64,000 nucleotides of DNA from a bacterium (lineage in GTDB: Bacteria > UBA8248), in NCBI GenBank assembly GCA_965261085.1, contig OZ253442.1, forward strand, positions 2,728,445-2,792,444, read 5' to 3'. The position numbers were made by a program, and so were the translations under genes. Of the stretch, positions 1 to 64,000 are shown in pieces (position 1 is the first letter of the stretch; each line of letters starts with the position of its first letter). Below the pieces are notes generated by a model. That model was not told the origin of the DNA. It made no database searches and was given only the letters and a program-made list of their open reading frames with translations.

Positions 1-240
1 CTCGTATGCGGCGGCTGTCATCTGGCCGCTGACGGTCAGTTCCCAGAAGGCGACGGATATGGCGCTCGGGTAGCTGAAGGTGACCGGATCGATGTTGCCG
101 GTCTGTCCCATCAACTCCCACCCGCCGATGACGACCACCAGCGATATGAGACGTACATATATGGCGGGTTCCTTGATGCGCTCCCAGGATGCTTTTTCTG
201 CCGTCGATACGCCTATTGCCGTCGGTGCGTCGGTAGTCAA
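1..240 (-). CDS. ABC transporter permease, N-terminal part only (gene runs off the left edge); nitrate/sulfonate/taurine (SsuC/TauC-like) type
   Basis: Own minus-strand translation from TTG 240: (M)TTDAPTAIGVSTAEKASWERIKEPAIYVRLISLVVVIGGWELMGQTGNIDPVTFSYPSAISVAFWELTVSGQM... This is a first TM helix followed by the W-E-L...P...F-x-E-L pattern typical of these permeases. It starts about 14 nt downstream of the cognate ATPase gene on the same strand. Confidence 0.5.
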   Translation of the reverse strand, partial: MTTDAPTAIGVSTAEKASWERIKEPAIYVRLISLVVVIGGWELMGQTGNIDPVTFSYPSAISVAFWELTVSGQMTAAAYE

Positions 241-254
241 AGGTCTGATGCCCC

Positions 255-1064
255 CTATTCGGCGATGAGTTCTGGAATGGGTTCCGGCTCTTCGTCGGGG
301 TTGCGCATGGCTTCCCAGAGGTAATGGCGCAGCGCCTGGAAGCGCTGGCTGCCCCGGAGTTCTTCCATATTCCTGCCTCGGCCGAATCCGGTTTCGAACT
401 GAAAGCGTATTCTCCCCGGCCTGGGCGTCATCACCAGGACGCGATCCCCGAGCAGAAGCGCCTCGTCGATGCTGTGGGTGATGAAGATCATCGCTTTGGG
501 CTCCACCTCGTTGATGCGCAGCAACTCCTCTTGCAGTGTTTCACGCGTCAGCGCATCGAGAGCGCCGAAAGGCTCGTCCATCAACAAAACGTCGGGCTGC
601 GCGGCGAGCGCCCTCGCCAGACCCGCTCTTTGCTGCATCCCGCCGGATAATTGAGAGGGGTAGTTTCCCTCAAAGCCCTCCAGACCCACCAGCTCCGTGT
701 AGTGGCTGACGAGGCTGTCGATTTCTCCCTTCTCCTTGCCCTGTATCCGTAGCGCGTAGCCGATGTTCTGATCCAGGCGCTTCCAGGGGAAAAGCCCAAA
801 ATTCTGAAAAACCATGGCCATCTCCGGCCTCGGACCAGTGACCACCTCTCCTTTGAAGGAAACCTCTCCCCTCTCGCAGAGAATGAGTCCGTTCACGATC
901 CGCAGAAGCGTCGTCTTCCCGCACCCGCTGGGACCAAGAATCGTCAGGATTTCCTGTGTCTTGACGTCGATGTCGATCTCATCGAGCACATGGAGGGAGC
1001 CGAACCATTTCCCGACGCCCTGAAGGCGCAGCGTTGGATTCGAGCCGTTGTCGGATGGGGACAT
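255..1064 (-). CDS. ABC transporter ATP-binding protein (nitrate/sulfonate/taurine SsuB/TauB-like)
   Basis: ORF 255..1148 (-). Walker A GPSGCGKTT, ABC signature LSGGMQQR, Walker B LLMDEPFGALD, H-loop ITHSIDEA. Start placed at ATG 1064 (MSPSDNG...). ATG 1100 or the track start 1148 are alternatives. Confidence 0.9.
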   Translation of the reverse strand: MSPSDNGSNPTLRLQGVGKWFGSLHVLDEIDIDVKTQEILTILGPSGCGKTTLLRIVNGLILCERGEVSFKGEVVTGPRPEMAMVFQNFGLFPWKRLDQNIGYALRIQGKEKGEIDSLVSHYTELVGLEGFEGNYPSQLSGGMQQRAGLARALAAQPDVLLMDEPFGALDALTRETLQEELLRINEVEPKAMIFITHSIDEALLLGDRVLVMTPRPGRIRFQFETGFGRGRNMEELRGSQRFQALRHYLWEAMRNPDEEPEPIPELIAE

Positions 1065-1268
1065 GGATAAAAGGATTCCTGTCGAGAAAAGCGGCTTCAT
1101 GCGCTTCGTTCGGTTGGCGAGATGATTCGCCGCGAGAATGAGGGCCACAGGTCAGACGTATCATGAAAAACGCGACGCTCGCTCACCACCCTGAAGCGTT
1201 TCAATAATTTTGCGAGATTAGCATCCTTTACCGGAGGCGGCAAATATGGGGTTTTGCTCTCGGTCTCC

Positions 1269-1661
1269 CTATTCCTCACCCACGACGGCAATGGCCTGTA
1301 TTTCGACCATCATTTCCGGTTTGGCGAAACCCGCCACCGTGATCAAGGCGCTGCCGGGATATCCATTCGGGAAATACTGCTTTCTGAGCTCGACGAAGCG
1401 ACCCCCGTACTGGACGTTGAGAGTGAACACCGTCATCGTCACGATGTCCTGGAGTTTCCCGCCCGCCCGCTCCAGGGTGCGCTCCATCTGGCGAAACGTG
1501 GCGTGCACCTGCGCGTCGAAATCCCCCGCCAGCACGTTCCCCTCATCATCGCGCCACGCCCCTACGCCGGCCATCCATATCTGCTCGCCTCCTCTCGTCT
1601 TCACCGCTGGCGAAAACGAGCGATCCTCCTGCCAGTCGCCCTTGAAATACTCTCGCGTCAT
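1269..1661 (-). CDS. RidA/YjgF/endoribonuclease L-PSP family protein
   Basis: 130-aa ORF with RidA-family length and layout (...DFDAQVHATFRQMERTLERAGGKLQDIVTMTVF...ALITVAGFAKPEMMVEIQAIAV). Confidence 0.8.
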   Translation of the reverse strand: MTREYFKGDWQEDRSFSPAVKTRGGEQIWMAGVGAWRDDEGNVLAGDFDAQVHATFRQMERTLERAGGKLQDIVTMTVFTLNVQYGGRFVELRKQYFPNGYPGSALITVAGFAKPEMMVEIQAIAVVGEE

Positions 1662-1679
1662 GTCAACTCCTTCTCCGGG

Positions 1680-2888
1680 TTATCGTGTTTCTATTTTTTT
1701 GCCTCTCAACTGCACCGATGTCGAAACGGCCAGCCAACTCATGATCGCAAAACAAAAATAGCTCGCATCCAGATTCACCTGCCCGGCGAGCCACCCACCC
1801 AACAAGGGGGCGAGAAAACTCAAGCCGTGGCAAGTGTAGATAAAACCGACGGATGAAGTGAGAATGTCTCTCTCCGAAAAATCCGCCGCCGCGGTGAGGA
1901 TAATCGGGCTCACGAACCCGACGACGCCGGTCAAGGCGGACAGAATATAAAACCCCGTTTGCCACTGCATGAACGGCAGGGCGAAAACGAAGACTCCCAG
2001 CAGCGTCATGGGCCAGAACAGGGCGGCCCGCGCCCCCCAGCGGTTATACAAGATTCCCATCAATGGTTTGGCAAACATGCCGAAACCGAAATGGAGCGAT
2101 ACGGCCACGCCGATTTGCGCCGTGTTCATCCCCAGCTTCGAGGTCGCCAGCAGGGGCAGAAAACCAATCATTCCCTTGGTGCACATGCTGCGTAAGGTGT
2201 AGGTCGCCGCCAGCCACACCGTATTTTTGTTCTCGACGACCCGCCTGATGATGGAGAAGACTTTCAGATCCGCCGCTTTTCCCGCTTCGCGGATGGAGCT
2301 ATTTTTCCCTACGCTGAACCGGGCGTTCACCAGAGGGAGGAGCGCAATGGCGGGAGCCGCGCAAGCGCCGATGGCCGCGCGCCATCCGACTACCGCCGCC
2401 AGCGCCGCCTGGGCCAGCGGGAGGATGCTGGTTCCGAGGTTGCCTCCCAGGCTGTGCCACGAAATGGCGAATGCGCGGTCGCGCTCGAAGCGATTCGCCG
2501 CCAGCGCCGTTCCGCACGGGTGGTAGACGGAATTTCCCGCCCCTGCCAGAAACGCCAGGGCGCACATCGGCAAGAACCGGCTCACCCACATCATCGCAAT
2601 GAAAGACGCAGCGGAAGCGCCCATACCCATCAGCAGGATTAGTTTTCTGGCGCCCGTATAATCCGCCAGTATGGAAAGGGGGTATTGAAAGATCATCTGC
2701 CCGAGACTGAAAGTGCTGAGCAGGAGTCCCACTTCGAAGGGCGAGAGTTCGAGATCGATGACGATGAGCGCGAGAACGGGAACCAGCATGTTGGAAAACC
2801 CATCGCTCAGCCCGTGGGTCATGCCGATGACGCTTAGATCAAAATAATCGACGAATCTCCAAACCGGTTTTTGCGAATGAGAGGTCAT
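1680..2888 (-). CDS. MFS transporter
   Basis: Hydrophobic multi-TM protein of about 400 aa with an MFS-like two-halves organisation. Start set at ATG 2888 (MTSHSQKPVWRF...), which overlaps the TAA stop of the upstream peptidase gene (TAATG). Confidence 0.75.
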   Translation of the reverse strand: MTSHSQKPVWRFVDYFDLSVIGMTHGLSDGFSNMLVPVLALIVIDLELSPFEVGLLLSTFSLGQMIFQYPLSILADYTGARKLILLMGMGASAASFIAMMWVSRFLPMCALAFLAGAGNSVYHPCGTALAANRFERDRAFAISWHSLGGNLGTSILPLAQAALAAVVGWRAAIGACAAPAIALLPLVNARFSVGKNSSIREAGKAADLKVFSIIRRVVENKNTVWLAATYTLRSMCTKGMIGFLPLLATSKLGMNTAQIGVAVSLHFGFGMFAKPLMGILYNRWGARAALFWPMTLLGVFVFALPFMQWQTGFYILSALTGVVGFVSPIILTAAADFSERDILTSSVGFIYTCHGLSFLAPLLGGWLAGQVNLDASYFCFAIMSWLAVSTSVQLRGKKIETR

Positions 2889-3844
2889 TACGATGCGGGA
2901 ATATCGCGCCAGGCGGGAATGATGCCTCCACCCTCGGCCGACATTACTGCGCGGCAAATCGCATGGCCGACGGCCGTCATGGCGGCAGCCCCGACGACGT
3001 CGAGAGCCACCTCTCGCTCCCCGCGGGAGAGTGCGAACACCATGTCTCCATCCACCGTCGTAAAAGAAGGACGGACCGTACGAATGAGCCCGTTCGTCGC
3101 CACCTGGGCGAGTTTGTGGGTTTCGGTTTTCGTCAAGGAGGCATTCGTCGCGACAGCTACGAGCGTCGTGTTCTCGGAAGTATTGGAGAATCCCTCGAAG
3201 GGTCTTCCGTGGATCCTCAAGTGCTCTTCCGTATTCACGATTCCTTGGTCAGGAGGCATCGCCCTCGGCCCTGCGAGGGGATTCCCCGTCTCAGGGTCAT
3301 AGATGCCGCCAAAGGCGTTCACCGCGGCAACCGCGCCCACGACGCCGCCCCCCGGCAGCGCAATGCTCGCCGTACCGACGCCGCCTTTCATGGCGCGCTC
3401 CTGGCCGAACAGTTTCCCTATCGTAGCGCCCGCGCCCGCACCCACGCTCCCCTGGGGGCCTTCGGCGTTCGAGGCCGCCTCGCACGCAGCGCGTCCCATG
3501 GCGGCGTCCGGACGGACTCGGCCATCACCGAAATGCAGGTCGAACAACACGCCCGCTGCGACCGTCGGTACGTTGAAGCGTCCGGTGGGGAACCCTCTTC
3601 CCTGCTCCTCCAGGAAAGCCATGACGCCGTCTGCCGAGGCCAAGCCGAATGCGCTTCCTCCCGTCAGGACGATCGCATCCACGCCTCCGACGAGGTGTTC
3701 GGCGCGCAGCGCGTCCATGCCGCGCGTGGCCGTCGCCGTGCCGCGCAACTCGCACGCCCCGACGGTTCCGGGCGGACAAAGCACCACGGAGACGCCCGTT
3801 TTGGCCCCATCATCGTGCGCGTGGCCGAGATAAAAGCCCGGCAC
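2888..3844 (-). CDS. P1/S58 family peptidase (DmpA-like L-aminopeptidase/D-esterase)
   Basis: 318-aa ORF: MPGFYLGHAHDDGAKTGVSVVLCP... and the ...ENTTLVAVATNASL... segment are characteristic of the DmpA/P1 peptidase family. Confidence 0.8.
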   Translation of the reverse strand: MPGFYLGHAHDDGAKTGVSVVLCPPGTVGACELRGTATATRGMDALRAEHLVGGVDAIVLTGGSAFGLASADGVMAFLEEQGRGFPTGRFNVPTVAAGVLFDLHFGDGRVRPDAAMGRAACEAASNAEGPQGSVGAGAGATIGKLFGQERAMKGGVGTASIALPGGGVVGAVAAVNAFGGIYDPETGNPLAGPRAMPPDQGIVNTEEHLRIHGRPFEGFSNTSENTTLVAVATNASLTKTETHKLAQVATNGLIRTVRPSFTTVDGDMVFALSRGEREVALDVVGAAAMTAVGHAICRAVMSAEGGGIIPAWRDIPAS

Positions 3845-3922
3845 GTCGGTTATGCAACCTTTGAGATCAGAAGGATTCAGAAGAAAGACTCCTCGTTTCC
3901 TGGCGCATCCACAGAGGCCGCT

Positions 3923-4579
3923 TCAGTCCGCGATTGGCAACTCGCCGGGTGCGCGTCCAGGCAATTCACCGGTCTCAAGGATGCTGTCGATGACGTATCT
4001 GTATTGTTCGGCCGGCACCGCGCCGACCATGACCGCGTGATCGTTCACGACTACGGAGGGGATGCCCGTTATCCCCAAATTCGTGGCCTCCATGTATTCC
4101 TTGACGGCTTTTTCCTTCAAACCCCCGTTTTCAATAGCGTCGCGGAACCTGTCCATGTCCAGGCCGCTTTCCTCCGCCACGTCACTCACCACCTCCGGGT
4201 CAGAGATGTTTCTGTTTTTCGTGAAAAAGGCGGCCAGAAGATTGTCGTGAAATTTTTCCCACTCTTCGGGTCCCTGGAATCTCGCCGCCAGCCCCGCTTC
4301 CGCAGACGGCATCGAGCAGTTCGGAAATTCCGCCTCGCTCTCCCATAAGGTGAAATCACCGGAATCGGGCTGCGAATTCGCATTCGTCCAGTGGTTTCTG
4401 CGGTAATCGTTGAACACCGCCGTGGGGTCCGGCTCTGGCCTCAGCATGAAAACCCGGTACTGAATATCTACTTTACCGCCATATTCCTCTTTTACCTTCT
4501 TCAGGCGCACGGCCGAGTTAAAGCACCAGGGTCACAAAAAATCGCTGTACACCGTCAATCGTACAGGGGCGTTATCCAT
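3923..4579 (-). CDS. DsbA/FrnE-like thiol-disulfide oxidoreductase, predicted selenoprotein (in-frame TGA at 4534..4532 read as Sec; motif U-P-W-C)
   Basis: The ORF track begins at GTG 4510. The same frame upstream reads ATG(4579) DNAPVRLTVYSDFL-TGA-PWCFNSAVRLKKVKEEYGG... This restores the DsbA beta1 strand plus a CxxC motif with TGA at the first Cys. A GGAG sits about 10 nt upstream of ATG 4579. The rest of the protein (..GITGIPSVVVNDHAVMVGAVPAEQY..) is a typical FrnE/DsbA fold. Confidence 0.75.
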
Positions 4580-4640
4580 TGTCTTCTCTCTCCTCTCGTT
4601 CCATCGCCATAGTCTCGAACCCCAACGATAAACACCAAAA

Positions 4641-5528
4641 CTATATCTTCATATGCGCCATGTGCACCTTCACCTTTTCGCCGATGCCCGCGCCCAGGAA
4701 TTGCGCGGCGCTTCCTTCGGGCACGAATATCTCGAGCCGCGTCCAACTGTTGAACAGCGCCCCGAGATCGCCCGTCTTCACCGCCTGGTAGTATTCGCTC
4801 ACCCCGTTGATGACATGATCGCCGATTTCGATGACCGGCAGGTGCGCGGCGTCGTCTTCTCCGTATTCGAAACGCCAGAAAGTCGTGGTGTCGATGTTCG
4901 TCACCAGGTTCCCGTATTGATCGACGCAGATGACCTCGCCGGTGATGGTGTCGGCATCCTCGAATTCCACCGCGGGAAAATCGAAGCGCACCGGGTCGGT
5001 GATGACGGAGCCGAAATCCTCCGGGGGAACCCCGTAGGAAAGATGTCCCGCAACGGGCGCGAAAATATCCCTGCCGTGGAAGGTGGAACTCACCTCGTTC
5101 AGGAAAAACGCATCTTCTTCGAGCTCTCTGGTCCACATATAGAGCGGGTCGTCGTATACGCAGGAGAACAGGCCGTTGTCCGGACCCACGAAATAGTAGT
5201 TTTCGGTGGCGGCTATGACTCCCCTGCGGCTGCTTCCCACACCCGGGTCCACGACCGCCACATGAATGGTCCCGCGCGGGAAATAATGCGCCGAAGAACC
5301 CAGAATCAACGATGCGGCCTTTACGTCGTAAGGCCTGATGGCGTGGGTGATATCCACGATCCGGGCTACCGGATTTATCGCGAGGACAACGCCCTTCATC
5401 ACCCCCGCATAGTGTTCATCGCTCCCGAAATCCGTGAGAAGAGTGACCAGCGGCTGAGCACCGCTTTCCTCTTCGAAATCGGGGGCGCCCTCGTGGAAAG
5501 GATTCGGACGCGATTGATCGTCCGTCAT
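4641..5528 (-). CDS. S-adenosyl-L-methionine hydroxide adenosyltransferase family protein (DUF62, fluorinase/chlorinase superfamily)
   Basis: The N-terminal LVTLLTDFGSDEHYAGVMKGVVLAINP motif and the ~290-aa length are typical. ATG 5528 overlaps the TGA stop of the upstream mtaB-like gene (ATGA). Confidence 0.8.
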   Translation of the reverse strand: MTDDQSRPNPFHEGAPDFEEESGAQPLVTLLTDFGSDEHYAGVMKGVVLAINPVARIVDITHAIRPYDVKAASLILGSSAHYFPRGTIHVAVVDPGVGSSRRGVIAATENYYFVGPDNGLFSCVYDDPLYMWTRELEEDAFFLNEVSSTFHGRDIFAPVAGHLSYGVPPEDFGSVITDPVRFDFPAVEFEDADTITGEVICVDQYGNLVTNIDTTTFWRFEYGEDDAAHLPVIEIGDHVINGVSEYYQAVKTGDLGALFNSWTRLEIFVPEGSAAQFLGAGIGEKVKVHMAHMKI

Positions 5529-6937
5529 GACGCAAGCTCTCCCCATAAGGCATCCGACCTTGCGGCGATGCGGGAAAATCCATTTTTTTCGGGCAAGGGC
5601 GTCAGGCGCACCGGAACAGTGCGGCCTATCCATTCATCAGGACCGGAGGCCAACACGCGGATGTAATTGTCCGACAAGCCGGTGAGAAAACCGTCTTCTA
5701 CGCGGCGGCTCTCGAACAACACGTCCGTTTCTCTCCCCGTTTGGGAGGAGACGAACGCCGTCCATTTCCTGCGCCCCAACTCCCGTAAGGCGCGCGCGCG
5801 GTTTTTCTGCTCGGCTCTTGAAATTTGCCCAGACATTTCGATGGCCGCCGTTCCCTCACGCGGCGAATACGGAAAAACGTGCAGATACGCCAGAGGCGAT
5901 TCCCGCACCCATTCCATGGTTCGCTCGAACGCCTCTTTGCTCTCGCCGGGAAAACCGACAATAAAATCTCCGCCGAGACACGCCCCTTCTATTTTCTTCG
6001 CGATTTCATCGAAACGGCTCGCGCAGCGCGCAGCGGTGTAATTGCGGTTCATCGCCCTCAGTGTTTCATCGTCTCCGCTCTGGACGGGTATGTGGAAATG
6101 GCGGCAGACGTAACTCCCCTCGCTCAACGCGCCCGAACCGTACGCCTCGCCCGCCACGACGCGGATGAGTTCGCGCGTGAATTCCCCCGGTTCCACGGAG
6201 GAGAGCCTGAGGCGGAAATTTCTTTTCATCTCCAGCAATCGGCTCACCAGACGGCTCAGTGTGCTGCGCGGCATCATGTCCCTGCCGTATGCGCCGAGGT
6301 GAATTCCGGTGAGCACCAACTCTTCGTGTCCGCCCGCAAGAAGGGTATCGGCGTGCTCCACGCATGAGGCCACATCCAGAGAGCGGCTCGCTCCACGCGC
6401 GATGGTCGTCGCGCAAAAAGAGCAGGAAAAGTTGCAGCCGTCCTGCACCTTGAGGTACGCCCGCGTCCGGCTGCCGAACTGAGGCAGGACGACGCTCTCG
6501 ATATCAAGGCTCTCCTCGATTGGAGAAACCCGCATCTCGGGCGTCTCATTCCTCAGCAACGGTTTAGCCAGTTCATCGGGGAGCCTGAGCTTTTCCCTGT
6601 TCCCGAGCAGGAGATCCGCTTCCGGGATCAGCATTTTCTCCGCGTTCGCCTGGGCGGAGCATCCTGCGATGACGACCCGGGCGGTTGCGCCGCCCATCCG
6701 CCGCGCTCTGCGCGCCAACCGCCTGCCCTCGCGGTCGGCTTCCGCCGTGACCGTGCAACTGTTGACGACGTAGACGTCCGCCTCGGCGTCAAACGGAACG
6801 AGCTCGAACCCGGCCCCGGCGGAGAGATGCTTCATGGCTTCGCCCTCGGCGTGGTTGAGCTTACACCCCAGATTCGCCAGGGCGAGCCGAAGGGGTTTCA
6901 CGCTTGCGCTCTTCATGGCTTCGCTCGTCTCGTTCAT
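5525..6937 (-). CDS. mtaB: tRNA (N6-threonylcarbamoyladenosine) methylthiotransferase MtaB-like radical SAM enzyme
   Basis: N-terminal UPF0004-type LANLGCKLNHAEGEAM, radical-SAM cluster motif CNFSCSFC (CxxxCxxC), and a C-terminal TRAM-like region. Start placed at ATG 6937 (MNETSEAMK...). The track ORF extends to 7123. Confidence 0.8.
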   Translation of the reverse strand: MNETSEAMKSASVKPLRLALANLGCKLNHAEGEAMKHLSAGAGFELVPFDAEADVYVVNSCTVTAEADREGRRLARRARRMGGATARVVIAGCSAQANAEKMLIPEADLLLGNREKLRLPDELAKPLLRNETPEMRVSPIEESLDIESVVLPQFGSRTRAYLKVQDGCNFSCSFCATTIARGASRSLDVASCVEHADTLLAGGHEELVLTGIHLGAYGRDMMPRSTLSRLVSRLLEMKRNFRLRLSSVEPGEFTRELIRVVAGEAYGSGALSEGSYVCRHFHIPVQSGDDETLRAMNRNYTAARCASRFDEIAKKIEGACLGGDFIVGFPGESKEAFERTMEWVRESPLAYLHVFPYSPREGTAAIEMSGQISRAEQKNRARALRELGRRKWTAFVSSQTGRETDVLFESRRVEDGFLTGLSDNYIRVLASGPDEWIGRTVPVRLTPLPEKNGFSRIAARSDALWGELAS

Positions 6938-7235
6938 TCGGGCTACCTTCAAATGTTGAGAAATGCTACTTTTACAGCGAATCTTACGCTTTGCGCAAAT
7001 TGGCCCGCAAGGGCTGTTTCGCTTGACTAGGAAGAGTGGCAGTTGATAGGGTAACGCCGCCCGTATGAGAGTGAGAACTACTTGTCCGGCCAGGTCACCA
7101 GGGGATGCTGGCCGACACGTCACTCCGAGCGTTTTCCTTGATCCCCTTCTGTCGGGTATGATTCGGCATCGTTTTCAGTTTTCATGACAGGTGTGGTTAT
7201 ATTCTATTTCAGATGATTGAGGAGAGATTCCGTCT

Positions 7236-8102
7236 ATGCGTGGTTTTGAATTCGTGGCGCCGACGACCTTATCGGCGACCTTAAAGGCGGCAAAAGGCAG
7301 AAACACAAAATACATTGCCGGAGGCACCAATTTCCTGCCCGACCTCAGGCATCAGCACGACGGGCCGGCGAAAGTCGTCATCGACCTGATGAGAGTCTCC
7401 GCGCTGCGGGGGATTTCCTCGGCCAAGGGCGAAATAAAGCTGGGCGCACTGGCGACGATGACGGATTTACTGACCGACAAGACCATCCTTAAGGAAGCGC
7501 CCGTTCTGGTGGCGATGGCGGAGAAATTCGCAGGTCCGATCATCCGAAACCGCGCTTCGGTGGCCGGCAACATCATCGACGGGGGGCCTGCGGCCGACGC
7601 CGTTCTTCCCCTGCTCGCCCTGAAAGCGAAGGTGAGACTCGCCAGCGAAAAAGGAAGAAGAACCGTCGGCCTGGATAAATTCCTCACCGGATATCGCCAG
7701 ACGGCCATCAGGCAGGATGAATTGATCACCGCCGTGACTTTCCCCTCCCCCGGCAGGAACCACAAGTGGGGCTATTACAAACTCGCCCGCCGCAACGCCA
7801 TGGCCATCACCGTGGTGGGCGTGGCGGTCGTGTTGAAGGTGAGGCGCAACAAGGTGGAAGAAGCGGGCATTTCGCTGGGTTCCGTTACGGCGACTCCGAT
7901 CCGCTGCTATGAGGCGGAGAAAATTCTCGAAGGAAACGTGGTCGACCTCGAGTTGGCTCAAAAGGCCGCGGAGGCATGCGCCGCCGTTGCGACGCCGATT
8001 GACGACATTCGCGCATCGGCGGAATACCGCAAGCTGATGTGCGAGGTCTTGCCCCGCCGTCTCATTTGCCAGGCCCTGGATATTTCACAGGACAACGAAT
8101 AG
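7236..8102 (+). CDS. Xanthine dehydrogenase family FAD-binding subunit (CoxM/CutM-like)
   Basis: 288 aa. Typical FAD-binding molybdopterin-dehydrogenase medium subunit (..YIAGGTNFLPDL.., ..RNRASVAGNI.., C-terminal ..DIRASAEYR..). Confidence 0.85.
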   Translation: MRGFEFVAPTTLSATLKAAKGRNTKYIAGGTNFLPDLRHQHDGPAKVVIDLMRVSALRGISSAKGEIKLGALATMTDLLTDKTILKEAPVLVAMAEKFAGPIIRNRASVAGNIIDGGPAADAVLPLLALKAKVRLASEKGRRTVGLDKFLTGYRQTAIRQDELITAVTFPSPGRNHKWGYYKLARRNAMAITVVGVAVVLKVRRNKVEEAGISLGSVTATPIRCYEAEKILEGNVVDLELAQKAAEACAAVATPIDDIRASAEYRKLMCEVLPRRLICQALDISQDNE

Positions 8103-8146
8103 AAGACTCCATCGTCTCTTAGAATTTTATCGGAGAATCCTTGAAG

Positions 8147-8701
8147 ATGGCTACAGCGAGCAAATCAAAACGAACCGCGAAGAAAAAATCGAGCGCACCC
8201 GCATACGTGCCCCCCAAGAAGCTGCCCATTTCCTTCACGGTGAACGGCCAGGAAGTCAACACCGAAGCGCCCGCGCACACCACTTTGCTGTATCTGTTGC
8301 GTGACTTGGGTTTCACCGAAGTGAAAAACGGTTGCGAGGCGGGGGATTGCGGCGCCTGCACGATTCTTCTGGATGGTCTGGCGATGAACGCTTGCTGCGC
8401 GCTCGGCGTCCAGGCGGAAGGGCGTGAAATCACCACGGTCAAAGGCATCGGAACGGTGGGCAACCTCCACCCGATCCAGGAAAAATTCATCGAGCACGGC
8501 GCCATTCAGTGCGGTTTCTGTACGCCTGGAATGATAGTCGCCACGAAGGAATTGCTCGACAACACCCCGAACCCCAGCCGACAGGAAATCAAGGCCGGCA
8601 TCGCGGGCAATCTTTGCCGCTGCACCGGCTATGTGAAGATTATCGACGCTATCGAGGCGGCGGCTGAAGAACTTTCCTCGAAGAAAGGAAAAGGGAAATG
8701 A
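8147..8701 (+). CDS. (2Fe-2S)-binding small subunit (CoxS/CutS-like) with a Lys-rich N-terminal extension
   Basis: Cys motifs GCEAGDCGAC, CGFCTPGMI and NLCRCTGY. GGAGAA lies about 10 nt upstream of ATG 8147. The N-terminus MATASKSKRTAKKKSSAPAYVPPKK precedes the ferredoxin fold. Confidence 0.9.
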   Translation: MATASKSKRTAKKKSSAPAYVPPKKLPISFTVNGQEVNTEAPAHTTLLYLLRDLGFTEVKNGCEAGDCGACTILLDGLAMNACCALGVQAEGREITTVKGIGTVGNLHPIQEKFIEHGAIQCGFCTPGMIVATKELLDNTPNPSRQEIKAGIAGNLCRCTGYVKIIDAIEAAAEELSSKKGKGK

Positions 8702-9648
8702 GTGTGACTGCCTCATCAAACTCAACCAAAGGGGAAAAAAGTTCGTCATACGGATTTGCGAGCGTCGTAGACGTTCAGGAGTCGTTCAGAAAACTCGACT
8801 ACATCTCCGACAAAACGCTGGCGACCACCCTCTTCCTGGCCACGAAACTGGAAAAACCCCTTTTCCTGGAAGGCGAAGCCGGGGTCGGGAAAACCGAACT
8901 CGCCAAGGTGCTCGCCAGCGCGATGGATACCGAGCTCATCCGTCTGCAATGCTACGAGGGTCTCGACGCGAGTTCGGCTCTCTACGAGTGGAACTATGCG
9001 AAACAACTCCTCCACATCAAGATGGAAGAAGGCAGGGACTCGGACGCGAAGTCGATTGAAAAAGATATCTTCAGCGAGCAGTACCTGATAGAACGTCCCC
9101 TGCTTCGTGCGCTTTTGCGCTCGAAAGAAAAGCCGGTGGTCTTGCTCATTGATGAAATCGACCGCTCGGACGAGGAGTTTGAAGCGTTCTTGCTGGAAAT
9201 TCTCTCCGATTTCCAGATTACGATTCCTGAGATGGGGACCATCAAGGCGGTCAGCAAACCCCTGGTGGTGCTCACCAGTAACCGGACGCGTGAAATTCAC
9301 GACGCCCTTAAACGACGCTGCCTTTACCTGTGGGTCGACTACCCCTCTTTTGAGAAAGAAGTGGAGATTATTACGACCAAGGTGCCCGGGATTACCGATC
9401 GCCTGGCGGAGCAAATCGCCCGCTTTATGACGCAGGCGAGGCAGATGGATTTCTACAAACGCCCCGGCGTGGCCGAATCCCTTGATTGGGCGCAAGCGCT
9501 TCTCGCTTTGCATCGGAATGAGCTGGACGTGGAAGCCGTGCGAGAGACCATCGGCTGCATCCTGAAATACCAGGACGACATCAAGCGCATACAGAACGAC
9601 GGCCTCGACAGCATGGTAGCGACGGCGCAACTCTCGCCCGACGCCTGA
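8698..9648 (+). CDS. MoxR-family AAA+ ATPase (CoxD-like)
   Basis: Walker A GEAGVGKT and Walker B VVLLIDEIDR. ATGA overlap with the small-subunit stop. Confidence 0.85.
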   Translation: MSVTASSNSTKGEKSSSYGFASVVDVQESFRKLDYISDKTLATTLFLATKLEKPLFLEGEAGVGKTELAKVLASAMDTELIRLQCYEGLDASSALYEWNYAKQLLHIKMEEGRDSDAKSIEKDIFSEQYLIERPLLRALLRSKEKPVVLLIDEIDRSDEEFEAFLLEILSDFQITIPEMGTIKAVSKPLVVLTSNRTREIHDALKRRCLYLWVDYPSFEKEVEIITTKVPGITDRLAEQIARFMTQARQMDFYKRPGVAESLDWAQALLALHRNELDVEAVRETIGCILKYQDDIKRIQNDGLDSMVATAQLSPDA

Positions 9649-9661
9649 TTCGAGCGACTCC

Positions 9662-10927
9662 ATGGCAACCACCATCCGTCCCATCGTGCAAGGCACTCTG
9701 CCCAAGCGCCGGATTCGCGTAAAGGGCAGAGGCCTGAAGGGCGAGATGATCGGCTTTTGCCGAATTCTCAGGCGCGCGGGTCTCAAGATTACCTCCGGCC
9801 GCATCATCGACGTGTTCCGCAGTTTCGACTCGCTCGAGGCCACGAATCTCGACAACATCTATATCGCCAGCAAGTCGAATCTCATCTCAAGCCAGGATGA
9901 GAGCATGATATTCGACGCCGTGTTCCGGCAATACTGGTTCGATGAGGAAGGAAATCCTTACTCGGGCGACGAATCGGTACAGGTTGACACGCAATTCGAG
10001 GAAGAAGGCGAAGGACAGGCCGACGAGGGGGGCGGAACTTCGGAGGAAGGAGAATCGGACGCCGAAGGAGAGGGGCAGGAAAACCCGGGACTTCCCTCTG
10101 AAGATGACGTGGAGAGCGCCGCCGAACCCGGTGAGCAGGGAGATGACGACGAGGGAGTGCCCTCTTACAGTCCCGCCGAAGTCATATCGGACAAGGATTT
10201 TTCCGCGCTGAACATGGACCAGGTCGCCGAACTCAGGCGCCTCATTGCAAAACTCGTCCCCAAGCTCGCCACCAAAATCAGCCGCCGCAAACGGCCCGAC
10301 ATGCGCTCGCCTGAAATCGACATGAGGCGAAGCGTAACGAGAAGCGTTCGCTCGGGCGGCGAGGTGCTGAAACTTTTCCGCCGGAGAAGAAAGATACAAA
10401 AAACCCAGATCGTGCTGATCTGCGACGTATCTGGGTCGATGGACAGCTACAGTCAGTTCCTGATTCAGTTCCTCTACAGCCTGCAAAACGAGATTAAATC
10501 GCTGCGCACCTTCGTATTCAGCACGCGTCTTTCGGACGCAACGCCGTATCTGCGCCACAAGGACGTCAACACCGCCCTCAAGCGCCTCTCCATGGAGGTG
10601 CACGACTGGAGCGGCGGCACGCAGATCGGCAACTGTCTCAAAACCTTCAACTATGAATACGGCAGAACCATCCTCAACAGCCGCACCATTGTTATTATCA
10701 TATCGGACGGCTGGGATCGGGGCGATACGGATACGCTGGGGGAGCAAATGACTCGCCTCAAGAAAAACTGCCACAAACTCTTCTGGCTCAATCCTCTGCT
10801 GGGTAGCCCCGGCTACCGCCCGATTGACAGGGGAATGAGAACGGCCCTGCCCTATTGCGACGAGTTCCTGGCCGCCCACAACCTCGACAGCCTGGTGGAC
10901 ATGACGAACAGGATCGCGCGCATATAA
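9662..10927 (+). CDS. VWA domain protein (CoxE-like) with a long acidic insert
   Basis: MIDAS-type LICDVSGSM and a C-terminal VWA fold (..IIISDGWDRGD..). It sits directly after the MoxR/CoxD-like gene, as in cox/xdh accessory pairs. Confidence 0.85.
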   Translation: MATTIRPIVQGTLPKRRIRVKGRGLKGEMIGFCRILRRAGLKITSGRIIDVFRSFDSLEATNLDNIYIASKSNLISSQDESMIFDAVFRQYWFDEEGNPYSGDESVQVDTQFEEEGEGQADEGGGTSEEGESDAEGEGQENPGLPSEDDVESAAEPGEQGDDDEGVPSYSPAEVISDKDFSALNMDQVAELRRLIAKLVPKLATKISRRKRPDMRSPEIDMRRSVTRSVRSGGEVLKLFRRRRKIQKTQIVLICDVSGSMDSYSQFLIQFLYSLQNEIKSLRTFVFSTRLSDATPYLRHKDVNTALKRLSMEVHDWSGGTQIGNCLKTFNYEYGRTILNSRTIVIIISDGWDRGDTDTLGEQMTRLKKNCHKLFWLNPLLGSPGYRPIDRGMRTALPYCDEFLAAHNLDSLVDMTNRIARI

Positions 10928-10977
10928 AAACTCTTCTTTTCTTCGCACCTCGTCTGGTTGCATAAATTACACTTTTA

Positions 10978-11670
10978 TTGGCCTGCTTTCGCGGACAGGG
11001 AACGGAATTGGCGAATCTACTGATTTACACGGCAGACAATGGGTTCGCGGATGCGCTCGGGCGAGCCCTGAGGCGTGAAGGCCATTTCTGCAAAATGGTG
11101 CAGAACGAAACCACGGCTTTACAGGAGGTGCGCGCCAGAGGTCTGGCCCTCATCTTGCTCGATGACGCCCCCGCACTGCCCAAAGTGGAGGAAATGAGGA
11201 GCTGGACCACGTTGCCGATCCTCCTGCTCCTCGAACCGGACCGCCTTGGCGTCATTCGCACACCCAGCGAGGCCGACGACATACTCGTGAAACCCGTACG
11301 GGAAGAAGAGCTTTTGTATCGCGTCCGCAACCTGTGCCATCGCACCACCCATGAGGTCGAGGGAGGCCGCACCCTCAAGAGCAAGGGTTTAACGCTCGAT
11401 GAGAGCCGCTACGAGATCAGGCTCGATGGAGAGTTGATCGACCTGACGTACCGCGAATTCGAGCTTTTGAAGCACCTCATCAACAATCCCGAGCGCGTCT
11501 TCGACAGGGAGCAGCTCCTGAACCTCGTCTGGGGGATCGACTATCTCGGAGGCCCGCGGACGGTCGACGTTCACGTCCGCCGCATCCGCGCGAAAATCGA
11601 AGTCAAGGGATATTCGTTTATTTCCACGGTGCGGGGGGTCGGGTACAAGTTCATCGGAGAATCATTGTGA
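10978..11670 (+). CDS. OmpR/PhoB-type response regulator, orphan, with a partly degenerate receiver domain
   Basis: C-terminal winged helix (LTYREFELLKHL..RTVDVHVRRIRAKI..VRGVGYKF). The receiver keeps LILLDD and VKP, but the N-terminal acidic pair reads TAD and the conserved T/S position reads LLLLE. The start is uncertain: TTG 10978 in the track, or TTG 11008 (MANLLIY...), which looks more natural. No histidine kinase is adjacent. Confidence 0.75.
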   Translation: MACFRGQGTELANLLIYTADNGFADALGRALRREGHFCKMVQNETTALQEVRARGLALILLDDAPALPKVEEMRSWTTLPILLLLEPDRLGVIRTPSEADDILVKPVREEELLYRVRNLCHRTTHEVEGGRTLKSKGLTLDESRYEIRLDGELIDLTYREFELLKHLINNPERVFDREQLLNLVWGIDYLGGPRTVDVHVRRIRAKIEVKGYSFISTVRGVGYKFIGESL

Positions 11671-11790
11671 CGCCTGAATCTTCTGCAACTTTTCCGGCGA
11701 GACGAAAAACCGACGCTGCGAAACCGGCACGAAACATTCACGATATAGGCTGAATTGCTTTGAGGAGAAGTATCGGCTTATCTGGAGTTC

Positions 11791-13140
11791 ATGATGCCTG
11801 ACGCATTTGGTGATAAAGATCGGGAATTCGTAATCAATCAAGCCCGCGAACTCGGCGTGCGTTTCATCCGCATGTGGTTCACCGACATACTGGGTTTCCT
11901 GAAAAGTTTCGCCGTCACCATAGAAGAACTGGAAAATGCGCTTTATGAGGGGCATCTTTTCGATGGGGCCGCCATACAGGGTTTCGCGCGCATCGAGGAG
12001 AGCGACATGTTCGCCCACCCCGATCCCACAACGTTCTGCGTACTGCCCTGGCGTCCGCAGGATGGCGGCGGCGTCGCGAGAATGTTTTGCGACATCAAAG
12101 ACCCCGACGGCAACCCCTATGAAAGCGACCCGAGATTCGTGCTCAGGCGGACCCTTCAGAATGCGGCGCAAAAGGGATTTACGTTTTACACAGGCGTGGA
12201 ATATGAACATTACTATTTCAAATCCCCCGAACCGCCGGTTGAAACGCTCGATAAGGGCGGATATTTCGACCTCACTCCCCTCGACATCGCGAGCGATTTA
12301 AGGCGCGAAACGGTGCTGAATCTCGAGAAGATGGGCATCGGGGTCGAATACAGCCACCACGAAGTCGGGCCCAGCCAGCACGAAATCGATTTGCGCTACG
12401 GCGATGCGCTCACGATGGCGGACAACTCGATGACCTACCGGCTCGTCGTCAAGGAAATCGCCATGCGGCACGGTGTTTACGCTACTTTCATGCCCAAGCC
12501 ACTCTCTGAGGAGAACGGAAACGGTATGCACACCCATCTCTCCCTGTTCCAGGGTTCGACGAACGCGTTCCACGACCCCGAAAAACCGGGCGGGCTCTCA
12601 GATACATGCCAGGCGTTCATCGCCGGTCTCTTGAAATACGTCCCCGAGATGACGCTCGTCCTCAACCAATGGGTGAACAGCTACAAACGCCTGGTCCCCG
12701 GTTTCGAGGCGCCCACCTATGTTACATGGGCGCATAAGAGCCGCAGCGATCTGATCCGCATCCCCAGCACGCGCAAGGGCATGGAATCCGACACGCGCAT
12801 CGAATTGCGCTCGCCGGACCCGGCGTGCAACCCCTATCTGGCTTTCGCCTGCATGCTGGCGGCCGGAATGGCGGGAATCGAAGAAGGCCTGCAGCCGGTC
12901 CCCGCCTCGGAAGAAAATGTATTTGAAATGAGTGAGGAAAAGCGTCGGGCAAAAGGCATCAAAAGCCTACCGGGGAATCTGCGGGAGGCCACGGTGCTGG
13001 CCGAGCAGAGCGATTTACTGAGAGGCGTGTTCGGGAGCCAGCTTTTCGAGAAATTCATCGAGAACAAAAAACTCGAATGGGCGCCCTATCGCGCTCACGT
13101 CTCGGATTTCGAACTCAACAAATATCTCTCCATTCTTTAA
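11791..13140 (+). CDS. glnA: Glutamine synthetase, type I
   Basis: 449 aa with FMPKPL, NGNGMHTHLSLF, SYKRLVPGFEAP and RIELRSPDPACNPYLAFA motifs. Confidence 0.9.
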   Translation: MMPDAFGDKDREFVINQARELGVRFIRMWFTDILGFLKSFAVTIEELENALYEGHLFDGAAIQGFARIEESDMFAHPDPTTFCVLPWRPQDGGGVARMFCDIKDPDGNPYESDPRFVLRRTLQNAAQKGFTFYTGVEYEHYYFKSPEPPVETLDKGGYFDLTPLDIASDLRRETVLNLEKMGIGVEYSHHEVGPSQHEIDLRYGDALTMADNSMTYRLVVKEIAMRHGVYATFMPKPLSEENGNGMHTHLSLFQGSTNAFHDPEKPGGLSDTCQAFIAGLLKYVPEMTLVLNQWVNSYKRLVPGFEAPTYVTWAHKSRSDLIRIPSTRKGMESDTRIELRSPDPACNPYLAFACMLAAGMAGIEEGLQPVPASEENVFEMSEEKRRAKGIKSLPGNLREATVLAEQSDLLRGVFGSQLFEKFIENKKLEWAPYRAHVSDFELNKYLSIL

Positions 13141-13196
13141 TTTTTTTGGATAACGCCACCCCTCTCGGGAAGGAAGAAGTGAGGGAAGGAGGCGCG

Positions 13197-13526
13197 CTAG
13201 TCGGCGCAACTCTCCTCCAGCCACTCAAGGTAGGACGCACGACCCTGATCGACTGCTACGGCCAGCACCTCCGGCACGTCGTAGCTGTGAATTTCGGCCA
13301 GATGCTCGGAGAGACGTTGTAGTTTCTCTTTTGTGGTCTTCATGATGAGCAAGACTTCCGCATCGTCCTGAATCGCCCCCTCCCAGCGGTAGAAGCTGCG
13401 AACTTTCGGCACAAGATTGACGCAGGCGCACAGCTTGCGATCGAGCAATGATTTCGCAATCCGCGCTCCCTCTTCTTCAGTACCCGCCGTACTTATCACG
13501 ACCCGGAACGCCCGCCCATCCTTCAT
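13197..13526 (-). CDS. cutA: Divalent-cation tolerance protein CutA
   Basis: MKDGRAFRVVISTAGTEEEGARIAKSLLDRKLCACVNLVPKVRSFYRWEGAIQDDAEVLLIMKT... is a typical CutA1 sequence. GAGGAGAAAGCC precedes ATG 13526. Confidence 0.85.
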   Translation of the reverse strand: MKDGRAFRVVISTAGTEEEGARIAKSLLDRKLCACVNLVPKVRSFYRWEGAIQDDAEVLLIMKTTKEKLQRLSEHLAEIHSYDVPEVLAVAVDQGRASYLEWLEESCAD

Positions 13527-13536
13527 GGCTTTCTCC

Positions 13537-14490
13537 TCATGCGCCCAGTATCTTCTCGGCTGCGCTGTAAGGGTCCACCCTTCGCGCGGCGATGGCGTCC
13601 AAGAGTTCATCCAGTTCCCGCCCGCCTTCCGCGCCATCTCCCATGCGCTCGACCGCGAGTTCTTTCATCACCTCTGCGAGCGTGATGCGGGCGCGCTCCC
13701 GTCCCAGACGGTCGGTTTCATCCGGGTGTTCTTGCAAAAAGACCATGCGCGCCTCGATCTGCGCGACCAATTCCTCCGTGCCCTCGCCCGTGAGCGCTTC
13801 TGTCTTCAGCACGGGAGGCCTCCATGAACCGTCGCCGGGATGGAACTTGAAGTCCAGCATTTCTTCGATTTCCATGACGGTGCGGTCCGCGCCGTCACGC
13901 TTCGCCTTGTTCACCACGAAGATATCGCCGATTTCCAGGATTCCCGCTTTCGCCGCCTGAATGTGATCCCCACCACCGGGCGTTTGGAGTAAAACGACCA
14001 CATCGGCACATTGCATGATGCTCACCTCGCCCTGCCCCACGCCTACCGTCTCGATGATCACGACGTCCCAGCCCATGGCGTCCATGACGCAGAGCGCATC
14101 TCCCGTCGCGCGGGCGAGTCCGCCCAGATGGCCGCGCGTGGCCATGCTCCGAATAAAGACTTTCGGGTCCGTATTGTGCCTGCCCATGCGGATGCGATCA
14201 CCCAAAATGGCGCCTCCCGTGAACGGACTCGTCGGGTCCACCGCGATGACGCACACCTTTTCATCCCGGCTGCGAAAGTGAGCGATCAACTGATCGGAAA
14301 GGGTACTTTTCCCTGCGCCGGGGGGGCCCGTGATGCCGATGACCAGGCTTTTTCCGCCTCTTAAATACAGTTCTTGCAGAATGGGTTTTGCGCGCGGATC
14401 ATTGTCTTCGACCAGCGTGATAAGTCTGGCGGCGGGACGGACCATTCCATCGAGAATCTGTGAGATTTGCATTTGATTTCTGTTGCTCAT
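13537..14490 (-). CDS. meaB: Methylmalonyl-CoA mutase-associated GTPase MeaB/ArgK
   Basis: P-loop GITGPPGAGKSTL, DVVIIETVGVGQ, and an NKxD-like FVVNKAKRD. No mutase gene lies in this window. Confidence 0.85.
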   Translation of the reverse strand: MSNRNQMQISQILDGMVRPAARLITLVEDNDPRAKPILQELYLRGGKSLVIGITGPPGAGKSTLSDQLIAHFRSRDEKVCVIAVDPTSPFTGGAILGDRIRMGRHNTDPKVFIRSMATRGHLGGLARATGDALCVMDAMGWDVVIIETVGVGQGEVSIMQCADVVVLLQTPGGGDHIQAAKAGILEIGDIFVVNKAKRDGADRTVMEIEEMLDFKFHPGDGSWRPPVLKTEALTGEGTEELVAQIEARMVFLQEHPDETDRLGRERARITLAEVMKELAVERMGDGAEGGRELDELLDAIAARRVDPYSAAEKILGA

Positions 14491-14555
14491 TTTAGATTAT
14501 TTATCAATATGTTGTGGGCGTATTCTCAAGTTGTCCATAAATGGAGGAACAACCC

Positions 14556-15707
14556 TCAAGAATCGAATAGATAACGGCAGATAAGATTGCGATGCACTTC
14601 GCTCGTTCCTTCCCCGAGAGTGAACACCCGGGCATCGCGCCAGAACATCCCCGCCGGCGTTTCGCCGATATATCCATACCCGCCGTGTATCTGAATACCA
14701 CTGTCGCATACGCGAAGGCAGGCTTCTGAGGCGAAAAGTTTCGCCATGGCCACTTCTTCCTTGTTATCTCCACCCTGGTCCCGGATTTTCGCCGCATGGA
14801 CGACCATCTCACGCGCAGTGGCGATGTCGATGGCGCTATCGGCCATCATCCCGCGCAAGCCGGCGAAATCAGAGACGGGCTTGCCGAACGCTTCGCGCTT
14901 CTTCGCATGGGATACCGCCGCTCCGAGCGATGCCTGCGCTATCCCGACACACATCGCACCCAGCACGACTCTCCCGTCATTTAGAACCTGCATCGCCTGT
15001 CGCAGGCCGTCCCCCTCATCACCGATGAGGCGGTCCGCCGGGATCTCGCAATTCTCAAAAAAGATTTCCGCCGCACCTGATGAGCGCATCCCGAGAGGCT
15101 GGGCGACGGCGACGCTTCTGCGCCCTTCATCTCCCTTTTCTATCAAAAATGCGCTGATGCCGTTCTTCCCCTCCGAGGTGCGCGCAAAGATGACCATGCT
15201 CTCGAAATCCATGCCTTGGGTGACGAACATTTTTGCGCCGTTGATGATAAAAGTGTCCCCTTGCCGCCTCGCCTCGCACTCGAGAGCCGCCGCGTGACTG
15301 CCGGCCACCCGCTCGGTGATCGCCCATGCGCCGATGGCGCCCTTCGTGAGAGAAGGAATACGGCTTTTTTTCTGCTCATCCGCCCCATAATGCAGCAAAT
15401 GACCACCACACAGGCCCGCCGATATGCTGATCGTGAGCGCAAAACTCGGGTCGCCACCGGCCAGTTCCTCCATGATGAGACATTCCTGAAACAATCCAAG
15501 GCCGGAACCGCCCAGACTTTCAGGTATTTTGACACCAATGAACCCCGCTTCTGCCGCGTCTTTGTACAACTCGATAGAGAACGACGCATCCCGGTCGCGC
15601 TCCAGGGCGCCTGGAGCGAGCCGTCTTTGGGAGAAGACGCTAGCCTCTTCCTGGAGGAGCGCTTCTTTTTCCGTTAATTCCGTGTTCGTCATGACAGGCA
15701 ACGTCAT
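14556..15707 (-). CDS. Acyl-CoA dehydrogenase
   Basis: 383 aa with typical ACAD N, middle and C domains (..GAWAITERVAGSHAAAL.., ..IHGGYGYIGETPAGMFWRDARV..). Confidence 0.9.
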   Translation of the reverse strand: MTLPVMTNTELTEKEALLQEEASVFSQRRLAPGALERDRDASFSIELYKDAAEAGFIGVKIPESLGGSGLGLFQECLIMEELAGGDPSFALTISISAGLCGGHLLHYGADEQKKSRIPSLTKGAIGAWAITERVAGSHAAALECEARRQGDTFIINGAKMFVTQGMDFESMVIFARTSEGKNGISAFLIEKGDEGRRSVAVAQPLGMRSSGAAEIFFENCEIPADRLIGDEGDGLRQAMQVLNDGRVVLGAMCVGIAQASLGAAVSHAKKREAFGKPVSDFAGLRGMMADSAIDIATAREMVVHAAKIRDQGGDNKEEVAMAKLFASEACLRVCDSGIQIHGGYGYIGETPAGMFWRDARVFTLGEGTSEVHRNLICRYLFDS

Positions 15708-16714
15708 TATCCTCCATGCGCCTGGAGCGCCGGTATGATTTCTTCGCCTAAAAGGGTCAACCTGTGAGGGTTTGTATCCAGATCCGGTATGGTGACCAGA
15801 ATGTGGTTCACGCCCGCTTTAGGATATTCCTTAAGACGCGCAATGCAATCATCAGGCGTTCCATAGACGGTCCCCGATTCCGGGATGACGCTCAATTTTT
15901 CACGAGCCACCCTCGCTACCGCCCTGTCCTTCTCGGGAATCACCATGACCATGAGAGAGGCCCTTATCGCCTCCGGGTCCCTTCCCGCTTTTTTGCATTC
16001 CGCTTCAATCACGGGTCTTTTCTCCAGAAACTGCGCAGGATTCCACCAGCGGCAATTGTAGCCATCCGCCTGACGGGCCGAAACGCCGAGCAGTTTATCT
16101 CCCTCACCTCCCGTCCATATCGGCGGGTGCGGTTTTTGAGCAGGAGGCGGGTCGCAAACGCCGTTTTGAATTTGAAAATATCCGCCTTCGAAATGGGGGG
16201 CGGGTTCGGTCCACATCCCGCGTATCAACAGAATGGCCTCTTCGAGTTGTTTTATCCGTACGGAAGCGCTCGGATATGGATACCCGAAAGAATGGTATTC
16301 ATTTTCGATCCAGCCGGCTCCAATCCCGAAATCCACGCGGCCTTTGCTGATCACGTCTACCGTCGCAGCCGTCTTCGCCAGCATGGCCGGCGGCCGATAT
16401 CCCACGCACGTCACCAATGTACCCAGCCGCAGGGTTTCTGTGTCGCGCGCGAGGGCGGCCAGGGTCGTCCAGGGCTCGAGAATCGCAGTGTCGGCGGATT
16501 GTTCTTTCTCATCCTGAGCGCCGAAGCCCGTCTGGTTCCCATAGGAAGCGGGATCGAGCGTCACGAAATGATCGCAATGCCAAAGCGAACCGATCCCGAT
16601 TCTCTCCGCCTCCTGGGCGATTTCCCTCAACTTCTCATAGTCGCCGATATACGTGCCTTTGAGCGTCAACGCGACGATGATACCGACTTCCAGCATAGTG
16701 TTCCTCTCATACAT
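15707..16714 (-). CDS. LLM-class (luciferase-like) flavin/F420-dependent oxidoreductase
   Basis: 335-aa TIM-barrel LLM pattern (..SLWHCDHF.., ..GRVDFGIGAGW.., ..PIWTGGEG..). The stop overlaps the ACAD start (TAATG). Confidence 0.8.
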   Translation of the reverse strand: MYERNTMLEVGIIVALTLKGTYIGDYEKLREIAQEAERIGIGSLWHCDHFVTLDPASYGNQTGFGAQDEKEQSADTAILEPWTTLAALARDTETLRLGTLVTCVGYRPPAMLAKTAATVDVISKGRVDFGIGAGWIENEYHSFGYPYPSASVRIKQLEEAILLIRGMWTEPAPHFEGGYFQIQNGVCDPPPAQKPHPPIWTGGEGDKLLGVSARQADGYNCRWWNPAQFLEKRPVIEAECKKAGRDPEAIRASLMVMVIPEKDRAVARVAREKLSVIPESGTVYGTPDDCIARLKEYPKAGVNHILVTIPDLDTNPHRLTLLGEEIIPALQAHGG

Positions 16715-16819
16715 ACGAATACCAGAAACCTGTTTTGCGCTCTCACTTTATCAGCATTTGGGACGCGAGACGAGCAAAATTGAATTGCTCCGCCCGGGCG
16801 GGCGACCTTTTCCTGAAAT

Positions 16820-17701
16820 CTATTTGCCCAAAACGACCCCAACGGCTCCCAGGACGGACAAGAAACCTCCGATGACGACACGCCAGCCCACCGCCTCTTG
16901 TTTTCTAAAAAACACCCAGGACAGAAAAATGATGAGCAACACCGAGAGGCGGTTGAGCGGAATAAGCTGAACGATGTCCCCTGTTTTAATGGACGACCAG
17001 AAGAAAAAAGCGGCCATGGCATTCAGGCATGCACCACACAGAACGGCCAACAAGCCTTTTTTGTCCCAAGATTTTGCTTTTCTCCCTTCCCCGGTGACAG
17101 ACAAAACAATCAGCATGGAACAAAATCCCATTATGCTGGCAATCGTCATACCCAGGGAGGCGGATTTTATCACCTGTAAACCAAATTTCCCGAATATGTG
17201 CGTCATCGCGAACAGAATGGCCGTACCCAGAGGGACCACGTAATAATACAAGGGGATGCGCTTTTGAATCTCGCCTTTTTCATACACCAGAAGAATCGAG
17301 CCCATCATGATGGCAAGCGTCCCGGCCGCGATGATCCACGTCATCTGCTCCCCTGCGAAAACCACCGCAAACAACGACGCCCACACGAGACTCGTTTGGG
17401 TGACGATGGAGGAACGCGCCAACCCCACCAGCTTCATGCCGACGAGGCTCAGGTAGCGGCCGATGAACGAGCCCGAGACACCCATGGCGGCGAACCAGAG
17501 GATACCTCCGAGCGGCCAATCCGCCACACCGCCTTCCAGGAAGTAAAAAACAGTGCCGAAACACACTTGCACGGGAGCCATGATGACGTTCATCACAACG
17601 GGACTCAGGCGCGCCACGCCTGCGCGGTAAAGAGTTCGTGCGGAAGCGATAAAACAAGCGGCGATGAGAGCCAGAATATTGGGATGGATGGAATCAACCA
17701 A
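16820..17701 (-). CDS. DMT (EamA-like) family transporter, paralog 1
   Basis: 293 aa and about 10 TM helices. Clearly similar to the neighbouring ORF (IHPNILAL.., ..LIIFLSWxFFRxQE..WRVVxG..). Confidence 0.8.
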   Translation of the reverse strand: MVDSIHPNILALIAACFIASARTLYRAGVARLSPVVMNVIMAPVQVCFGTVFYFLEGGVADWPLGGILWFAAMGVSGSFIGRYLSLVGMKLVGLARSSIVTQTSLVWASLFAVVFAGEQMTWIIAAGTLAIMMGSILLVYEKGEIQKRIPLYYYVVPLGTAILFAMTHIFGKFGLQVIKSASLGMTIASIMGFCSMLIVLSVTGEGRKAKSWDKKGLLAVLCGACLNAMAAFFFWSSIKTGDIVQLIPLNRLSVLLIIFLSWVFFRKQEAVGWRVVIGGFLSVLGAVGVVLGK

Positions 17702-17704
17702 CGC

Positions 17705-27819: not shown

Positions 27820-29130
27820 TCAGTCCGATTCATCCGGCGGCGGGCCGGGCGGGTTCTCATCGCTTTCGGGCTCCACTCCGAAGAGTTTCTGGACGGATTC
27901 GACCGAAATGCCCTCCACGTCTTCTTCCGCCATCTGGCGCAGGACGGCGAAGGGATGGTGGAGAAGCTTGTTGACCAGCGCCTTCGTCATGGCGTCAAGC
28001 GCATCACGACCGTCCCCGCCCAATTCGGGTAGGCGAAGAATGGTTTTTTCGACTTCCGTCCGGCGCATCGACTCCGCAAAGAAACGTATGGCCGCAAAGG
28101 TGTACCTGAGATCCTCCGCCTTCTGGCGGGCGAGATAGGTCTGCACCTCGCTTTCCAGGATCGCGCGCGCGTCGCGGGCCACCTCCTCGCGATCCCGTAG
28201 GTTGTCCGCCGCTACGGACTGCAAGTCATCCACATCGTAGAGATATGCGTCTTCCAGTTCGTTCACGTCGGGCGCGACGTTTCTCGGCACGGCGATGTCG
28301 ATGAGAAAAACCGGCGCGTCGCGGCGGCGCTCGAGCGCAGCGGCCACGGTCGGCTTATCCAGAATGAAACCCTGCGAGGCCGTCGAGGTGATGACGACGT
28401 CGGCGTCGATGAGCGCTTGCTCGAGATTATCGAAACTCACGGCGCGCCCCTTGAGTTTTGCGGCCAACTCCTGGGCGCGCGCGAGCGTCCTGTTCGCCAC
28501 CTGGAGGGTGTCCGCCCCGCTCGCCTTGAGATGCCTCGCCGCCGCCTCGCCCATCTCGCCCGCGCCCAGCAAGAGCACGTTCTTCCCCGCAAGGGAGCCG
28601 AAAATTCTTTTGGCCAAATCCACGGCGACGGAGCTCACCGACACCGGCGACTCGCCTATCGGCGTCTGCTCGCGAATCTTTTTCGCCACGCGAAACGCGC
28701 GGGAGAAGAGGTTCGTGAGCGCCTTTCCGGCGTGGCCCGAGGCCTGGGCGACCCGGTAGGCTTCTTTCACCTGGCCCAAAATCTGCGGCTCACCCACCAC
28801 CATGGAATCGAGGCTCGACGCCACGGTGAACAGATGCCGCGTGGCTTCGGCTTCGCGGTGAACGTAGAGATGGGCGTTCAGCTCCTCTCGGCCGATATCG
28901 CGTGATTCCAGGAAAAAGCGATGAATCGCATCGAGTCCCTGTTCCAGATCATCCACTGCGCTGTAGACTTCCACCCTGTTGCACGTCGAGAGGATGAGGC
29001 GCTCATCGAGCTCGTGGTAGCCGGCCAGCCTGTCGAGCCACTCGCTCATGTTCCCTTCGGGGAAATAGAGGCGCTCTCGAATGCTGAGCGGCGTGTTGTG
29101 GTGGCTCACGCCGGCGAGAATGATGGACAT
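27820..29130 (-). CDS. hemA: Glutamyl-tRNA reductase
   Basis: ..LSTCNRVEVY.. (catalytic Cys), ..LLLGAGEMGE.. (NADPH site), 436 aa. Confidence 0.95.
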   Translation of the reverse strand: MSIILAGVSHHNTPLSIRERLYFPEGNMSEWLDRLAGYHELDERLILSTCNRVEVYSAVDDLEQGLDAIHRFFLESRDIGREELNAHLYVHREAEATRHLFTVASSLDSMVVGEPQILGQVKEAYRVAQASGHAGKALTNLFSRAFRVAKKIREQTPIGESPVSVSSVAVDLAKRIFGSLAGKNVLLLGAGEMGEAAARHLKASGADTLQVANRTLARAQELAAKLKGRAVSFDNLEQALIDADVVITSTASQGFILDKPTVAAALERRRDAPVFLIDIAVPRNVAPDVNELEDAYLYDVDDLQSVAADNLRDREEVARDARAILESEVQTYLARQKAEDLRYTFAAIRFFAESMRRTEVEKTILRLPELGGDGRDALDAMTKALVNKLLHHPFAVLRQMAEEDVEGISVESVQKLFGVEPESDENPPGPPPDESD

Positions 29131-29145
29131 ATTCTTCCGCGCCCC

Positions 29146-29913
29146 CTAGAAATGGACGACAAGCGCGAGGAGCGCGGCGAAGAAGGCCACCATCGAGAAA
29201 ACGGCGGAGCGCTTTCCCTTCCAGCTTCTGGTAAGCCGACAGAAGAGCAGGAGCCCATATGCGCCCCAGATGAGTATCAGCGGCCAGGTGCGCACCGGAT
29301 CGAGGCTCCAGTAGGCGCCGTGGCGCGATTTCGCCCACATCGAGCCGAGCAGCAGGCTCGCCGTCAGGAACGCGAAGCCGAAATAGAGAATCTTGTGGTT
29401 CAGGTCGTCCAGAATGTCGAGCGAGGGCAGACGATGCAGCCAGGCGCTGGGTCTTCTGGATTTGAGTTGTTGGGATTGAACGAGATACATCAGCGCCGAG
29501 GCGAAGAGGAGAAAAAACGCGCCCGAGCTCAGCAGCGCGAGCACGGCGTGGCCTTTCAGTAAATAACCCTGCACGGCGCTCGAACCCGCACCCCACACGC
29601 CGGGAAAGGCCGATGCGTATCCCTCGAGAATGAACGCCGCAGGCACGGCGAAACCACCGAGGGCGATATCGCGGTAGCGGGCGTAGACGATCAGGTACAT
29701 CAGGATGATCACCCACGCCATGCCGCTCAGCCACGGCCCCCAGCCCTCGGGCGTGCCGGAGGCGAAGCTCACCCCCAGCATGAGGGTATGAAGCGCAAAT
29801 CCCGCGAGCAGTGAGCCGACTCCGTAGACGACGCCCACGGACCTGCCCGTGAAGAGCAGATACAGGTGCGTGAGCGCCGCAACGAGATAGCAGCCGATCA
29901 GGATGGCGACCAC
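29146..29913 (-). CDS. Cytochrome c assembly CcsA-like membrane protein (HemX-type, first gene of the hem operon)
   Basis: Multi-TM protein with a Trp-rich segment (..SMWAKSRHGAYWSLDPVRTWPLILIW..). Start set at GTG 29913, preceded by GAGAGGA. The track ORF extends to 30048. Confidence 0.7.
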   Translation of the reverse strand: MVAILIGCYLVAALTHLYLLFTGRSVGVVYGVGSLLAGFALHTLMLGVSFASGTPEGWGPWLSGMAWVIILMYLIVYARYRDIALGGFAVPAAFILEGYASAFPGVWGAGSSAVQGYLLKGHAVLALLSSGAFFLLFASALMYLVQSQQLKSRRPSAWLHRLPSLDILDDLNHKILYFGFAFLTASLLLGSMWAKSRHGAYWSLDPVRTWPLILIWGAYGLLLFCRLTRSWKGKRSAVFSMVAFFAALLALVVHF

Positions 29914-30081
29914 GGGATTTTTCCTCTCAGCGCAAGGCCGCGCCTCGCGATTGTGAAAACAGCCTTTTCCATCTCCGTCCACGGAAAAGGGCGAACAAAG
30001 CCATTTAGACCACCATTTCGGGCATTTTGCAATAATCCGGTGCGCCACCGGCGCCCGGGCTCAGATTTTCTACTCGCCAAG

Positions 30082-30111
30082 TTGGCTTGAAGCGCCCATT
30101 CCCACTATACT
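30082..30111 (+). promoter_or_regulatory. Candidate sigma70-type promoter for pyrD-pyrK
   Basis: TTGGCT (30082..30087), an 18-nt spacer, then TATACT (30106..30111), about 50 nt upstream of the pyrD start, in the divergent hem/pyr intergenic region. Confidence 0.35.
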
Positions 30112-30162
30112 CCATCCAATTGAACCCGCCCGCATACTCCACCTCAGGAGGGGCAGCAGACC

Positions 30163-31098
30163 GTGATACCGCTCCCCGATATCCACCCGCCGCTGATCAA
30201 CGCCAGCGGCATTTTGAGCTATCCGGAAGTTTTCACCGCCTTCGAGAGCGCGGGCGCGTGCCTGGGCGGCTACGTCACGAAATCGGTCGGTCCCCGGGAG
30301 AAGCCGGGCAACGACAATCCCGTGGTCGTATACCCCCCGGAAGGCGCGGTGCTCAACTCCCTCGCCCTGCCCACGCAAAGCGCCGAGGACTGGGAGCGCG
30401 ACCTGGAAGAGATAAAGCTCAAGAACGCAAAACTCATCGTCTCGGTCTATGGCGGAGATTCCAAAGAATTCGCACAGGTCACGCGCCGGATGTCGAGATT
30501 CAGCGACGCCATCGAGGTGAACCTGGGCTGCCCCAACAAGGAGCCGGGCGAGCAGACCATCATGGAGAGCATCGGCCAGAACCCCGCCCTCTCCGCCGAG
30601 GTCATCGAGCGCGTGCGAGGCGAGACGGACAAGCCCGTCATCGCCAAGCTCTCACCCAACAGCGATTATCTGGCCGTGGCGGATTCATGCCTGAGCGCGG
30701 GCGCCGACGCCCTGGGCTGCGGAAACACCCTGGGACCTGGCCTGGCGGTGGACATCCAGAGCCGGGCGGCGATCCTCGCGGGCACGACGGGCGGCATCAG
30801 CGGCCCTGCGCTCAAGCCCATCAACCTGCGCATGACGTATGAGTCCTACGCGCGCTTTCGCTGCCCCATCCTCGCATACGGGGGAATCGAAACCTGGGAG
30901 GATGCCGTGGAATACATTCTGGCGGGAGCCTGCGTCCTGGGAATCGGCACCGCCTTCATGCGAAAGAACACGCATGAGGCCGCAGCGCTCACCCGTGATA
31001 TCTGGGAGGGGATTCAGGAATATCTGGGCGATGAGCCGATGTCCGCGCTCATCGGCGGCGCACACCGCCCGGCGAACGGAGGCGGCTCCCATGCGTAG
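30163..31098 (+). CDS. pyrD: Dihydroorotate dehydrogenase, class 1B catalytic subunit
   Basis: ..LINASGIL.., ..EVNLGCPN.., ..IAKLSPN.., ..GGISGPALKP.., ..GGIETWEDA... GTG start preceded by AGGAGG. Confidence 0.9.
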   Translation: MIPLPDIHPPLINASGILSYPEVFTAFESAGACLGGYVTKSVGPREKPGNDNPVVVYPPEGAVLNSLALPTQSAEDWERDLEEIKLKNAKLIVSVYGGDSKEFAQVTRRMSRFSDAIEVNLGCPNKEPGEQTIMESIGQNPALSAEVIERVRGETDKPVIAKLSPNSDYLAVADSCLSAGADALGCGNTLGPGLAVDIQSRAAILAGTTGGISGPALKPINLRMTYESYARFRCPILAYGGIETWEDAVEYILAGACVLGIGTAFMRKNTHEAAALTRDIWEGIQEYLGDEPMSALIGGAHRPANGGGSHA

Positions 31099-31816
31099 CG
31101 TCTATAAGGTCGTAGAAAACCGCCGGGAAAGCGAGTGGACGCAGACGATCTTCTTCGATAAGGAGATTGAGTCCACTCCCGGACAGTTCATGATGGTCTG
31201 GCTGCCGCGTTTGGGCGAAAAACCCTTCACCCTCTCCTATCCGAACGCCGTCACCGTCAAAAAAGCGGGCGCGTTCACCGAAAAACTGGTTGCCGTGGAG
31301 CCGGGAGACGAAATCGGACTGCGCGGCCCGTTGGGCCAAGGCTACCCTGCCCTCAAGCGCCCCGCTCTCATCGGCGGCGGCGTGGGCATTGCGGAGCTGA
31401 GACTGCTCGCACTCGCCTCCGAAGCGCCTTGCTTTGTTCTGGGCGGTCGAACGGCGGATGAGATTCTGTATTATGAAGAATTCCGCGAACTCGGCCCCGT
31501 CCACGTCGCCACCGAGGATGGCTCCCTCGGACACAAAGGCCTGGTGACCGAACTATTGCCCGTCGAGGCGGACAGCTACGCCGTCTGCGGTCCTGAGCGG
31601 ATGATGGCCGCGTGTCTGCCCAAACTACCCCTTAAGCGCACATATTTCGCCATCGAGAGATATATGAAATGCGCCGTGGGCCTGTGCGGCCAGTGCACCT
31701 GTTCTGGCTGGCGTGTTTGTACGGACGGCCCCATATTCCCCGCAACCAGCGTCGCGCAGATGGATGACTTCGGAAAACGCAGGCGCTCTAAGAGCGGAAA
31801 ATGGGAAAAGGTATAG
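31091..31816 (+). CDS. pyrK: Dihydroorotate dehydrogenase electron-transfer subunit
   Basis: MRSVYKVVENRRES..GQFMMVWLP.. (FAD-binding barrel) and a C-terminal 2Fe-2S motif CAVGLCGQCTC. ATG 31091 overlaps the pyrD end by 8 nt. The 325-aa track ORF overextends the N-terminus. Confidence 0.85.
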   Translation: MRSVYKVVENRRESEWTQTIFFDKEIESTPGQFMMVWLPRLGEKPFTLSYPNAVTVKKAGAFTEKLVAVEPGDEIGLRGPLGQGYPALKRPALIGGGVGIAELRLLALASEAPCFVLGGRTADEILYYEEFRELGPVHVATEDGSLGHKGLVTELLPVEADSYAVCGPERMMAACLPKLPLKRTYFAIERYMKCAVGLCGQCTCSGWRVCTDGPIFPATSVAQMDDFGKRRRSKSGKWEKV

Positions 31817-31925
31817 AAAAAGACATCTTCCCAAGTTGATTCGGCTGTGCCTATAATCAGGCGGCAAGCGAAAGATTCTTTGCATTCACGGGGCTTCAGG
31901 CGGAGGACAGGCCATCCAATTCCGT

Positions 31926-32675
31926 GTGTTGGGTTGCGCGGGCGGCAAAGCGCCCGGGTGTCAGTTGACGTCTTTTCTCATTAACGAAGAGTTGCTGCTC
32001 GAAGGCGGTTCGGCCGCTTCCGGCCTCACCATCGAGGAGCAGGCCAAGCTCACCGGCGTCCTGGTGTCCCACGCGCATCTGGATCATATTGCGGAACTGC
32101 CCTACCTTGCCGACAACATCTTCGGCCTGCGGGATGATTCGCTGAAAATCATCGGCGCGCGAGACGTGCTCGAGCAGATTCAAAAATCCATCTTCAACAA
32201 CGCCGTCTGGCCGGATTTTTGCGCGATATGCCACGAAGGTACACCGATACTCGATTTCTCCGCCATCGAGGAGATGGAAACCCGCTCCTGCAACGGGGTT
32301 CGGATGACCCCCTACAAGGTCGACCACAAGGGCACCACCTTCGGCTTTATTTTGCAGGACGCAGAATGCGCGCTGCTCTACACGAGTGATACAGGGCCAA
32401 CTGAGGCCATCTGGCGGGGCGCTTCCGGGACGGAGAACCTGCGCGCCATCATCACCGAGGTGTCGTTTCCGAACAAAATGGAGGAACTCGCGCGCATGTC
32501 CAAACACATGACGCCGGCCATGCTCCAAGCGGAAATAAAAAAAATGCCGCCCGATATTCCCGTCTACATCTTTCACATCAAGACCCAGTATCACGATGAG
32601 ACCAAGGCGGAAATCGAGGCATTGAACGAGCCGAGAATCCAGTTGCTCGAAGAGGGAAAGACGTATTTTTTATAG
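31926..32675 (+). CDS. MBL-fold class-II 3',5'-cyclic-nucleotide phosphodiesterase-like protein
   Basis: (M)LGCAGGKAPGCQLTSFLINEELLLEGGSA...VLVSHAHLDHIAELPYLADN matches the bacterial CpdP-like pattern. GTG start, with no in-frame ATG upstream. Confidence 0.7.
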   Translation: MLGCAGGKAPGCQLTSFLINEELLLEGGSAASGLTIEEQAKLTGVLVSHAHLDHIAELPYLADNIFGLRDDSLKIIGARDVLEQIQKSIFNNAVWPDFCAICHEGTPILDFSAIEEMETRSCNGVRMTPYKVDHKGTTFGFILQDAECALLYTSDTGPTEAIWRGASGTENLRAIITEVSFPNKMEELARMSKHMTPAMLQAEIKKMPPDIPVYIFHIKTQYHDETKAEIEALNEPRIQLLEEGKTYFL

Positions 32676-32817
32676 TTTTCATACCCTGTTATGCTCGGCA
32701 GATGCCGGAAGAGTTCTTAAAGGGCGATTACAAGACGGCGAGGCGAGGATGTGAGGTCAGCATTCGGGGGTATCGCCTTCTTAAAAATAACAGAACAAAG
32801 GATGAGGAGACGCTTTC

Positions 32818-33063
32818 GTGGAAGACATCGAGGCGCAAAGAAAACACAGTCGCATCATGACCGAGCGCATCAGCGGCATTCTGGCCGGGGAGATCGAGGG
32901 TGTCGATGCGGACATCCGCTACAGCTACCAGGAGAAGAGTTTTCGGCTCTGGTGGGGAGAGCGGGAGGATCCGGACACCATGGCCCTCATCACTTTTGAG
33001 CAAATCGCCGGGCTGAACGACGAGGAGTTGCGTCAGATTATCCGCTCATCCGTCACCGGCTAG
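32818..33063 (+). CDS. Hypothetical small protein (81 aa)
   Basis: GTG start preceded by GAGGAG at about -8. Acidic protein with no recognisable family. Confidence 0.4.
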   Translation: MEDIEAQRKHSRIMTERISGILAGEIEGVDADIRYSYQEKSFRLWWGEREDPDTMALITFEQIAGLNDEELRQIIRSSVTG

Positions 33064-33268
33064 GAAAGTTCGGTTGCGGGATAGGTTTTAACTGTATTTT
33101 TTAATATATTTAATTTCAAATAATTGCCGATAGTAGTTAAATCGATATATCACCTTTATCTTGCATCTGCGCACCTGCTTGACCAAAGCGCGAATGAACA
33201 CTAACGGCAACAAAAAGCCGATTCGTCCCGACAACCCGTCCCTGAAAACCGCTGCCTTCTTTTCACGC

Positions 33269-34147
33269 TCAGGCGATGTTGGCCAGTTCCTGGTAAATGC
33301 GGAAGATTGAGCTCCCGTCCTCATGCTGCCTGCCCTTGCTGCGCTGGGCCAGATAGAGATGTTCCAGCAGGCCGCTGAGCGGCACGGGTACGTCCAGGTC
33401 CTTGGCGGAGTCGATGGCGCATTCGAGGTCCTTCAAGACTATCCATATCGGGCCTGATTCCGGGAAATTGCCGGCCAGCATGTCCTTGCCGCGAACGTCG
33501 AGCACGTTTGAGCCGGCCGCGCCCGAGCACAGGGTCTCAAGCATGACGTCTTTGGGGATTCCCGCCTTGAGACCAAGGGTGAGACCCTCGCATGCCCCCG
33601 CCATGTTGATAAAGAGCACGAGATTCACCACGAGCTTCAACTGGGCGGCCAGCCCGTTTTCCTCGCTCACGTAAATCGTCTTCTTGCCGATGGCGTCGAA
33701 GGCGGGCTTCGCCTTATCGAACGCGGCCCTGGGACCTGCCGACATCACCACCAGGTCCTTCACGGCGGCCTGCTTTCCCACGCCGCTCACCGGACAATCC
33801 AGCCAACTCACGCCCTTCTCGCCCGCTTTTTCCGCTATTTCTTTCGAGAACTTGGGCGGAACCGTGCTCATATCGGCGATGATGCCGCCGGAGGAGATAC
33901 CCTCAAGAATGCCTCCCTCGCCCGCCACCGCCTTTTCCACGACCTGGTAGTTCGGGAGTGAGGTCATCACCAGGTCGGCCCCATCGGCGGCGTCCGCAGG
34001 CGAAGACGCCCTGCGCATATTTTTACCCTCGAATTTCTCATACATCGCATCGAGCGGGTCATAACCCGCCACTTCCATGCCGGCGTCCAGCATATGGCCC
34101 GAAAAAGCACCGCCCATGACGCCCAAACCCACGACTCCTACGCTCAT
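33269..34147 (-). CDS. NAD(P)-dependent beta-hydroxyacid dehydrogenase (3-hydroxyisobutyrate dehydrogenase family)
   Basis: MSVGVVGLGVMGGAFSGHML (Rossmann GxGxxG) plus a 6PGDH-like C-terminal domain. Start set at ATG 34147. Confidence 0.85.
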   Translation of the reverse strand: MSVGVVGLGVMGGAFSGHMLDAGMEVAGYDPLDAMYEKFEGKNMRRASSPADAADGADLVMTSLPNYQVVEKAVAGEGGILEGISSGGIIADMSTVPPKFSKEIAEKAGEKGVSWLDCPVSGVGKQAAVKDLVVMSAGPRAAFDKAKPAFDAIGKKTIYVSEENGLAAQLKLVVNLVLFINMAGACEGLTLGLKAGIPKDVMLETLCSGAAGSNVLDVRGKDMLAGNFPESGPIWIVLKDLECAIDSAKDLDVPVPLSGLLEHLYLAQRSKGRQHEDGSSIFRIYQELANIA

Positions 34148-34241
34148 ACTCACGGCTCTCAAGCTCCTTTTGAATGCGGCGGCGGATGGATGCCCCTCGC
34201 CCGCCGGTACCGGATACGAAAATTTTACTGTCTGCGCATCA

Positions 34242-35000
34242 TCAGTGAATGATATAACCGCCGTCCACCACGAGGTTGTGCCCATGCACGAAAGAAGCAT
34301 CCTGGGAGGCCAGGAACAATACTGCGCCCGCTATCTCCATCGGCTCGCCGAAACGCCCCATCGGCACGGTTCCCAGACGTTGGGCGCGTTCCTCAGGCGT
34401 CTTGTAGGCGTGTTTCTTGAGATATTCCGTCGCCGTAGGCCCCGGGCTGACGGCGTTCACCAGAATGTTCTCGCCTGCGAGTTCGAGCGCCATGGAGCGG
34501 GTGAGTTGAATCAACGCCGCCTTGGTCGCGCTGTAGAGCGCGGTATTGCGCGCCGCTACGGAACCCAACTGGCTCGCGACGTGGATGATTCTGCCGCCGC
34601 CCGCCTCACGCATGAGGGGCAGCACCGCCTGGCTCGCGAAAAAAGGAGCGCGCAGGTTCACGGCGACCACGCGGCCAAAATCCGCATAAGAGAATGTCCC
34701 GAATGGTTGGCTTGCGCGAATTCCTGCGTTGTTCACGAGAACGTCGACGCCGCCCATAGCGTCCGACGCGGCTTCCACCATGCGCTCGGCGGCGCCCTCT
34801 TCGGCCAAATCAAAGACCCCGAAAGCAGCCCTGCCTCCGGCGGCCTCGCATTCGCGTGCGACGTTTTCGAGTTCATCCTGCGTTCCATCGGCAGCCAGGT
34901 ACAGGCTCGCTCCTTCGGCGGCGAAGCGATTCGCCACGCATTCGCCGATTCCGCGCGATGCGCCCGTTACGAGCGCCTTTTTCCCCTCAAAACGATTCAA
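34242..35000 (-). CDS. SDR family oxidoreductase (FabG-like)
   Basis: TGASRGIG, NNAG, and S..YSATKAA (the YxxxK catalytic motif). Confidence 0.9.
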   Translation of the reverse strand: MNRFEGKKALVTGASRGIGECVANRFAAEGASLYLAADGTQDELENVARECEAAGGRAAFGVFDLAEEGAAERMVEAASDAMGGVDVLVNNAGIRASQPFGTFSYADFGRVVAVNLRAPFFASQAVLPLMREAGGGRIIHVASQLGSVAARNTALYSATKAALIQLTRSMALELAGENILVNAVSPGPTATEYLKKHAYKTPEERAQRLGTVPMGRFGEPMEIAGAVLFLASQDASFVHGHNLVVDGGYIIH

Positions 35001-35091
35001 CCCGCGTTTCTCCTACCGAAAAGTTGCGCTATATTCCCCCCCGGTGCGACGACGCGCTCCCGGGATGGCCAAAAACAAGGAGAATGGCACG

Positions 35092-35694
35092 ATGCCCCGA
35101 CCGGAAACCTCATTTCAAGAACTCCAGCACGTCGCCGTCAAGGTGTCGAACATCAAGGAATCTCTCAGGTTCTATACCGAGATTCTCGGCTTCACCCTCT
35201 CGGAGCGCCACGACCCGGGAGAACACCCCACCCTCGCCGTGGGCCTATGTTTTCTGCGGTGTACCGCGTTTCATCACGATTTGAACCTAGTATACCACAC
35301 CGGCGAGCAGCCCGCGCTGGCGCAACTGAAAACCGACGATCAGGGCCCGATCAAGGACCTGGGGTTGCATCATTTCGCATTTAGAGTAAAAGACCGGGTC
35401 GAGTTCCTCGCCTGGAGAGAGTGGATCGAGGAATGCGGCGTCAAAATTGTGCGCGGCCCCCTGGTGCACAGCCCCACGCATCCTGAGGGCGATGGCACCT
35501 GGGGAGAGAACAGGGCCATGTACTTTTGCGACCCCGACGGTCACCGGATCGAAATCTTTTGCGACCTGGCCCGGATGGACGAGGCCAACGGCATCGAGAA
35601 GGAATGGTATGAAAACCGACTCCGAAAGGAGGGAATCGACCCCGCCCCGCATCAGCCCGTCGGCCCCCATCCGACAGGGGCTCTCAAGCGCTGA
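35092..35694 (+). CDS. VOC family protein (glyoxalase/extradiol dioxygenase fold)
   Basis: ..LQHVAVKVSNIKESLRFYTEILGF.., ..HHFAFRV.., ..YFCDPDGHRIEIF... AAGGAGA lies 8 nt upstream of ATG 35092. It is a paralog of 49201..49704. Confidence 0.8.
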   Translation: MPRPETSFQELQHVAVKVSNIKESLRFYTEILGFTLSERHDPGEHPTLAVGLCFLRCTAFHHDLNLVYHTGEQPALAQLKTDDQGPIKDLGLHHFAFRVKDRVEFLAWREWIEECGVKIVRGPLVHSPTHPEGDGTWGENRAMYFCDPDGHRIEIFCDLARMDEANGIEKEWYENRLRKEGIDPAPHQPVGPHPTGALKR

Positions 35695-35733
35695 ACCGCC
35701 GCCCGAGAAATGTTTCCCTATGAGTGAGACGCC

Positions 35734-37497
35734 GTGAGCTGGAAAAATTTTCGCATACAACTTCTCGGCTGGCTGCTCCACTTCGATTTCTCAGACGACG
35801 GCATCTTCTACTTCACGACCATCATCGTGGGAGCGCTCACCGGTTTCGTCGCCGTATTCTTTCATCTCGCGCTGGGCTGGACGCATCACCTTCTCTTCGG
35901 CTCCCACGATCTTTCCGAGATTCACCGCGCCTGGTACTGGGTGGCGGTCATACCTGCCGGGGGCGCTTTTCTCTCTGCGCTGTTTCTCCAATACTTCGCT
36001 CCCGAAGCCCGTGGCAGCGGCATCCCCCAGACGAAAATCGCGTACGTCGCCCACAACGGTCACATCGACAAGCGCGTGTGGATAGGTAAGTTCCTCATCG
36101 GGGTCCTCAACATCGGCTCGGGCTCGAGCCTGGGACGCGAAGGCCCCACCGTGCAGATATGCTCGGGCGCGGCGAGCTGGATAGGCGAGACGTTTTCGCT
36201 GAAAAGACGACGCGTGCAGGCGCTCGTCCCCGTGGGCTGCGCCGCCGCCCTGGCCGCCGCGTTCAACACGCCGATCGCCGCCGTCACATTCACGCTCGAA
36301 GAACTCGTGGGCGACCTGAACGCGCGCGTACTCGGCTCCATCGTGTTCGCCGCGGTTTCCGCGTCGGTCGTCTCGCGCGCCATTCTCGGCAACGAGCCCG
36401 TGTTCTCCGTGCCGTCTTATTCACTGGACAGTTCCCTGGAATTACTCCTCTACGCCCTGGTGGGCGTAATCTGCGCACTCGTCGCCGTGGCGTTCATCAA
36501 GGGATTGCTCTTCATACGAGCAGGATGGAAACACCTGCGAGGCTTCCGGGGCGTTCTCGCCACGGGTCTCGGCGGTCTTTTCGTGGGCGTCATCGGCATC
36601 TGGGTGCCCGAGGTATTCGCCGTGGGCTACCCCGCCGTGAGCAAGGCGCTCACGCACAGCTATACGCTGCCCTTTCTATTGTCTCTGCTTGCCCTCAAAC
36701 TCATCGCCACCGCGGTTTCTTACGGAACCGGCTCTTTGGGCGGCATCTTCGCGCCGACGCTGTTCATGGGCGCGATGGCGGGGGGCGCCGTGGCCTCTCT
36801 CGCCGAAATCGCCTTCCCCGGCTTCGTGGCCCATCCGGGCGGATACGCGCTCGTGGGCATGGGCGCGGCCTTCGCGGCCGTCATTCGCGCGCCCATGACG
36901 TCGGTGCTCATCATCTTCGAGCTCACGCAGGACTACAACATCATTCTCGCGCTCATGGTGGCGAACGCCATATCGCTCGCTCTCGCGCGATACTGGCACC
37001 CCGAACCGATATACAGCGCGCTTTCCTCACAAGACGGCGTCGCGCTGCCCGACCATGAGACCGAACATCTCCTGCACGGGATTCACGTGTCCGACGCCAT
37101 GGTCAGCGACGTCATCACCCTGCCTGAGGACATCACGATAGAAGAGGCGATTCAGAAAACAAAGGGAAGCGCCATCACCGGATATCCCGTCCTGGACGCG
37201 AGCGGGAAGATCTCCGGCATGGCGAGTAATTACGACTTCAGCCAGGCGCAGGCCGCAGGCATCCTGCAAAAACCCCTGGGCGAGATTGCGAAAAAGAAAT
37301 ACATCATGCACGCGCATCCGGATCAATCACTCGATTCGGTGATGGCCAAACTCGGCGACAGGCGAATCTCGCGCCTGCCCGTGGTGAGCCGCGTGGACCC
37401 GACAGAGCTTCTGGGAATCATCACCGCCGAGGACGTCATTCACGCCTTCGGCAAAGTGTGGCGCGGCCGGCAGCACCATCAACACGGCCCCGACTGA
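35734..37497 (+). CDS. ClC-family voltage-gated chloride channel/antiporter with C-terminal CBS pair
   Basis: GSGIPQ, GREGP and GIFAP selectivity-filter motifs, followed by two CBS-like repeats. GTG start. Confidence 0.9.
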   Translation: MSWKNFRIQLLGWLLHFDFSDDGIFYFTTIIVGALTGFVAVFFHLALGWTHHLLFGSHDLSEIHRAWYWVAVIPAGGAFLSALFLQYFAPEARGSGIPQTKIAYVAHNGHIDKRVWIGKFLIGVLNIGSGSSLGREGPTVQICSGAASWIGETFSLKRRRVQALVPVGCAAALAAAFNTPIAAVTFTLEELVGDLNARVLGSIVFAAVSASVVSRAILGNEPVFSVPSYSLDSSLELLLYALVGVICALVAVAFIKGLLFIRAGWKHLRGFRGVLATGLGGLFVGVIGIWVPEVFAVGYPAVSKALTHSYTLPFLLSLLALKLIATAVSYGTGSLGGIFAPTLFMGAMAGGAVASLAEIAFPGFVAHPGGYALVGMGAAFAAVIRAPMTSVLIIFELTQDYNIILALMVANAISLALARYWHPEPIYSALSSQDGVALPDHETEHLLHGIHVSDAMVSDVITLPEDITIEEAIQKTKGSAITGYPVLDASGKISGMASNYDFSQAQAAGILQKPLGEIAKKKYIMHAHPDQSLDSVMAKLGDRRISRLPVVSRVDPTELLGIITAEDVIHAFGKVWRGRQHHQHGPD

Positions 37498-37634
37498 TGA
37501 CGCGCTTCCCGAATGCTTTGCAGAGAGTGCGAAGATTTTCATATGATGACCGAGAGGAAAGGCTGGAGATCCATGCTCGCGAGGATCGTTTTTCGGAATA
37601 GAGCGCCCGCAAACAGAATGCCGGAACCACAAAA

Positions 37635-38306
37635 ATGAACACGCAACATCTAACCACCCTGCCTTCGAGCGGCCAGCCGACCTGGCTCAAAAAGATTTTC
37701 CAGGCGGGCTTTCGGCTCGCCTTCGGCGGAGTCGAGGTCCACGGCATGCACAACGTACCGCCCGATGGCCCGCTGATCGTCGCCTCTAACCACCGAAGCT
37801 ACCTCGACCCCGTGATCCTCGCCTCCTTCCTGCCGAGGCGGGTGTATCACATGGCCAAGCGCGAGTTGTTCCGCAATCCCCTGTTCGCGAGGCTGATCAC
37901 CTACTACGGCGCCTTCCCCGTGGACAGGGAGGGAACCGCGCGCGCCAGCACCTTCCGGACGGCCCTCAATCTCTTGAAACTCAACGGGGCGGTGGTGATT
38001 TTTCCCGAGGGAGGCATCGTGGATTCGACGGCCGAGGTGGAAGTGAAAGAGGGCGTCGCCACCCTCGCCGCCATGAGCCGCGCGCCCGTTCTTCCGGTCT
38101 ATATCGCGGGGTCGAACACGCTTATCAGACCGAGGGGAATCCTCGACTCCTGGCTCGTCATTCGCGTGGGCGAGGTCATCCCTCCGGCGCAAGGAAAGGG
38201 CCGGGAATACCGCAGGGAGTTCACCCAAAGCATCGCCGATGGGATATTGAAACTGGAGGCGGAGTTTTTCGCCGCGAAGAAGAGAAAGCAAGAAACGGGG
38301 GGTTGA
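37635..38306 (+). CDS. plsC: 1-acyl-sn-glycerol-3-phosphate acyltransferase
   Basis: NHRSYLDP (HX4D) and FPEGG motifs. Confidence 0.85.
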   Translation: MNTQHLTTLPSSGQPTWLKKIFQAGFRLAFGGVEVHGMHNVPPDGPLIVASNHRSYLDPVILASFLPRRVYHMAKRELFRNPLFARLITYYGAFPVDREGTARASTFRTALNLLKLNGAVVIFPEGGIVDSTAEVEVKEGVATLAAMSRAPVLPVYIAGSNTLIRPRGILDSWLVIRVGEVIPPAQGKGREYRREFTQSIADGILKLEAEFFAAKKRKQETGG

Positions 38307-38377
38307 AGTATGACGGCTGGGGAGTATTTCGCCGCCATTCCGCTAGACAGTCATATTTAGCCGAGCACCGGCAAAGT

Positions 38378-38410
38378 AAAGCCCCGCCACCTGCGTAGAG
38401 TGACGGGGCT
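38378..38410. terminator. Candidate bidirectional terminator hairpin between convergent plsC and the porin gene
   Basis: AAGCCCCGCCAC-ctgcgtaga-GTGACGGGGCTT forms a 12-bp stem with one mismatch. T-rich runs follow on both strands (TTTACTTTG on the minus strand, CATTTGTG on the plus strand). Confidence 0.45.
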
Positions 38411-38501
38411 TCATTTGTGAAGGTTATCAAGGAATAGGCAACTCTCTCGCCCTGAACGCCCCTCCATTCAAGCGGAGAACTGCAAGCCTTGAACGAAAAA
38501 C

Positions 38502-39812
38502 CTAGAAGCTATACACAAGACCCAATTGGAGGCGCGAAGCGTCGCCCTTTCTGCCGTCGTTGGTCTCACGCCAGCCTTGTATGAACTCCACACCGGCTCG
38601 CATCTTGGGTGCGGGCGACCACCAAATAGTGGCGTGTAGCGTACGCTGCGACTGGCTGAGGTCCGCAAACGTCGCCTCGGCGTCACCGTAATCGGTCTCG
38701 ACCCAGCCGTAATACAGACCCGAACTCACGGAGCTGCTCCAGTTATGCGTGAGGCCGACAAAACCGCCCATGGAGTCTACGGCCTCCAGTTCACCGCCCG
38801 TACCCAGGGTGGCGGCGGCGGTCGCCCCGACCATGTAACCCGCCAGTCCGCCCTGGCCGACGTTGAACGTGCCCCACAGGCGGGTGTCCTTGCCAAGGCC
38901 GACGTTCGCGCCGACGTGGAGGGCGGAGATCGTGAGATTTTCCTCCATCGCGCCTTCATCGTAGAGAACCTGCCCCACCAAGCCCGACACGTTAATAGCG
39001 CCCCAACTCGTTTTCAGGCGCAGAGCCCCCACAAGGTTCGGAATCCGATCTTGAGAGGACGTCTTCCCGCCGGCCATCAGAATAGTCGGAGCGTCAGGAT
39101 CCTCGAGCGCAACCTGGGCGGTGAGATTCTTCCCCATGGCCGAGGTGTAGCGCAATTGAGGCCGGCGTATGGCGGCCACGCCCACGGGCCCTTCGACATC
39201 AATCGTGTCGGCGTAGGTATTCTCATCCCCCAAGATCGACCAGTTCTGGCCCACCAGCACCCCACCCAAAGAGGCGTAGGCGTGGCGAAGGCGCAGGGCG
39301 TTGGGGGCATATAAAAAACCGGTTTCGATGCGAGTCTTGAGGTTGCCCATTTTTGTCGGCGTCAGGCTGTCGAAACGCAGGCGCGTTTGCTTGGCGTGCA
39401 TGGAGAACTTACGCTGACCACTGTCATCGCCATCCAGGAGAATGCCACTTGCGCCACCTCCGGAGTCGTAACCGAAAAAGGTATCGCCCAGATCCTGGTC
39501 GAAATCATAGATAGCGTCGAGCTTGACGTAGCCGCTGAAGGAGACCGACGTGTTGCTCCCCGGCATCTTCCAGGAACCCGGGAAGTCGCCGGTAGCCACG
39601 GCCTTTTTCTTGACGGCTTCCGCCGCGGCCTTCATATCGGCCTTCATCTTCTTCTCTCGGTCTTCGATGCCTTCGAGCCGATTCATGAGCGCCTTGATCT
39701 GCGCCTTGAGATCGTCGATCTCGCCTCCGGCAGCCGGCGCAACGAATAACGCCATGGCTGTTACACATCCAAGAAGCGCTAAACCGAAACGATTTGTCCT
39801 ATTTCTCTTCAT
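38502..39812 (-). CDS. Outer-membrane beta-barrel porin with N-terminal coiled coil (DcaP-like architecture)
   Basis: Signal peptide MKRNRTNRFGLALLGCVTAMALFVAPAAG, then the heptad-like EIDDLKAQIKALMNRLEGIEDREKKMKADMKAAAEAVKKK, then alternating beta-strand sequence ending ...LQLGLVYSF (aromatic C-terminus). Confidence 0.7.
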   Translation of the reverse strand: MKRNRTNRFGLALLGCVTAMALFVAPAAGGEIDDLKAQIKALMNRLEGIEDREKKMKADMKAAAEAVKKKAVATGDFPGSWKMPGSNTSVSFSGYVKLDAIYDFDQDLGDTFFGYDSGGGASGILLDGDDSGQRKFSMHAKQTRLRFDSLTPTKMGNLKTRIETGFLYAPNALRLRHAYASLGGVLVGQNWSILGDENTYADTIDVEGPVGVAAIRRPQLRYTSAMGKNLTAQVALEDPDAPTILMAGGKTSSQDRIPNLVGALRLKTSWGAINVSGLVGQVLYDEGAMEENLTISALHVGANVGLGKDTRLWGTFNVGQGGLAGYMVGATAAATLGTGGELEAVDSMGGFVGLTHNWSSSVSSGLYYGWVETDYGDAEATFADLSQSQRTLHATIWWSPAPKMRAGVEFIQGWRETNDGRKGDASRLQLGLVYSF

Positions 39813-40013
39813 ATTTCTGTCCCCCCGTGAGAAGTTCGGCAAAGAGTATGCTGCACATGAAGAGGCGGTTTCACGAAAACGACCTCTTCGAGTATTAAGT
39901 ATCCCTTGTGGAGCGAATAATCGGGTGGATGCCTCGCCCATCCTTACCCGCGGACGTAATCAAGCATACCTTTAAGGAAAACGTAGTACCCCGCATCAGC
40001 CTCCGAATATTCA

Positions 40014-40031
40014 AGAAAAAAGGCCGAAGCC
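40014..40031 (-). terminator. Weak mini-terminator after the xdh-like L-M operon
   Basis: The minus strand reads GGC-UUCG-GCC followed by U7, immediately after the stop at 40038. The stem is only 3 bp. Confidence 0.3.
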
Positions 40032-40037
40032 GTCAGA

Positions 40038-40904
40038 TCAGGAAGCGCCCAACGCCTTCAGGATGGTTCGCCTGATCAAGACGGGCGTCACCTGTTTCCT
40101 GTAGTCGCCGCTCGCGCGGATATCGGTCAGAGGCTCCAGGTCATCGAGGGTTTCCGCGAGCACGGCGTCGATGTTCTCCTGGTTGAGTTCCTTGCCTCGC
40201 AGACCCTCTTCCGCCGCCGTGAGGCGTCTGAACACGGCCTCCACTCCCCCTAAGCCGATTCGCACCTCTTTGGCCGTCTTGCCGTCTTCTTCGGTGAGCA
40301 CCGCGGTGGAGACGGAAACGCAGGGCTTGTCCTCTTTGGAGCGCGTGGTGAAGCGCGTGTAGGCCGTCCTGAATCCATCGGGCAGTGGGTCGACCTCGAT
40401 CGAACACAGCAACTCATCCTCATCCAACGCGCATTCGTAATATCCCGTCCAGAACTCCGTCGCGGGAATCACCCGCTCTGAGCCGTCCGCCTTTTTGGTG
40501 TTCATGCGGGCCTCAAGGGCCAGAAAAGCGCCTGGAGGATCCGATGCCGGTTCCGCAAAGCACAAGTTGCCGCCCACCGTCCCCTGGTTTCGGATGCGAA
40601 TCGTGGCCACGTTGTGGAAGATTTCCGCGAGCAGCGGGAAGCGTTCCTGAACGAGCGGGGAGAGTTCGATCTTGCGGTGCACCGTCTTCGCCCCGATGCG
40701 GACGCCGCCGTTGTCGGTTCCTTCGATGAAATCCAGATCACTCGCCCCCGCAATGTCTATCAACACCTCGGGTTCGTACACCCGCGATTTCATGAGAATC
40801 GAGAGGGCGACGCCGCCGGCGAACACTTTCCCGTCCTCGCCGTGCTCCTTCATGGCGGCGAGCGTTTCCTCCGCGCTGTTCGCGGATAGATGCCGAAAAG
40901 ACAT
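40038..40904 (-). CDS. Xanthine dehydrogenase family FAD-binding subunit (second copy)
   Basis: 288 aa with ..VFAGGVALSILM.., ..IRNQGTVGGNL.., ..DIRASGDYR... Confidence 0.85.
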   Translation of the reverse strand: MSFRHLSANSAEETLAAMKEHGEDGKVFAGGVALSILMKSRVYEPEVLIDIAGASDLDFIEGTDNGGVRIGAKTVHRKIELSPLVQERFPLLAEIFHNVATIRIRNQGTVGGNLCFAEPASDPPGAFLALEARMNTKKADGSERVIPATEFWTGYYECALDEDELLCSIEVDPLPDGFRTAYTRFTTRSKEDKPCVSVSTAVLTEEDGKTAKEVRIGLGGVEAVFRRLTAAEEGLRGKELNQENIDAVLAETLDDLEPLTDIRASGDYRKQVTPVLIRRTILKALGAS

Positions 40905-40923
40905 TTTTTATCCCCTCTCCTCG

Positions 40924-43209
40924 CTATTCACCATTTTTCTCGTTCAGGGCAGCCAACACTTTTTCCGGCGTTATCGGCAGCGACGTGATTCGTACGCCCA
41001 CGGCGTCATAGATAGCGTTCCCTATCGCCGCCGACGTTCCCAACTGCGCCATCTCGCCCAGCCCTTTCGCCCCATAGGGTCCCGAGGGATTTTCCGTCTC
41101 GATAAGCACGGCTTCGAGTTCGGGTAAATCCTGGGTCGTCGGCAGCTTGTAGTCGAGCCAGTTCGCGTTCACCGGCTGTCCGTCTTCGACTTCGAAATCC
41201 TCCATCATGGCGTAGCCCACGCCCATCAGCACGCCGCCGTCCAGTTGGCCCAGCGCGCCGGCTGGGTTCACGATGGTTCCGACGTCGTTCGTGCTGATGA
41301 CCCGCAAGACCTCGAACGCGCCGGTTTCGGTGTCCACTTCCACCTCCGCCACCTTGGCGCCGTAGGCATAGGCCGCGGACCAGTTTCCATAACCCGTCAC
41401 GGGGTCTGGCGTCTCGCTCGGCGAGTCATAAGAAGACGCCGTGTAGACGGCCTCGCTGCCCTCTTTTTCGTATATCTTCATGTAGGCTTCGCTGTGAGTC
41501 ACCTGCCGCTCGGGAGAACTGGTGACGAAAATTTTGCCCTTTCGAGCGTCCAGGTCGTTCGGGTCGCACTCGAGCAGTTCCGCCGCGCCCTTGAAGAGCA
41601 TGTTCTTCGCCTGGACCGCCGCCAGGCGCGTAGCCTCGCCGTCGATGGTCGTCGTACGGCTTCCCCGCACGCCCCACCCGTAGGGGTTCACCGCAGTATC
41701 CCCGTTGATGATACGAACATCCTCCACGCGTACACCCAACGCTTCGGCGCAAATCTGCGCGAGCGTGGTGTCCGAGCCGTTGCCCATCTCGATCGTGCCC
41801 GAGAGCAACTGCACGGTGCCGTCCTTGTTCATCTTGATGAACGCGCCCGCCGTCTCCGGTCCCATTGCGCGCGCGCCGGTGAAATGAACCGCCGCGGCCA
41901 GCCCGAAGCCGCGCTTTTTCCCGTTGCTGCTCGGTTGTTCCTGACGCCAGGGCACGCGCTTGACCGCTTCCTGTACGCACTCGGAAACACCGCAACTCGT
42001 GATCTTGGCCCCGATGATGGTGGTGTCGCCCTTCCTCACGAAGTTCTTGATGCGAAACTCCGCCGGGTCCATGCCGATTTCATCGGCGTGTTTCTCCATC
42101 GCGAGTTCAGAACCAAAGGAATAGCCGCCGTTGCCTATGCCGCGCATCGCGCCGCCGGGCGGCACGTTCGTGCAGACGACGTCGGCATGGTGGCGATAGG
42201 CCTTGTAGTTGTAGATGCTCCCGCCCATGTGCGCCGTGATGCCGCCGACCGCCGGGCCGTAATCGGAATAGCCGCCGTTTTCAACGACCATCCGGGTGTC
42301 GCGCGCCAGGAGCATGCCGTCCTTGTCCGTGGCGATGCGCCAGACGTGGAACTGCTTCGTCCGGTGGGTGCCGAGGAGGAACTCCTCTTCGCGGTCATAG
42401 TAGAATTTCACGGGAAGACCCAGCTTTTTCGCCGCGATGATCGAGAGGAAATCTATGTTGAACTTACTCGTCGCCTTTCCGCCGAACCCCCCGCCCACGT
42501 AGTTCGTGATCACGCGAATCTGGGCCTCTGGAATCTTGAGGAGCTTGGAGAAATACTGGCTCGAAAGACTCGGGCATTGCGAGGAGTTGTAGACCGTCAC
42601 GTCGCCCTTTTGCGACCATTCGGCGATGGAGACGTGCATCTCGAAAGAACCGTGCATCTGGCGCGAGGAGGACGTGGCCAACTCGCTCACGTGGTGAGCC
42701 TCGTCGAACATGCGGTCCACGTCGCCGAATTCCATGTGCTTGGTGAAGGCGATGTTATTCGGGTATCTGTCATGGATGATGGGAGCGCCCTCTTGCATCG
42801 CTTCTTTCGGATCGAAGACGGCGGGAAGATCCTCGTAGTCGACGTCGATCAGATCGAGCGCCTCTTTCGCGATGTCTTCTGAAATCGCCACGACGGCGGC
42901 CACCGAGTCGCCCACGTGTCGCACCTTGTCCGAGGCGAGGGGACGCTGATCGTAGCAAACGGGTACGACGCCCCACTCCACTTCCTCGGGGATGTCCTTG
43001 GACGTCATCACGAGTTTGACGCCGGGTAGCCTCTCGGCGCGGCTGGTGTCGATGTTCTTGATTCGCGCGTGCGGAAGTGGACTTCCCAGCAGTTTTCCGT
43101 GAAGCATTTTGGGCAACTGGAGGTCCAGGGTGTACATGGCCCGGCCCGTCACCTTTTCCGGCCCATCGACGCGAGGCACGCTTTTTCCGACGTATGAGAG
43201 TTCAGCCAT
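40924..43209 (-). CDS. Xanthine dehydrogenase/aldehyde oxidase family molybdopterin-binding large subunit
   Basis: 761 aa from ATG 43209 (GGAGG 6 nt upstream). a/b-hammerhead N-terminus (..PRVDGPEKVTGRAMY..), ..GGGFGGK.., ..GGAMRGIG.., ..GAKGLGE... It does not carry the CODH-type AYRCSFR/AYRGAGR loop. Confidence 0.9.
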   Translation of the reverse strand: MAELSYVGKSVPRVDGPEKVTGRAMYTLDLQLPKMLHGKLLGSPLPHARIKNIDTSRAERLPGVKLVMTSKDIPEEVEWGVVPVCYDQRPLASDKVRHVGDSVAAVVAISEDIAKEALDLIDVDYEDLPAVFDPKEAMQEGAPIIHDRYPNNIAFTKHMEFGDVDRMFDEAHHVSELATSSSRQMHGSFEMHVSIAEWSQKGDVTVYNSSQCPSLSSQYFSKLLKIPEAQIRVITNYVGGGFGGKATSKFNIDFLSIIAAKKLGLPVKFYYDREEEFLLGTHRTKQFHVWRIATDKDGMLLARDTRMVVENGGYSDYGPAVGGITAHMGGSIYNYKAYRHHADVVCTNVPPGGAMRGIGNGGYSFGSELAMEKHADEIGMDPAEFRIKNFVRKGDTTIIGAKITSCGVSECVQEAVKRVPWRQEQPSSNGKKRGFGLAAAVHFTGARAMGPETAGAFIKMNKDGTVQLLSGTIEMGNGSDTTLAQICAEALGVRVEDVRIINGDTAVNPYGWGVRGSRTTTIDGEATRLAAVQAKNMLFKGAAELLECDPNDLDARKGKIFVTSSPERQVTHSEAYMKIYEKEGSEAVYTASSYDSPSETPDPVTGYGNWSAAYAYGAKVAEVEVDTETGAFEVLRVISTNDVGTIVNPAGALGQLDGGVLMGVGYAMMEDFEVEDGQPVNANWLDYKLPTTQDLPELEAVLIETENPSGPYGAKGLGEMAQLGTSAAIGNAIYDAVGVRITSLPITPEKVLAALNEKNGE

Positions 43210-43503
43210 CACAACCTCCACTCGTTTGCGGCATCAAAGGGCATGCCGCAGGGCGCTTTTATGTTCTTGTCCTTTGCTTGATAATTGGATAGGTATGGCA
43301 ATTCGATCACATCGCAATCTCCCGGGAGTCGACAGAACACGATGTCACCTTCTTTGCATTCTATGAGCCTATCATAACAACTCCAGGGGCAAAACAAAAC
43401 CCCCCAAAAATCGACGACCGAGGCCCTTAAAACCCCTTCTGGGAACATCCCTACCGACTTTCTCGCCAAAAAAGTTATAAGCTTAGGAAGACCTAAAACG
43501 CCT

Positions 43504-44415
43504 TCAACAACCTATATCTCGCCTCATTGCCTGCAATGAGTCAGATGCTTTTACTCTAGCCAAGTCACCGAGAAATGTGTCAGTGATTTTTTCTTTCTGA
43601 CGTTCCGACATAGAAGCATGCTGTTCAGACTCATAATTTGCTTTAGCGTTCACATAATCGAAAAATTCACTAGGAACATTCTGGCGACCAGAAATTGTAC
43701 CGCCTTTGACGGCTACTCTCGTTCCCTGCCAGTCGCTGGGTCGATCATCGCGCAAAACTCCGAAGATGAAAAAACGAGGAAGTTTCATATAAACCATATG
43801 ACGATGGCTATTTTTTATTAAGTCTATGTGTATACTTCGCATCACATGTCGGTTGATGTTGTGTGGAATATCTCCTCCAGTGGCATTTACAGAGCCCACC
43901 AAGAATAAGTGCTGGCGAAATTGGCCCGGGTGTGGACGGAGACCAATGAGAAACTCCTTCCAAATTTTTTCAGCTCTACCAACAGACTCACGCTCTGCGT
44001 CAGAGTAATCATCCAACCCATCTCCCTCCATAAACCAACGGAGCACACGCCACGACAACGAAACGCAAAATCTTAAAAACCAAGGCCCATATCTAATTTG
44101 GGTGAGGCGATCTTCTACAAAAGGATAGAACAACTTACTCGCGAACTGCCTCTCGTTTTCACCCAAGATGCCCTCGCAAGAAGAACATAGCCAACGCTTT
44201 TTTTCACCATCTTGAACGCGCCTGTTCATTGTCTCAGCAAAACGGATATGTCCTGTTGCCGATGTCTCGCGCATCCAACGGAAAAGAAATGCAGGTAGAA
44301 CGTGACTGTTTTGTAATTCGCAATAAGAATCGCAAAGATAGCAGTTCCCTAATATCACCATATTTTCCCTCAAAACACTTAACGGAGCGTGTGAACCCGC
44401 CATGCAATATTCCAA
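43504..44415 (-). CDS. Hypothetical Cys-rich protein with an HNH/beta-beta-alpha-Me-like N-terminal motif, in a low-GC island
   Basis: 303-aa ORF. CYLCDSYCELQNSHVLPAFLF ... WLCSSCEGIL has the layout CxxC ... SH-h-h-P ... CxxC. The local GC (35-45% by hand count) is far below the flanks. The function is not established. Confidence 0.5.
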   Translation of the reverse strand: MEYCMAGSHAPLSVLRENMVILGNCYLCDSYCELQNSHVLPAFLFRWMRETSATGHIRFAETMNRRVQDGEKKRWLCSSCEGILGENERQFASKLFYPFVEDRLTQIRYGPWFLRFCVSLSWRVLRWFMEGDGLDDYSDAERESVGRAEKIWKEFLIGLRPHPGQFRQHLFLVGSVNATGGDIPHNINRHVMRSIHIDLIKNSHRHMVYMKLPRFFIFGVLRDDRPSDWQGTRVAVKGGTISGRQNVPSEFFDYVNAKANYESEQHASMSERQKEKITDTFLGDLARVKASDSLQAMRRDIGC

Positions 44416-44631
44416 AATCTAAATTATCGATCCAAACTTCGATCATTAAACATATATTACACTACACACACAGAATGAATTCTAAAATTTATACATGAGG
44501 CCATGTTCGCCACTTTGAGAAATCCTCAGTTCCGCTTTCTCCCCTTCGGCTTGTGGTGTATCATCCGCCGTATTGAACCCGAAAAATGAACTTTCGGATC
44601 ACCCCATAGACACCAAAACTGGAGTAACGCA

Positions 44632-45378
44632 ATGCCCATTCGTTTCGATTTCCAGGGCCGAAAGGTCATCCTCACGGGCGCGGCGGGCGCCATGGGAAGC
44701 CGCATCCTGCAAGGATACCTGGAAGCCGGCGCCAAGGTTTTCGCCACCGACAGGGAAGGCGAGACCTTCGGCGCAATAGACGGCCCGTCCGATCAACTCT
44801 TCAAGCTCCCCTGCGATTTGGCCGACGTGGACGCCATCCGCACCACGATGCGCACGGCTCTCGAGTGGCTGGGCGGCTGCGACGTACTGGCGAACGTGGC
44901 CGGCTACATGCCGATTCGCCCCCCGATGGAACTCGAAGAAGCGGACTGGGAGGTAGTGCTCGGCGTGAACCTGCTCGCCCCTTATTTCTGCATTCAGGAG
45001 ACCATCGAGGCGCTCAAGGCCTCTGGCACGGGACGCATCATCAGTTTCGCCTCCATCGCCGGTAAAATGGGGGGCATCGGCCCGAATCTCACCTACGCCG
45101 CCGCCAAGGCGGGCCTGCTCGCCATGACGTTCAACCTGGCGCGGGAACTCGCCAAGACGGGCGTGACGATCAACACCATTCAGCCGGGCCCGGCCGATAC
45201 GGGCCTTCACTTCCAGTCCCCGCCCGAGATGCTGGTGAACGCAGCGAACGCCCACCCTATGGGCAGGCTCACGACGCCCGAGGACGTGTGGCACACCGTC
45301 TTGTTCCTAACGAGCGAGGAGGCCGCCCACATCAACGGAGAAGCCGTGGACGTGAACGGCGGTTTCTGGACGGATTAG
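44632..45378 (+). CDS. SDR family oxidoreductase
   Basis: TGAAGAMG, a Ser ... YAAAKAG catalytic region, and ..INTIQPGP... Confidence 0.9.
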   Translation: MPIRFDFQGRKVILTGAAGAMGSRILQGYLEAGAKVFATDREGETFGAIDGPSDQLFKLPCDLADVDAIRTTMRTALEWLGGCDVLANVAGYMPIRPPMELEEADWEVVLGVNLLAPYFCIQETIEALKASGTGRIISFASIAGKMGGIGPNLTYAAAKAGLLAMTFNLARELAKTGVTINTIQPGPADTGLHFQSPPEMLVNAANAHPMGRLTTPEDVWHTVLFLTSEEAAHINGEAVDVNGGFWTD

Positions 45379-45393
45379 AAGGAGGAGAACACC

Positions 45394-46230
45394 ATGTCGA
45401 GTGACAACCCGAAAGGCTATGCGAATCCCGACCTGCTCTGGTCGGTCGAACAACTCAAAGAGCGCATGGACGACCCGAACTTAAGAATCATCGACACCCG
45501 CCCCGGCGAGCGCTACACGATGGGCCACATCCCCGGCGCGCGTCATTTCGACGTCTACGGCGTGAACAGCGATGATTCGGACGAGGCTCCGCTCAGGAAT
45601 TTCTTCTCCATGTGGGCGTTTTTGCTGGGAAACCGGGGGGTGTCGTTCGAGAACACCATCGTCTTCTACGACGACTTCGTCGGCAACACGAGCGTGCGCG
45701 GCTTCTGGATGCTGGAGCTTTTCGGCCATAAGGACGTCCACATCCTGGACGGCGGCTACGGCGCATGGGAGCGGGCGGGCTTCGAGACGACGCGGGACGC
45801 CGAAGTTCCCCGGGCCGTCCCCTTCAAAATGGCGTTCGAGCCGCACCGCCTCGCCACGCGCGAGGACGTACTGGCGGCCATCGAGGATGACAACCACATG
45901 CTGCTCGACACCCGCTCGGTAGAGGAATGGGAGGGGCGGAGCATGCGCGCCAAACGAGGAGGAATCATCCCAGGAGCCGTCTGGCAGGAGTGGCTCCAGC
46001 ACTTGACGCCCGAGGGCGAGATGAAGCCCGCGGACGAACTGAGAGCGCAGTTCGCGGCTATCGGGATCACGCCCGAAAAAGAAGTAACCGCCTACTGACA
46101 GACGGGCTACCGTGCGGCGCACGGTTACTTCGCCCTGCGGCTTCTGGATTACCCCAAAATCAGAAACTACATGAGTTCCTGGAAGGAATGGGGCAATCGC
46201 GAGGACACGCCCATCGCACAGGCCCAGTAG
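45394..46230 (+). CDS. Two-domain rhodanese (thiosulfate/3-mercaptopyruvate sulfurtransferase-like), predicted selenoprotein (TGA 46096..46098 read as Sec at the catalytic position)
   Basis: The track ORF stops at TGA 46096. The same frame continues [46 protein letters not shown](46228..46230). This gives ...EKEVTAY-U-QTGYRAA..., the canonical active-site loop C-x-x-G-x-R with TGA at the Cys. A strong AGGAGGAG SD precedes ATG 45394, and a hairpin lies 11 nt after the TGA. Confidence 0.8.
46104..46135 (+). promoter_or_regulatory. Candidate bacterial SECIS hairpin for the rhodanese UGA
   Basis: ACCGUGC-GGC-GCACGGU forms a perfect 7-bp stem (46109..46125) with a G-rich apex. It is flanked by a possible lower helix GGGC (46104..46107) / GCCC (46132..46135). 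The apex lies about 20 nt after the UGA. Confidence 0.4.
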
Positions 46231-46457
46231 AAAATCGAAGTCGCCTGCGTGTATAAATAATATGATAGATACAGGTTCACGATATAAAACTTTCACGGCC
46301 CGAAGCGTTCGACGGCCGAACTCGTCTCCGTCACGCCCTCAGGCCTGAGCACGCTCTCGCAGTATTACTGGATCGAGAAAATCGATTTGAAGAGATCCGG
46401 GAAGTAAAGCCGAGACGCTCCCCACTCGCATCATACCCCTGTTACGTCTGTGTTGGC

Positions 46458-46883
46458 CTACACCTGCCTCGGATGCAGTTCTTCGTACTTACCGTGGTCC
46501 GTGTCGATGCCCGCCATATGGCGAAATATCTCTTCATATCCCGGGGGTGAGAACATCCAGAGGAGTTTCAGGGGAACGTCGCCCGTGTTCCTGAGGCCAT
46601 GCGTCACGCCCACGGGCAGAAAGGCGGTCATGCCCGCCTTGACGTGATGGACCTCGCCGTCCACTTCCACCTCGGCTTCCCCTTCGTGGAAGAACAGGAT
46701 TTCCTCTTCTTTTTCATGAAGATGGACGGGGATGCCGCCGCCGACGGGGATGTCCTGATTCCCCATACTGAGCATTCGGGAGTTCGTATTCCGGGGGTCG
46801 ATGAGAATACGCCAGCCCCGGGGCAATTCGATGTCTTCCATCTCGATCTTTTCGCCGTCGTCCCAATTGAACACGTATGACAT
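46458..46883 (-). CDS. Cupin domain protein
   Basis: 141 aa with the ..GGGIPVHLHEKEEEILFFHEGEAEV.. and ..LPVGVTHGLRN.. cupin motifs 1 and 2. Confidence 0.8.
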   Translation of the reverse strand: MSYVFNWDDGEKIEMEDIELPRGWRILIDPRNTNSRMLSMGNQDIPVGGGIPVHLHEKEEEILFFHEGEAEVEVDGEVHHVKAGMTAFLPVGVTHGLRNTGDVPLKLLWMFSPPGYEEIFRHMAGIDTDHGKYEELHPRQV

Positions 46884-46945
46884 GCGGATTCCCTCCCCAG
46901 CCTTGGCGCTCGCGTGGGCGTGGGGCGCACCGGGTGAGCGGCGCG

Positions 46946-47983
46946 TCAGGCCATCGCGGGCGCGACCTCTTTGGCGAATCTCTCCAGAAGTCTGAGAGAC
47001 TCCTCGTGTTTCATCCCGTCGCCGTAAACGCCGAGAATCACGTGGTTCAGCCCAAAATCGTCCCTTAATCGATAAAGCTCCTGAATGTTCTCTTTCGCGG
47101 AGCCGATGACGCCGCCGCCTTTCAAGAACTCGCGCACGTCAAGCTTGTAGCTCCAGTTGCGCCGGAGGTGCCTCCCCTCCTCGTCCGTGAACTCCACCTC
47201 GTTCACCCTGGAGCGGTATTCGAGATAGGAGGAAAGCCCGCGCTCGAAAGTTTTCAGATAATCGGCCTGCTCGTTGTCCTCACAGACGTAGAAGCGATGC
47301 GTCATGGTGTAGTCGATGTCGGAGGTATCTCCCCCGGCCGCCGCCACGGCCTCCTCGTAGAGCTTCATCTTCTCGCGGTAGACTTTAGGGCCTTTGAAGC
47401 CGGCCGAGGCCATGATCTTGAACCCGTTCTCGCCTGCGTAGGTGTAGGTCTCGGGACTCGTTCCGGCGAGCCAGATGGGCGGCCTCGGCTTTTGGATGGG
47501 TCGGGGGAAAATCTGCACGTCCTTGCACTGGTAATACTCGCCCTCGAAGGTCATCTGCTCGCCTTCCAGGAGCCTCGAGACGATCTCCATGCCTTCTACG
47601 AGGCGCTTTCTGCTCTCGGAGGGTTTTACGCCGAAAGTCTTGAATTCCTTGGGCTGGGAACCCCGGCCCACGCCCAGTTCCAGCCGTCCGCCGCTAAGCA
47701 GATCGACCACCGCCGCCTGCTCGGCAAGACGCACTGGATTGTGGAAAGGCATGATGGAAATCGCCGTGCCCAGGCGGATGTTTTTCGTCTTCTGCGCCAG
47801 CGCCGCGCACCATAGCAGCGGGTCGGGGCACATACCAACTTTTGAGAAATGATGCTCCGCGAACCAGGCGCAGTAGTAGCCTAGTTCATCCGCCGCCTGG
47901 CACTGCTCCATCACCTTCTGGTAGGCGTCGGCTTCTGATTCATCCCCCTCGGGACAAATCACGTAAAAAATCGAGAATTTCAT
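46946..47983 (-). CDS. LLM-class flavin-dependent oxidoreductase (luciferase-like monooxygenase)
   Basis: MKFSIFY..., ..AWFAEHHF.., ..GRLELGVGRG.., ..PPIWLAGTSPET... Confidence 0.85.
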   Translation of the reverse strand: MKFSIFYVICPEGDESEADAYQKVMEQCQAADELGYYCAWFAEHHFSKVGMCPDPLLWCAALAQKTKNIRLGTAISIMPFHNPVRLAEQAAVVDLLSGGRLELGVGRGSQPKEFKTFGVKPSESRKRLVEGMEIVSRLLEGEQMTFEGEYYQCKDVQIFPRPIQKPRPPIWLAGTSPETYTYAGENGFKIMASAGFKGPKVYREKMKLYEEAVAAAGGDTSDIDYTMTHRFYVCEDNEQADYLKTFERGLSSYLEYRSRVNEVEFTDEEGRHLRRNWSYKLDVREFLKGGGVIGSAKENIQELYRLRDDFGLNHVILGVYGDGMKHEESLRLLERFAKEVAPAMA

Positions 47984-48173
47984 GTCACCTCATCCTTCGT
48001 CTTCTTGCTGAATACGTAGTCTTGACACCGCTCCCCCCCCTTCTCGGGCGGTATTATCGTCTCATAGAACTCCCAAGCTACCATCTTATTCACGGCCTGA
48101 GAAGCGCTCAAGCCTTGGGCGACAATTTTTCCGACCTGGGCTAGGATGAGGCCTCATTCAGAGGAGAAATTAC

Positions 48174-48923
48174 ATGCGTTTCGAGAACAAGACCATCATC
48201 GTTACGGGCGCGGGAGGAGGTATCGGCCGGGCGGGCGCGCTCAGGCTCGCGCGCGAGGGTGCGCACGTCATCTGTATGGACATCGCCGATTCACGCGAGG
48301 ATACCGCGAGGCGCATCAAAGAATGCGGCGTTGGCAGTGCGAACGCGATGGCCTTCGACGCATTCGACTCTGAAGACGTGAAACGAGTCTTTCAGGAGGC
48401 GATTTCGACGCACGGGCCAATTGATGGCCTCGTCAACTGCGTCGGAGGGGGGCTTCCCCTCTCGGCGCTGGATATCGACGAGGACGCCTTCGATAAAATG
48501 TTCGACATGAACGTGAAGACCACCTACCGCGCCTGTTGGGCGGTGCTGCCCCACATGCAGGAGCGAAGGAGCGGCAAAATCGTCAATTTCTCCTCCGTCG
48601 CGGGCCGCTCGGCCAGCGTGCTCCAGGGGCCGCACTACTCAAGCGCCAAGGCCGCCGTCATCGGACTGACGCGCCATCTGGCGCGCGAGTTCGGCCCGCA
48701 CAACATCAACGTGAACGCCATCGCCCCGGGCGTCGTCGGCACCGAGCGCATCCTGGAGCAAATGAGCGATGCGCAAAGGCAAAAAACAGAAGCCGCCACT
48801 CCCCTTGGCCGCATCGCTACGCCTGAGGACATCGCGGGCGTCGTCGCCTTTCTCGCCTCGGACGACGCGCGCCACGTCACCGGCGTCACCATCGACGTGA
48901 ACGGGGGATTTTTCCTGGCCTAG
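48174..48923 (+). CDS. SDR family oxidoreductase (FabG-like)
   Basis: TGAGGGIG, ..NCVGG.., S..YSSAKAA, ..AIAPG... Confidence 0.9.
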   Translation: MRFENKTIIVTGAGGGIGRAGALRLAREGAHVICMDIADSREDTARRIKECGVGSANAMAFDAFDSEDVKRVFQEAISTHGPIDGLVNCVGGGLPLSALDIDEDAFDKMFDMNVKTTYRACWAVLPHMQERRSGKIVNFSSVAGRSASVLQGPHYSSAKAAVIGLTRHLAREFGPHNINVNAIAPGVVGTERILEQMSDAQRQKTEAATPLGRIATPEDIAGVVAFLASDDARHVTGVTIDVNGGFFLA

Positions 48924-49200
48924 ATGGTGGGGATTTTTCCGGGCGCCGTCACCTTGATATAGCCTGCGCATCGACCCAAAGCGTGTATCCGATTCGGGAA
49001 AGTATTCACGCCCCCGAAGCAGAATTTCAGCAGGAGGCATCAGCGTCCAGGGGCATACCTCTCCAACTTGGCGTTATCCCTCGGTAGATTCCGCTTCCAG
49101 AGGCGCAGCGTTTTTCAGGTATTTCATCTGACTTTCCTCCTTGGTGAATAGTAATGCACGAAATAAAACGATTCCCAGAATCTACGTACAATAACGGGAA

Positions 49201-49704
49201 TCAAGAAATTTCATCTTCTTCACGAAACGTGTCGATATCGCAATACAACTCGATGTAGTTACCGTCCGGGTCGCAGAAATAAAAAGCGCGGTTGCCGCTG
49301 CCCTGCTCGAACCCGTCTCCCTCGGGCCCATGCACCAAAGGGCCGTATTCAATCTTGACGCCGCACTCTTTCACATGCCGAAGCGCCTTGAGCCACTCTC
49401 CCCGGTTCAGCACTTCGAAGGCCAGGTGCTGAAAACCCGGCTTGGCCTCCGCCATGGAATTACCTGATTCGGGATAGAGCCCCGAGGCATCTTCCGGGGC
49501 CTGAAAGAATACGACTTCATGGTGGGTGATATCGCAGCGCAAAAATACAGAAGCGCCTCCCGGCACCATTACTCCCGGGCCGCTTCTGCTCGTTACCTTG
49601 AAACCCAGCACCCGGGTGTAGAAATCCTCCATCCGGGCCAGATCTTTCGTCCAGAATCCGACGTGCCCTATCTTTGTCGTCTTGAACATAAACGCTCGGT
49701 TCAT
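49201..49704 (-). CDS. VOC family protein (glyoxalase/extradiol dioxygenase fold), paralog of 35092..35694
   Basis: ..IGHVGFWTKDLARMEDFYTRVLGF.., ..QHLAFEV.., ..YFCDPDGNYIELY... Start at ATG 49704 or 49689. Confidence 0.8.
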   Translation of the reverse strand: MNRAFMFKTTKIGHVGFWTKDLARMEDFYTRVLGFKVTSRSGPGVMVPGGASVFLRCDITHHEVVFFQAPEDASGLYPESGNSMAEAKPGFQHLAFEVLNRGEWLKALRHVKECGVKIEYGPLVHGPEGDGFEQGSGNRAFYFCDPDGNYIELYCDIDTFREEDEIS

Positions 49705-49894
49705 TCTCGGGCGAATATCGAGAGGAACAAACAAATAAACTGCGCCTTCGGCATCGCCCATACAACCATGTATGAAATCAAAATTCCGTATGGAAAAATC
49801 TTAAATCATACCGGACGGTTAAATCAAGAAACATCACCGTTTTGCGATAAAAACCAAACCGTACGGATGGGCCTCGAAAACGGCATGAATCTCC

Positions 49895-51250
49895 TTATCC
49901 GATATCCGGAAATTCAGAGACCCAGCCCAGTTCCGCCTCACACCAGCGGGCGGCGGAGAGAAGAGCGGCCTCACCGAAACGGCGTCCGCCCAGTTGAATC
50001 CCGATGGGTAGATTCTCATCTCCCCTGCCCACGGGAAGGGTGATAGCCGGAAACCCGATTTGCGTGAAGGGCTCGTTGAACAGGGCGTTTCCGGTAGATT
50101 CCTCGGCGATGGGGGGGCGCTCCACTTGGGAGGGCAAGATGACGAGGTCGAAGTTTTGGAAAAAATCCTCCATCCTCTGAATGAAGCGGGCGCGAAAGCG
50201 CAGGGCGTTCACGTAGTGAACCGCAGGCGTCATGAGGCCCGTGGAGATATTTTTTCGAATCTGGGAAGCATAGGCGTCTTGATTCTCCAGAAACATCTTG
50301 TCGTGATAGGCGGCCGCCTCGACGCGCATGATGATGCGGTGCGCCGCGTGCATCTCGTCCACTTCCACCGGTAGTTTTGCTTCCTGCACGTCCACGCCAT
50401 AGGCTTTCAAGCTCGCGACGCACTCTTCTATGCGTCCGGCCACCTCTTCGCTCGCATGCGGGAGGAGATCCTCTTTCCAGAAACATGCCCGCTTCGGTTT
50501 CGCCGGTGCTGAGGCTTGGGCGTAATCGGGCACCGCGACGTCGGGCGCTTGGGCGTCAAGCCCATCCGCGCCTGAAATGGCCGTCAGAACGCGCGCCGCA
50601 TCCTCGGCGCACCTTGTAATGACGCCCACGTGGTCCAGATTCCAGGAGACCGTGATCAGCCCGCTTCTCGGTATCCGGCCATAGGTGGGCTTGAGCCCCA
50701 CTACCCCGCAAAACGCAGAAGGCCGCAAGGTCGATCCACCCGTCTGGCTCCCCAGAGCCGCCGGGACCATTCCTGTGGCAACGGCGGCTGCGGAGCCGCT
50801 GCTCGAGCCACCCGGGCTTCTCTTGAAATTCCATGGATTTCGCGTTTCCGAGGGATCGGAGGTGGCGAATTGCGTGGTGACCGTCTTGCCGAGGCATAGC
50901 GCGCCCGCATTTTTCAAGCGCGTCGTGACGGTGGCGTCCTCATCCGCTATATAGCCTTTGAGCAGAGGAGAGTTCGCCTCGCGCGGCAGACCGACGACGT
51001 CCACGATGTCCTTATAGCCGATGGCGGCGCCCCCGAGCGCACCACTCCCCTGCCCGTCGGCAAGACGCTCATCGACAGCCTTCGCACCTGCGAGCGCGCC
51101 CTCCCTGTCCACGTGCGCCCACGCCAGGAGTTTTCCATCGAGCGCATCGACCCGCTCCAGCAAAGAACGCGTCCATTCAGTAGCGGACAAGCCGCCTTCC
51201 TCGATTTTTCTCAGCCCATCAGAGAGGCTTAAACGCCAAGGTTCACTCAT
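49895..51250 (-). CDS. Amidase-signature enzyme (GatA/AtzE-like amidase)
   Basis: GGSSSGSAAAVATG amidase signature with Ser-cisSer-Lys context (..IGYKDI.., ..GSQTGGSTLRPSAFCGVVGLKPTYGR..). Confidence 0.9.
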   Translation of the reverse strand: MSEPWRLSLSDGLRKIEEGGLSATEWTRSLLERVDALDGKLLAWAHVDREGALAGAKAVDERLADGQGSGALGGAAIGYKDIVDVVGLPREANSPLLKGYIADEDATVTTRLKNAGALCLGKTVTTQFATSDPSETRNPWNFKRSPGGSSSGSAAAVATGMVPAALGSQTGGSTLRPSAFCGVVGLKPTYGRIPRSGLITVSWNLDHVGVITRCAEDAARVLTAISGADGLDAQAPDVAVPDYAQASAPAKPKRACFWKEDLLPHASEEVAGRIEECVASLKAYGVDVQEAKLPVEVDEMHAAHRIIMRVEAAAYHDKMFLENQDAYASQIRKNISTGLMTPAVHYVNALRFRARFIQRMEDFFQNFDLVILPSQVERPPIAEESTGNALFNEPFTQIGFPAITLPVGRGDENLPIGIQLGGRRFGEAALLSAARWCEAELGWVSEFPDIG

Positions 51251-51286
51251 TTTTCACTCCCCTACTTTTGTATCGTTCGCCATGAC

Positions 51287-51460
51287 TCATCTATCGAGTT
51301 CTTCGAGTTTTTCCAGTATTTCGAGCAGATGAGGCTTTCCCCCCGCCGGTGGCCGCCAACGTACGTGCGTCACGGCCACGTTCTGGCTCTTTAGTTCATC
51401 CGCGAATATCTCTAGCCCCAGATTAACGACCCGGAGCGGTTTTTGACGCAAATCTTTCAT
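51287..51460 (-). CDS. 57-codon ORF in frame with fdrA, separated from it by TAG-ACC; either a detached FdrA C-terminal segment or an independent small gene
   Basis: Below the track's length cut-off. MKDLRQKPLRVVNLGLEIFADELKSQNVAVTHVRWRPPAGGKPHLLEILEKLEELDR. The sequence looks like a folded protein rather than random translation. Confidence 0.35.
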   Translation of the reverse strand: MKDLRQKPLRVVNLGLEIFADELKSQNVAVTHVRWRPPAGGKPHLLEILEKLEELDR

Positions 51461-51463
51461 GGT

Positions 51464-52951
51464 CTATGCGTCCTCCACCAAATCAGGCCGCAATAAGGCA
51501 GCGGCGAAGCGCGTCGCCTGTGCGTTCGAGGGCAGGACCACGACGCCGACCTCTTCCAAAATCCGCATCTGCTCATCCATATCTTGTGGATCATCGGCCG
51601 TTCCCACCACCGAGGCGACGAAAACCAAATCCTTCGCCTTCTTTCTCACCTCTTTTATCGCGCGCGCCAGAGGGACCGCCGGGTCCTGCGCGCTTGCCCC
51701 GCCCAGCATCAGATCGAACAAGATCACCCCGACGCTATCATCCGTCGCAGATTGCACGATGAGTTCCGCGCGGGACTCGGGGTCTATCATGGGATGGGGT
51801 TTCCCTACCGTATAACGATCATCTCCCAGGTCGAGAACCCGGTGGCGGCCCGCCTCCTCGTTCCAGGACACACCGCCGAGCAACGACTCCAGAATCAGAT
51901 AGCTCTCGTGGGCAAGCGTGCCGCCGGAGAAAAGCCCCAGAACGCCCCCGCCTTTCGGCTTCAAGGAAGTGATTTTCTCCTTCAGCCCAGCCTGAGCGAA
52001 GAAATTTTCCGGCTCGTATCTCTCACCTTTCAAAATCGCCGCCACGGCGTGGCCCGCATCCTCCAGAGTCTCCGCCCATCCCGGGTTTCGCGCACCCAAA
52101 AAGCAGACGACATGCGGCTTATTGAAGTTTTTGAGCGCCTCTTCGATCTTGCGCAATACCTCCACATCGGGCGGCTTGGATATGAGCGCCACGATTTCTG
52201 TATCAGGATCACTCGATAAAAAATCGAGCGCGTGAAGTGTCATCAAACCGCCCACCTCGGCGGATAAATCACGTCCGCCCACGCCTATGCCGTGGGAAAT
52301 TCCCTCGCCCAGGGCATCGAGTTGTGAAACGAGAGACTGAAGACCGGTACCCGAAGCGGCAATGCAACCCACGCGTCCGGGTTTCACCACGTTGGCGAAA
52401 CCGAGTCCTACGCCGCCGATGTGCGCCGTTCCGCAGTCAGGGCCCATCAGGAGAAGACCGCGCTTGATGGCCTCTCGCTTGAGCGCCACCTCATCATCCA
52501 CCGGCACGTTGTCGCTGAACAGGAATACATGGAGCCCGCTGCGCAGGGCGCTCATGGCCTCTTTTGGGGCATAGGCGCCGGGCACGGAAATCATCGCGAG
52601 GTTCGAATCAGGCGCTGCGGCGAGCGCTCCCGCCAAGCTCGAGGGCGAAAAATCGCTCACGCCGCCACCGACGACCCGTTCTTGCGTCAAAAGGGCTTTC
52701 GCCTCTTCAATCGCTTCCAGCGCGAGTTCTAACGAATCCGCCTCAACGGCGAGAACCAGATCATTCGGCCCGGCATCGACCTTGTTTTCCTCGGCCAATC
52801 CCGCCTGAAGCAAGATATCCCGATTCGCAGGCGTGCCCATGAGCGCCGCCATCTCGGCTATACCCGGCTTTTTGCGAATCTCGCGCGCGAGGCGCATCAA
52901 TTTAACGGAGTCCTGGTAGAACGAAGGGAGTACGAGCCTTGCGAATGGCAA
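51464..52951 (-). CDS. fdrA: FdrA family protein (succinyl-CoA-synthetase-alpha-like acyl-CoA synthetase fold)
   Basis: MPFARLVLPSFYQDSVKLMRLAREI... plus CoA-ligase-like glycine-rich segments (..LMGPDCGTAHIGGVGLGFAN.., ..IAASGTGLQ.., ..GIGVGGRDL..). Confidence 0.8.
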   Translation of the reverse strand: MPFARLVLPSFYQDSVKLMRLAREIRKKPGIAEMAALMGTPANRDILLQAGLAEENKVDAGPNDLVLAVEADSLELALEAIEEAKALLTQERVVGGGVSDFSPSSLAGALAAAPDSNLAMISVPGAYAPKEAMSALRSGLHVFLFSDNVPVDDEVALKREAIKRGLLLMGPDCGTAHIGGVGLGFANVVKPGRVGCIAASGTGLQSLVSQLDALGEGISHGIGVGGRDLSAEVGGLMTLHALDFLSSDPDTEIVALISKPPDVEVLRKIEEALKNFNKPHVVCFLGARNPGWAETLEDAGHAVAAILKGERYEPENFFAQAGLKEKITSLKPKGGGVLGLFSGGTLAHESYLILESLLGGVSWNEEAGRHRVLDLGDDRYTVGKPHPMIDPESRAELIVQSATDDSVGVILFDLMLGGASAQDPAVPLARAIKEVRKKAKDLVFVASVVGTADDPQDMDEQMRILEEVGVVVLPSNAQATRFAAALLRPDLVEDA

Positions 52952-52952
52952 T

Positions 52953-53138
52953 TTATTTTACTTCTTGGGCGGGCGGGGCGAAAGGCTCTTGCGTTTTCTC
53001 GATTGAGGCGGAAGACATCGTCAAGAGCATTTCCGCCACCTCATCCGCATAGGCGGCGACCCGCTCCTCATCCTCCAGGCCGAAAACGTCTTGCGCCATC
53101 CGCCCGATTTGCGCAGCAATCTTTGATTGATCGTTCAT
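52953..53138 (-). CDS. Small hypothetical protein (61 aa), possibly a GatC/AtzG-like amidase partner
   Basis: MNDQSKIAAQIGRMAQDVFGLEDEERVAAYADEVAEMLLTMSSASIEKTQEPFAPPAQEVK. Its ATG overlaps the ubiX stop (ATGA), and it ends 1 nt before the fdrA start. The rest of the 208-aa track ORF is an Arg-rich shadow over ubiX. Confidence 0.45.
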   Translation of the reverse strand: MNDQSKIAAQIGRMAQDVFGLEDEERVAAYADEVAEMLLTMSSASIEKTQEPFAPPAQEVK

Positions 53139-53749
53139 GTGCTCGTCTCCCCATTCTGACGCACCGCAAGGCTCTTTCGCTCGGGGTGCTGACCCCGCCA
53201 CTGCTCGAAGAGGTTTTGCTCGAGCCCCAGGCACGTCAGGGTCTTGCCCACGACGTGATCGATCAGATCCTCCATCGTCTGGGGCTTGAAGTAGAATCCC
53301 GGCGATGCAGGAAGAATGAAAACCCCCATCAACGCGAGTTTGTGCATGTTTTCCAGATGAATCGCCGAAAGCGGCATTTCGCGCGGCAAGAGAACGAGTT
53401 TTTTCTGTTCCTTGAGCATCACGTCCGCCGCGCGGCAGATGAGGTTTTCGCCTGTGCCTGTGGCAATCTGCCCGAGCGTCTTCAAGGAGCAAGGCGCTAT
53501 CACCATCGCATCGAAACCAGCGCTCCCGCTCGCGGGACGCGCCCCGATGTCGCTTTCGGGATGAACGACGCTCGCCCACGAAGACAGCCTGGCGAGGTCC
53601 ACATCCGTCTCATAGGCCAGAACACGAATCCCCACCTTGGAGACGACCAAGTGGGTCTCCACCTCGGGATACGCATCGTGTAAAACCTCCATGAGGCGCA
53701 CACCGTATATCGAGCCCGAAGCACCCGTTACGCCCACAACCAGTTTCAT
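53135..53749 (-). CDS. ubiX: UbiX-family flavin prenyltransferase
   Basis: MKLVVGVTGASGSIYGVRLMEVL..., ..APCSLKTLG.., ..RAADVMLKE.., ..LVLLPREMPLS... Confidence 0.9.
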   Translation of the reverse strand: MKLVVGVTGASGSIYGVRLMEVLHDAYPEVETHLVVSKVGIRVLAYETDVDLARLSSWASVVHPESDIGARPASGSAGFDAMVIAPCSLKTLGQIATGTGENLICRAADVMLKEQKKLVLLPREMPLSAIHLENMHKLALMGVFILPASPGFYFKPQTMEDLIDHVVGKTLTCLGLEQNLFEQWRGQHPERKSLAVRQNGETST

Positions 53750-53774
53750 CGGAAAACCCCGCTCTCCATGAGAT

Positions 53775-54665
53775 TCACAAGCGCGTCTTCGAAACCTTCT
53801 CGTAGTCACGATACAACAGGGTGAAATCTTTTTCGATCATTCCGCGTTTAACGGCTTTTTCCAGAAACTCTAGTGTGGCTTCCCCGTGCACCGTCTGCGC
53901 CCTGTGCTTCTTGCCCATTTTAACAGCCATACCGACGTCTTTGATCATGTTGTAGACGCGCGACTTGCCGTCCCATTTCTCGGACAATATGTGGTTCGGG
54001 AAGCGGAACTGGCTCGCGTAGCTCCTCGCGTTCGATACGTTGAACACGTTGATCATGTCCTCCACCTTGAGTCCCACCTTCTCCGCGAGTTTTCCTCCCT
54101 CGCAAGTCGCCATGAAGATGGAGTGGCAAACCATGTTGTGGATCAGCTTCATGGCATGGCCCGCGCCGCTTTCGCCCAGATAAAAAAGATCGTCGGCTAT
54201 CGGCTTCAAAAATATTTTCGTCCGGCGATACGCCTTCTCATCCCCGCCTATCATGAGCGTCAACGTGCCTGCGGCCGCACCCGTGGCGCCCCCACTCATG
54301 CCGGCGTCGAGATAAGCCACCCCCTTCGCCTTCGCGCGCCGGGCTATCTGACGGGTCACAGCAGGGTCCGAACTCGTGAAATCATATAGCACCAGATTCT
54401 TTCGCGCGTTCGCCAGAACACCCGTTTTTCCCTTCAAAGACTCATTGATTTCCGGCGACCCCGGGACCACGAAGAAGATGATGCCCGCCTGAGCGGCCAT
54501 CTCGCCCGGCTCCATTACCTCAACGCCTCGTTTTTTCTCCCATGGCTCCCTCGCCTCGGGAGCCACGTCCCAGACCATCAAGGGGGTTTTCGCCTTGTGC
54601 AGATTCCCGGTGACGCCGCGCCCCATGTTCCCCAAACCCACCACGCCTACTTTCGCTTGCGCCAT
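53775..54665 (-). CDS. NAD(P)-dependent beta-hydroxyacid dehydrogenase (HIBADH family), second copy
   Basis: VGVVGLGNMGRGV Rossmann motif, ..YLDAGMSGG.., ..GAGHAMKLIHN... Confidence 0.85.
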   Translation of the reverse strand: MAQAKVGVVGLGNMGRGVTGNLHKAKTPLMVWDVAPEAREPWEKKRGVEVMEPGEMAAQAGIIFFVVPGSPEINESLKGKTGVLANARKNLVLYDFTSSDPAVTRQIARRAKAKGVAYLDAGMSGGATGAAAGTLTLMIGGDEKAYRRTKIFLKPIADDLFYLGESGAGHAMKLIHNMVCHSIFMATCEGGKLAEKVGLKVEDMINVFNVSNARSYASQFRFPNHILSEKWDGKSRVYNMIKDVGMAVKMGKKHRAQTVHGEATLEFLEKAVKRGMIEKDFTLLYRDYEKVSKTRL

Positions 54666-54689
54666 CTTTCATTCCTCTCCTTGCCGTGT

Positions 54690-64000: not shown

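Follow-up and report, generated by a model that had tools for sequence, protein, structure and literature searches.

A DsbA/FrnE-like oxidoreductase gene with a predicted selenocysteine codon in its redox motif, annotated as a truncated protein

A gene on the minus strand of the DNA analysed here (a stretch of 64,000 nucleotides, hereafter the window) carries an in-frame TGA where the CxxC motif of a DsbA-like oxidoreductase would have its first Cys, which raises the question of whether this codon ends the reading frame or is read as selenocysteine (Sec). The mechanical list of open reading frames (ORFs) has the gene only as 3923..4510, a protein of 195 amino acids with a GTG start. An earlier note on the same DNA had instead read the frame through the TGA up to an ATG and had predicted a U-P-W-C selenoprotein. 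On direct reading of the minus strand, the frame, the motif and their coordinates were all present as it had described them: ATG 4579..4577 is followed by MDNAPVRLTVYSDFL, TGA 4534..4532, PWCFNSAVRLKK..., and the stop TGA 3925..3923, and the longer residue string right after TGA 4534..4532 in this frame is PWCFNSAVRLKKVKEEYGG... The Shine-Dalgarno sequence that the note had seen before ATG 4579 was also found, as GGAG at 4593..4590 with a spacer of 10 nt. The gene and its 5' part comprise the features below.

3923..4579, minus strand: coding sequence of the predicted DsbA/FrnE-like selenoprotein (218 codons, one of them the Sec-UGA) and its stop TGA 3925..3923 (from translation, Pfam and tblastn)
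4590..4593, minus strand: Shine-Dalgarno-like GGAG, 10-nt spacer to ATG 4579 (from direct reading)
4535..4579, minus strand: N-terminal 15 codons, beta-strand 1 of the thioredoxin fold, absent from the standard gene call
4532..4534, minus strand: in-frame UGA, predicted Sec codon, first position of the U-P-W-C redox motif (motif 4534..4523)

When the TGA was read as Cys, the product matched the Pfam family DSBA (PF01323) with an E value of 1.2e-22, residues 8-197 being aligned with positions 2-190 of the 191-position profile. Since this match spans residues 8-197, the 15 codons upstream of the TGA belong to the domain and not to a leader. The nearest solved structure by sequence, in a search of the family profile against the PDB, was FrnE of Deinococcus radiodurans (E = 1.4e-14). 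The structure of a Cys homologue (P0045), which is 37% identical to the window protein and has the same YSDFLCPWCFN motif, was modelled with AlphaFold (mean pLDDT, 89.4; pTM, 0.88). The model has a strand at residues 5-11 and, after it, a helix at residues 16-35 whose N-terminus holds CPWC, a placement which is that of a classic thioredoxin-fold active site. Foldseek matched the model to FrnE, YjbH, and DsbM at a probability of 1.00 with TM values of 0.72-0.79, and kappa-class GST/HCCA isomerases were grouped alongside these three (TM, 0.71-0.79 overall). Pfam, the profile search, and the P0045 model agree on a DsbA/FrnE-type thioredoxin fold with a helical insertion. The earlier assignment of the gene to DsbA/FrnE, with the TGA on the first Cys of CxxC, is borne out by the nearly full-length DSBA match and by the Cys homologues, which read YSDFLCPWCFN. 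Judged from the same model, a product started at GTG 4510 would begin only after strand 1 and the first redox residue, and its helix 1 would be incomplete at the N-terminal end. The window protein is presumably cytoplasmic, since beta-strand 1 from residue 6 leaves no room for a signal peptide.

The best matches among solved structures, in sequence as well as in fold, were FrnE (D. radiodurans; PDB 5cnw and others) and DsbM, a cytosolic disulfide reductase of Pseudomonas aeruginosa (PDB 5hfg). Like the predicted window protein, these two cytoplasmic proteins have a DsbA-like thioredoxin fold that contains a helical insertion, and their CxxC is N-terminal; unlike it, they have Cys and not Sec, and the modelled homologue P0045 is only ca. 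20-24% identical to them. FrnE has what we take to be a C-terminal Cys pair (the title of PDB entry 5cp1 reads 'C239S mutant'), whereas the tail of the window protein, ETGELPGRAPGELPIAD, is Cys-free, and C19 and C88 are its only Cys residues besides the Sec position. The periplasmic DsbA of Escherichia coli shares the Pfam domain and the fold class with the window protein, but it has CPHC in place of UPWC and, unlike the window protein, a signal peptide; the FrnE/YjbH/DsbM group was matched far better.

A search of 5.8 billion public proteins found 51 homologous clusters, and 44 of these, mostly the closest ones, were called without the N-terminal segment; most of the short clusters had 186-197 residues and covered 83-89% of the query. 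Together with the start at GTG 4510 in the ORF list, this confirms that gene callers truncate the gene, as had been anticipated. Farther from the query, the homologues P0045, P0047, and P0048 have their full length and Cys at this position, and they read YSDFLCPWCFN, compared to YSDFL-UGA-PWCFN in the window. A scan with one genome per species gave 80 loci, and in L001-L031 the tblastn alignments extended across the TGA and covered residues 1-218. The codon at the Sec column was TGA in 65 of the 80 species-level loci and TGT or TGC in the other 15, which settles a check that the earlier note had named, whether homologues carry Cys or TGA at this column. Its argument that a TGA placed exactly on the catalytic Cys is unlikely by chance gains greatly, because the recurrence of TGA at the same alignment column in 65/80 genomes is far beyond chance. 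The TGA forms occur in metagenome-assembled genomes (MAGs) labelled Nitrospinota, Tectomicrobia, Acidimicrobiia, Rubrobacteraceae, Myxococcota, Binatia, Pseudomonadales, and 'Deltaproteobacteria'. As a guess from their names, several of the closest MAGs come from sponge metagenomes.

The codons upstream of the TGA vary synonymously across the loci, while the encoded residues are kept. P, V, and L use four codons each, R and T use three, and the Leu preceding the TGA is coded by UUG, CUG, CUC, or CUU. Such conservation of residues over changing codons is typical of a segment translated under purifying selection, and tblastn and the codon analysis show that the protein sequence is conserved before as well as after the UGA. 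The earlier note had named two findings that would tell against its reading, namely a segment 4535..4579 not conserved at the protein level in relatives and a family that begins near V(4510) without CxxC. Neither was encountered: the residues of the segment are kept in 65 genomes with synonymous variation, and the Cys forms are continuous through that point.

The UGA is followed by two overlapping candidates for the SECIS element, the hairpin that would direct Sec insertion. The first is a small hairpin detected by comparison among the Sec forms, and the second is the stem pointed out in the earlier note.

4501..4516, minus strand: candidate SECIS hairpin UCGGC[CGUGC]GCC(U)GA, apical loop 4511..4507, bulged U 4503
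4504..4527, minus strand: stem GGUGC 4527..4523 / GCGCC 4508..4504, alignment columns 11-15 with 30-34

The loop of the hairpin 4516..4501 starts 20 nt past the UGA, with its G-U at +25/+26 from the U of UGA. We evaluated this hairpin in an ungapped alignment (A2) of 54 distinct Sec-form sequences, with 15 Cys forms as the comparison set, in the 7-pair register 4518..4500 (columns 20-26 with 32-38, 5-nt loop). Pairing was seen in 72% of the cells in the 54 Sec forms vs 26% in the 15 Cys forms, the latter value being equal to the shuffle expectation for these columns. Double changes were found in 47 cells, and none of 500 shuffles reached the observed value, a comparison in which relatedness among the sequences is not fully corrected for. 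The register used was the best among the slid controls in the Sec forms. Compensatory pairs included G-C in 37 sequences and A-U in 8, U-G in 23 and G-C in 22, and C-G in 19 and U-A in 11. The loop is CGUGC in most Sec-form sequences, and the G-U within it is invariant, as in a SECIS stem-loop, on a stem that is weak in the window; the Acidimicrobiia version is a perfect 7-bp stem, UCGGGAC[CGUGC]GUCUCGA. The CGUGC loop is also shared by Sec forms in the loci L033-L078 (e.g. L037, L053, L056, L052, and L071), which are labelled as MAGs of Acidimicrobiia, Rubrobacteraceae, Myxococcota, Binatia, and Pseudomonadales.

The codon usage of the hairpin was evaluated within the window's own clade (32 sequences, 64-95% amino-acid identity). 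The normalised synonymous entropy of its codons UCG GCC GUG CGC CUG was 0.015 as compared to a gene mean of 0.554, the lowest of any 5-codon stretch in the gene; each of these codons is 4- or 6-fold degenerate, yet near-invariant. The gene has only seven codon columns without any synonymous variation, and four of them fall in this stretch. All five frozen third positions are explained by the hairpin 4516..4501 as paired or loop bases, whereas the stem 4527..4523/4508..4504 explains only two.

In E. coli fdhF, the SECIS is a hairpin within the coding sequence shortly past the UGA; its apical loop has a G-U at +23/+24, and its stem has a bulged U. The hairpin 4516..4501 resembles it in its location within the coding sequence, its loop G-U (+25/+26 here), and its bulged U. 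It differs from the fdhF element in its shorter and weaker stem (5 bp, -3.6 kcal/mol), in the bulged U being on the 3' side, and in its loop, which is CGUGC and not GGUC.

Searches that use the window sequence by itself gave little. At gathering thresholds, Rfam had no match in the whole window, and a search of the local region with E up to 10 returned chance-level matches to twister-P1, snoRNAs, and cobalamin, with no SECIS family among them. Single-sequence folding downstream of the UGA was no better than that of shuffled sequences (z = 0.04), and minimum free energies of the 30-nt segment did not separate Sec and Cys forms, so that thermodynamics alone is uninformative for the SECIS. In the window, the hairpin 4516..4501 has an energy of -3.6 kcal/mol, and the predicted minimum-free-energy fold is a different one; the same hairpin has -8.7 to -14.5 kcal/mol in other clades.

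It is conceivable, though unlikely, that the gene encodes a selenoprotein whose SECIS is the stem 4527..4523/4508..4504 or another fold rather than the hairpin 4516..4501. The two structures overlap, so that they cannot form at once, and the stem has several points in its favour: it is the RNAalifold consensus of the Sec-form alignment, it is paired in 95% of the cells in the Sec forms, and it is the more stable of the two in the window (-7.0 vs -3.6 kcal/mol). It is, however, also paired in 83% of the cells in the Cys forms, with no covariation above controls, and for these two reasons it was rejected as a Sec-specific element. Since its arms are Trp-Cys and Val-Arg codons, the stem is largely a by-product of the protein sequence and probably not the SECIS. 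Besides, it leaves the frozen third positions of UCG, GCC, and CUG unexplained, and, with a loop of 14 nt, it would have the conserved G-U at the 3' end of that loop. What the earlier note said of the SECIS thus stands in part: the stem it described exists, but it is not Sec-specific and is probably not the SECIS, and the note's view that SECIS support is poor gives way to the comparative support for the hairpin 4516..4501. This small hairpin is the likely SECIS, as judged from the alignment.

The earlier note had also pointed to a second gene in the window with the same Cys-to-TGA pattern, at 45394..46230. This gene proved to have the in-frame TGA, two Rhodanese domains, the Sec/Cys pattern among homologues, and a strong hairpin.

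45394..46230, plus strand: two-domain rhodanese-related sulfurtransferase with two Pfam Rhodanese domains, predicted Sec-UGA 46096..46098, motif U-Q-T-G
46109..46125, plus strand: 7-bp hairpin ACCGUGC[GGC]GCACGGU of the rhodanese gene, +14 to +30 from the TGA, -10.4 kcal/mol

The in-frame TGA lies in the context AY*QTGYR on the active-site Cys. The close orthologues are all called at 234 amino acids, and the Cys forms have 277-280. One TGA-form DsbA-like gene (L003) is on the OZ244713.1 chromosome (3,917,699 bp), and a truncated rhodanese orthologue is on a contig of 3,917,699 bp, which has the length of that chromosome and so places both genes on it. A GC3-filtered, non-exhaustive scan of the window for further read-through ORFs yielded only the rhodanese gene as an additional candidate; the same filter dropped the DsbA-like gene itself, presumably via its short upstream segment. 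Two predicted selenoprotein genes within 64 kb are in keeping with an organism rich in selenoproteins.

The genes for Sec synthesis and insertion were searched for in the window and its relatives. ARAGORN found no tRNA genes in the 64-kb window and no tRNA-Sec in 60 flanking loci. None of the approximately 55 Pfam-annotated ORFs of the window was selA, selB, or selD, and tblastn with approximate E. coli SelD and SelA queries gave no match in the window and the 80 loci, a weak negative in view of these queries and of loci that cover gene flanks only. A relative with a syntenic locus has been catalogued: the MAG FO_M_Nitrospinota_01, the source of locus L027, has 54 selenoprotein genes in BSepDB, whose pipeline requires Sec-pathway genes, and this MAG of the GTDB phylum UBA8248 is among the ten most selenoprotein-rich bacteria in that database (PMC13326102). 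Since none of the machinery lies within the window, we infer the presence of SelA, SelB, SelD, and tRNA-Sec in the organism from the rhodanese selenoprotein gene and from this relative with 54 such genes.

The synteny consists of a gene order of CoxM (divergent), a MiaB-like radical-SAM methylthiotransferase, a SAM hydroxide adenosyltransferase, the DsbA-like gene (Sec), a peptidase S58, and an MFS transporter. It is shared by the window (255..8102) and the loci L001-L032 including L027, down to approximately 50-70% amino-acid identity, which suggests a conserved operon. After this order, RidA and an ABC transporter come next in the loci L081-L083. Elsewhere in the window, a heme cluster at 25005..30048 (minus strand) has hemA (glutamyl-tRNA reductase), hemC, hemD, and hemB beside a cytochrome c assembly gene and looks like an ordinary housekeeping context. 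A CO-dehydrogenase/xanthine-dehydrogenase-type set at 7236..10927 (plus strand) comprises an FAD subunit, a 2Fe-2S subunit, a MoxR-type AAA ATPase, and a CoxE-like VWA protein, and a second set of this type at 40038..43221 (minus strand) comprises an FAD subunit and a molybdopterin large subunit. A low-GC island at approximately 43250..44600 (GC 0.39-0.48, compared to 0.59 for the window) holds one ORF, 43504..44415 (minus strand), which encodes 303 amino acids with several CxxC pairs and has no Pfam match; this gene may have been horizontally acquired.

If the TGA were a true stop, the product would be the 195 residues from GTG 4510, or the gene would be a pseudogene, with the upstream 15 codons as an untranslated leader. 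All public gene calls use the GTG-start model, and TGA is an ordinary stop in the window: among the window ORFs tallied, nearly all of them Pfam-supported, it provides 20 of 52 stops. Against this, the short product would be missing its first beta-strand, the leading residue of the redox motif, and the beginning of helix 1; in 65 genomes of several phyla, the codons upstream of the TGA change synonymously and preserve the protein sequence; the Cys homologues are unbroken at the TGA position; and a pseudogene would not retain the same TGA and an intact flanking frame across phyla. Termination at this codon is, therefore, extremely improbable. Nor is the genetic code reassigned, because TGA ends 20/52 of the tallied ORFs; a code with UGA as Trp or Gly was ruled out by these stops and by the Cys of homologues at this column. 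The UGA might also be read through without selenium, by near-cognate Trp-tRNA or Cys-tRNA or by Cys on tRNA-Sec, which would give a full-length protein that is no selenoprotein. The absence of Sec machinery from the window is in line with such read-through. We consider it very unlikely all the same, since homologues have nothing but Cys opposite the UGA, the TGA forms have a conserved hairpin of their own at the spacing expected for a SelB-binding element, the rhodanese gene in the window is arranged alike, and the syntenic relative is catalogued with 54 selenoprotein genes (PMC13326102).

Considering these observations together, we put at about 90% the probability that the product of the gene 4579..3923 (minus strand) is a cytoplasmic thiol-disulfide oxidoreductase of 218 residues, DsbA/FrnE-like and with Sec as the N-terminal active-site residue (U-P-W-C), decoded via SelB and a hairpin; this reading is drawn from sequence comparison. 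Sec insertion at UGA 4534..4532 was accordingly hypothesised to proceed as described below. SelB, an elongation factor, would bring Sec-tRNA(Sec) to the UGA 4534..4532, which would then be read as Sec. SelB would be recruited by the mRNA hairpin 4516..4501 within the coding sequence, 16-19 nt past the UGA, whose apical loop CGUGC would present the G-U. The resulting enzyme may cycle between the selenol/thiol and selenenylsulfide forms, thereby reducing or isomerising disulfides in cytoplasmic substrates.

Selenoproteins of both kinds have been described before. In 2005, a study of the Sargasso Sea added 15 selenoprotein families, among them a 'DsbA-like protein' (COG2761, UxxC, nine sequences), and a 'Rhodanese-related sulfurtransferase' came from the same paper (PMC1088965). 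The remark in the earlier note that the family is probably not unprecedented was, thus, correct. DsbA-like selenoproteins were then found in the genomes of Anaeromyxobacter, Desulfovibrio, and Desulfotomaculum in 2006 (PMC1794560), and 'DsbA-like protein form 1, PF01323, UxxC' appears in a 2026 review, as do rhodanese forms with UxxG (PMC13188914). The DsbA-like selenoprotein family is like the window gene in its Pfam family, in Sec being first in UxxC, in its widespread Cys homologues, and in a SECIS-type hairpin just past the UGA. Its carriers are also alike, the 2006 survey having the myxobacterium Anaeromyxobacter (PMC1794560) and the present set having Myxococcota MAGs. In the subfamily sampled here, as distinct from the published family, the Sec form is predominant (65/80) and the loop CGUGC is kept across phyla. 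The window gene agrees with the DsbA-like UxxC selenoprotein family in every sequence-level feature that defines it. It is presumably 'form 1' or a sister subfamily, a placement that comes from family, motif, and COG namesake (published representatives, AACY01178397 and NIP15863.1).

These results suggest that the DsbA-like gene is very probably a genuine selenoprotein gene that is annotated everywhere as a truncated protein. The DsbA-like UxxC family has been known since 2005 and the lineage is already catalogued as selenoprotein-rich, so that the gene opens no new question. Its value lies in annotation: the gene and nearly all of its public orthologues are called as 194-196 residues without the redox centre, and because of these truncated calls, redox and selenium inferences for this uncultured lineage (MAGs labelled Nitrospinota) miss the gene. 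A wider reading, which we regard as doubtful, is that the FrnE-like subfamily is predominantly a selenoprotein subfamily (65/80, in at least five phylum-level groups), mis-annotated in nearly all records, and has one minimal cross-phylum CGUGC SECIS that shapes x-A/T-V-R-L. If it is predominantly a Sec subfamily, it may represent a 'form' of its own with too few entries in selenoprotein catalogues; if the minimal SECIS is indeed shared across phyla, it would offer a compact natural SECIS for studies of SelB recognition across phyla. The small cross-phylum hairpin is a modest bonus, which may be used to probe the minimal requirements of a bacterial SECIS.

Follow-up and report, generated by a model that had tools for sequence, protein, structure and literature searches.

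A horizontally mobile one-gene cassette encoding a predicted His-Me finger-like protein of possible defensive function

In the window analysed here (the whole stretch of DNA, 64,000 nucleotides), a patch of low GC content with a single long open reading frame for a Cys-rich protein lies between an SDR gene and an xdh-like operon. The patch raises the question of what this gene is, how it came to this place and what its product may do. The preliminary description had drawn a 1.4-kb island from 43222 to 44631 and put its GC content at 35-45%. The dip itself is real, the GC content of 43222-44631 being 44.5% and that of the open reading frame in its 303-aa reading 44.6%, against ∼62% for the flanking genes and 58.9% for the whole window, but the quoted range was slightly low for most of the patch, where 200-nt windows gave 34.5% to 48%. 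The bounds were drawn too wide, because 11 empty-site relatives and an empty-site contig from the source sample set narrower ones. In the alignment, the spacer between xdh and SDR measured 1402-1415 nt at four occupied loci, and 11 relatives of the same genus had one of 329-334 nt; the insertion target is this 330-bp spacer between the SDR gene and the xdh-like operon, which are divergently transcribed. In the empty-site contig (runs X1-X3), 38 nt stand between 43413 and 44532 in place of 43414-44531. By alignment to the empty-site relatives the insert, whose length is exactly one gene, is approximately:

43468..44531, no strand: single-gene cassette of ∼1.07 kb, GC 0.43, missing from 11 same-genus genomes

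ORF86 (86 codons; region 43209-43469), previously counted as part of the island, is native sequence and was found in 11 of 11 empty-site relatives. Pfam and Rfam scans of the ORF86 region and the cassette found no integrase, no tRNA-type feature and no riboswitch or other Rfam feature, in agreement with the earlier remark that no integrase or tRNA was to be seen at the island.

Direct repeats had likewise been described as not obvious, a fair statement because the copies are degenerate. Imperfect repeats do flank the insert, however, in the form of a target duplication of 35-50 nt:

43433..43467, no strand: direct repeat copy A, the duplicate of the target on the xdh side, alignable to copy B and to the one copy that empty sites have
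44510..44544, no strand: direct repeat copy B, the duplicate of the target on the SDR side, which on the gene strand runs collinear with AGGGGAGAAAGCGG... of the empty site

In L016 each of the two repeat copies has the 14-mer AGGGGAGAAAGCGG without a mismatch. No terminal inverted repeats were found at the insert and no transposase domain was found by Pfam and NCBIfam scans; an insertion sequence, transposon or MITE was rejected on these grounds and because a duplication of 35-50 nt is too long. Flanking direct repeats are not enriched across the family (6 of 75 loci with ∼4 expected), and the strong cases elsewhere in the family turned out to be integron attC sites.

The open reading frame at 43504..44415 on the minus strand, and the Cys and His motifs quoted for it beforehand, match the sequence and the ORF list exactly. 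The true product, however, is most likely of 285 aa and not 303 aa. The start at ATG 44361 is preferred because gene callers and homologs begin there and because the 18-codon extension is unconserved in L015. A Shine-Dalgarno sequence, GAGGG, lies at 44371-44367, 5 nt upstream of this ATG. The extension is probably a noncoding 5' leader, and the AT-rich region upstream is presumed to be the promoter or leader of the cassette itself.

43504..44361, minus strand: gene for the 285-aa protein (P0001), including the stop codon (ORF list; called product 285 aa; homologs align from the Met at 44361)
44362..44415, minus strand: 18-codon N-terminal extension of the 303-aa reading (57% nucleotide identity in L015, 94% in L016)
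44372..44509, minus strand: AT-rich upstream region of the cassette (GC 0.345-0.385)

This upstream region has been swapped independently of the body of the ORF, with 92-95% identity to L016 against 50-56% to L015. A promoter scan of the cassette region gave no sigma-70 consensus, and the sole terminator-like site in a terminator scan, located at the xdh start, is on the wrong strand. Its genome carries the gene in one copy.

The site is empty in 11 congeners and occupied at four loci with identical junctions. Sample S1 contains unitigs of both the occupied and the empty form, whose depths add up to the flank depth. A tree of the flanks places the occupied genomes in three clades with empty-site sisters in each, and the flanks adjoining the insert mostly track the species tree. 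The four alleles at this one site are deeply divergent and mosaic, with breakpoints at ∼44280-44340 and 43380-43500, and tracts of flank were co-imported with them. When the window is compared with L016, dS is 0.675 in the ORF and 0.07-0.08 in the flanks. Among the four same-site alleles dN/dS is 0.16-0.26, which indicates purifying selection; the maximum for any 30-codon window is at most 0.46, and no window with omega > 1, the sign of diversifying selection, was seen. All four alleles and hundreds of homologs have an unbroken reading frame. GC3 of the alleles is ∼0.40 as opposed to ∼0.82 in host genes, with AT/GC changes in balance. Relatives occupied at the same locus were checked for a gene of native GC content, and theirs is likewise low-GC; this and the 11 empty relatives uphold the view that the gene is a foreign accessory one. 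At a second locus, in Acinetobacter (L097), no clean empty site was present among the strains compared because the neighbouring gene is itself strain-specific. The gene is kept by purifying selection and is horizontally mobile, and it is turned over at the site by homologous recombination via the conserved flanks, which accounts for both the presence/absence polymorphism and the mosaic alleles. The locus is a clean natural case of accessory-gene turnover, with an identical site, divergent mosaic alleles, polymorphism at the strain level and no compositional amelioration.

The protein divides into two parts.

44107..44361, minus strand: His-Me finger (HNH)-like zinc module, residues 1-85 (C7xxC10, S19-H20-x-x-P23, Omega-loop 21-53, N46, Q50-D51-G52, C59xxC62-E63, E70)
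43507..44106, minus strand: C-terminal domain of ∼200 aa, residues 86-285, with no detectable relatives

Conservation was assessed in 112 diverse representatives of the family. The two CxxC pairs and the S-H-x-x-P element between them, noticed beforehand in the single sequence, are conserved family-wide: C7, C10 and C62 are present in 112/112 and C59 in 110/112, aligned to the CxxC pairs of HNH_5, and H20, at the end of strand 17-20, is present in 112/112. E70 is invariant and E63 is found in 111/112, the remaining sequence having D. E63 aligns to the position of the canonical HNH Asn/His metal ligand, with E70 at +7, while Q50, D51, R40 and R48, invariant or nearly so, are predicted to lie around the zinc site. 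The residue preceding H20 is Ser, where Asp, Glu or His is usual.

Profile comparison with hhalign gave P values of 8.7e-6 for HNH_5 and 5.8e-5 for HNH_2. Among 30 shuffles the lowest P values were 0.0049 and 0.11, respectively, and reversing the profile gave 0.055 and 0.65; HNH_2 compared with HNH_5 as a positive control gave 1.7e-5, on a par with the scores of the family itself. HNH_2 and HNH_5 are also the two Pfam models touched, weakly, by the largest numbers of members, the best E-values to these models among the 112 being 0.0033 and 0.013. The protein itself does not reach the gathering threshold of HNH_5 (PF14279) or HNH_2 (PF13391), with no match at E <= 1, nor that of any curated HNH model, and six-frame searches of its own genome with HNH models gave matches in other genes only. 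AlphaFold2 (AF2) models predict a strand at 17-20, a loop with a helix at 24-33, a strand at 54-58 and a helix at 60-82, in beta-beta-alpha order, a layout which fits published criteria for His-Me fingers (PMC5714182). When the model of the N-terminal part (pLDDT 79.8) was compared with the PDB, no significant HNH match was returned, the best query TM-score belonging to T4 endonuclease VII (2qnf; TMq 0.39, E = 2, probability 0.15). The reading as a zinc-stabilised HNH nuclease made earlier therefore stands in part: similarity to HNH_5 and HNH_2 is far above that of the shuffled and reversed controls, but the last residue of the HNH motif (N/H) is replaced by Glu, which is noncanonical at this position though its chemistry would permit metal binding. 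From the profile comparison and the model we infer that residues 1-85 form a His-Me finger module of the HNH superfamily stabilised by a Cys4 zinc knuckle. In this superfamily such a knuckle, placed between a hairpin and the start of the helix, is an optional addition of treble-clef type.

The C-terminal domain had been called uncharacterised, with a length of about 200 aa, and this description is borne out. It gave no Pfam, NCBIfam or PDB sequence match, and neither an SRA domain nor any other known reader of modified bases was detected in these 200 aa. The AF2 model of the 285-aa protein is confident (pLDDT 92.8, pTM 0.90), yet Foldseek searches of the full model against the PDB and BFVD found no neighbour (best E 0.6 and 0.17, TM < 0.2) despite a pLDDT > 90. 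Conserved residues in this domain are Y91, F98, W104, R105, W134, H151, N170, R175 and K193. In this protein a predicted, atypical set of HNH-like catalytic residues is thus joined to a domain which was modelled with confidence but lacks a structural neighbour.

Two protein searches for relatives returned 367 and 1,859 matches, and the family, spread over many phyla, comprises no fewer than 1,859 clusters (50% identity). It occurs in bacteria and on plasmids of archaea and is unnamed in Pfam, NCBIfam, PADLOC and the PDB: the first three gave no match for the 303-aa protein or ORF86, PDB searches with the single sequence and with a profile gave none either, and a literature search found no paper on the family. 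A full-length match was obtained to PHROG 26326 (E = 1.4e-48, 166.7 bits, residues 17-300 against profile positions 7-298 of 303), although this PHROG has no annotation and its function is unknown. The family is almost absent from phages, with one partial match in 50,697 records. Members are found on plasmids, including haloarchaeal and Bacillus plasmids, and as integron cassettes at L039, L042, L043 and L040, among them chromosomal integron arrays of Xanthomonadales. At L039, L042 and L043 the cassette with the gene measures 965 bp and belongs to arrays with as many as ∼30 attC sites. The attC sites were recognised by RYYYAAC, an imperfect palindrome and GTTRRRY bounding the ORF within an array. 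No attC-like site was found in the window cassette or its three same-site alleles, and the window copy lies outside any integron. The GC content of members has a median 8.4 points below that of their own flanks. The neighbours at 77 loci are mostly housekeeping genes by Pfam and PADLOC tallies, and no partner gene is conserved across these loci.

From this behaviour of the gene, a mobile stand-alone metal-dependent nuclease, serving as a single-protein defence against incoming DNA, is the explanation we favour, at a probability which we would place slightly below an even chance. In such an enzyme H20, at the end of beta-1, would act as the general base, and E63, which lies in the core helix at its first turn, the place of Asn/His in HNH enzymes, would bind a divalent metal together with E70 at +7 on the same helix face; D51 and N46 of the long Omega-loop may add to the metal site. 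The novel C-terminal domain of ∼200 aa would supply substrate choice or regulation, and the role in the cell would be restriction-like or abortive-infection-like. A defence made of one protein would account for the gene working as a solitary cassette without a partner. At least one third of the tested mobile-integron cassettes of unknown function are phage-resistance genes (10.1101/2024.07.02.601719). The PADLOC-DB v2 models of known or candidate defence systems gave 0 matches for the protein and a lenient scan of the 112 members gave noise only; a defence-island signal is missing because the neighbours are mostly housekeeping genes. The earlier proposal of a single-gene defence element or a mobile-element remnant is accordingly retained in its first half, for which the solitary foreign cassette speaks and against which stand the lack of a defence-model match and the housekeeping neighbours. 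A decaying remnant of a mobile element or prophage, without current function, would suit the foreign composition and the absence of an integrase or other mobility gene nearby, but it is extremely improbable given dN/dS of 0.16-0.26, the intact frames, the confident AF2 model and an insert exactly one gene long, and it was rejected because all alleles are intact and purifying selection was measured.

Among the other explanations, an accessory protein with no part in immunity is unlikely but deserves weight. It would be a zinc-finger DNA/RNA-binding regulator or a repair/processing enzyme, with the HNH-like module altered or inactive and the activity in the C-terminal domain. Other residues stand in place of the canonical metal ligand (N/H) and of the acidic residue ahead of the catalytic His, no structural match to nucleases is significant, the C-terminal domain has near-invariant polar residues (R105, H151, N170, R175, K193) and the family is not associated with defence islands. 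However, the invariant H20 and the (near-)invariant E63, E70, D51, Q50, R40 and R48 around the zinc site form the pattern of an active site and not that of a purely structural finger, and the patchy distribution at the strain level, the foreign composition and the carriage on cassettes and plasmids speak against a housekeeping role. Somewhat less likely again is a selfish, self-propagating nuclease gene, either a free-standing homing endonuclease gene copied by repair into the empty spacer that its product cuts, or a minimal one-gene element whose HNH-like enzyme would leave the long target duplication by staggered nicks ∼40 nt apart. Presence or absence at one precise site among close relatives, as looked for in a homing gene, was indeed observed, and insertion at the same site in three separate clades, each with empty-site sisters, the occurrence of occupied and empty alleles together in one sample, the one-gene unit with its long target duplication and the co-imported flank tracts all suit such a gene. 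So do the GC3 of ∼0.40 and the balanced AT/GC changes, as if the alleles had diverged outside the host genus and then re-entered the site. On the other hand, no recognition site would be destroyed at occupied loci, because the duplicated target keeps every sub-sequence of the empty site, though the copies have diverged. Flanks near the insert mostly follow the species tree, the gene is single-copy, flanking repeats are not enriched family-wide and members elsewhere are moved in trans by integron integrases. Near-absence from phages, where free-standing homing genes are common, and steady purifying selection, in place of the expected cycle of invasion and decay, also fit poorly.

The toxin of an addiction or toxin-antitoxin-like module, with a small protein or RNA antitoxin unrecognised in the AT-rich upstream region, has a low probability. 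Integron arrays often carry toxin-antitoxin cassettes, there is an AT-rich leader of 110-150 nt upstream of the gene and a 44-codon ORF was called next to the L015 allele. The upstream region, however, is unconserved from allele to allele (the window and L015 share 50-56% identity there), no small neighbour is conserved in 77 loci and the Rfam search was null. The integron cassettes have no room for a partner because only 8-20 nt separate the preceding attC from the ORF start, and 0-9 nt the ORF end from the following attC.

Beyond the favoured reading as a defence nuclease, we tentatively put forward the more doubtful proposal that the family is a previously unrecognised class of compact one-protein systems, in which a variant His-Me finger (His...Glu...Glu, not H-N-H) is joined to a C-terminal domain of new fold. 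In one form this class could be a new and widespread immune nuclease encoded by one gene, stored in integron arrays and dispersed as orphan cassettes. In a bolder form it could be a minimal self-inserting one-gene element whose widely staggered nicks leave target duplications of 35-50 nt; this would account for the repeated arrival at the same spacer and for alleles which never gain host composition. Should the protein prove to be a nuclease that carries a new domain for sensing or specificity, it would add a compact single-gene module to the repertoire of defence or selfish elements, and possibly a new DNA-recognition fold.

Of known systems, HNH_5 (PF14279) and HNH_2 (PF13391) of the His-Me finger superfamily share with the predicted module a CxxC knuckle before a strand whose last residue is an invariant His, with hydrophobic-x-Pro next to it; in both, another CxxC stands at the N-terminus of the core helix, that helix bears conserved polar residues and the Omega-loop is elaborate. 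The protein described here differs in scoring below the Pfam gathering thresholds, in having E63 in the place of the metal ligand and Ser before the catalytic His, and in its 33-residue Omega-loop with a helix and its fusion to an unrelated domain of ∼200 aa. T4 endonuclease VII (2qnf) also has a His-Me finger stabilised by zinc and a long core helix, features only predicted here, and uses an acidic helix residue in catalysis; it is a phage junction resolvase of 157 aa without the C-terminal domain, and the match to it is not significant. Phages carry free-standing HNH homing endonuclease genes, for example of the I-HmuI type. These resemble the present gene as solitary HNH-type genes lodged between conserved ones, present or absent at a single site and flanked by recombination tracts, whereas here the target is duplicated and not disrupted, and the gene is chromosomal, near-absent from phages, under long-term purifying selection and single-copy. 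The Type IV SRA-HNH enzymes TagI and ScoMcrA unite an HNH nuclease and a substrate-choosing domain in one protein, with no methylase or partner (PMC6212794). The protein described here, with its predicted nuclease module and a separate domain in a single polypeptide, resembles them in this and in its patchy accessory distribution; the order of the domains is reversed, the nuclease-like module being N-terminal here, and no SRA or known reader domain is detectable. Finally, the phage-resistance integron cassettes (BRiCs) and the defence cassettes of chromosomal integrons are compact and single-gene (10.1101/2024.07.02.601719; PMC12614218), and no HNH-type BRiC is described in 10.1101/2024.07.02.601719. 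The window copy differs from BRiCs in lacking attC and lying outside an integron, but the family shares with them the form of compact single-gene cassettes of unknown function, and some of its members are true cassettes in the chromosomal integron arrays of Xanthomonadales.

The GC content is 44.5% at 43222-44631 and 44.6% in the ORF at 43504..44415 (-), against 58.9% for the whole window and ~62% for the flanking genes; 200-nt windows give 41-48% across most of the gene and a minimum of 34.5% at 44300-44499. The compositional dip noticed in the preliminary description is therefore borne out, and the ORF and its quoted motifs were both found. The public gene call is a 285-aa product (P0001), alignments of homologs begin at the same Met, GAGGG precedes ATG 44361 with a spacer of 5 nt, and the 18-codon N-terminal extension of the 303-aa reading is kept in the nearest allele only. 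Thus the gene most likely starts at ATG 44361.

The foreign patch exists but the true insert is smaller than the 43222-44631 island first proposed. The xdh large-subunit and SDR genes are adjacent in 11 same-genus genomes with a spacer of 329-334 nt, as opposed to 1402-1415 nt in occupied loci. Sequence homologous to ORF86, the 86-codon ORF originally counted in the island, is already within the short spacer of all 11 empty-site genomes, so ORF86 is native and the inserted DNA is merely ~1.07 kb. The segment AGGGGAGAAAGCGGGAGGGG..ATTTCCCGAAATG (gene strand) is single copy in empty sites and lies at both insert ends in occupied loci. Its 14-mer core is solid, both copies of the occupied lineage L016 carrying it perfectly; over 35-50 nt the similarity is degenerate.

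Features of the locus (window coordinates).
43504-44361, minus strand: most likely gene for the 285-aa protein (public gene call, homolog starts, GAGGG)
About 43468-44531: insert, ~1.07 kb (comparison with 11 empty-site same-genus genomes)
44510-44544 and 43433-43467: copies of the duplicated segment (alignment to single-copy empty sites)

The direct repeats are degenerate, so the preliminary description fairly saw no obvious ones, and the reported lack of an integrase was confirmed, a domain search finding neither integrase nor transposase near the insert. No terminal inverted repeats or attC-like ends were found on the insert, and an Rfam scan of the cassette/ORF86 region gave no family, Moco riboswitch included. 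The ORF86 region (43209-43469 / 43222-43413) has 82-93% nucleotide identity in all 11 empty-site relatives, with the tblastn match broken across frames in about half of them. This native, conserved spacer with frame-split matches makes an 86-aa gene doubtful; the region more likely serves the xdh-like operon as promoter or leader, or codes for protein only in part. A rhodanese ORF (45394-46230), which lies downstream of the SDR gene, ends at TGA 46096-46098, and gene callers give its L016/L017 counterpart as two products of 164 aa and 89 aa.

Comparative synteny, as the preliminary description had proposed, bounds the insert: the site is empty in 11 congeners and occupied at exactly the same position in three further metagenomic lineages, L015, L016/L017 and L099 (84%, 73% and 66% amino acid identity). 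In the flanking-gene tree the occupied genomes are split among three clades, and every one of these also includes empty-site sisters; L015 is sister to the empty-site L012 with 100% support. Only 1/22 congeners carries any homolog, 36% identical and at another location. This homolog (L002, G014:C1:261-992, matching residues 61-302) occupies the beginning of an 8.3-kb contig inside a 484-aa open frame, perhaps a fusion or the result of misassembly at the contig end.

Occupied and empty forms were also compared within the sample holding the window, S1, using Logan contigs of runs X1-X3. The occupied unitig had depths of 6.5, 5 and 12.3, respectively, and the empty-site unitig, joining 43413 to 44532 via 38 nt, had depths of 4.2, 13.2 and 25.2. 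Together these equal the flank depth, so strains with flanks at least 98% identical differ by the cassette. The two close strains occur together, with 98-100% identical flanks over 42900-44900, and the occupied:empty ratio shifts among runs (6.5:4.2, 5:13.2, 12.3:25.2). The 38-nt segment of the empty strain is unlike either repeat copy of the occupied strain, indicating that the empty form did not arise by a simple excision in the recent past.

Purifying selection acts on the ORF, with dN/dS of 0.16-0.26 overall and 0.06-0.46 in 30-codon windows, never above 1. The same-site alleles are intact, and the earlier suggestion of a mobile-element remnant was therefore rejected. The gene tree is at odds with the flanks: against L016 the flank dS is 0.07-0.08 and the ORF dS 0.675, and against L015 they are 0.34-0.39 and 0.37. 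By sliding identity the upstream region is 92-95% identical to L016 and 50-56% to L015, and the ORF body is 85-93% identical to L015 and 62-88% to L016, with breakpoints at ~44280-44340 and ~43380-43500. Such mosaics indicate exchange of alleles by homologous recombination. The four same-site alleles all have a GC3 of 0.38-0.42, versus 0.79-0.87 in flanking genes, and the third-position changes between them are in balance (AT-to-GC 41, GC-to-AT 39); the alleles are at their own compositional equilibrium, without amelioration. The locus holds a horizontally mobile one-gene cassette, gained, lost and exchanged via recombination in conserved flanks.

The chief interest is that the family is huge yet unnamed. 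Pfam, NCBIfam and PADLOC searches of the protein gave no match; PHROG 26326, of unknown function, matched over the full length (E = 1.4e-48). Protein searches gave 367 word-indexed matches and, with clustering at 50% identity, 1,859 clusters; every named member is a 'hypothetical protein'. In one-genome-per-species data, 80 loci were found in Nitrospirota, all classes of Proteobacteria, Acidobacteriota, Planctomycetota, Verrucomicrobiota, Omnitrophota, Gracilibacteria and others. Gene GC is below that of the flanks by a median of 8.4 points (difference below -5 in 54/76 loci). No neighbour gene is conserved across 77 loci; the largest neighbour cluster, an HtrA-type protease in 7/77, is attributed to local synteny. 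Neighbours are chiefly housekeeping genes, with scattered integrases, methyltransferases, one SIR2 and one Schlafen-type helicase. Conflict-type surroundings were seen for two ~50% identical homologs, L102:1-7800 (DUF4007 protein, cysteine-desulfurase-like class-V aminotransferase, 1128-aa protein, transposase fragments) and L100:1-7765 (AlpA-type regulator, type I R-M genes HsdM and HsdS). The homolog on a Halanaeroarchaeum plasmid (L134:6001-7227), annotated as 408 aa with a C-terminus ~125 residues longer than in bacterial proteins, is close to a SocA-type antitoxin-domain gene.

Three Xanthomonadales genomes carry the gene as a 965-bp integron cassette bounded by classical attC sites (GCCTAAC, an imperfect palindrome with compensatory changes, GTTAGGC), in arrays of up to ~30 attC sites per 12.8 kb. 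These are chromosomal arrays of Novilysobacter and Luteimonas (L039:1-12840, L042:5190-9910, L043:5950-6950); that of L039 has ~30 sites of the form GCCTAAC ... AAGCCGAxxxxGCTTCGCxxxxCGGCTTAA ... GTTAGGC in 12.8 kb. Many cassettes there are just 330-500 bp and some attC types are repeated in opposite orientation. At L040 an 82-nt attC immediately follows the stop codon. Fifteen plasmids, haloarchaeal and Bacillus ones among them, also carry the gene. Several types of vehicle indicate a self-sufficient single-gene mobile unit.

The main rival explanation is a selfish nuclease gene of the homing or self-inserting type, supported by occupation of an identical site across three clades, by the length of the target duplication and by alleles that show no amelioration. 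However, the target is left undestroyed, the gene is single copy in its genome, the flanking repeats have no family-wide enrichment, integron integrases mobilise the gene in trans in other lineages, and the family is almost missing from phages (1 partial match in 50,697 records). A putative defence role is plausible. As background, at least one third of the mobile-integron cassettes of unknown function tested elsewhere gave phage resistance (10.1101/2024.07.02.601719). Against a defence role, PADLOC gave no defence match for the protein, nor in a lenient scan of 112 diverse members, and no defence-island neighbourhood was seen at family loci. From the behaviour of the gene, such a role would resemble restriction or abortive infection, and the novel C-terminal domain would perhaps pick the substrate or gate activity.

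The His/Cys motif of the preliminary description is kept in the 112 diverse representatives, where C7, C10, H20, C62 and E70 never vary. Position 63 is E in 111 and D in 1, position 46 is N in 99 and D in 10, and Q50 and R40 are each present in 111/112, C59 in 110/112, D51 in 109/112 and S19 in 104/112. The AF2 model has pLDDT 92.8 and pTM 0.90, and a fold search of it against PDB and BFVD gave no significant neighbour. A separate model of the N-terminal domain (pLDDT 79.8) likewise gave no significant match, the best query TM-score being a non-significant 0.39 (E = 2) with T4 endonuclease VII. The C-terminal ~200-aa domain, described at the outset as uncharacterised, has no relative by sequence or fold search. 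The family's first 95 residues were compared by hhalign with alignments built from real domains of related genomes (HNH_5, n=30; HNH_2, n=10).

Profile comparisons of the N-terminal module (hhalign).
Module vs HNH_5: probability 83%, P 8.7e-6
Module vs HNH_2: probability 66%, P 5.8e-5 (51 columns, whole motif)
Reversed profile vs HNH_5 / HNH_2: P 0.055 / 0.65
Best of 30 column shuffles vs HNH_5 / HNH_2: P 0.0049 / 0.11
Positive control, HNH_2 vs HNH_5: probability 78%, P 1.7e-5

The alignments pair S19-H20-x-x-P23 with (D/A)H(I/V)xP, D51-G52 with the HNH 'NG', and C59xxC62-E63 with CxxC-(N/H). As an independent line, a lenient Pfam scan of 112 members most often grazed HNH_2 (10 members) and HNH_5 (9 members), all below threshold. 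The HNH-like reading therefore stands at superfamily level but not for any curated HNH family, and we conclude from sequence comparison that the module is probably a divergent His-Me finger superfamily member. The protein is a predicted zinc-stabilised His-Me finger nuclease with a new-fold partner domain; by homology H20 would be the general base and the metal site would be Glu-based (E63, E70, perhaps D51 or N46). Set against the published His-Me finger criteria (PMC5714182), the family has its His closing the first core strand, an elaborate Omega-loop (residues 21-53, helix included), a second conserved polar helix residue, E70, at +7 and a putative zinc knuckle located between the helix N-terminus and the hairpin before it. 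It departs from them in having Glu for the metal-binding Asn/His and Ser before the His.

Follow-up and report, generated by a model that had tools for sequence, protein, structure and literature searches.

A two-domain rhodanese predicted to carry selenocysteine at a conserved in-frame UGA, followed by a SECIS-type hairpin, in a Nitrospinota/Tectomicrobia lineage

Described selenocysteine rhodaneses and the gene at 45394..46230

In 2005, the Sargasso Sea data led to the prediction of 15 new selenoprotein families, among them the 'rhodanese-related sulfurtransferase' of COG2897 (PMC1088965). The family turned up once more in Olavius symbionts in 2007 (PMC1976440) and was reported from GOS in 2008, as cd01449 and COG2897 (PMC2398784). 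A review of 2022 places the family under 'Predicted' (PMC9312934). The preliminary description of the gene studied here had correctly stated that rhodanese-related selenoproteins were predicted from ocean metagenomes (PMC1088965, PMC2398784) and knew of no biochemical characterisation; our literature search likewise found none for a selenocysteine (Sec) rhodanese of this type. The gene lies on the plus strand of a stretch of 64,000 nucleotides of bacterial DNA, hereafter the window. Its predicted product shares with the published family (COG2897 SseA/cd01449) the two-domain PF00581 architecture of the COG2897 type, Sec in place of the catalytic Cys within U-x-x-G (here U-Q-T-G), a candidate bacterial SECIS element with a small G-containing apical loop just downstream, a marine or symbiont origin, and the circumstance that all of these proteins are known only from sequence prediction. 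A PF00581 domain carrying Sec in UxxG at the catalytic position, as tabulated in PMC13188914, is thus also found here. The catalogued UxxG forms are 'form 4' and 'form 2', to which the window protein is likened by domain type and motif, the published representatives (AACY01016424, MQG53192.1 and MCY3690685.1) being compared by description only. One related locus, L006, was considered as such a representative and rejected, its record MCY3824267.1 belonging to the same accession series as MCY3690685.1 and being a different record. We regard the window gene as a new member of a selenoprotein family that had been predicted before, or at most as a well-resolved clade within it; its lineage is already known to be rich in selenoproteins. 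Since the family has been predicted since 2005 and heavy Sec usage in the lineage is published, no new category is opened.

The complete coding sequence (45394..46230) is preceded by a Shine-Dalgarno motif, AGGAGG, read from the sequence at 45380..45385, with the ATG at 45394 following 8 nt further on. According to the preliminary description, the annotated ORF ends at TGA 46096..46098 and the same frame then continues for 43 codons to a TAG at 46228..46230, giving a conceptual product of 278 residues with U at position 235; these coordinates are exact, and the product could be reproduced exactly from the sequence. The 43 codons 3' of the TGA (46099..46227) complete the catalytic loop and supply the C-terminal portion of the domain to which it belongs (…NY.SW.EWGN…). 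We regard the TAG as the true stop, as the relatives terminate within a few codons of the same position, with the exception of locus L021, whose product is about 9 residues longer than those of the other relatives. The 278-residue product matches the Pfam rhodanese profile PF00581 twice (E=4e-34) and aligns from end to end with the solved two-domain rhodaneses 1uar (Thermus) and 1e0c (Azotobacter RhdA) at E~1e-42, with the TGA column falling on the catalytic Cys of both structures. The alignment and the double profile match thereby bear out the rhodanese active-site loop and the conserved C-terminal tail that had been proposed for this gene. In common with RhdA (1e0c) and Thermus thermophilus 1uar, the window protein has its length, the domain order, an N-terminal domain in the inactive YDD configuration, a six-residue catalytic loop starting from the same column of the C-terminal, catalytic domain, and the C-terminal …NY.GSW.EWGN motif. 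It differs in the nucleophile, predicted to be Sec in the loop UQTGYR of the window protein, whereas both structures carry Cys (RhdA loop CQTHHR). By these alignments, the product of 45394..46230 is classed as a two-domain rhodanese of the thiosulfate/3-mercaptopyruvate sulfurtransferase type (COG2897), with predicted sulfurtransferase activity. As none of the NCBIfam equivalogs reaches its cut-off, the best being 3-mercaptopyruvate sulfurtransferase with 139 versus 250 bits, no specific sulfurtransferase subtype is assigned. Two further NCBIfam families have a rhodanese domain and a link to selenium in common with the window protein, namely NF041203, 'rhodanese-related (seleno)protein' (LYCAU), and NF040901, ExtH. 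However, their architecture and Sec position are unlike those found here and they do not represent the same family: NF041203, defined by a CxU motif as opposed to UxxG in the window, scores 34.4 bits against a cut-off of 115, and ExtH 41 against 200 bits.

Conservation of the TGA codon, the downstream frame and the hairpin

Comparison at the protein level covered the 120 best database relatives. Among these, the catalytic column, which is occupied by Cys in the solved structures, also holds Cys in 94 of 94 full-length relatives (~279 aa), while 25 protein clusters are 234 aa long and end exactly in …TAY; one entry, P0106 (209 aa), is an incomplete record that stops short of the column. The 234-aa relatives are 72–94% identical to the window protein and carry the source labels Nitrospinota or Tectomicrobia. 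At the DNA level we compared 80 loci, drawn from a set of genomes in which each GTDB species is represented once. TGA occupies the catalytic column in 31 of them (L001–L030 and L032), which stem from MAGs labelled Nitrospinota/Tectomicrobia, mostly species representatives, with one MAG counted twice as the source of both L013 and L032. A further 22 loci, from more distantly related bacteria (Alpha- and Gammaproteobacteria, Acidobacteriota and others), have TGC or TGT at the same column. Behind the TGA, the frame is intact and conserved in all 31 loci over 42–52 codons (43–47 in most), so that the stops or frameshifts which the preliminary description had named as evidence against its own reading do not occur in the segment equivalent to 46099..46227. 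In a neighbour-joining tree of 66 sequences, calculated with the Sec/Cys column masked, 30 of 30 TGA sequences group in one clade without any Cys member, which is nested among Cys forms and has the Cys protein P0009 as its sister. This topology fits a single switch from Cys to Sec, kept down to 74% protein identity.

An open extension of 43 codons after a stop is by itself not rare by chance. The tail alone, however, is 79% identical to the C-terminus of P0009, the nearest Cys homologue (E=5e-24). From Nei-Gojobori estimates for every pairing among 30 genes of the TGA lineage (the window and 29 loci, with L022 and L032 left out), we obtained a dN/dS of 0.17 at a dS of 0.68 for the upstream part (codons 2–232) and of 0.12 at a dS of 0.88 for the tail (codons 246–275). 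Purifying selection at the protein level acts on the tail as it does on the remainder of the gene, from which we conclude that the tail is translated. The selection likewise excludes a pseudogene or a relic frame, and weighs against the view that the TGA is a genuine stop, leaving a truncated protein of 234 residues or a pseudogene followed by a remnant of the former frame. This view agrees with all public annotations seen, in which the product has 234 aa. However, a relic would be expected to decay, and genes down to 74% protein identity have accumulated neither stops nor frameshifts. As had been pointed out in the preliminary description, termination at the TGA would moreover leave the protein without its catalytic loop, and we find that the 234-residue form would also lack the C-terminal part of the catalytic domain. 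We therefore consider a genuine stop extremely improbable.

Two other readings of the open frame, a separate small protein encoded by the 43 codons (a split gene) and a reassignment of UGA, for example to Trp or Gly, have nothing in their favour beyond the open frame itself, and the probability we attach to them is close to nil. In a split gene, the sole ATG of the tail, Met260, would leave only 19 residues, no Shine-Dalgarno motif is seen by eye in the tail, and the synonymous suppression described below already begins at about the TGA. Regarding reassignment, 22 other ORFs within the 64-kb window end in TGA and Pfam matches there reach the end of the profile, which makes UGA an ordinary stop in this genome segment and excludes an altered code; an enzyme with Trp or Gly in place of the catalytic Cys would, in addition, be inactive. 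We also screened the window for in-frame TGAs flanked by coding signal upstream and downstream. None at Trp or Gly columns were seen, and two other candidates were rejected, the one at 27822 on the minus strand reflecting two adjacent heme-biosynthesis genes that share one frame and the one at 13825 on the plus strand being antisense to a MeaB gene.

Directly behind the TGA, synonymous sites are nearly frozen. Among the 30 TGA-lineage genes, codons 236–245 display a dS of 0.13, compared to 0.7–0.9 elsewhere, with no amino-acid change, and a synonymous-codon entropy of 0.21 compared to a gene mean of 0.75, a value that ranks within the lowest 5 of 266 windows of ten codons. The suppression spans codons 233–244, and thus starts about at the TGA (two codons before it). 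Such a pattern argues for an RNA element overlapping the coding sequence, and SECIS prediction downstream of the TGA, which had been proposed as a check, yielded a SECIS-type hairpin at 46109..46125 on the plus strand. The predicted core consists of a 7-bp stem, ACCGUGC/GCACGGU, and the apical loop GGC, which starts 17 nt after the UGA. As far as the criteria of the bSECISearch consensus model are summarised in the 2026 review PMC13188914, the hairpin agrees with all four published bacterial criteria and lies within all limits of the model: the apical loop has 3 nt (model 3–9 nt), the G required in the first two loop positions is present as GG, the upper stem has 7 bp (4–16 bp), the spacing from UGA to loop amounts to 17 nt (16–37 nt) and the MFE to about −10.5 kcal/mol (at most −7.5 kcal/mol). 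It departs from the bacterial consensus in that a lower stem, if there is any, is weak and made of G·U pairs only. Local MFE averages −10.5 kcal/mol for the TGA lineage and −4.3 kcal/mol for the Cys relatives (Mann-Whitney p=8e-10); the hairpin belongs to the TGA lineage alone and is missing from the Cys relatives. Its chance rate in the window is low: only 0.5–0.6% of positions or TGA triplets are followed, at the spacing of a SECIS, by an uninterrupted stem of 7 bp or more whose loop contains a G.

The sequence of the hairpin is reflected in the protein, which reads R-A-A-H-G in the Sec lineage versus R-S-A-H-A in most Cys relatives. The underlying changes from Ser to Ala (UCN to GCG) and from Ala to Gly (GCC to GGU) supply three of the seven stem pairs. 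No compensatory covariation was found in the stem, because it is almost invariant across the TGA lineage and hardly varies at all. Two species representatives, the loci L017 and L019, carry an uncompensated U-to-C exchange in the 5' stem arm about 17 nt after the TGA (corresponding to window position 46113), which introduces a C·A mismatch and weakens the hairpin from about −10.5 to −6.3 kcal/mol; both still keep the TGA and an intact tail. They constitute a natural test of the stem stability needed by the SECIS element. At gathering thresholds, Rfam gave no match in the whole window. A permissive Rfam scan of 46060–46200 returned c-di-GMP-I-UAU on the minus strand with 16.9 versus 65.9 bits, which was rejected as a chance match.

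Decoding of the UGA codon

We consider it highly probable that the gene encodes a two-domain rhodanese containing Sec, specified by the conserved in-frame UGA together with a SECIS element of canonical type. According to this model, the hairpin at 46109–46125, situated within the coding sequence, would act as a bacterial SECIS during translation and recruit SelB·GTP·Sec-tRNA(Sec) to the UGA at 46096–98, so that Sec would be inserted instead of termination taking place and the ribosome would proceed through 43 codons to the TAG. Rhodaneses operate by ping-pong sulfur transfer. In the window protein, the selenolate of U-Q-T-G-Y-R would attack a sulfane sulfur donor such as thiosulfate, giving an enzyme-bound Se-S(-) intermediate, from which the sulfur would then be handed to a thiophilic acceptor (a thiol, sulfite or cyanide). 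Compared to Cys, Sec may benefit the enzyme by its lower pKa, its higher nucleophilicity and its resistance to irreversible over-oxidation. Sec insertion itself, the trans-acting machinery in the window genome, the substrate and the catalytic benefit are inferred.

The alternative to be weighed here is that the UGA is read through without any Sec system, by a near-cognate tRNA (Trp, Cys or Arg) at low efficiency and perhaps stimulated by the hairpin, which would result in a full-length, selenium-free protein. Sequence by itself does not decide which residue is inserted, and a Sec-machinery gene is absent from the 64-kb window, two points that are compatible with such read-through. More precisely, none of selA, selB and selD was found among the 50 ORFs scanned in the window, a result which is uninformative for 64 kb of a contig of about 4.27 Mb, and a search for tRNA-Sec with ARAGORN finds no tRNA in the window nor in 32 related loci. 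An active rhodanese, however, requires Cys or Sec at this position, and a lineage in need of Cys would be expected to revert TGA to TGC or TGT by a single base exchange, yet TGA is kept in 31 of 31 loci. Furthermore, the hairpin agrees with the SECIS consensus, both in its spacing and in the G of its apical loop. Finally, a sibling MAG of the window genome is catalogued as rich in selenoproteins. BSepDB, which admits a genome only with at least two of SelA, SelB and SelD, lists three MAGs of the GTDB phylum UBA8248, named Nitrospinota/Nitrospinae, in its top ten of selenoprotein-rich bacteria (PMC13326102). Among these three are FO_M_Nitrospinota_01 with 54 selenoprotein genes and the Aplysina sponge bin107 with 48 (PMC13326102), the former being the very MAG which supplies locus L023. 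In the sponge Aplysina aerophoba, the majority of symbiont bins contained SelA and SelB together. The lineage uses Sec; for the window genome itself the support is indirect, via the sibling MAG of L023. We therefore judge Sec-independent read-through to be very unlikely, and prefer Sec insertion at the UGA.

Gene neighbourhood and implications

A gene for an SDR-family oxidoreductase (44632..45378, plus strand; Pfam adh_short_C2, E=2e-44; FabG-like in NCBIfam, below cut-off) stops 15 nt before the ATG of the rhodanese gene and is therefore a likely operon partner. It is found directly upstream in nearly all TGA-lineage loci that reach that far, and also in the Cys locus L034. On the minus strand follows an operon for a molybdenum hydroxylase of the xanthine dehydrogenase family, with the large subunit at 40924–43221 and the FAD subunit at 40038–40904, which is divergent from the rhodanese gene in most loci. 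No recognisable 2Fe-2S small subunit adjoins the genes at 40038–43221, and an interrupted small-subunit gene considered at 43209–43800 was rejected in view of many stops in its translation and a low GC content. A second set related to molybdenum hydroxylases is located on the plus strand and comprises a CoxM-like FAD subunit (7236–8102), a MoxR/CoxD-like AAA ATPase (8698–9648) and a CoxE-like VWA protein (9662–10927).

Downstream of the rhodanese gene and on the same strand, an ABC importer is encoded in 17 of the 31 TGA-lineage loci, distributed over both sub-clades: L005 (6795–10528), L003, L007, L012, L014–L021, L023, L024, L026, L029 and L030. It is composed of a binding protein resembling the SsuA family (110.8 bits versus an NCBIfam cut-off of 163.5), an ATPase and two permeases. 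In some of these loci, the tail of the rhodanese gene and the ORF for the binding protein overlap. The importer is absent from the window, from L001, L002, L004, L006, L008–L011 and L013, and was seen beside none of the Cys-type relatives. The window and the loci most closely related to it have lost the importer. A luciferase-like monooxygenase at 46946–47983 was rejected as SsuD (74 bits against a cut-off of 518), which leaves the sulfonate link to the SsuA-like binding protein, itself below cut-off. The neighbourhood hints at an organosulfur context, to be taken as a lead and not as a finding. One could envisage the Sec-rhodanese as a dedicated sulfur/selenium relay for an organosulfur-uptake module instead of a stand-alone detoxifying enzyme, a proposal that we put forward as speculative and on balance doubtful. 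Such a relay would process sulfite or sulfane sulfur from imported sulfonates by an Se-S(-) or Se-Se(-) intermediate or, alternatively, would pass the chalcogen on to the molybdenum cofactor of the hydroxylase encoded next to it.

Some observations on the surrounding DNA should be noted. The interval between the genes for the molybdenum-hydroxylase large subunit and the SDR (43230–44630) forms an island of low GC content, 0.41–0.48 compared to 0.58–0.66 in the flanks, and contains an ORF on the minus strand (43504–44415) for a Cys-rich protein of 303 aa with no Pfam or NCBIfam match. As the corresponding interval of L001 and L002, the closest relatives, is no more than about 330 nt long, the island looks like a recent insertion of foreign DNA. 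In the MAG CBDCRP01, the region of SDR, Sec-rhodanese and molybdenum-hydroxylase genes is present in two syntenic copies (L013 on contig_2 and L032 on contig_3), with a one-base length difference in the N-terminal part of the rhodanese gene in the L032 copy (703-nt match), for which an indel error of long-read sequencing, a strain haplotig or the decay of a duplicate may account. Elsewhere in the window, an ORF of 461 aa (2963–4348, plus strand) shows a coding-like GC3, an unusually high GC content at first positions (0.73) and no Pfam or NCBIfam match, and may be a spurious frame or an unknown gene.

All public records of the clade that we saw give a 'sulfurtransferase' or 'rhodanese-like domain-containing protein' of 234 aa, cut at the predicted Sec codon, with examples in GenBank (MYA98022.1, MDE0330720.1, MCY3824267.1, MFC1491694.1 and OGL60137.1), in IMG and in UniRef (A0A932I1C1). 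The annotations of the clade in these resources consequently describe a fragment that is predicted to be catalytically dead. Since no NCBIfam model covers the UxxG selenoprotein form, the clade of 31 sequences with its near-invariant SECIS could seed a model of this type and correct many annotations. New compared to the published family are the monophyletic clade of 30 species, the statistics on selection, the amino-acid replacements by which the SECIS was built, and the gene neighbourhood, with its SDR, ABC-importer and molybdenum-hydroxylase genes as a functional lead. Natural pairs of Sec and Cys orthologues, for example with P0009 or L034, offer a test of what selenium contributes to persulfide-transfer chemistry. 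With the predicted SECIS built by two replacements right beside the active-site loop (RSAHA to RAAHG), the clade would present a case in which an RNA signal has reshaped the catalytic neighbourhood of an enzyme.
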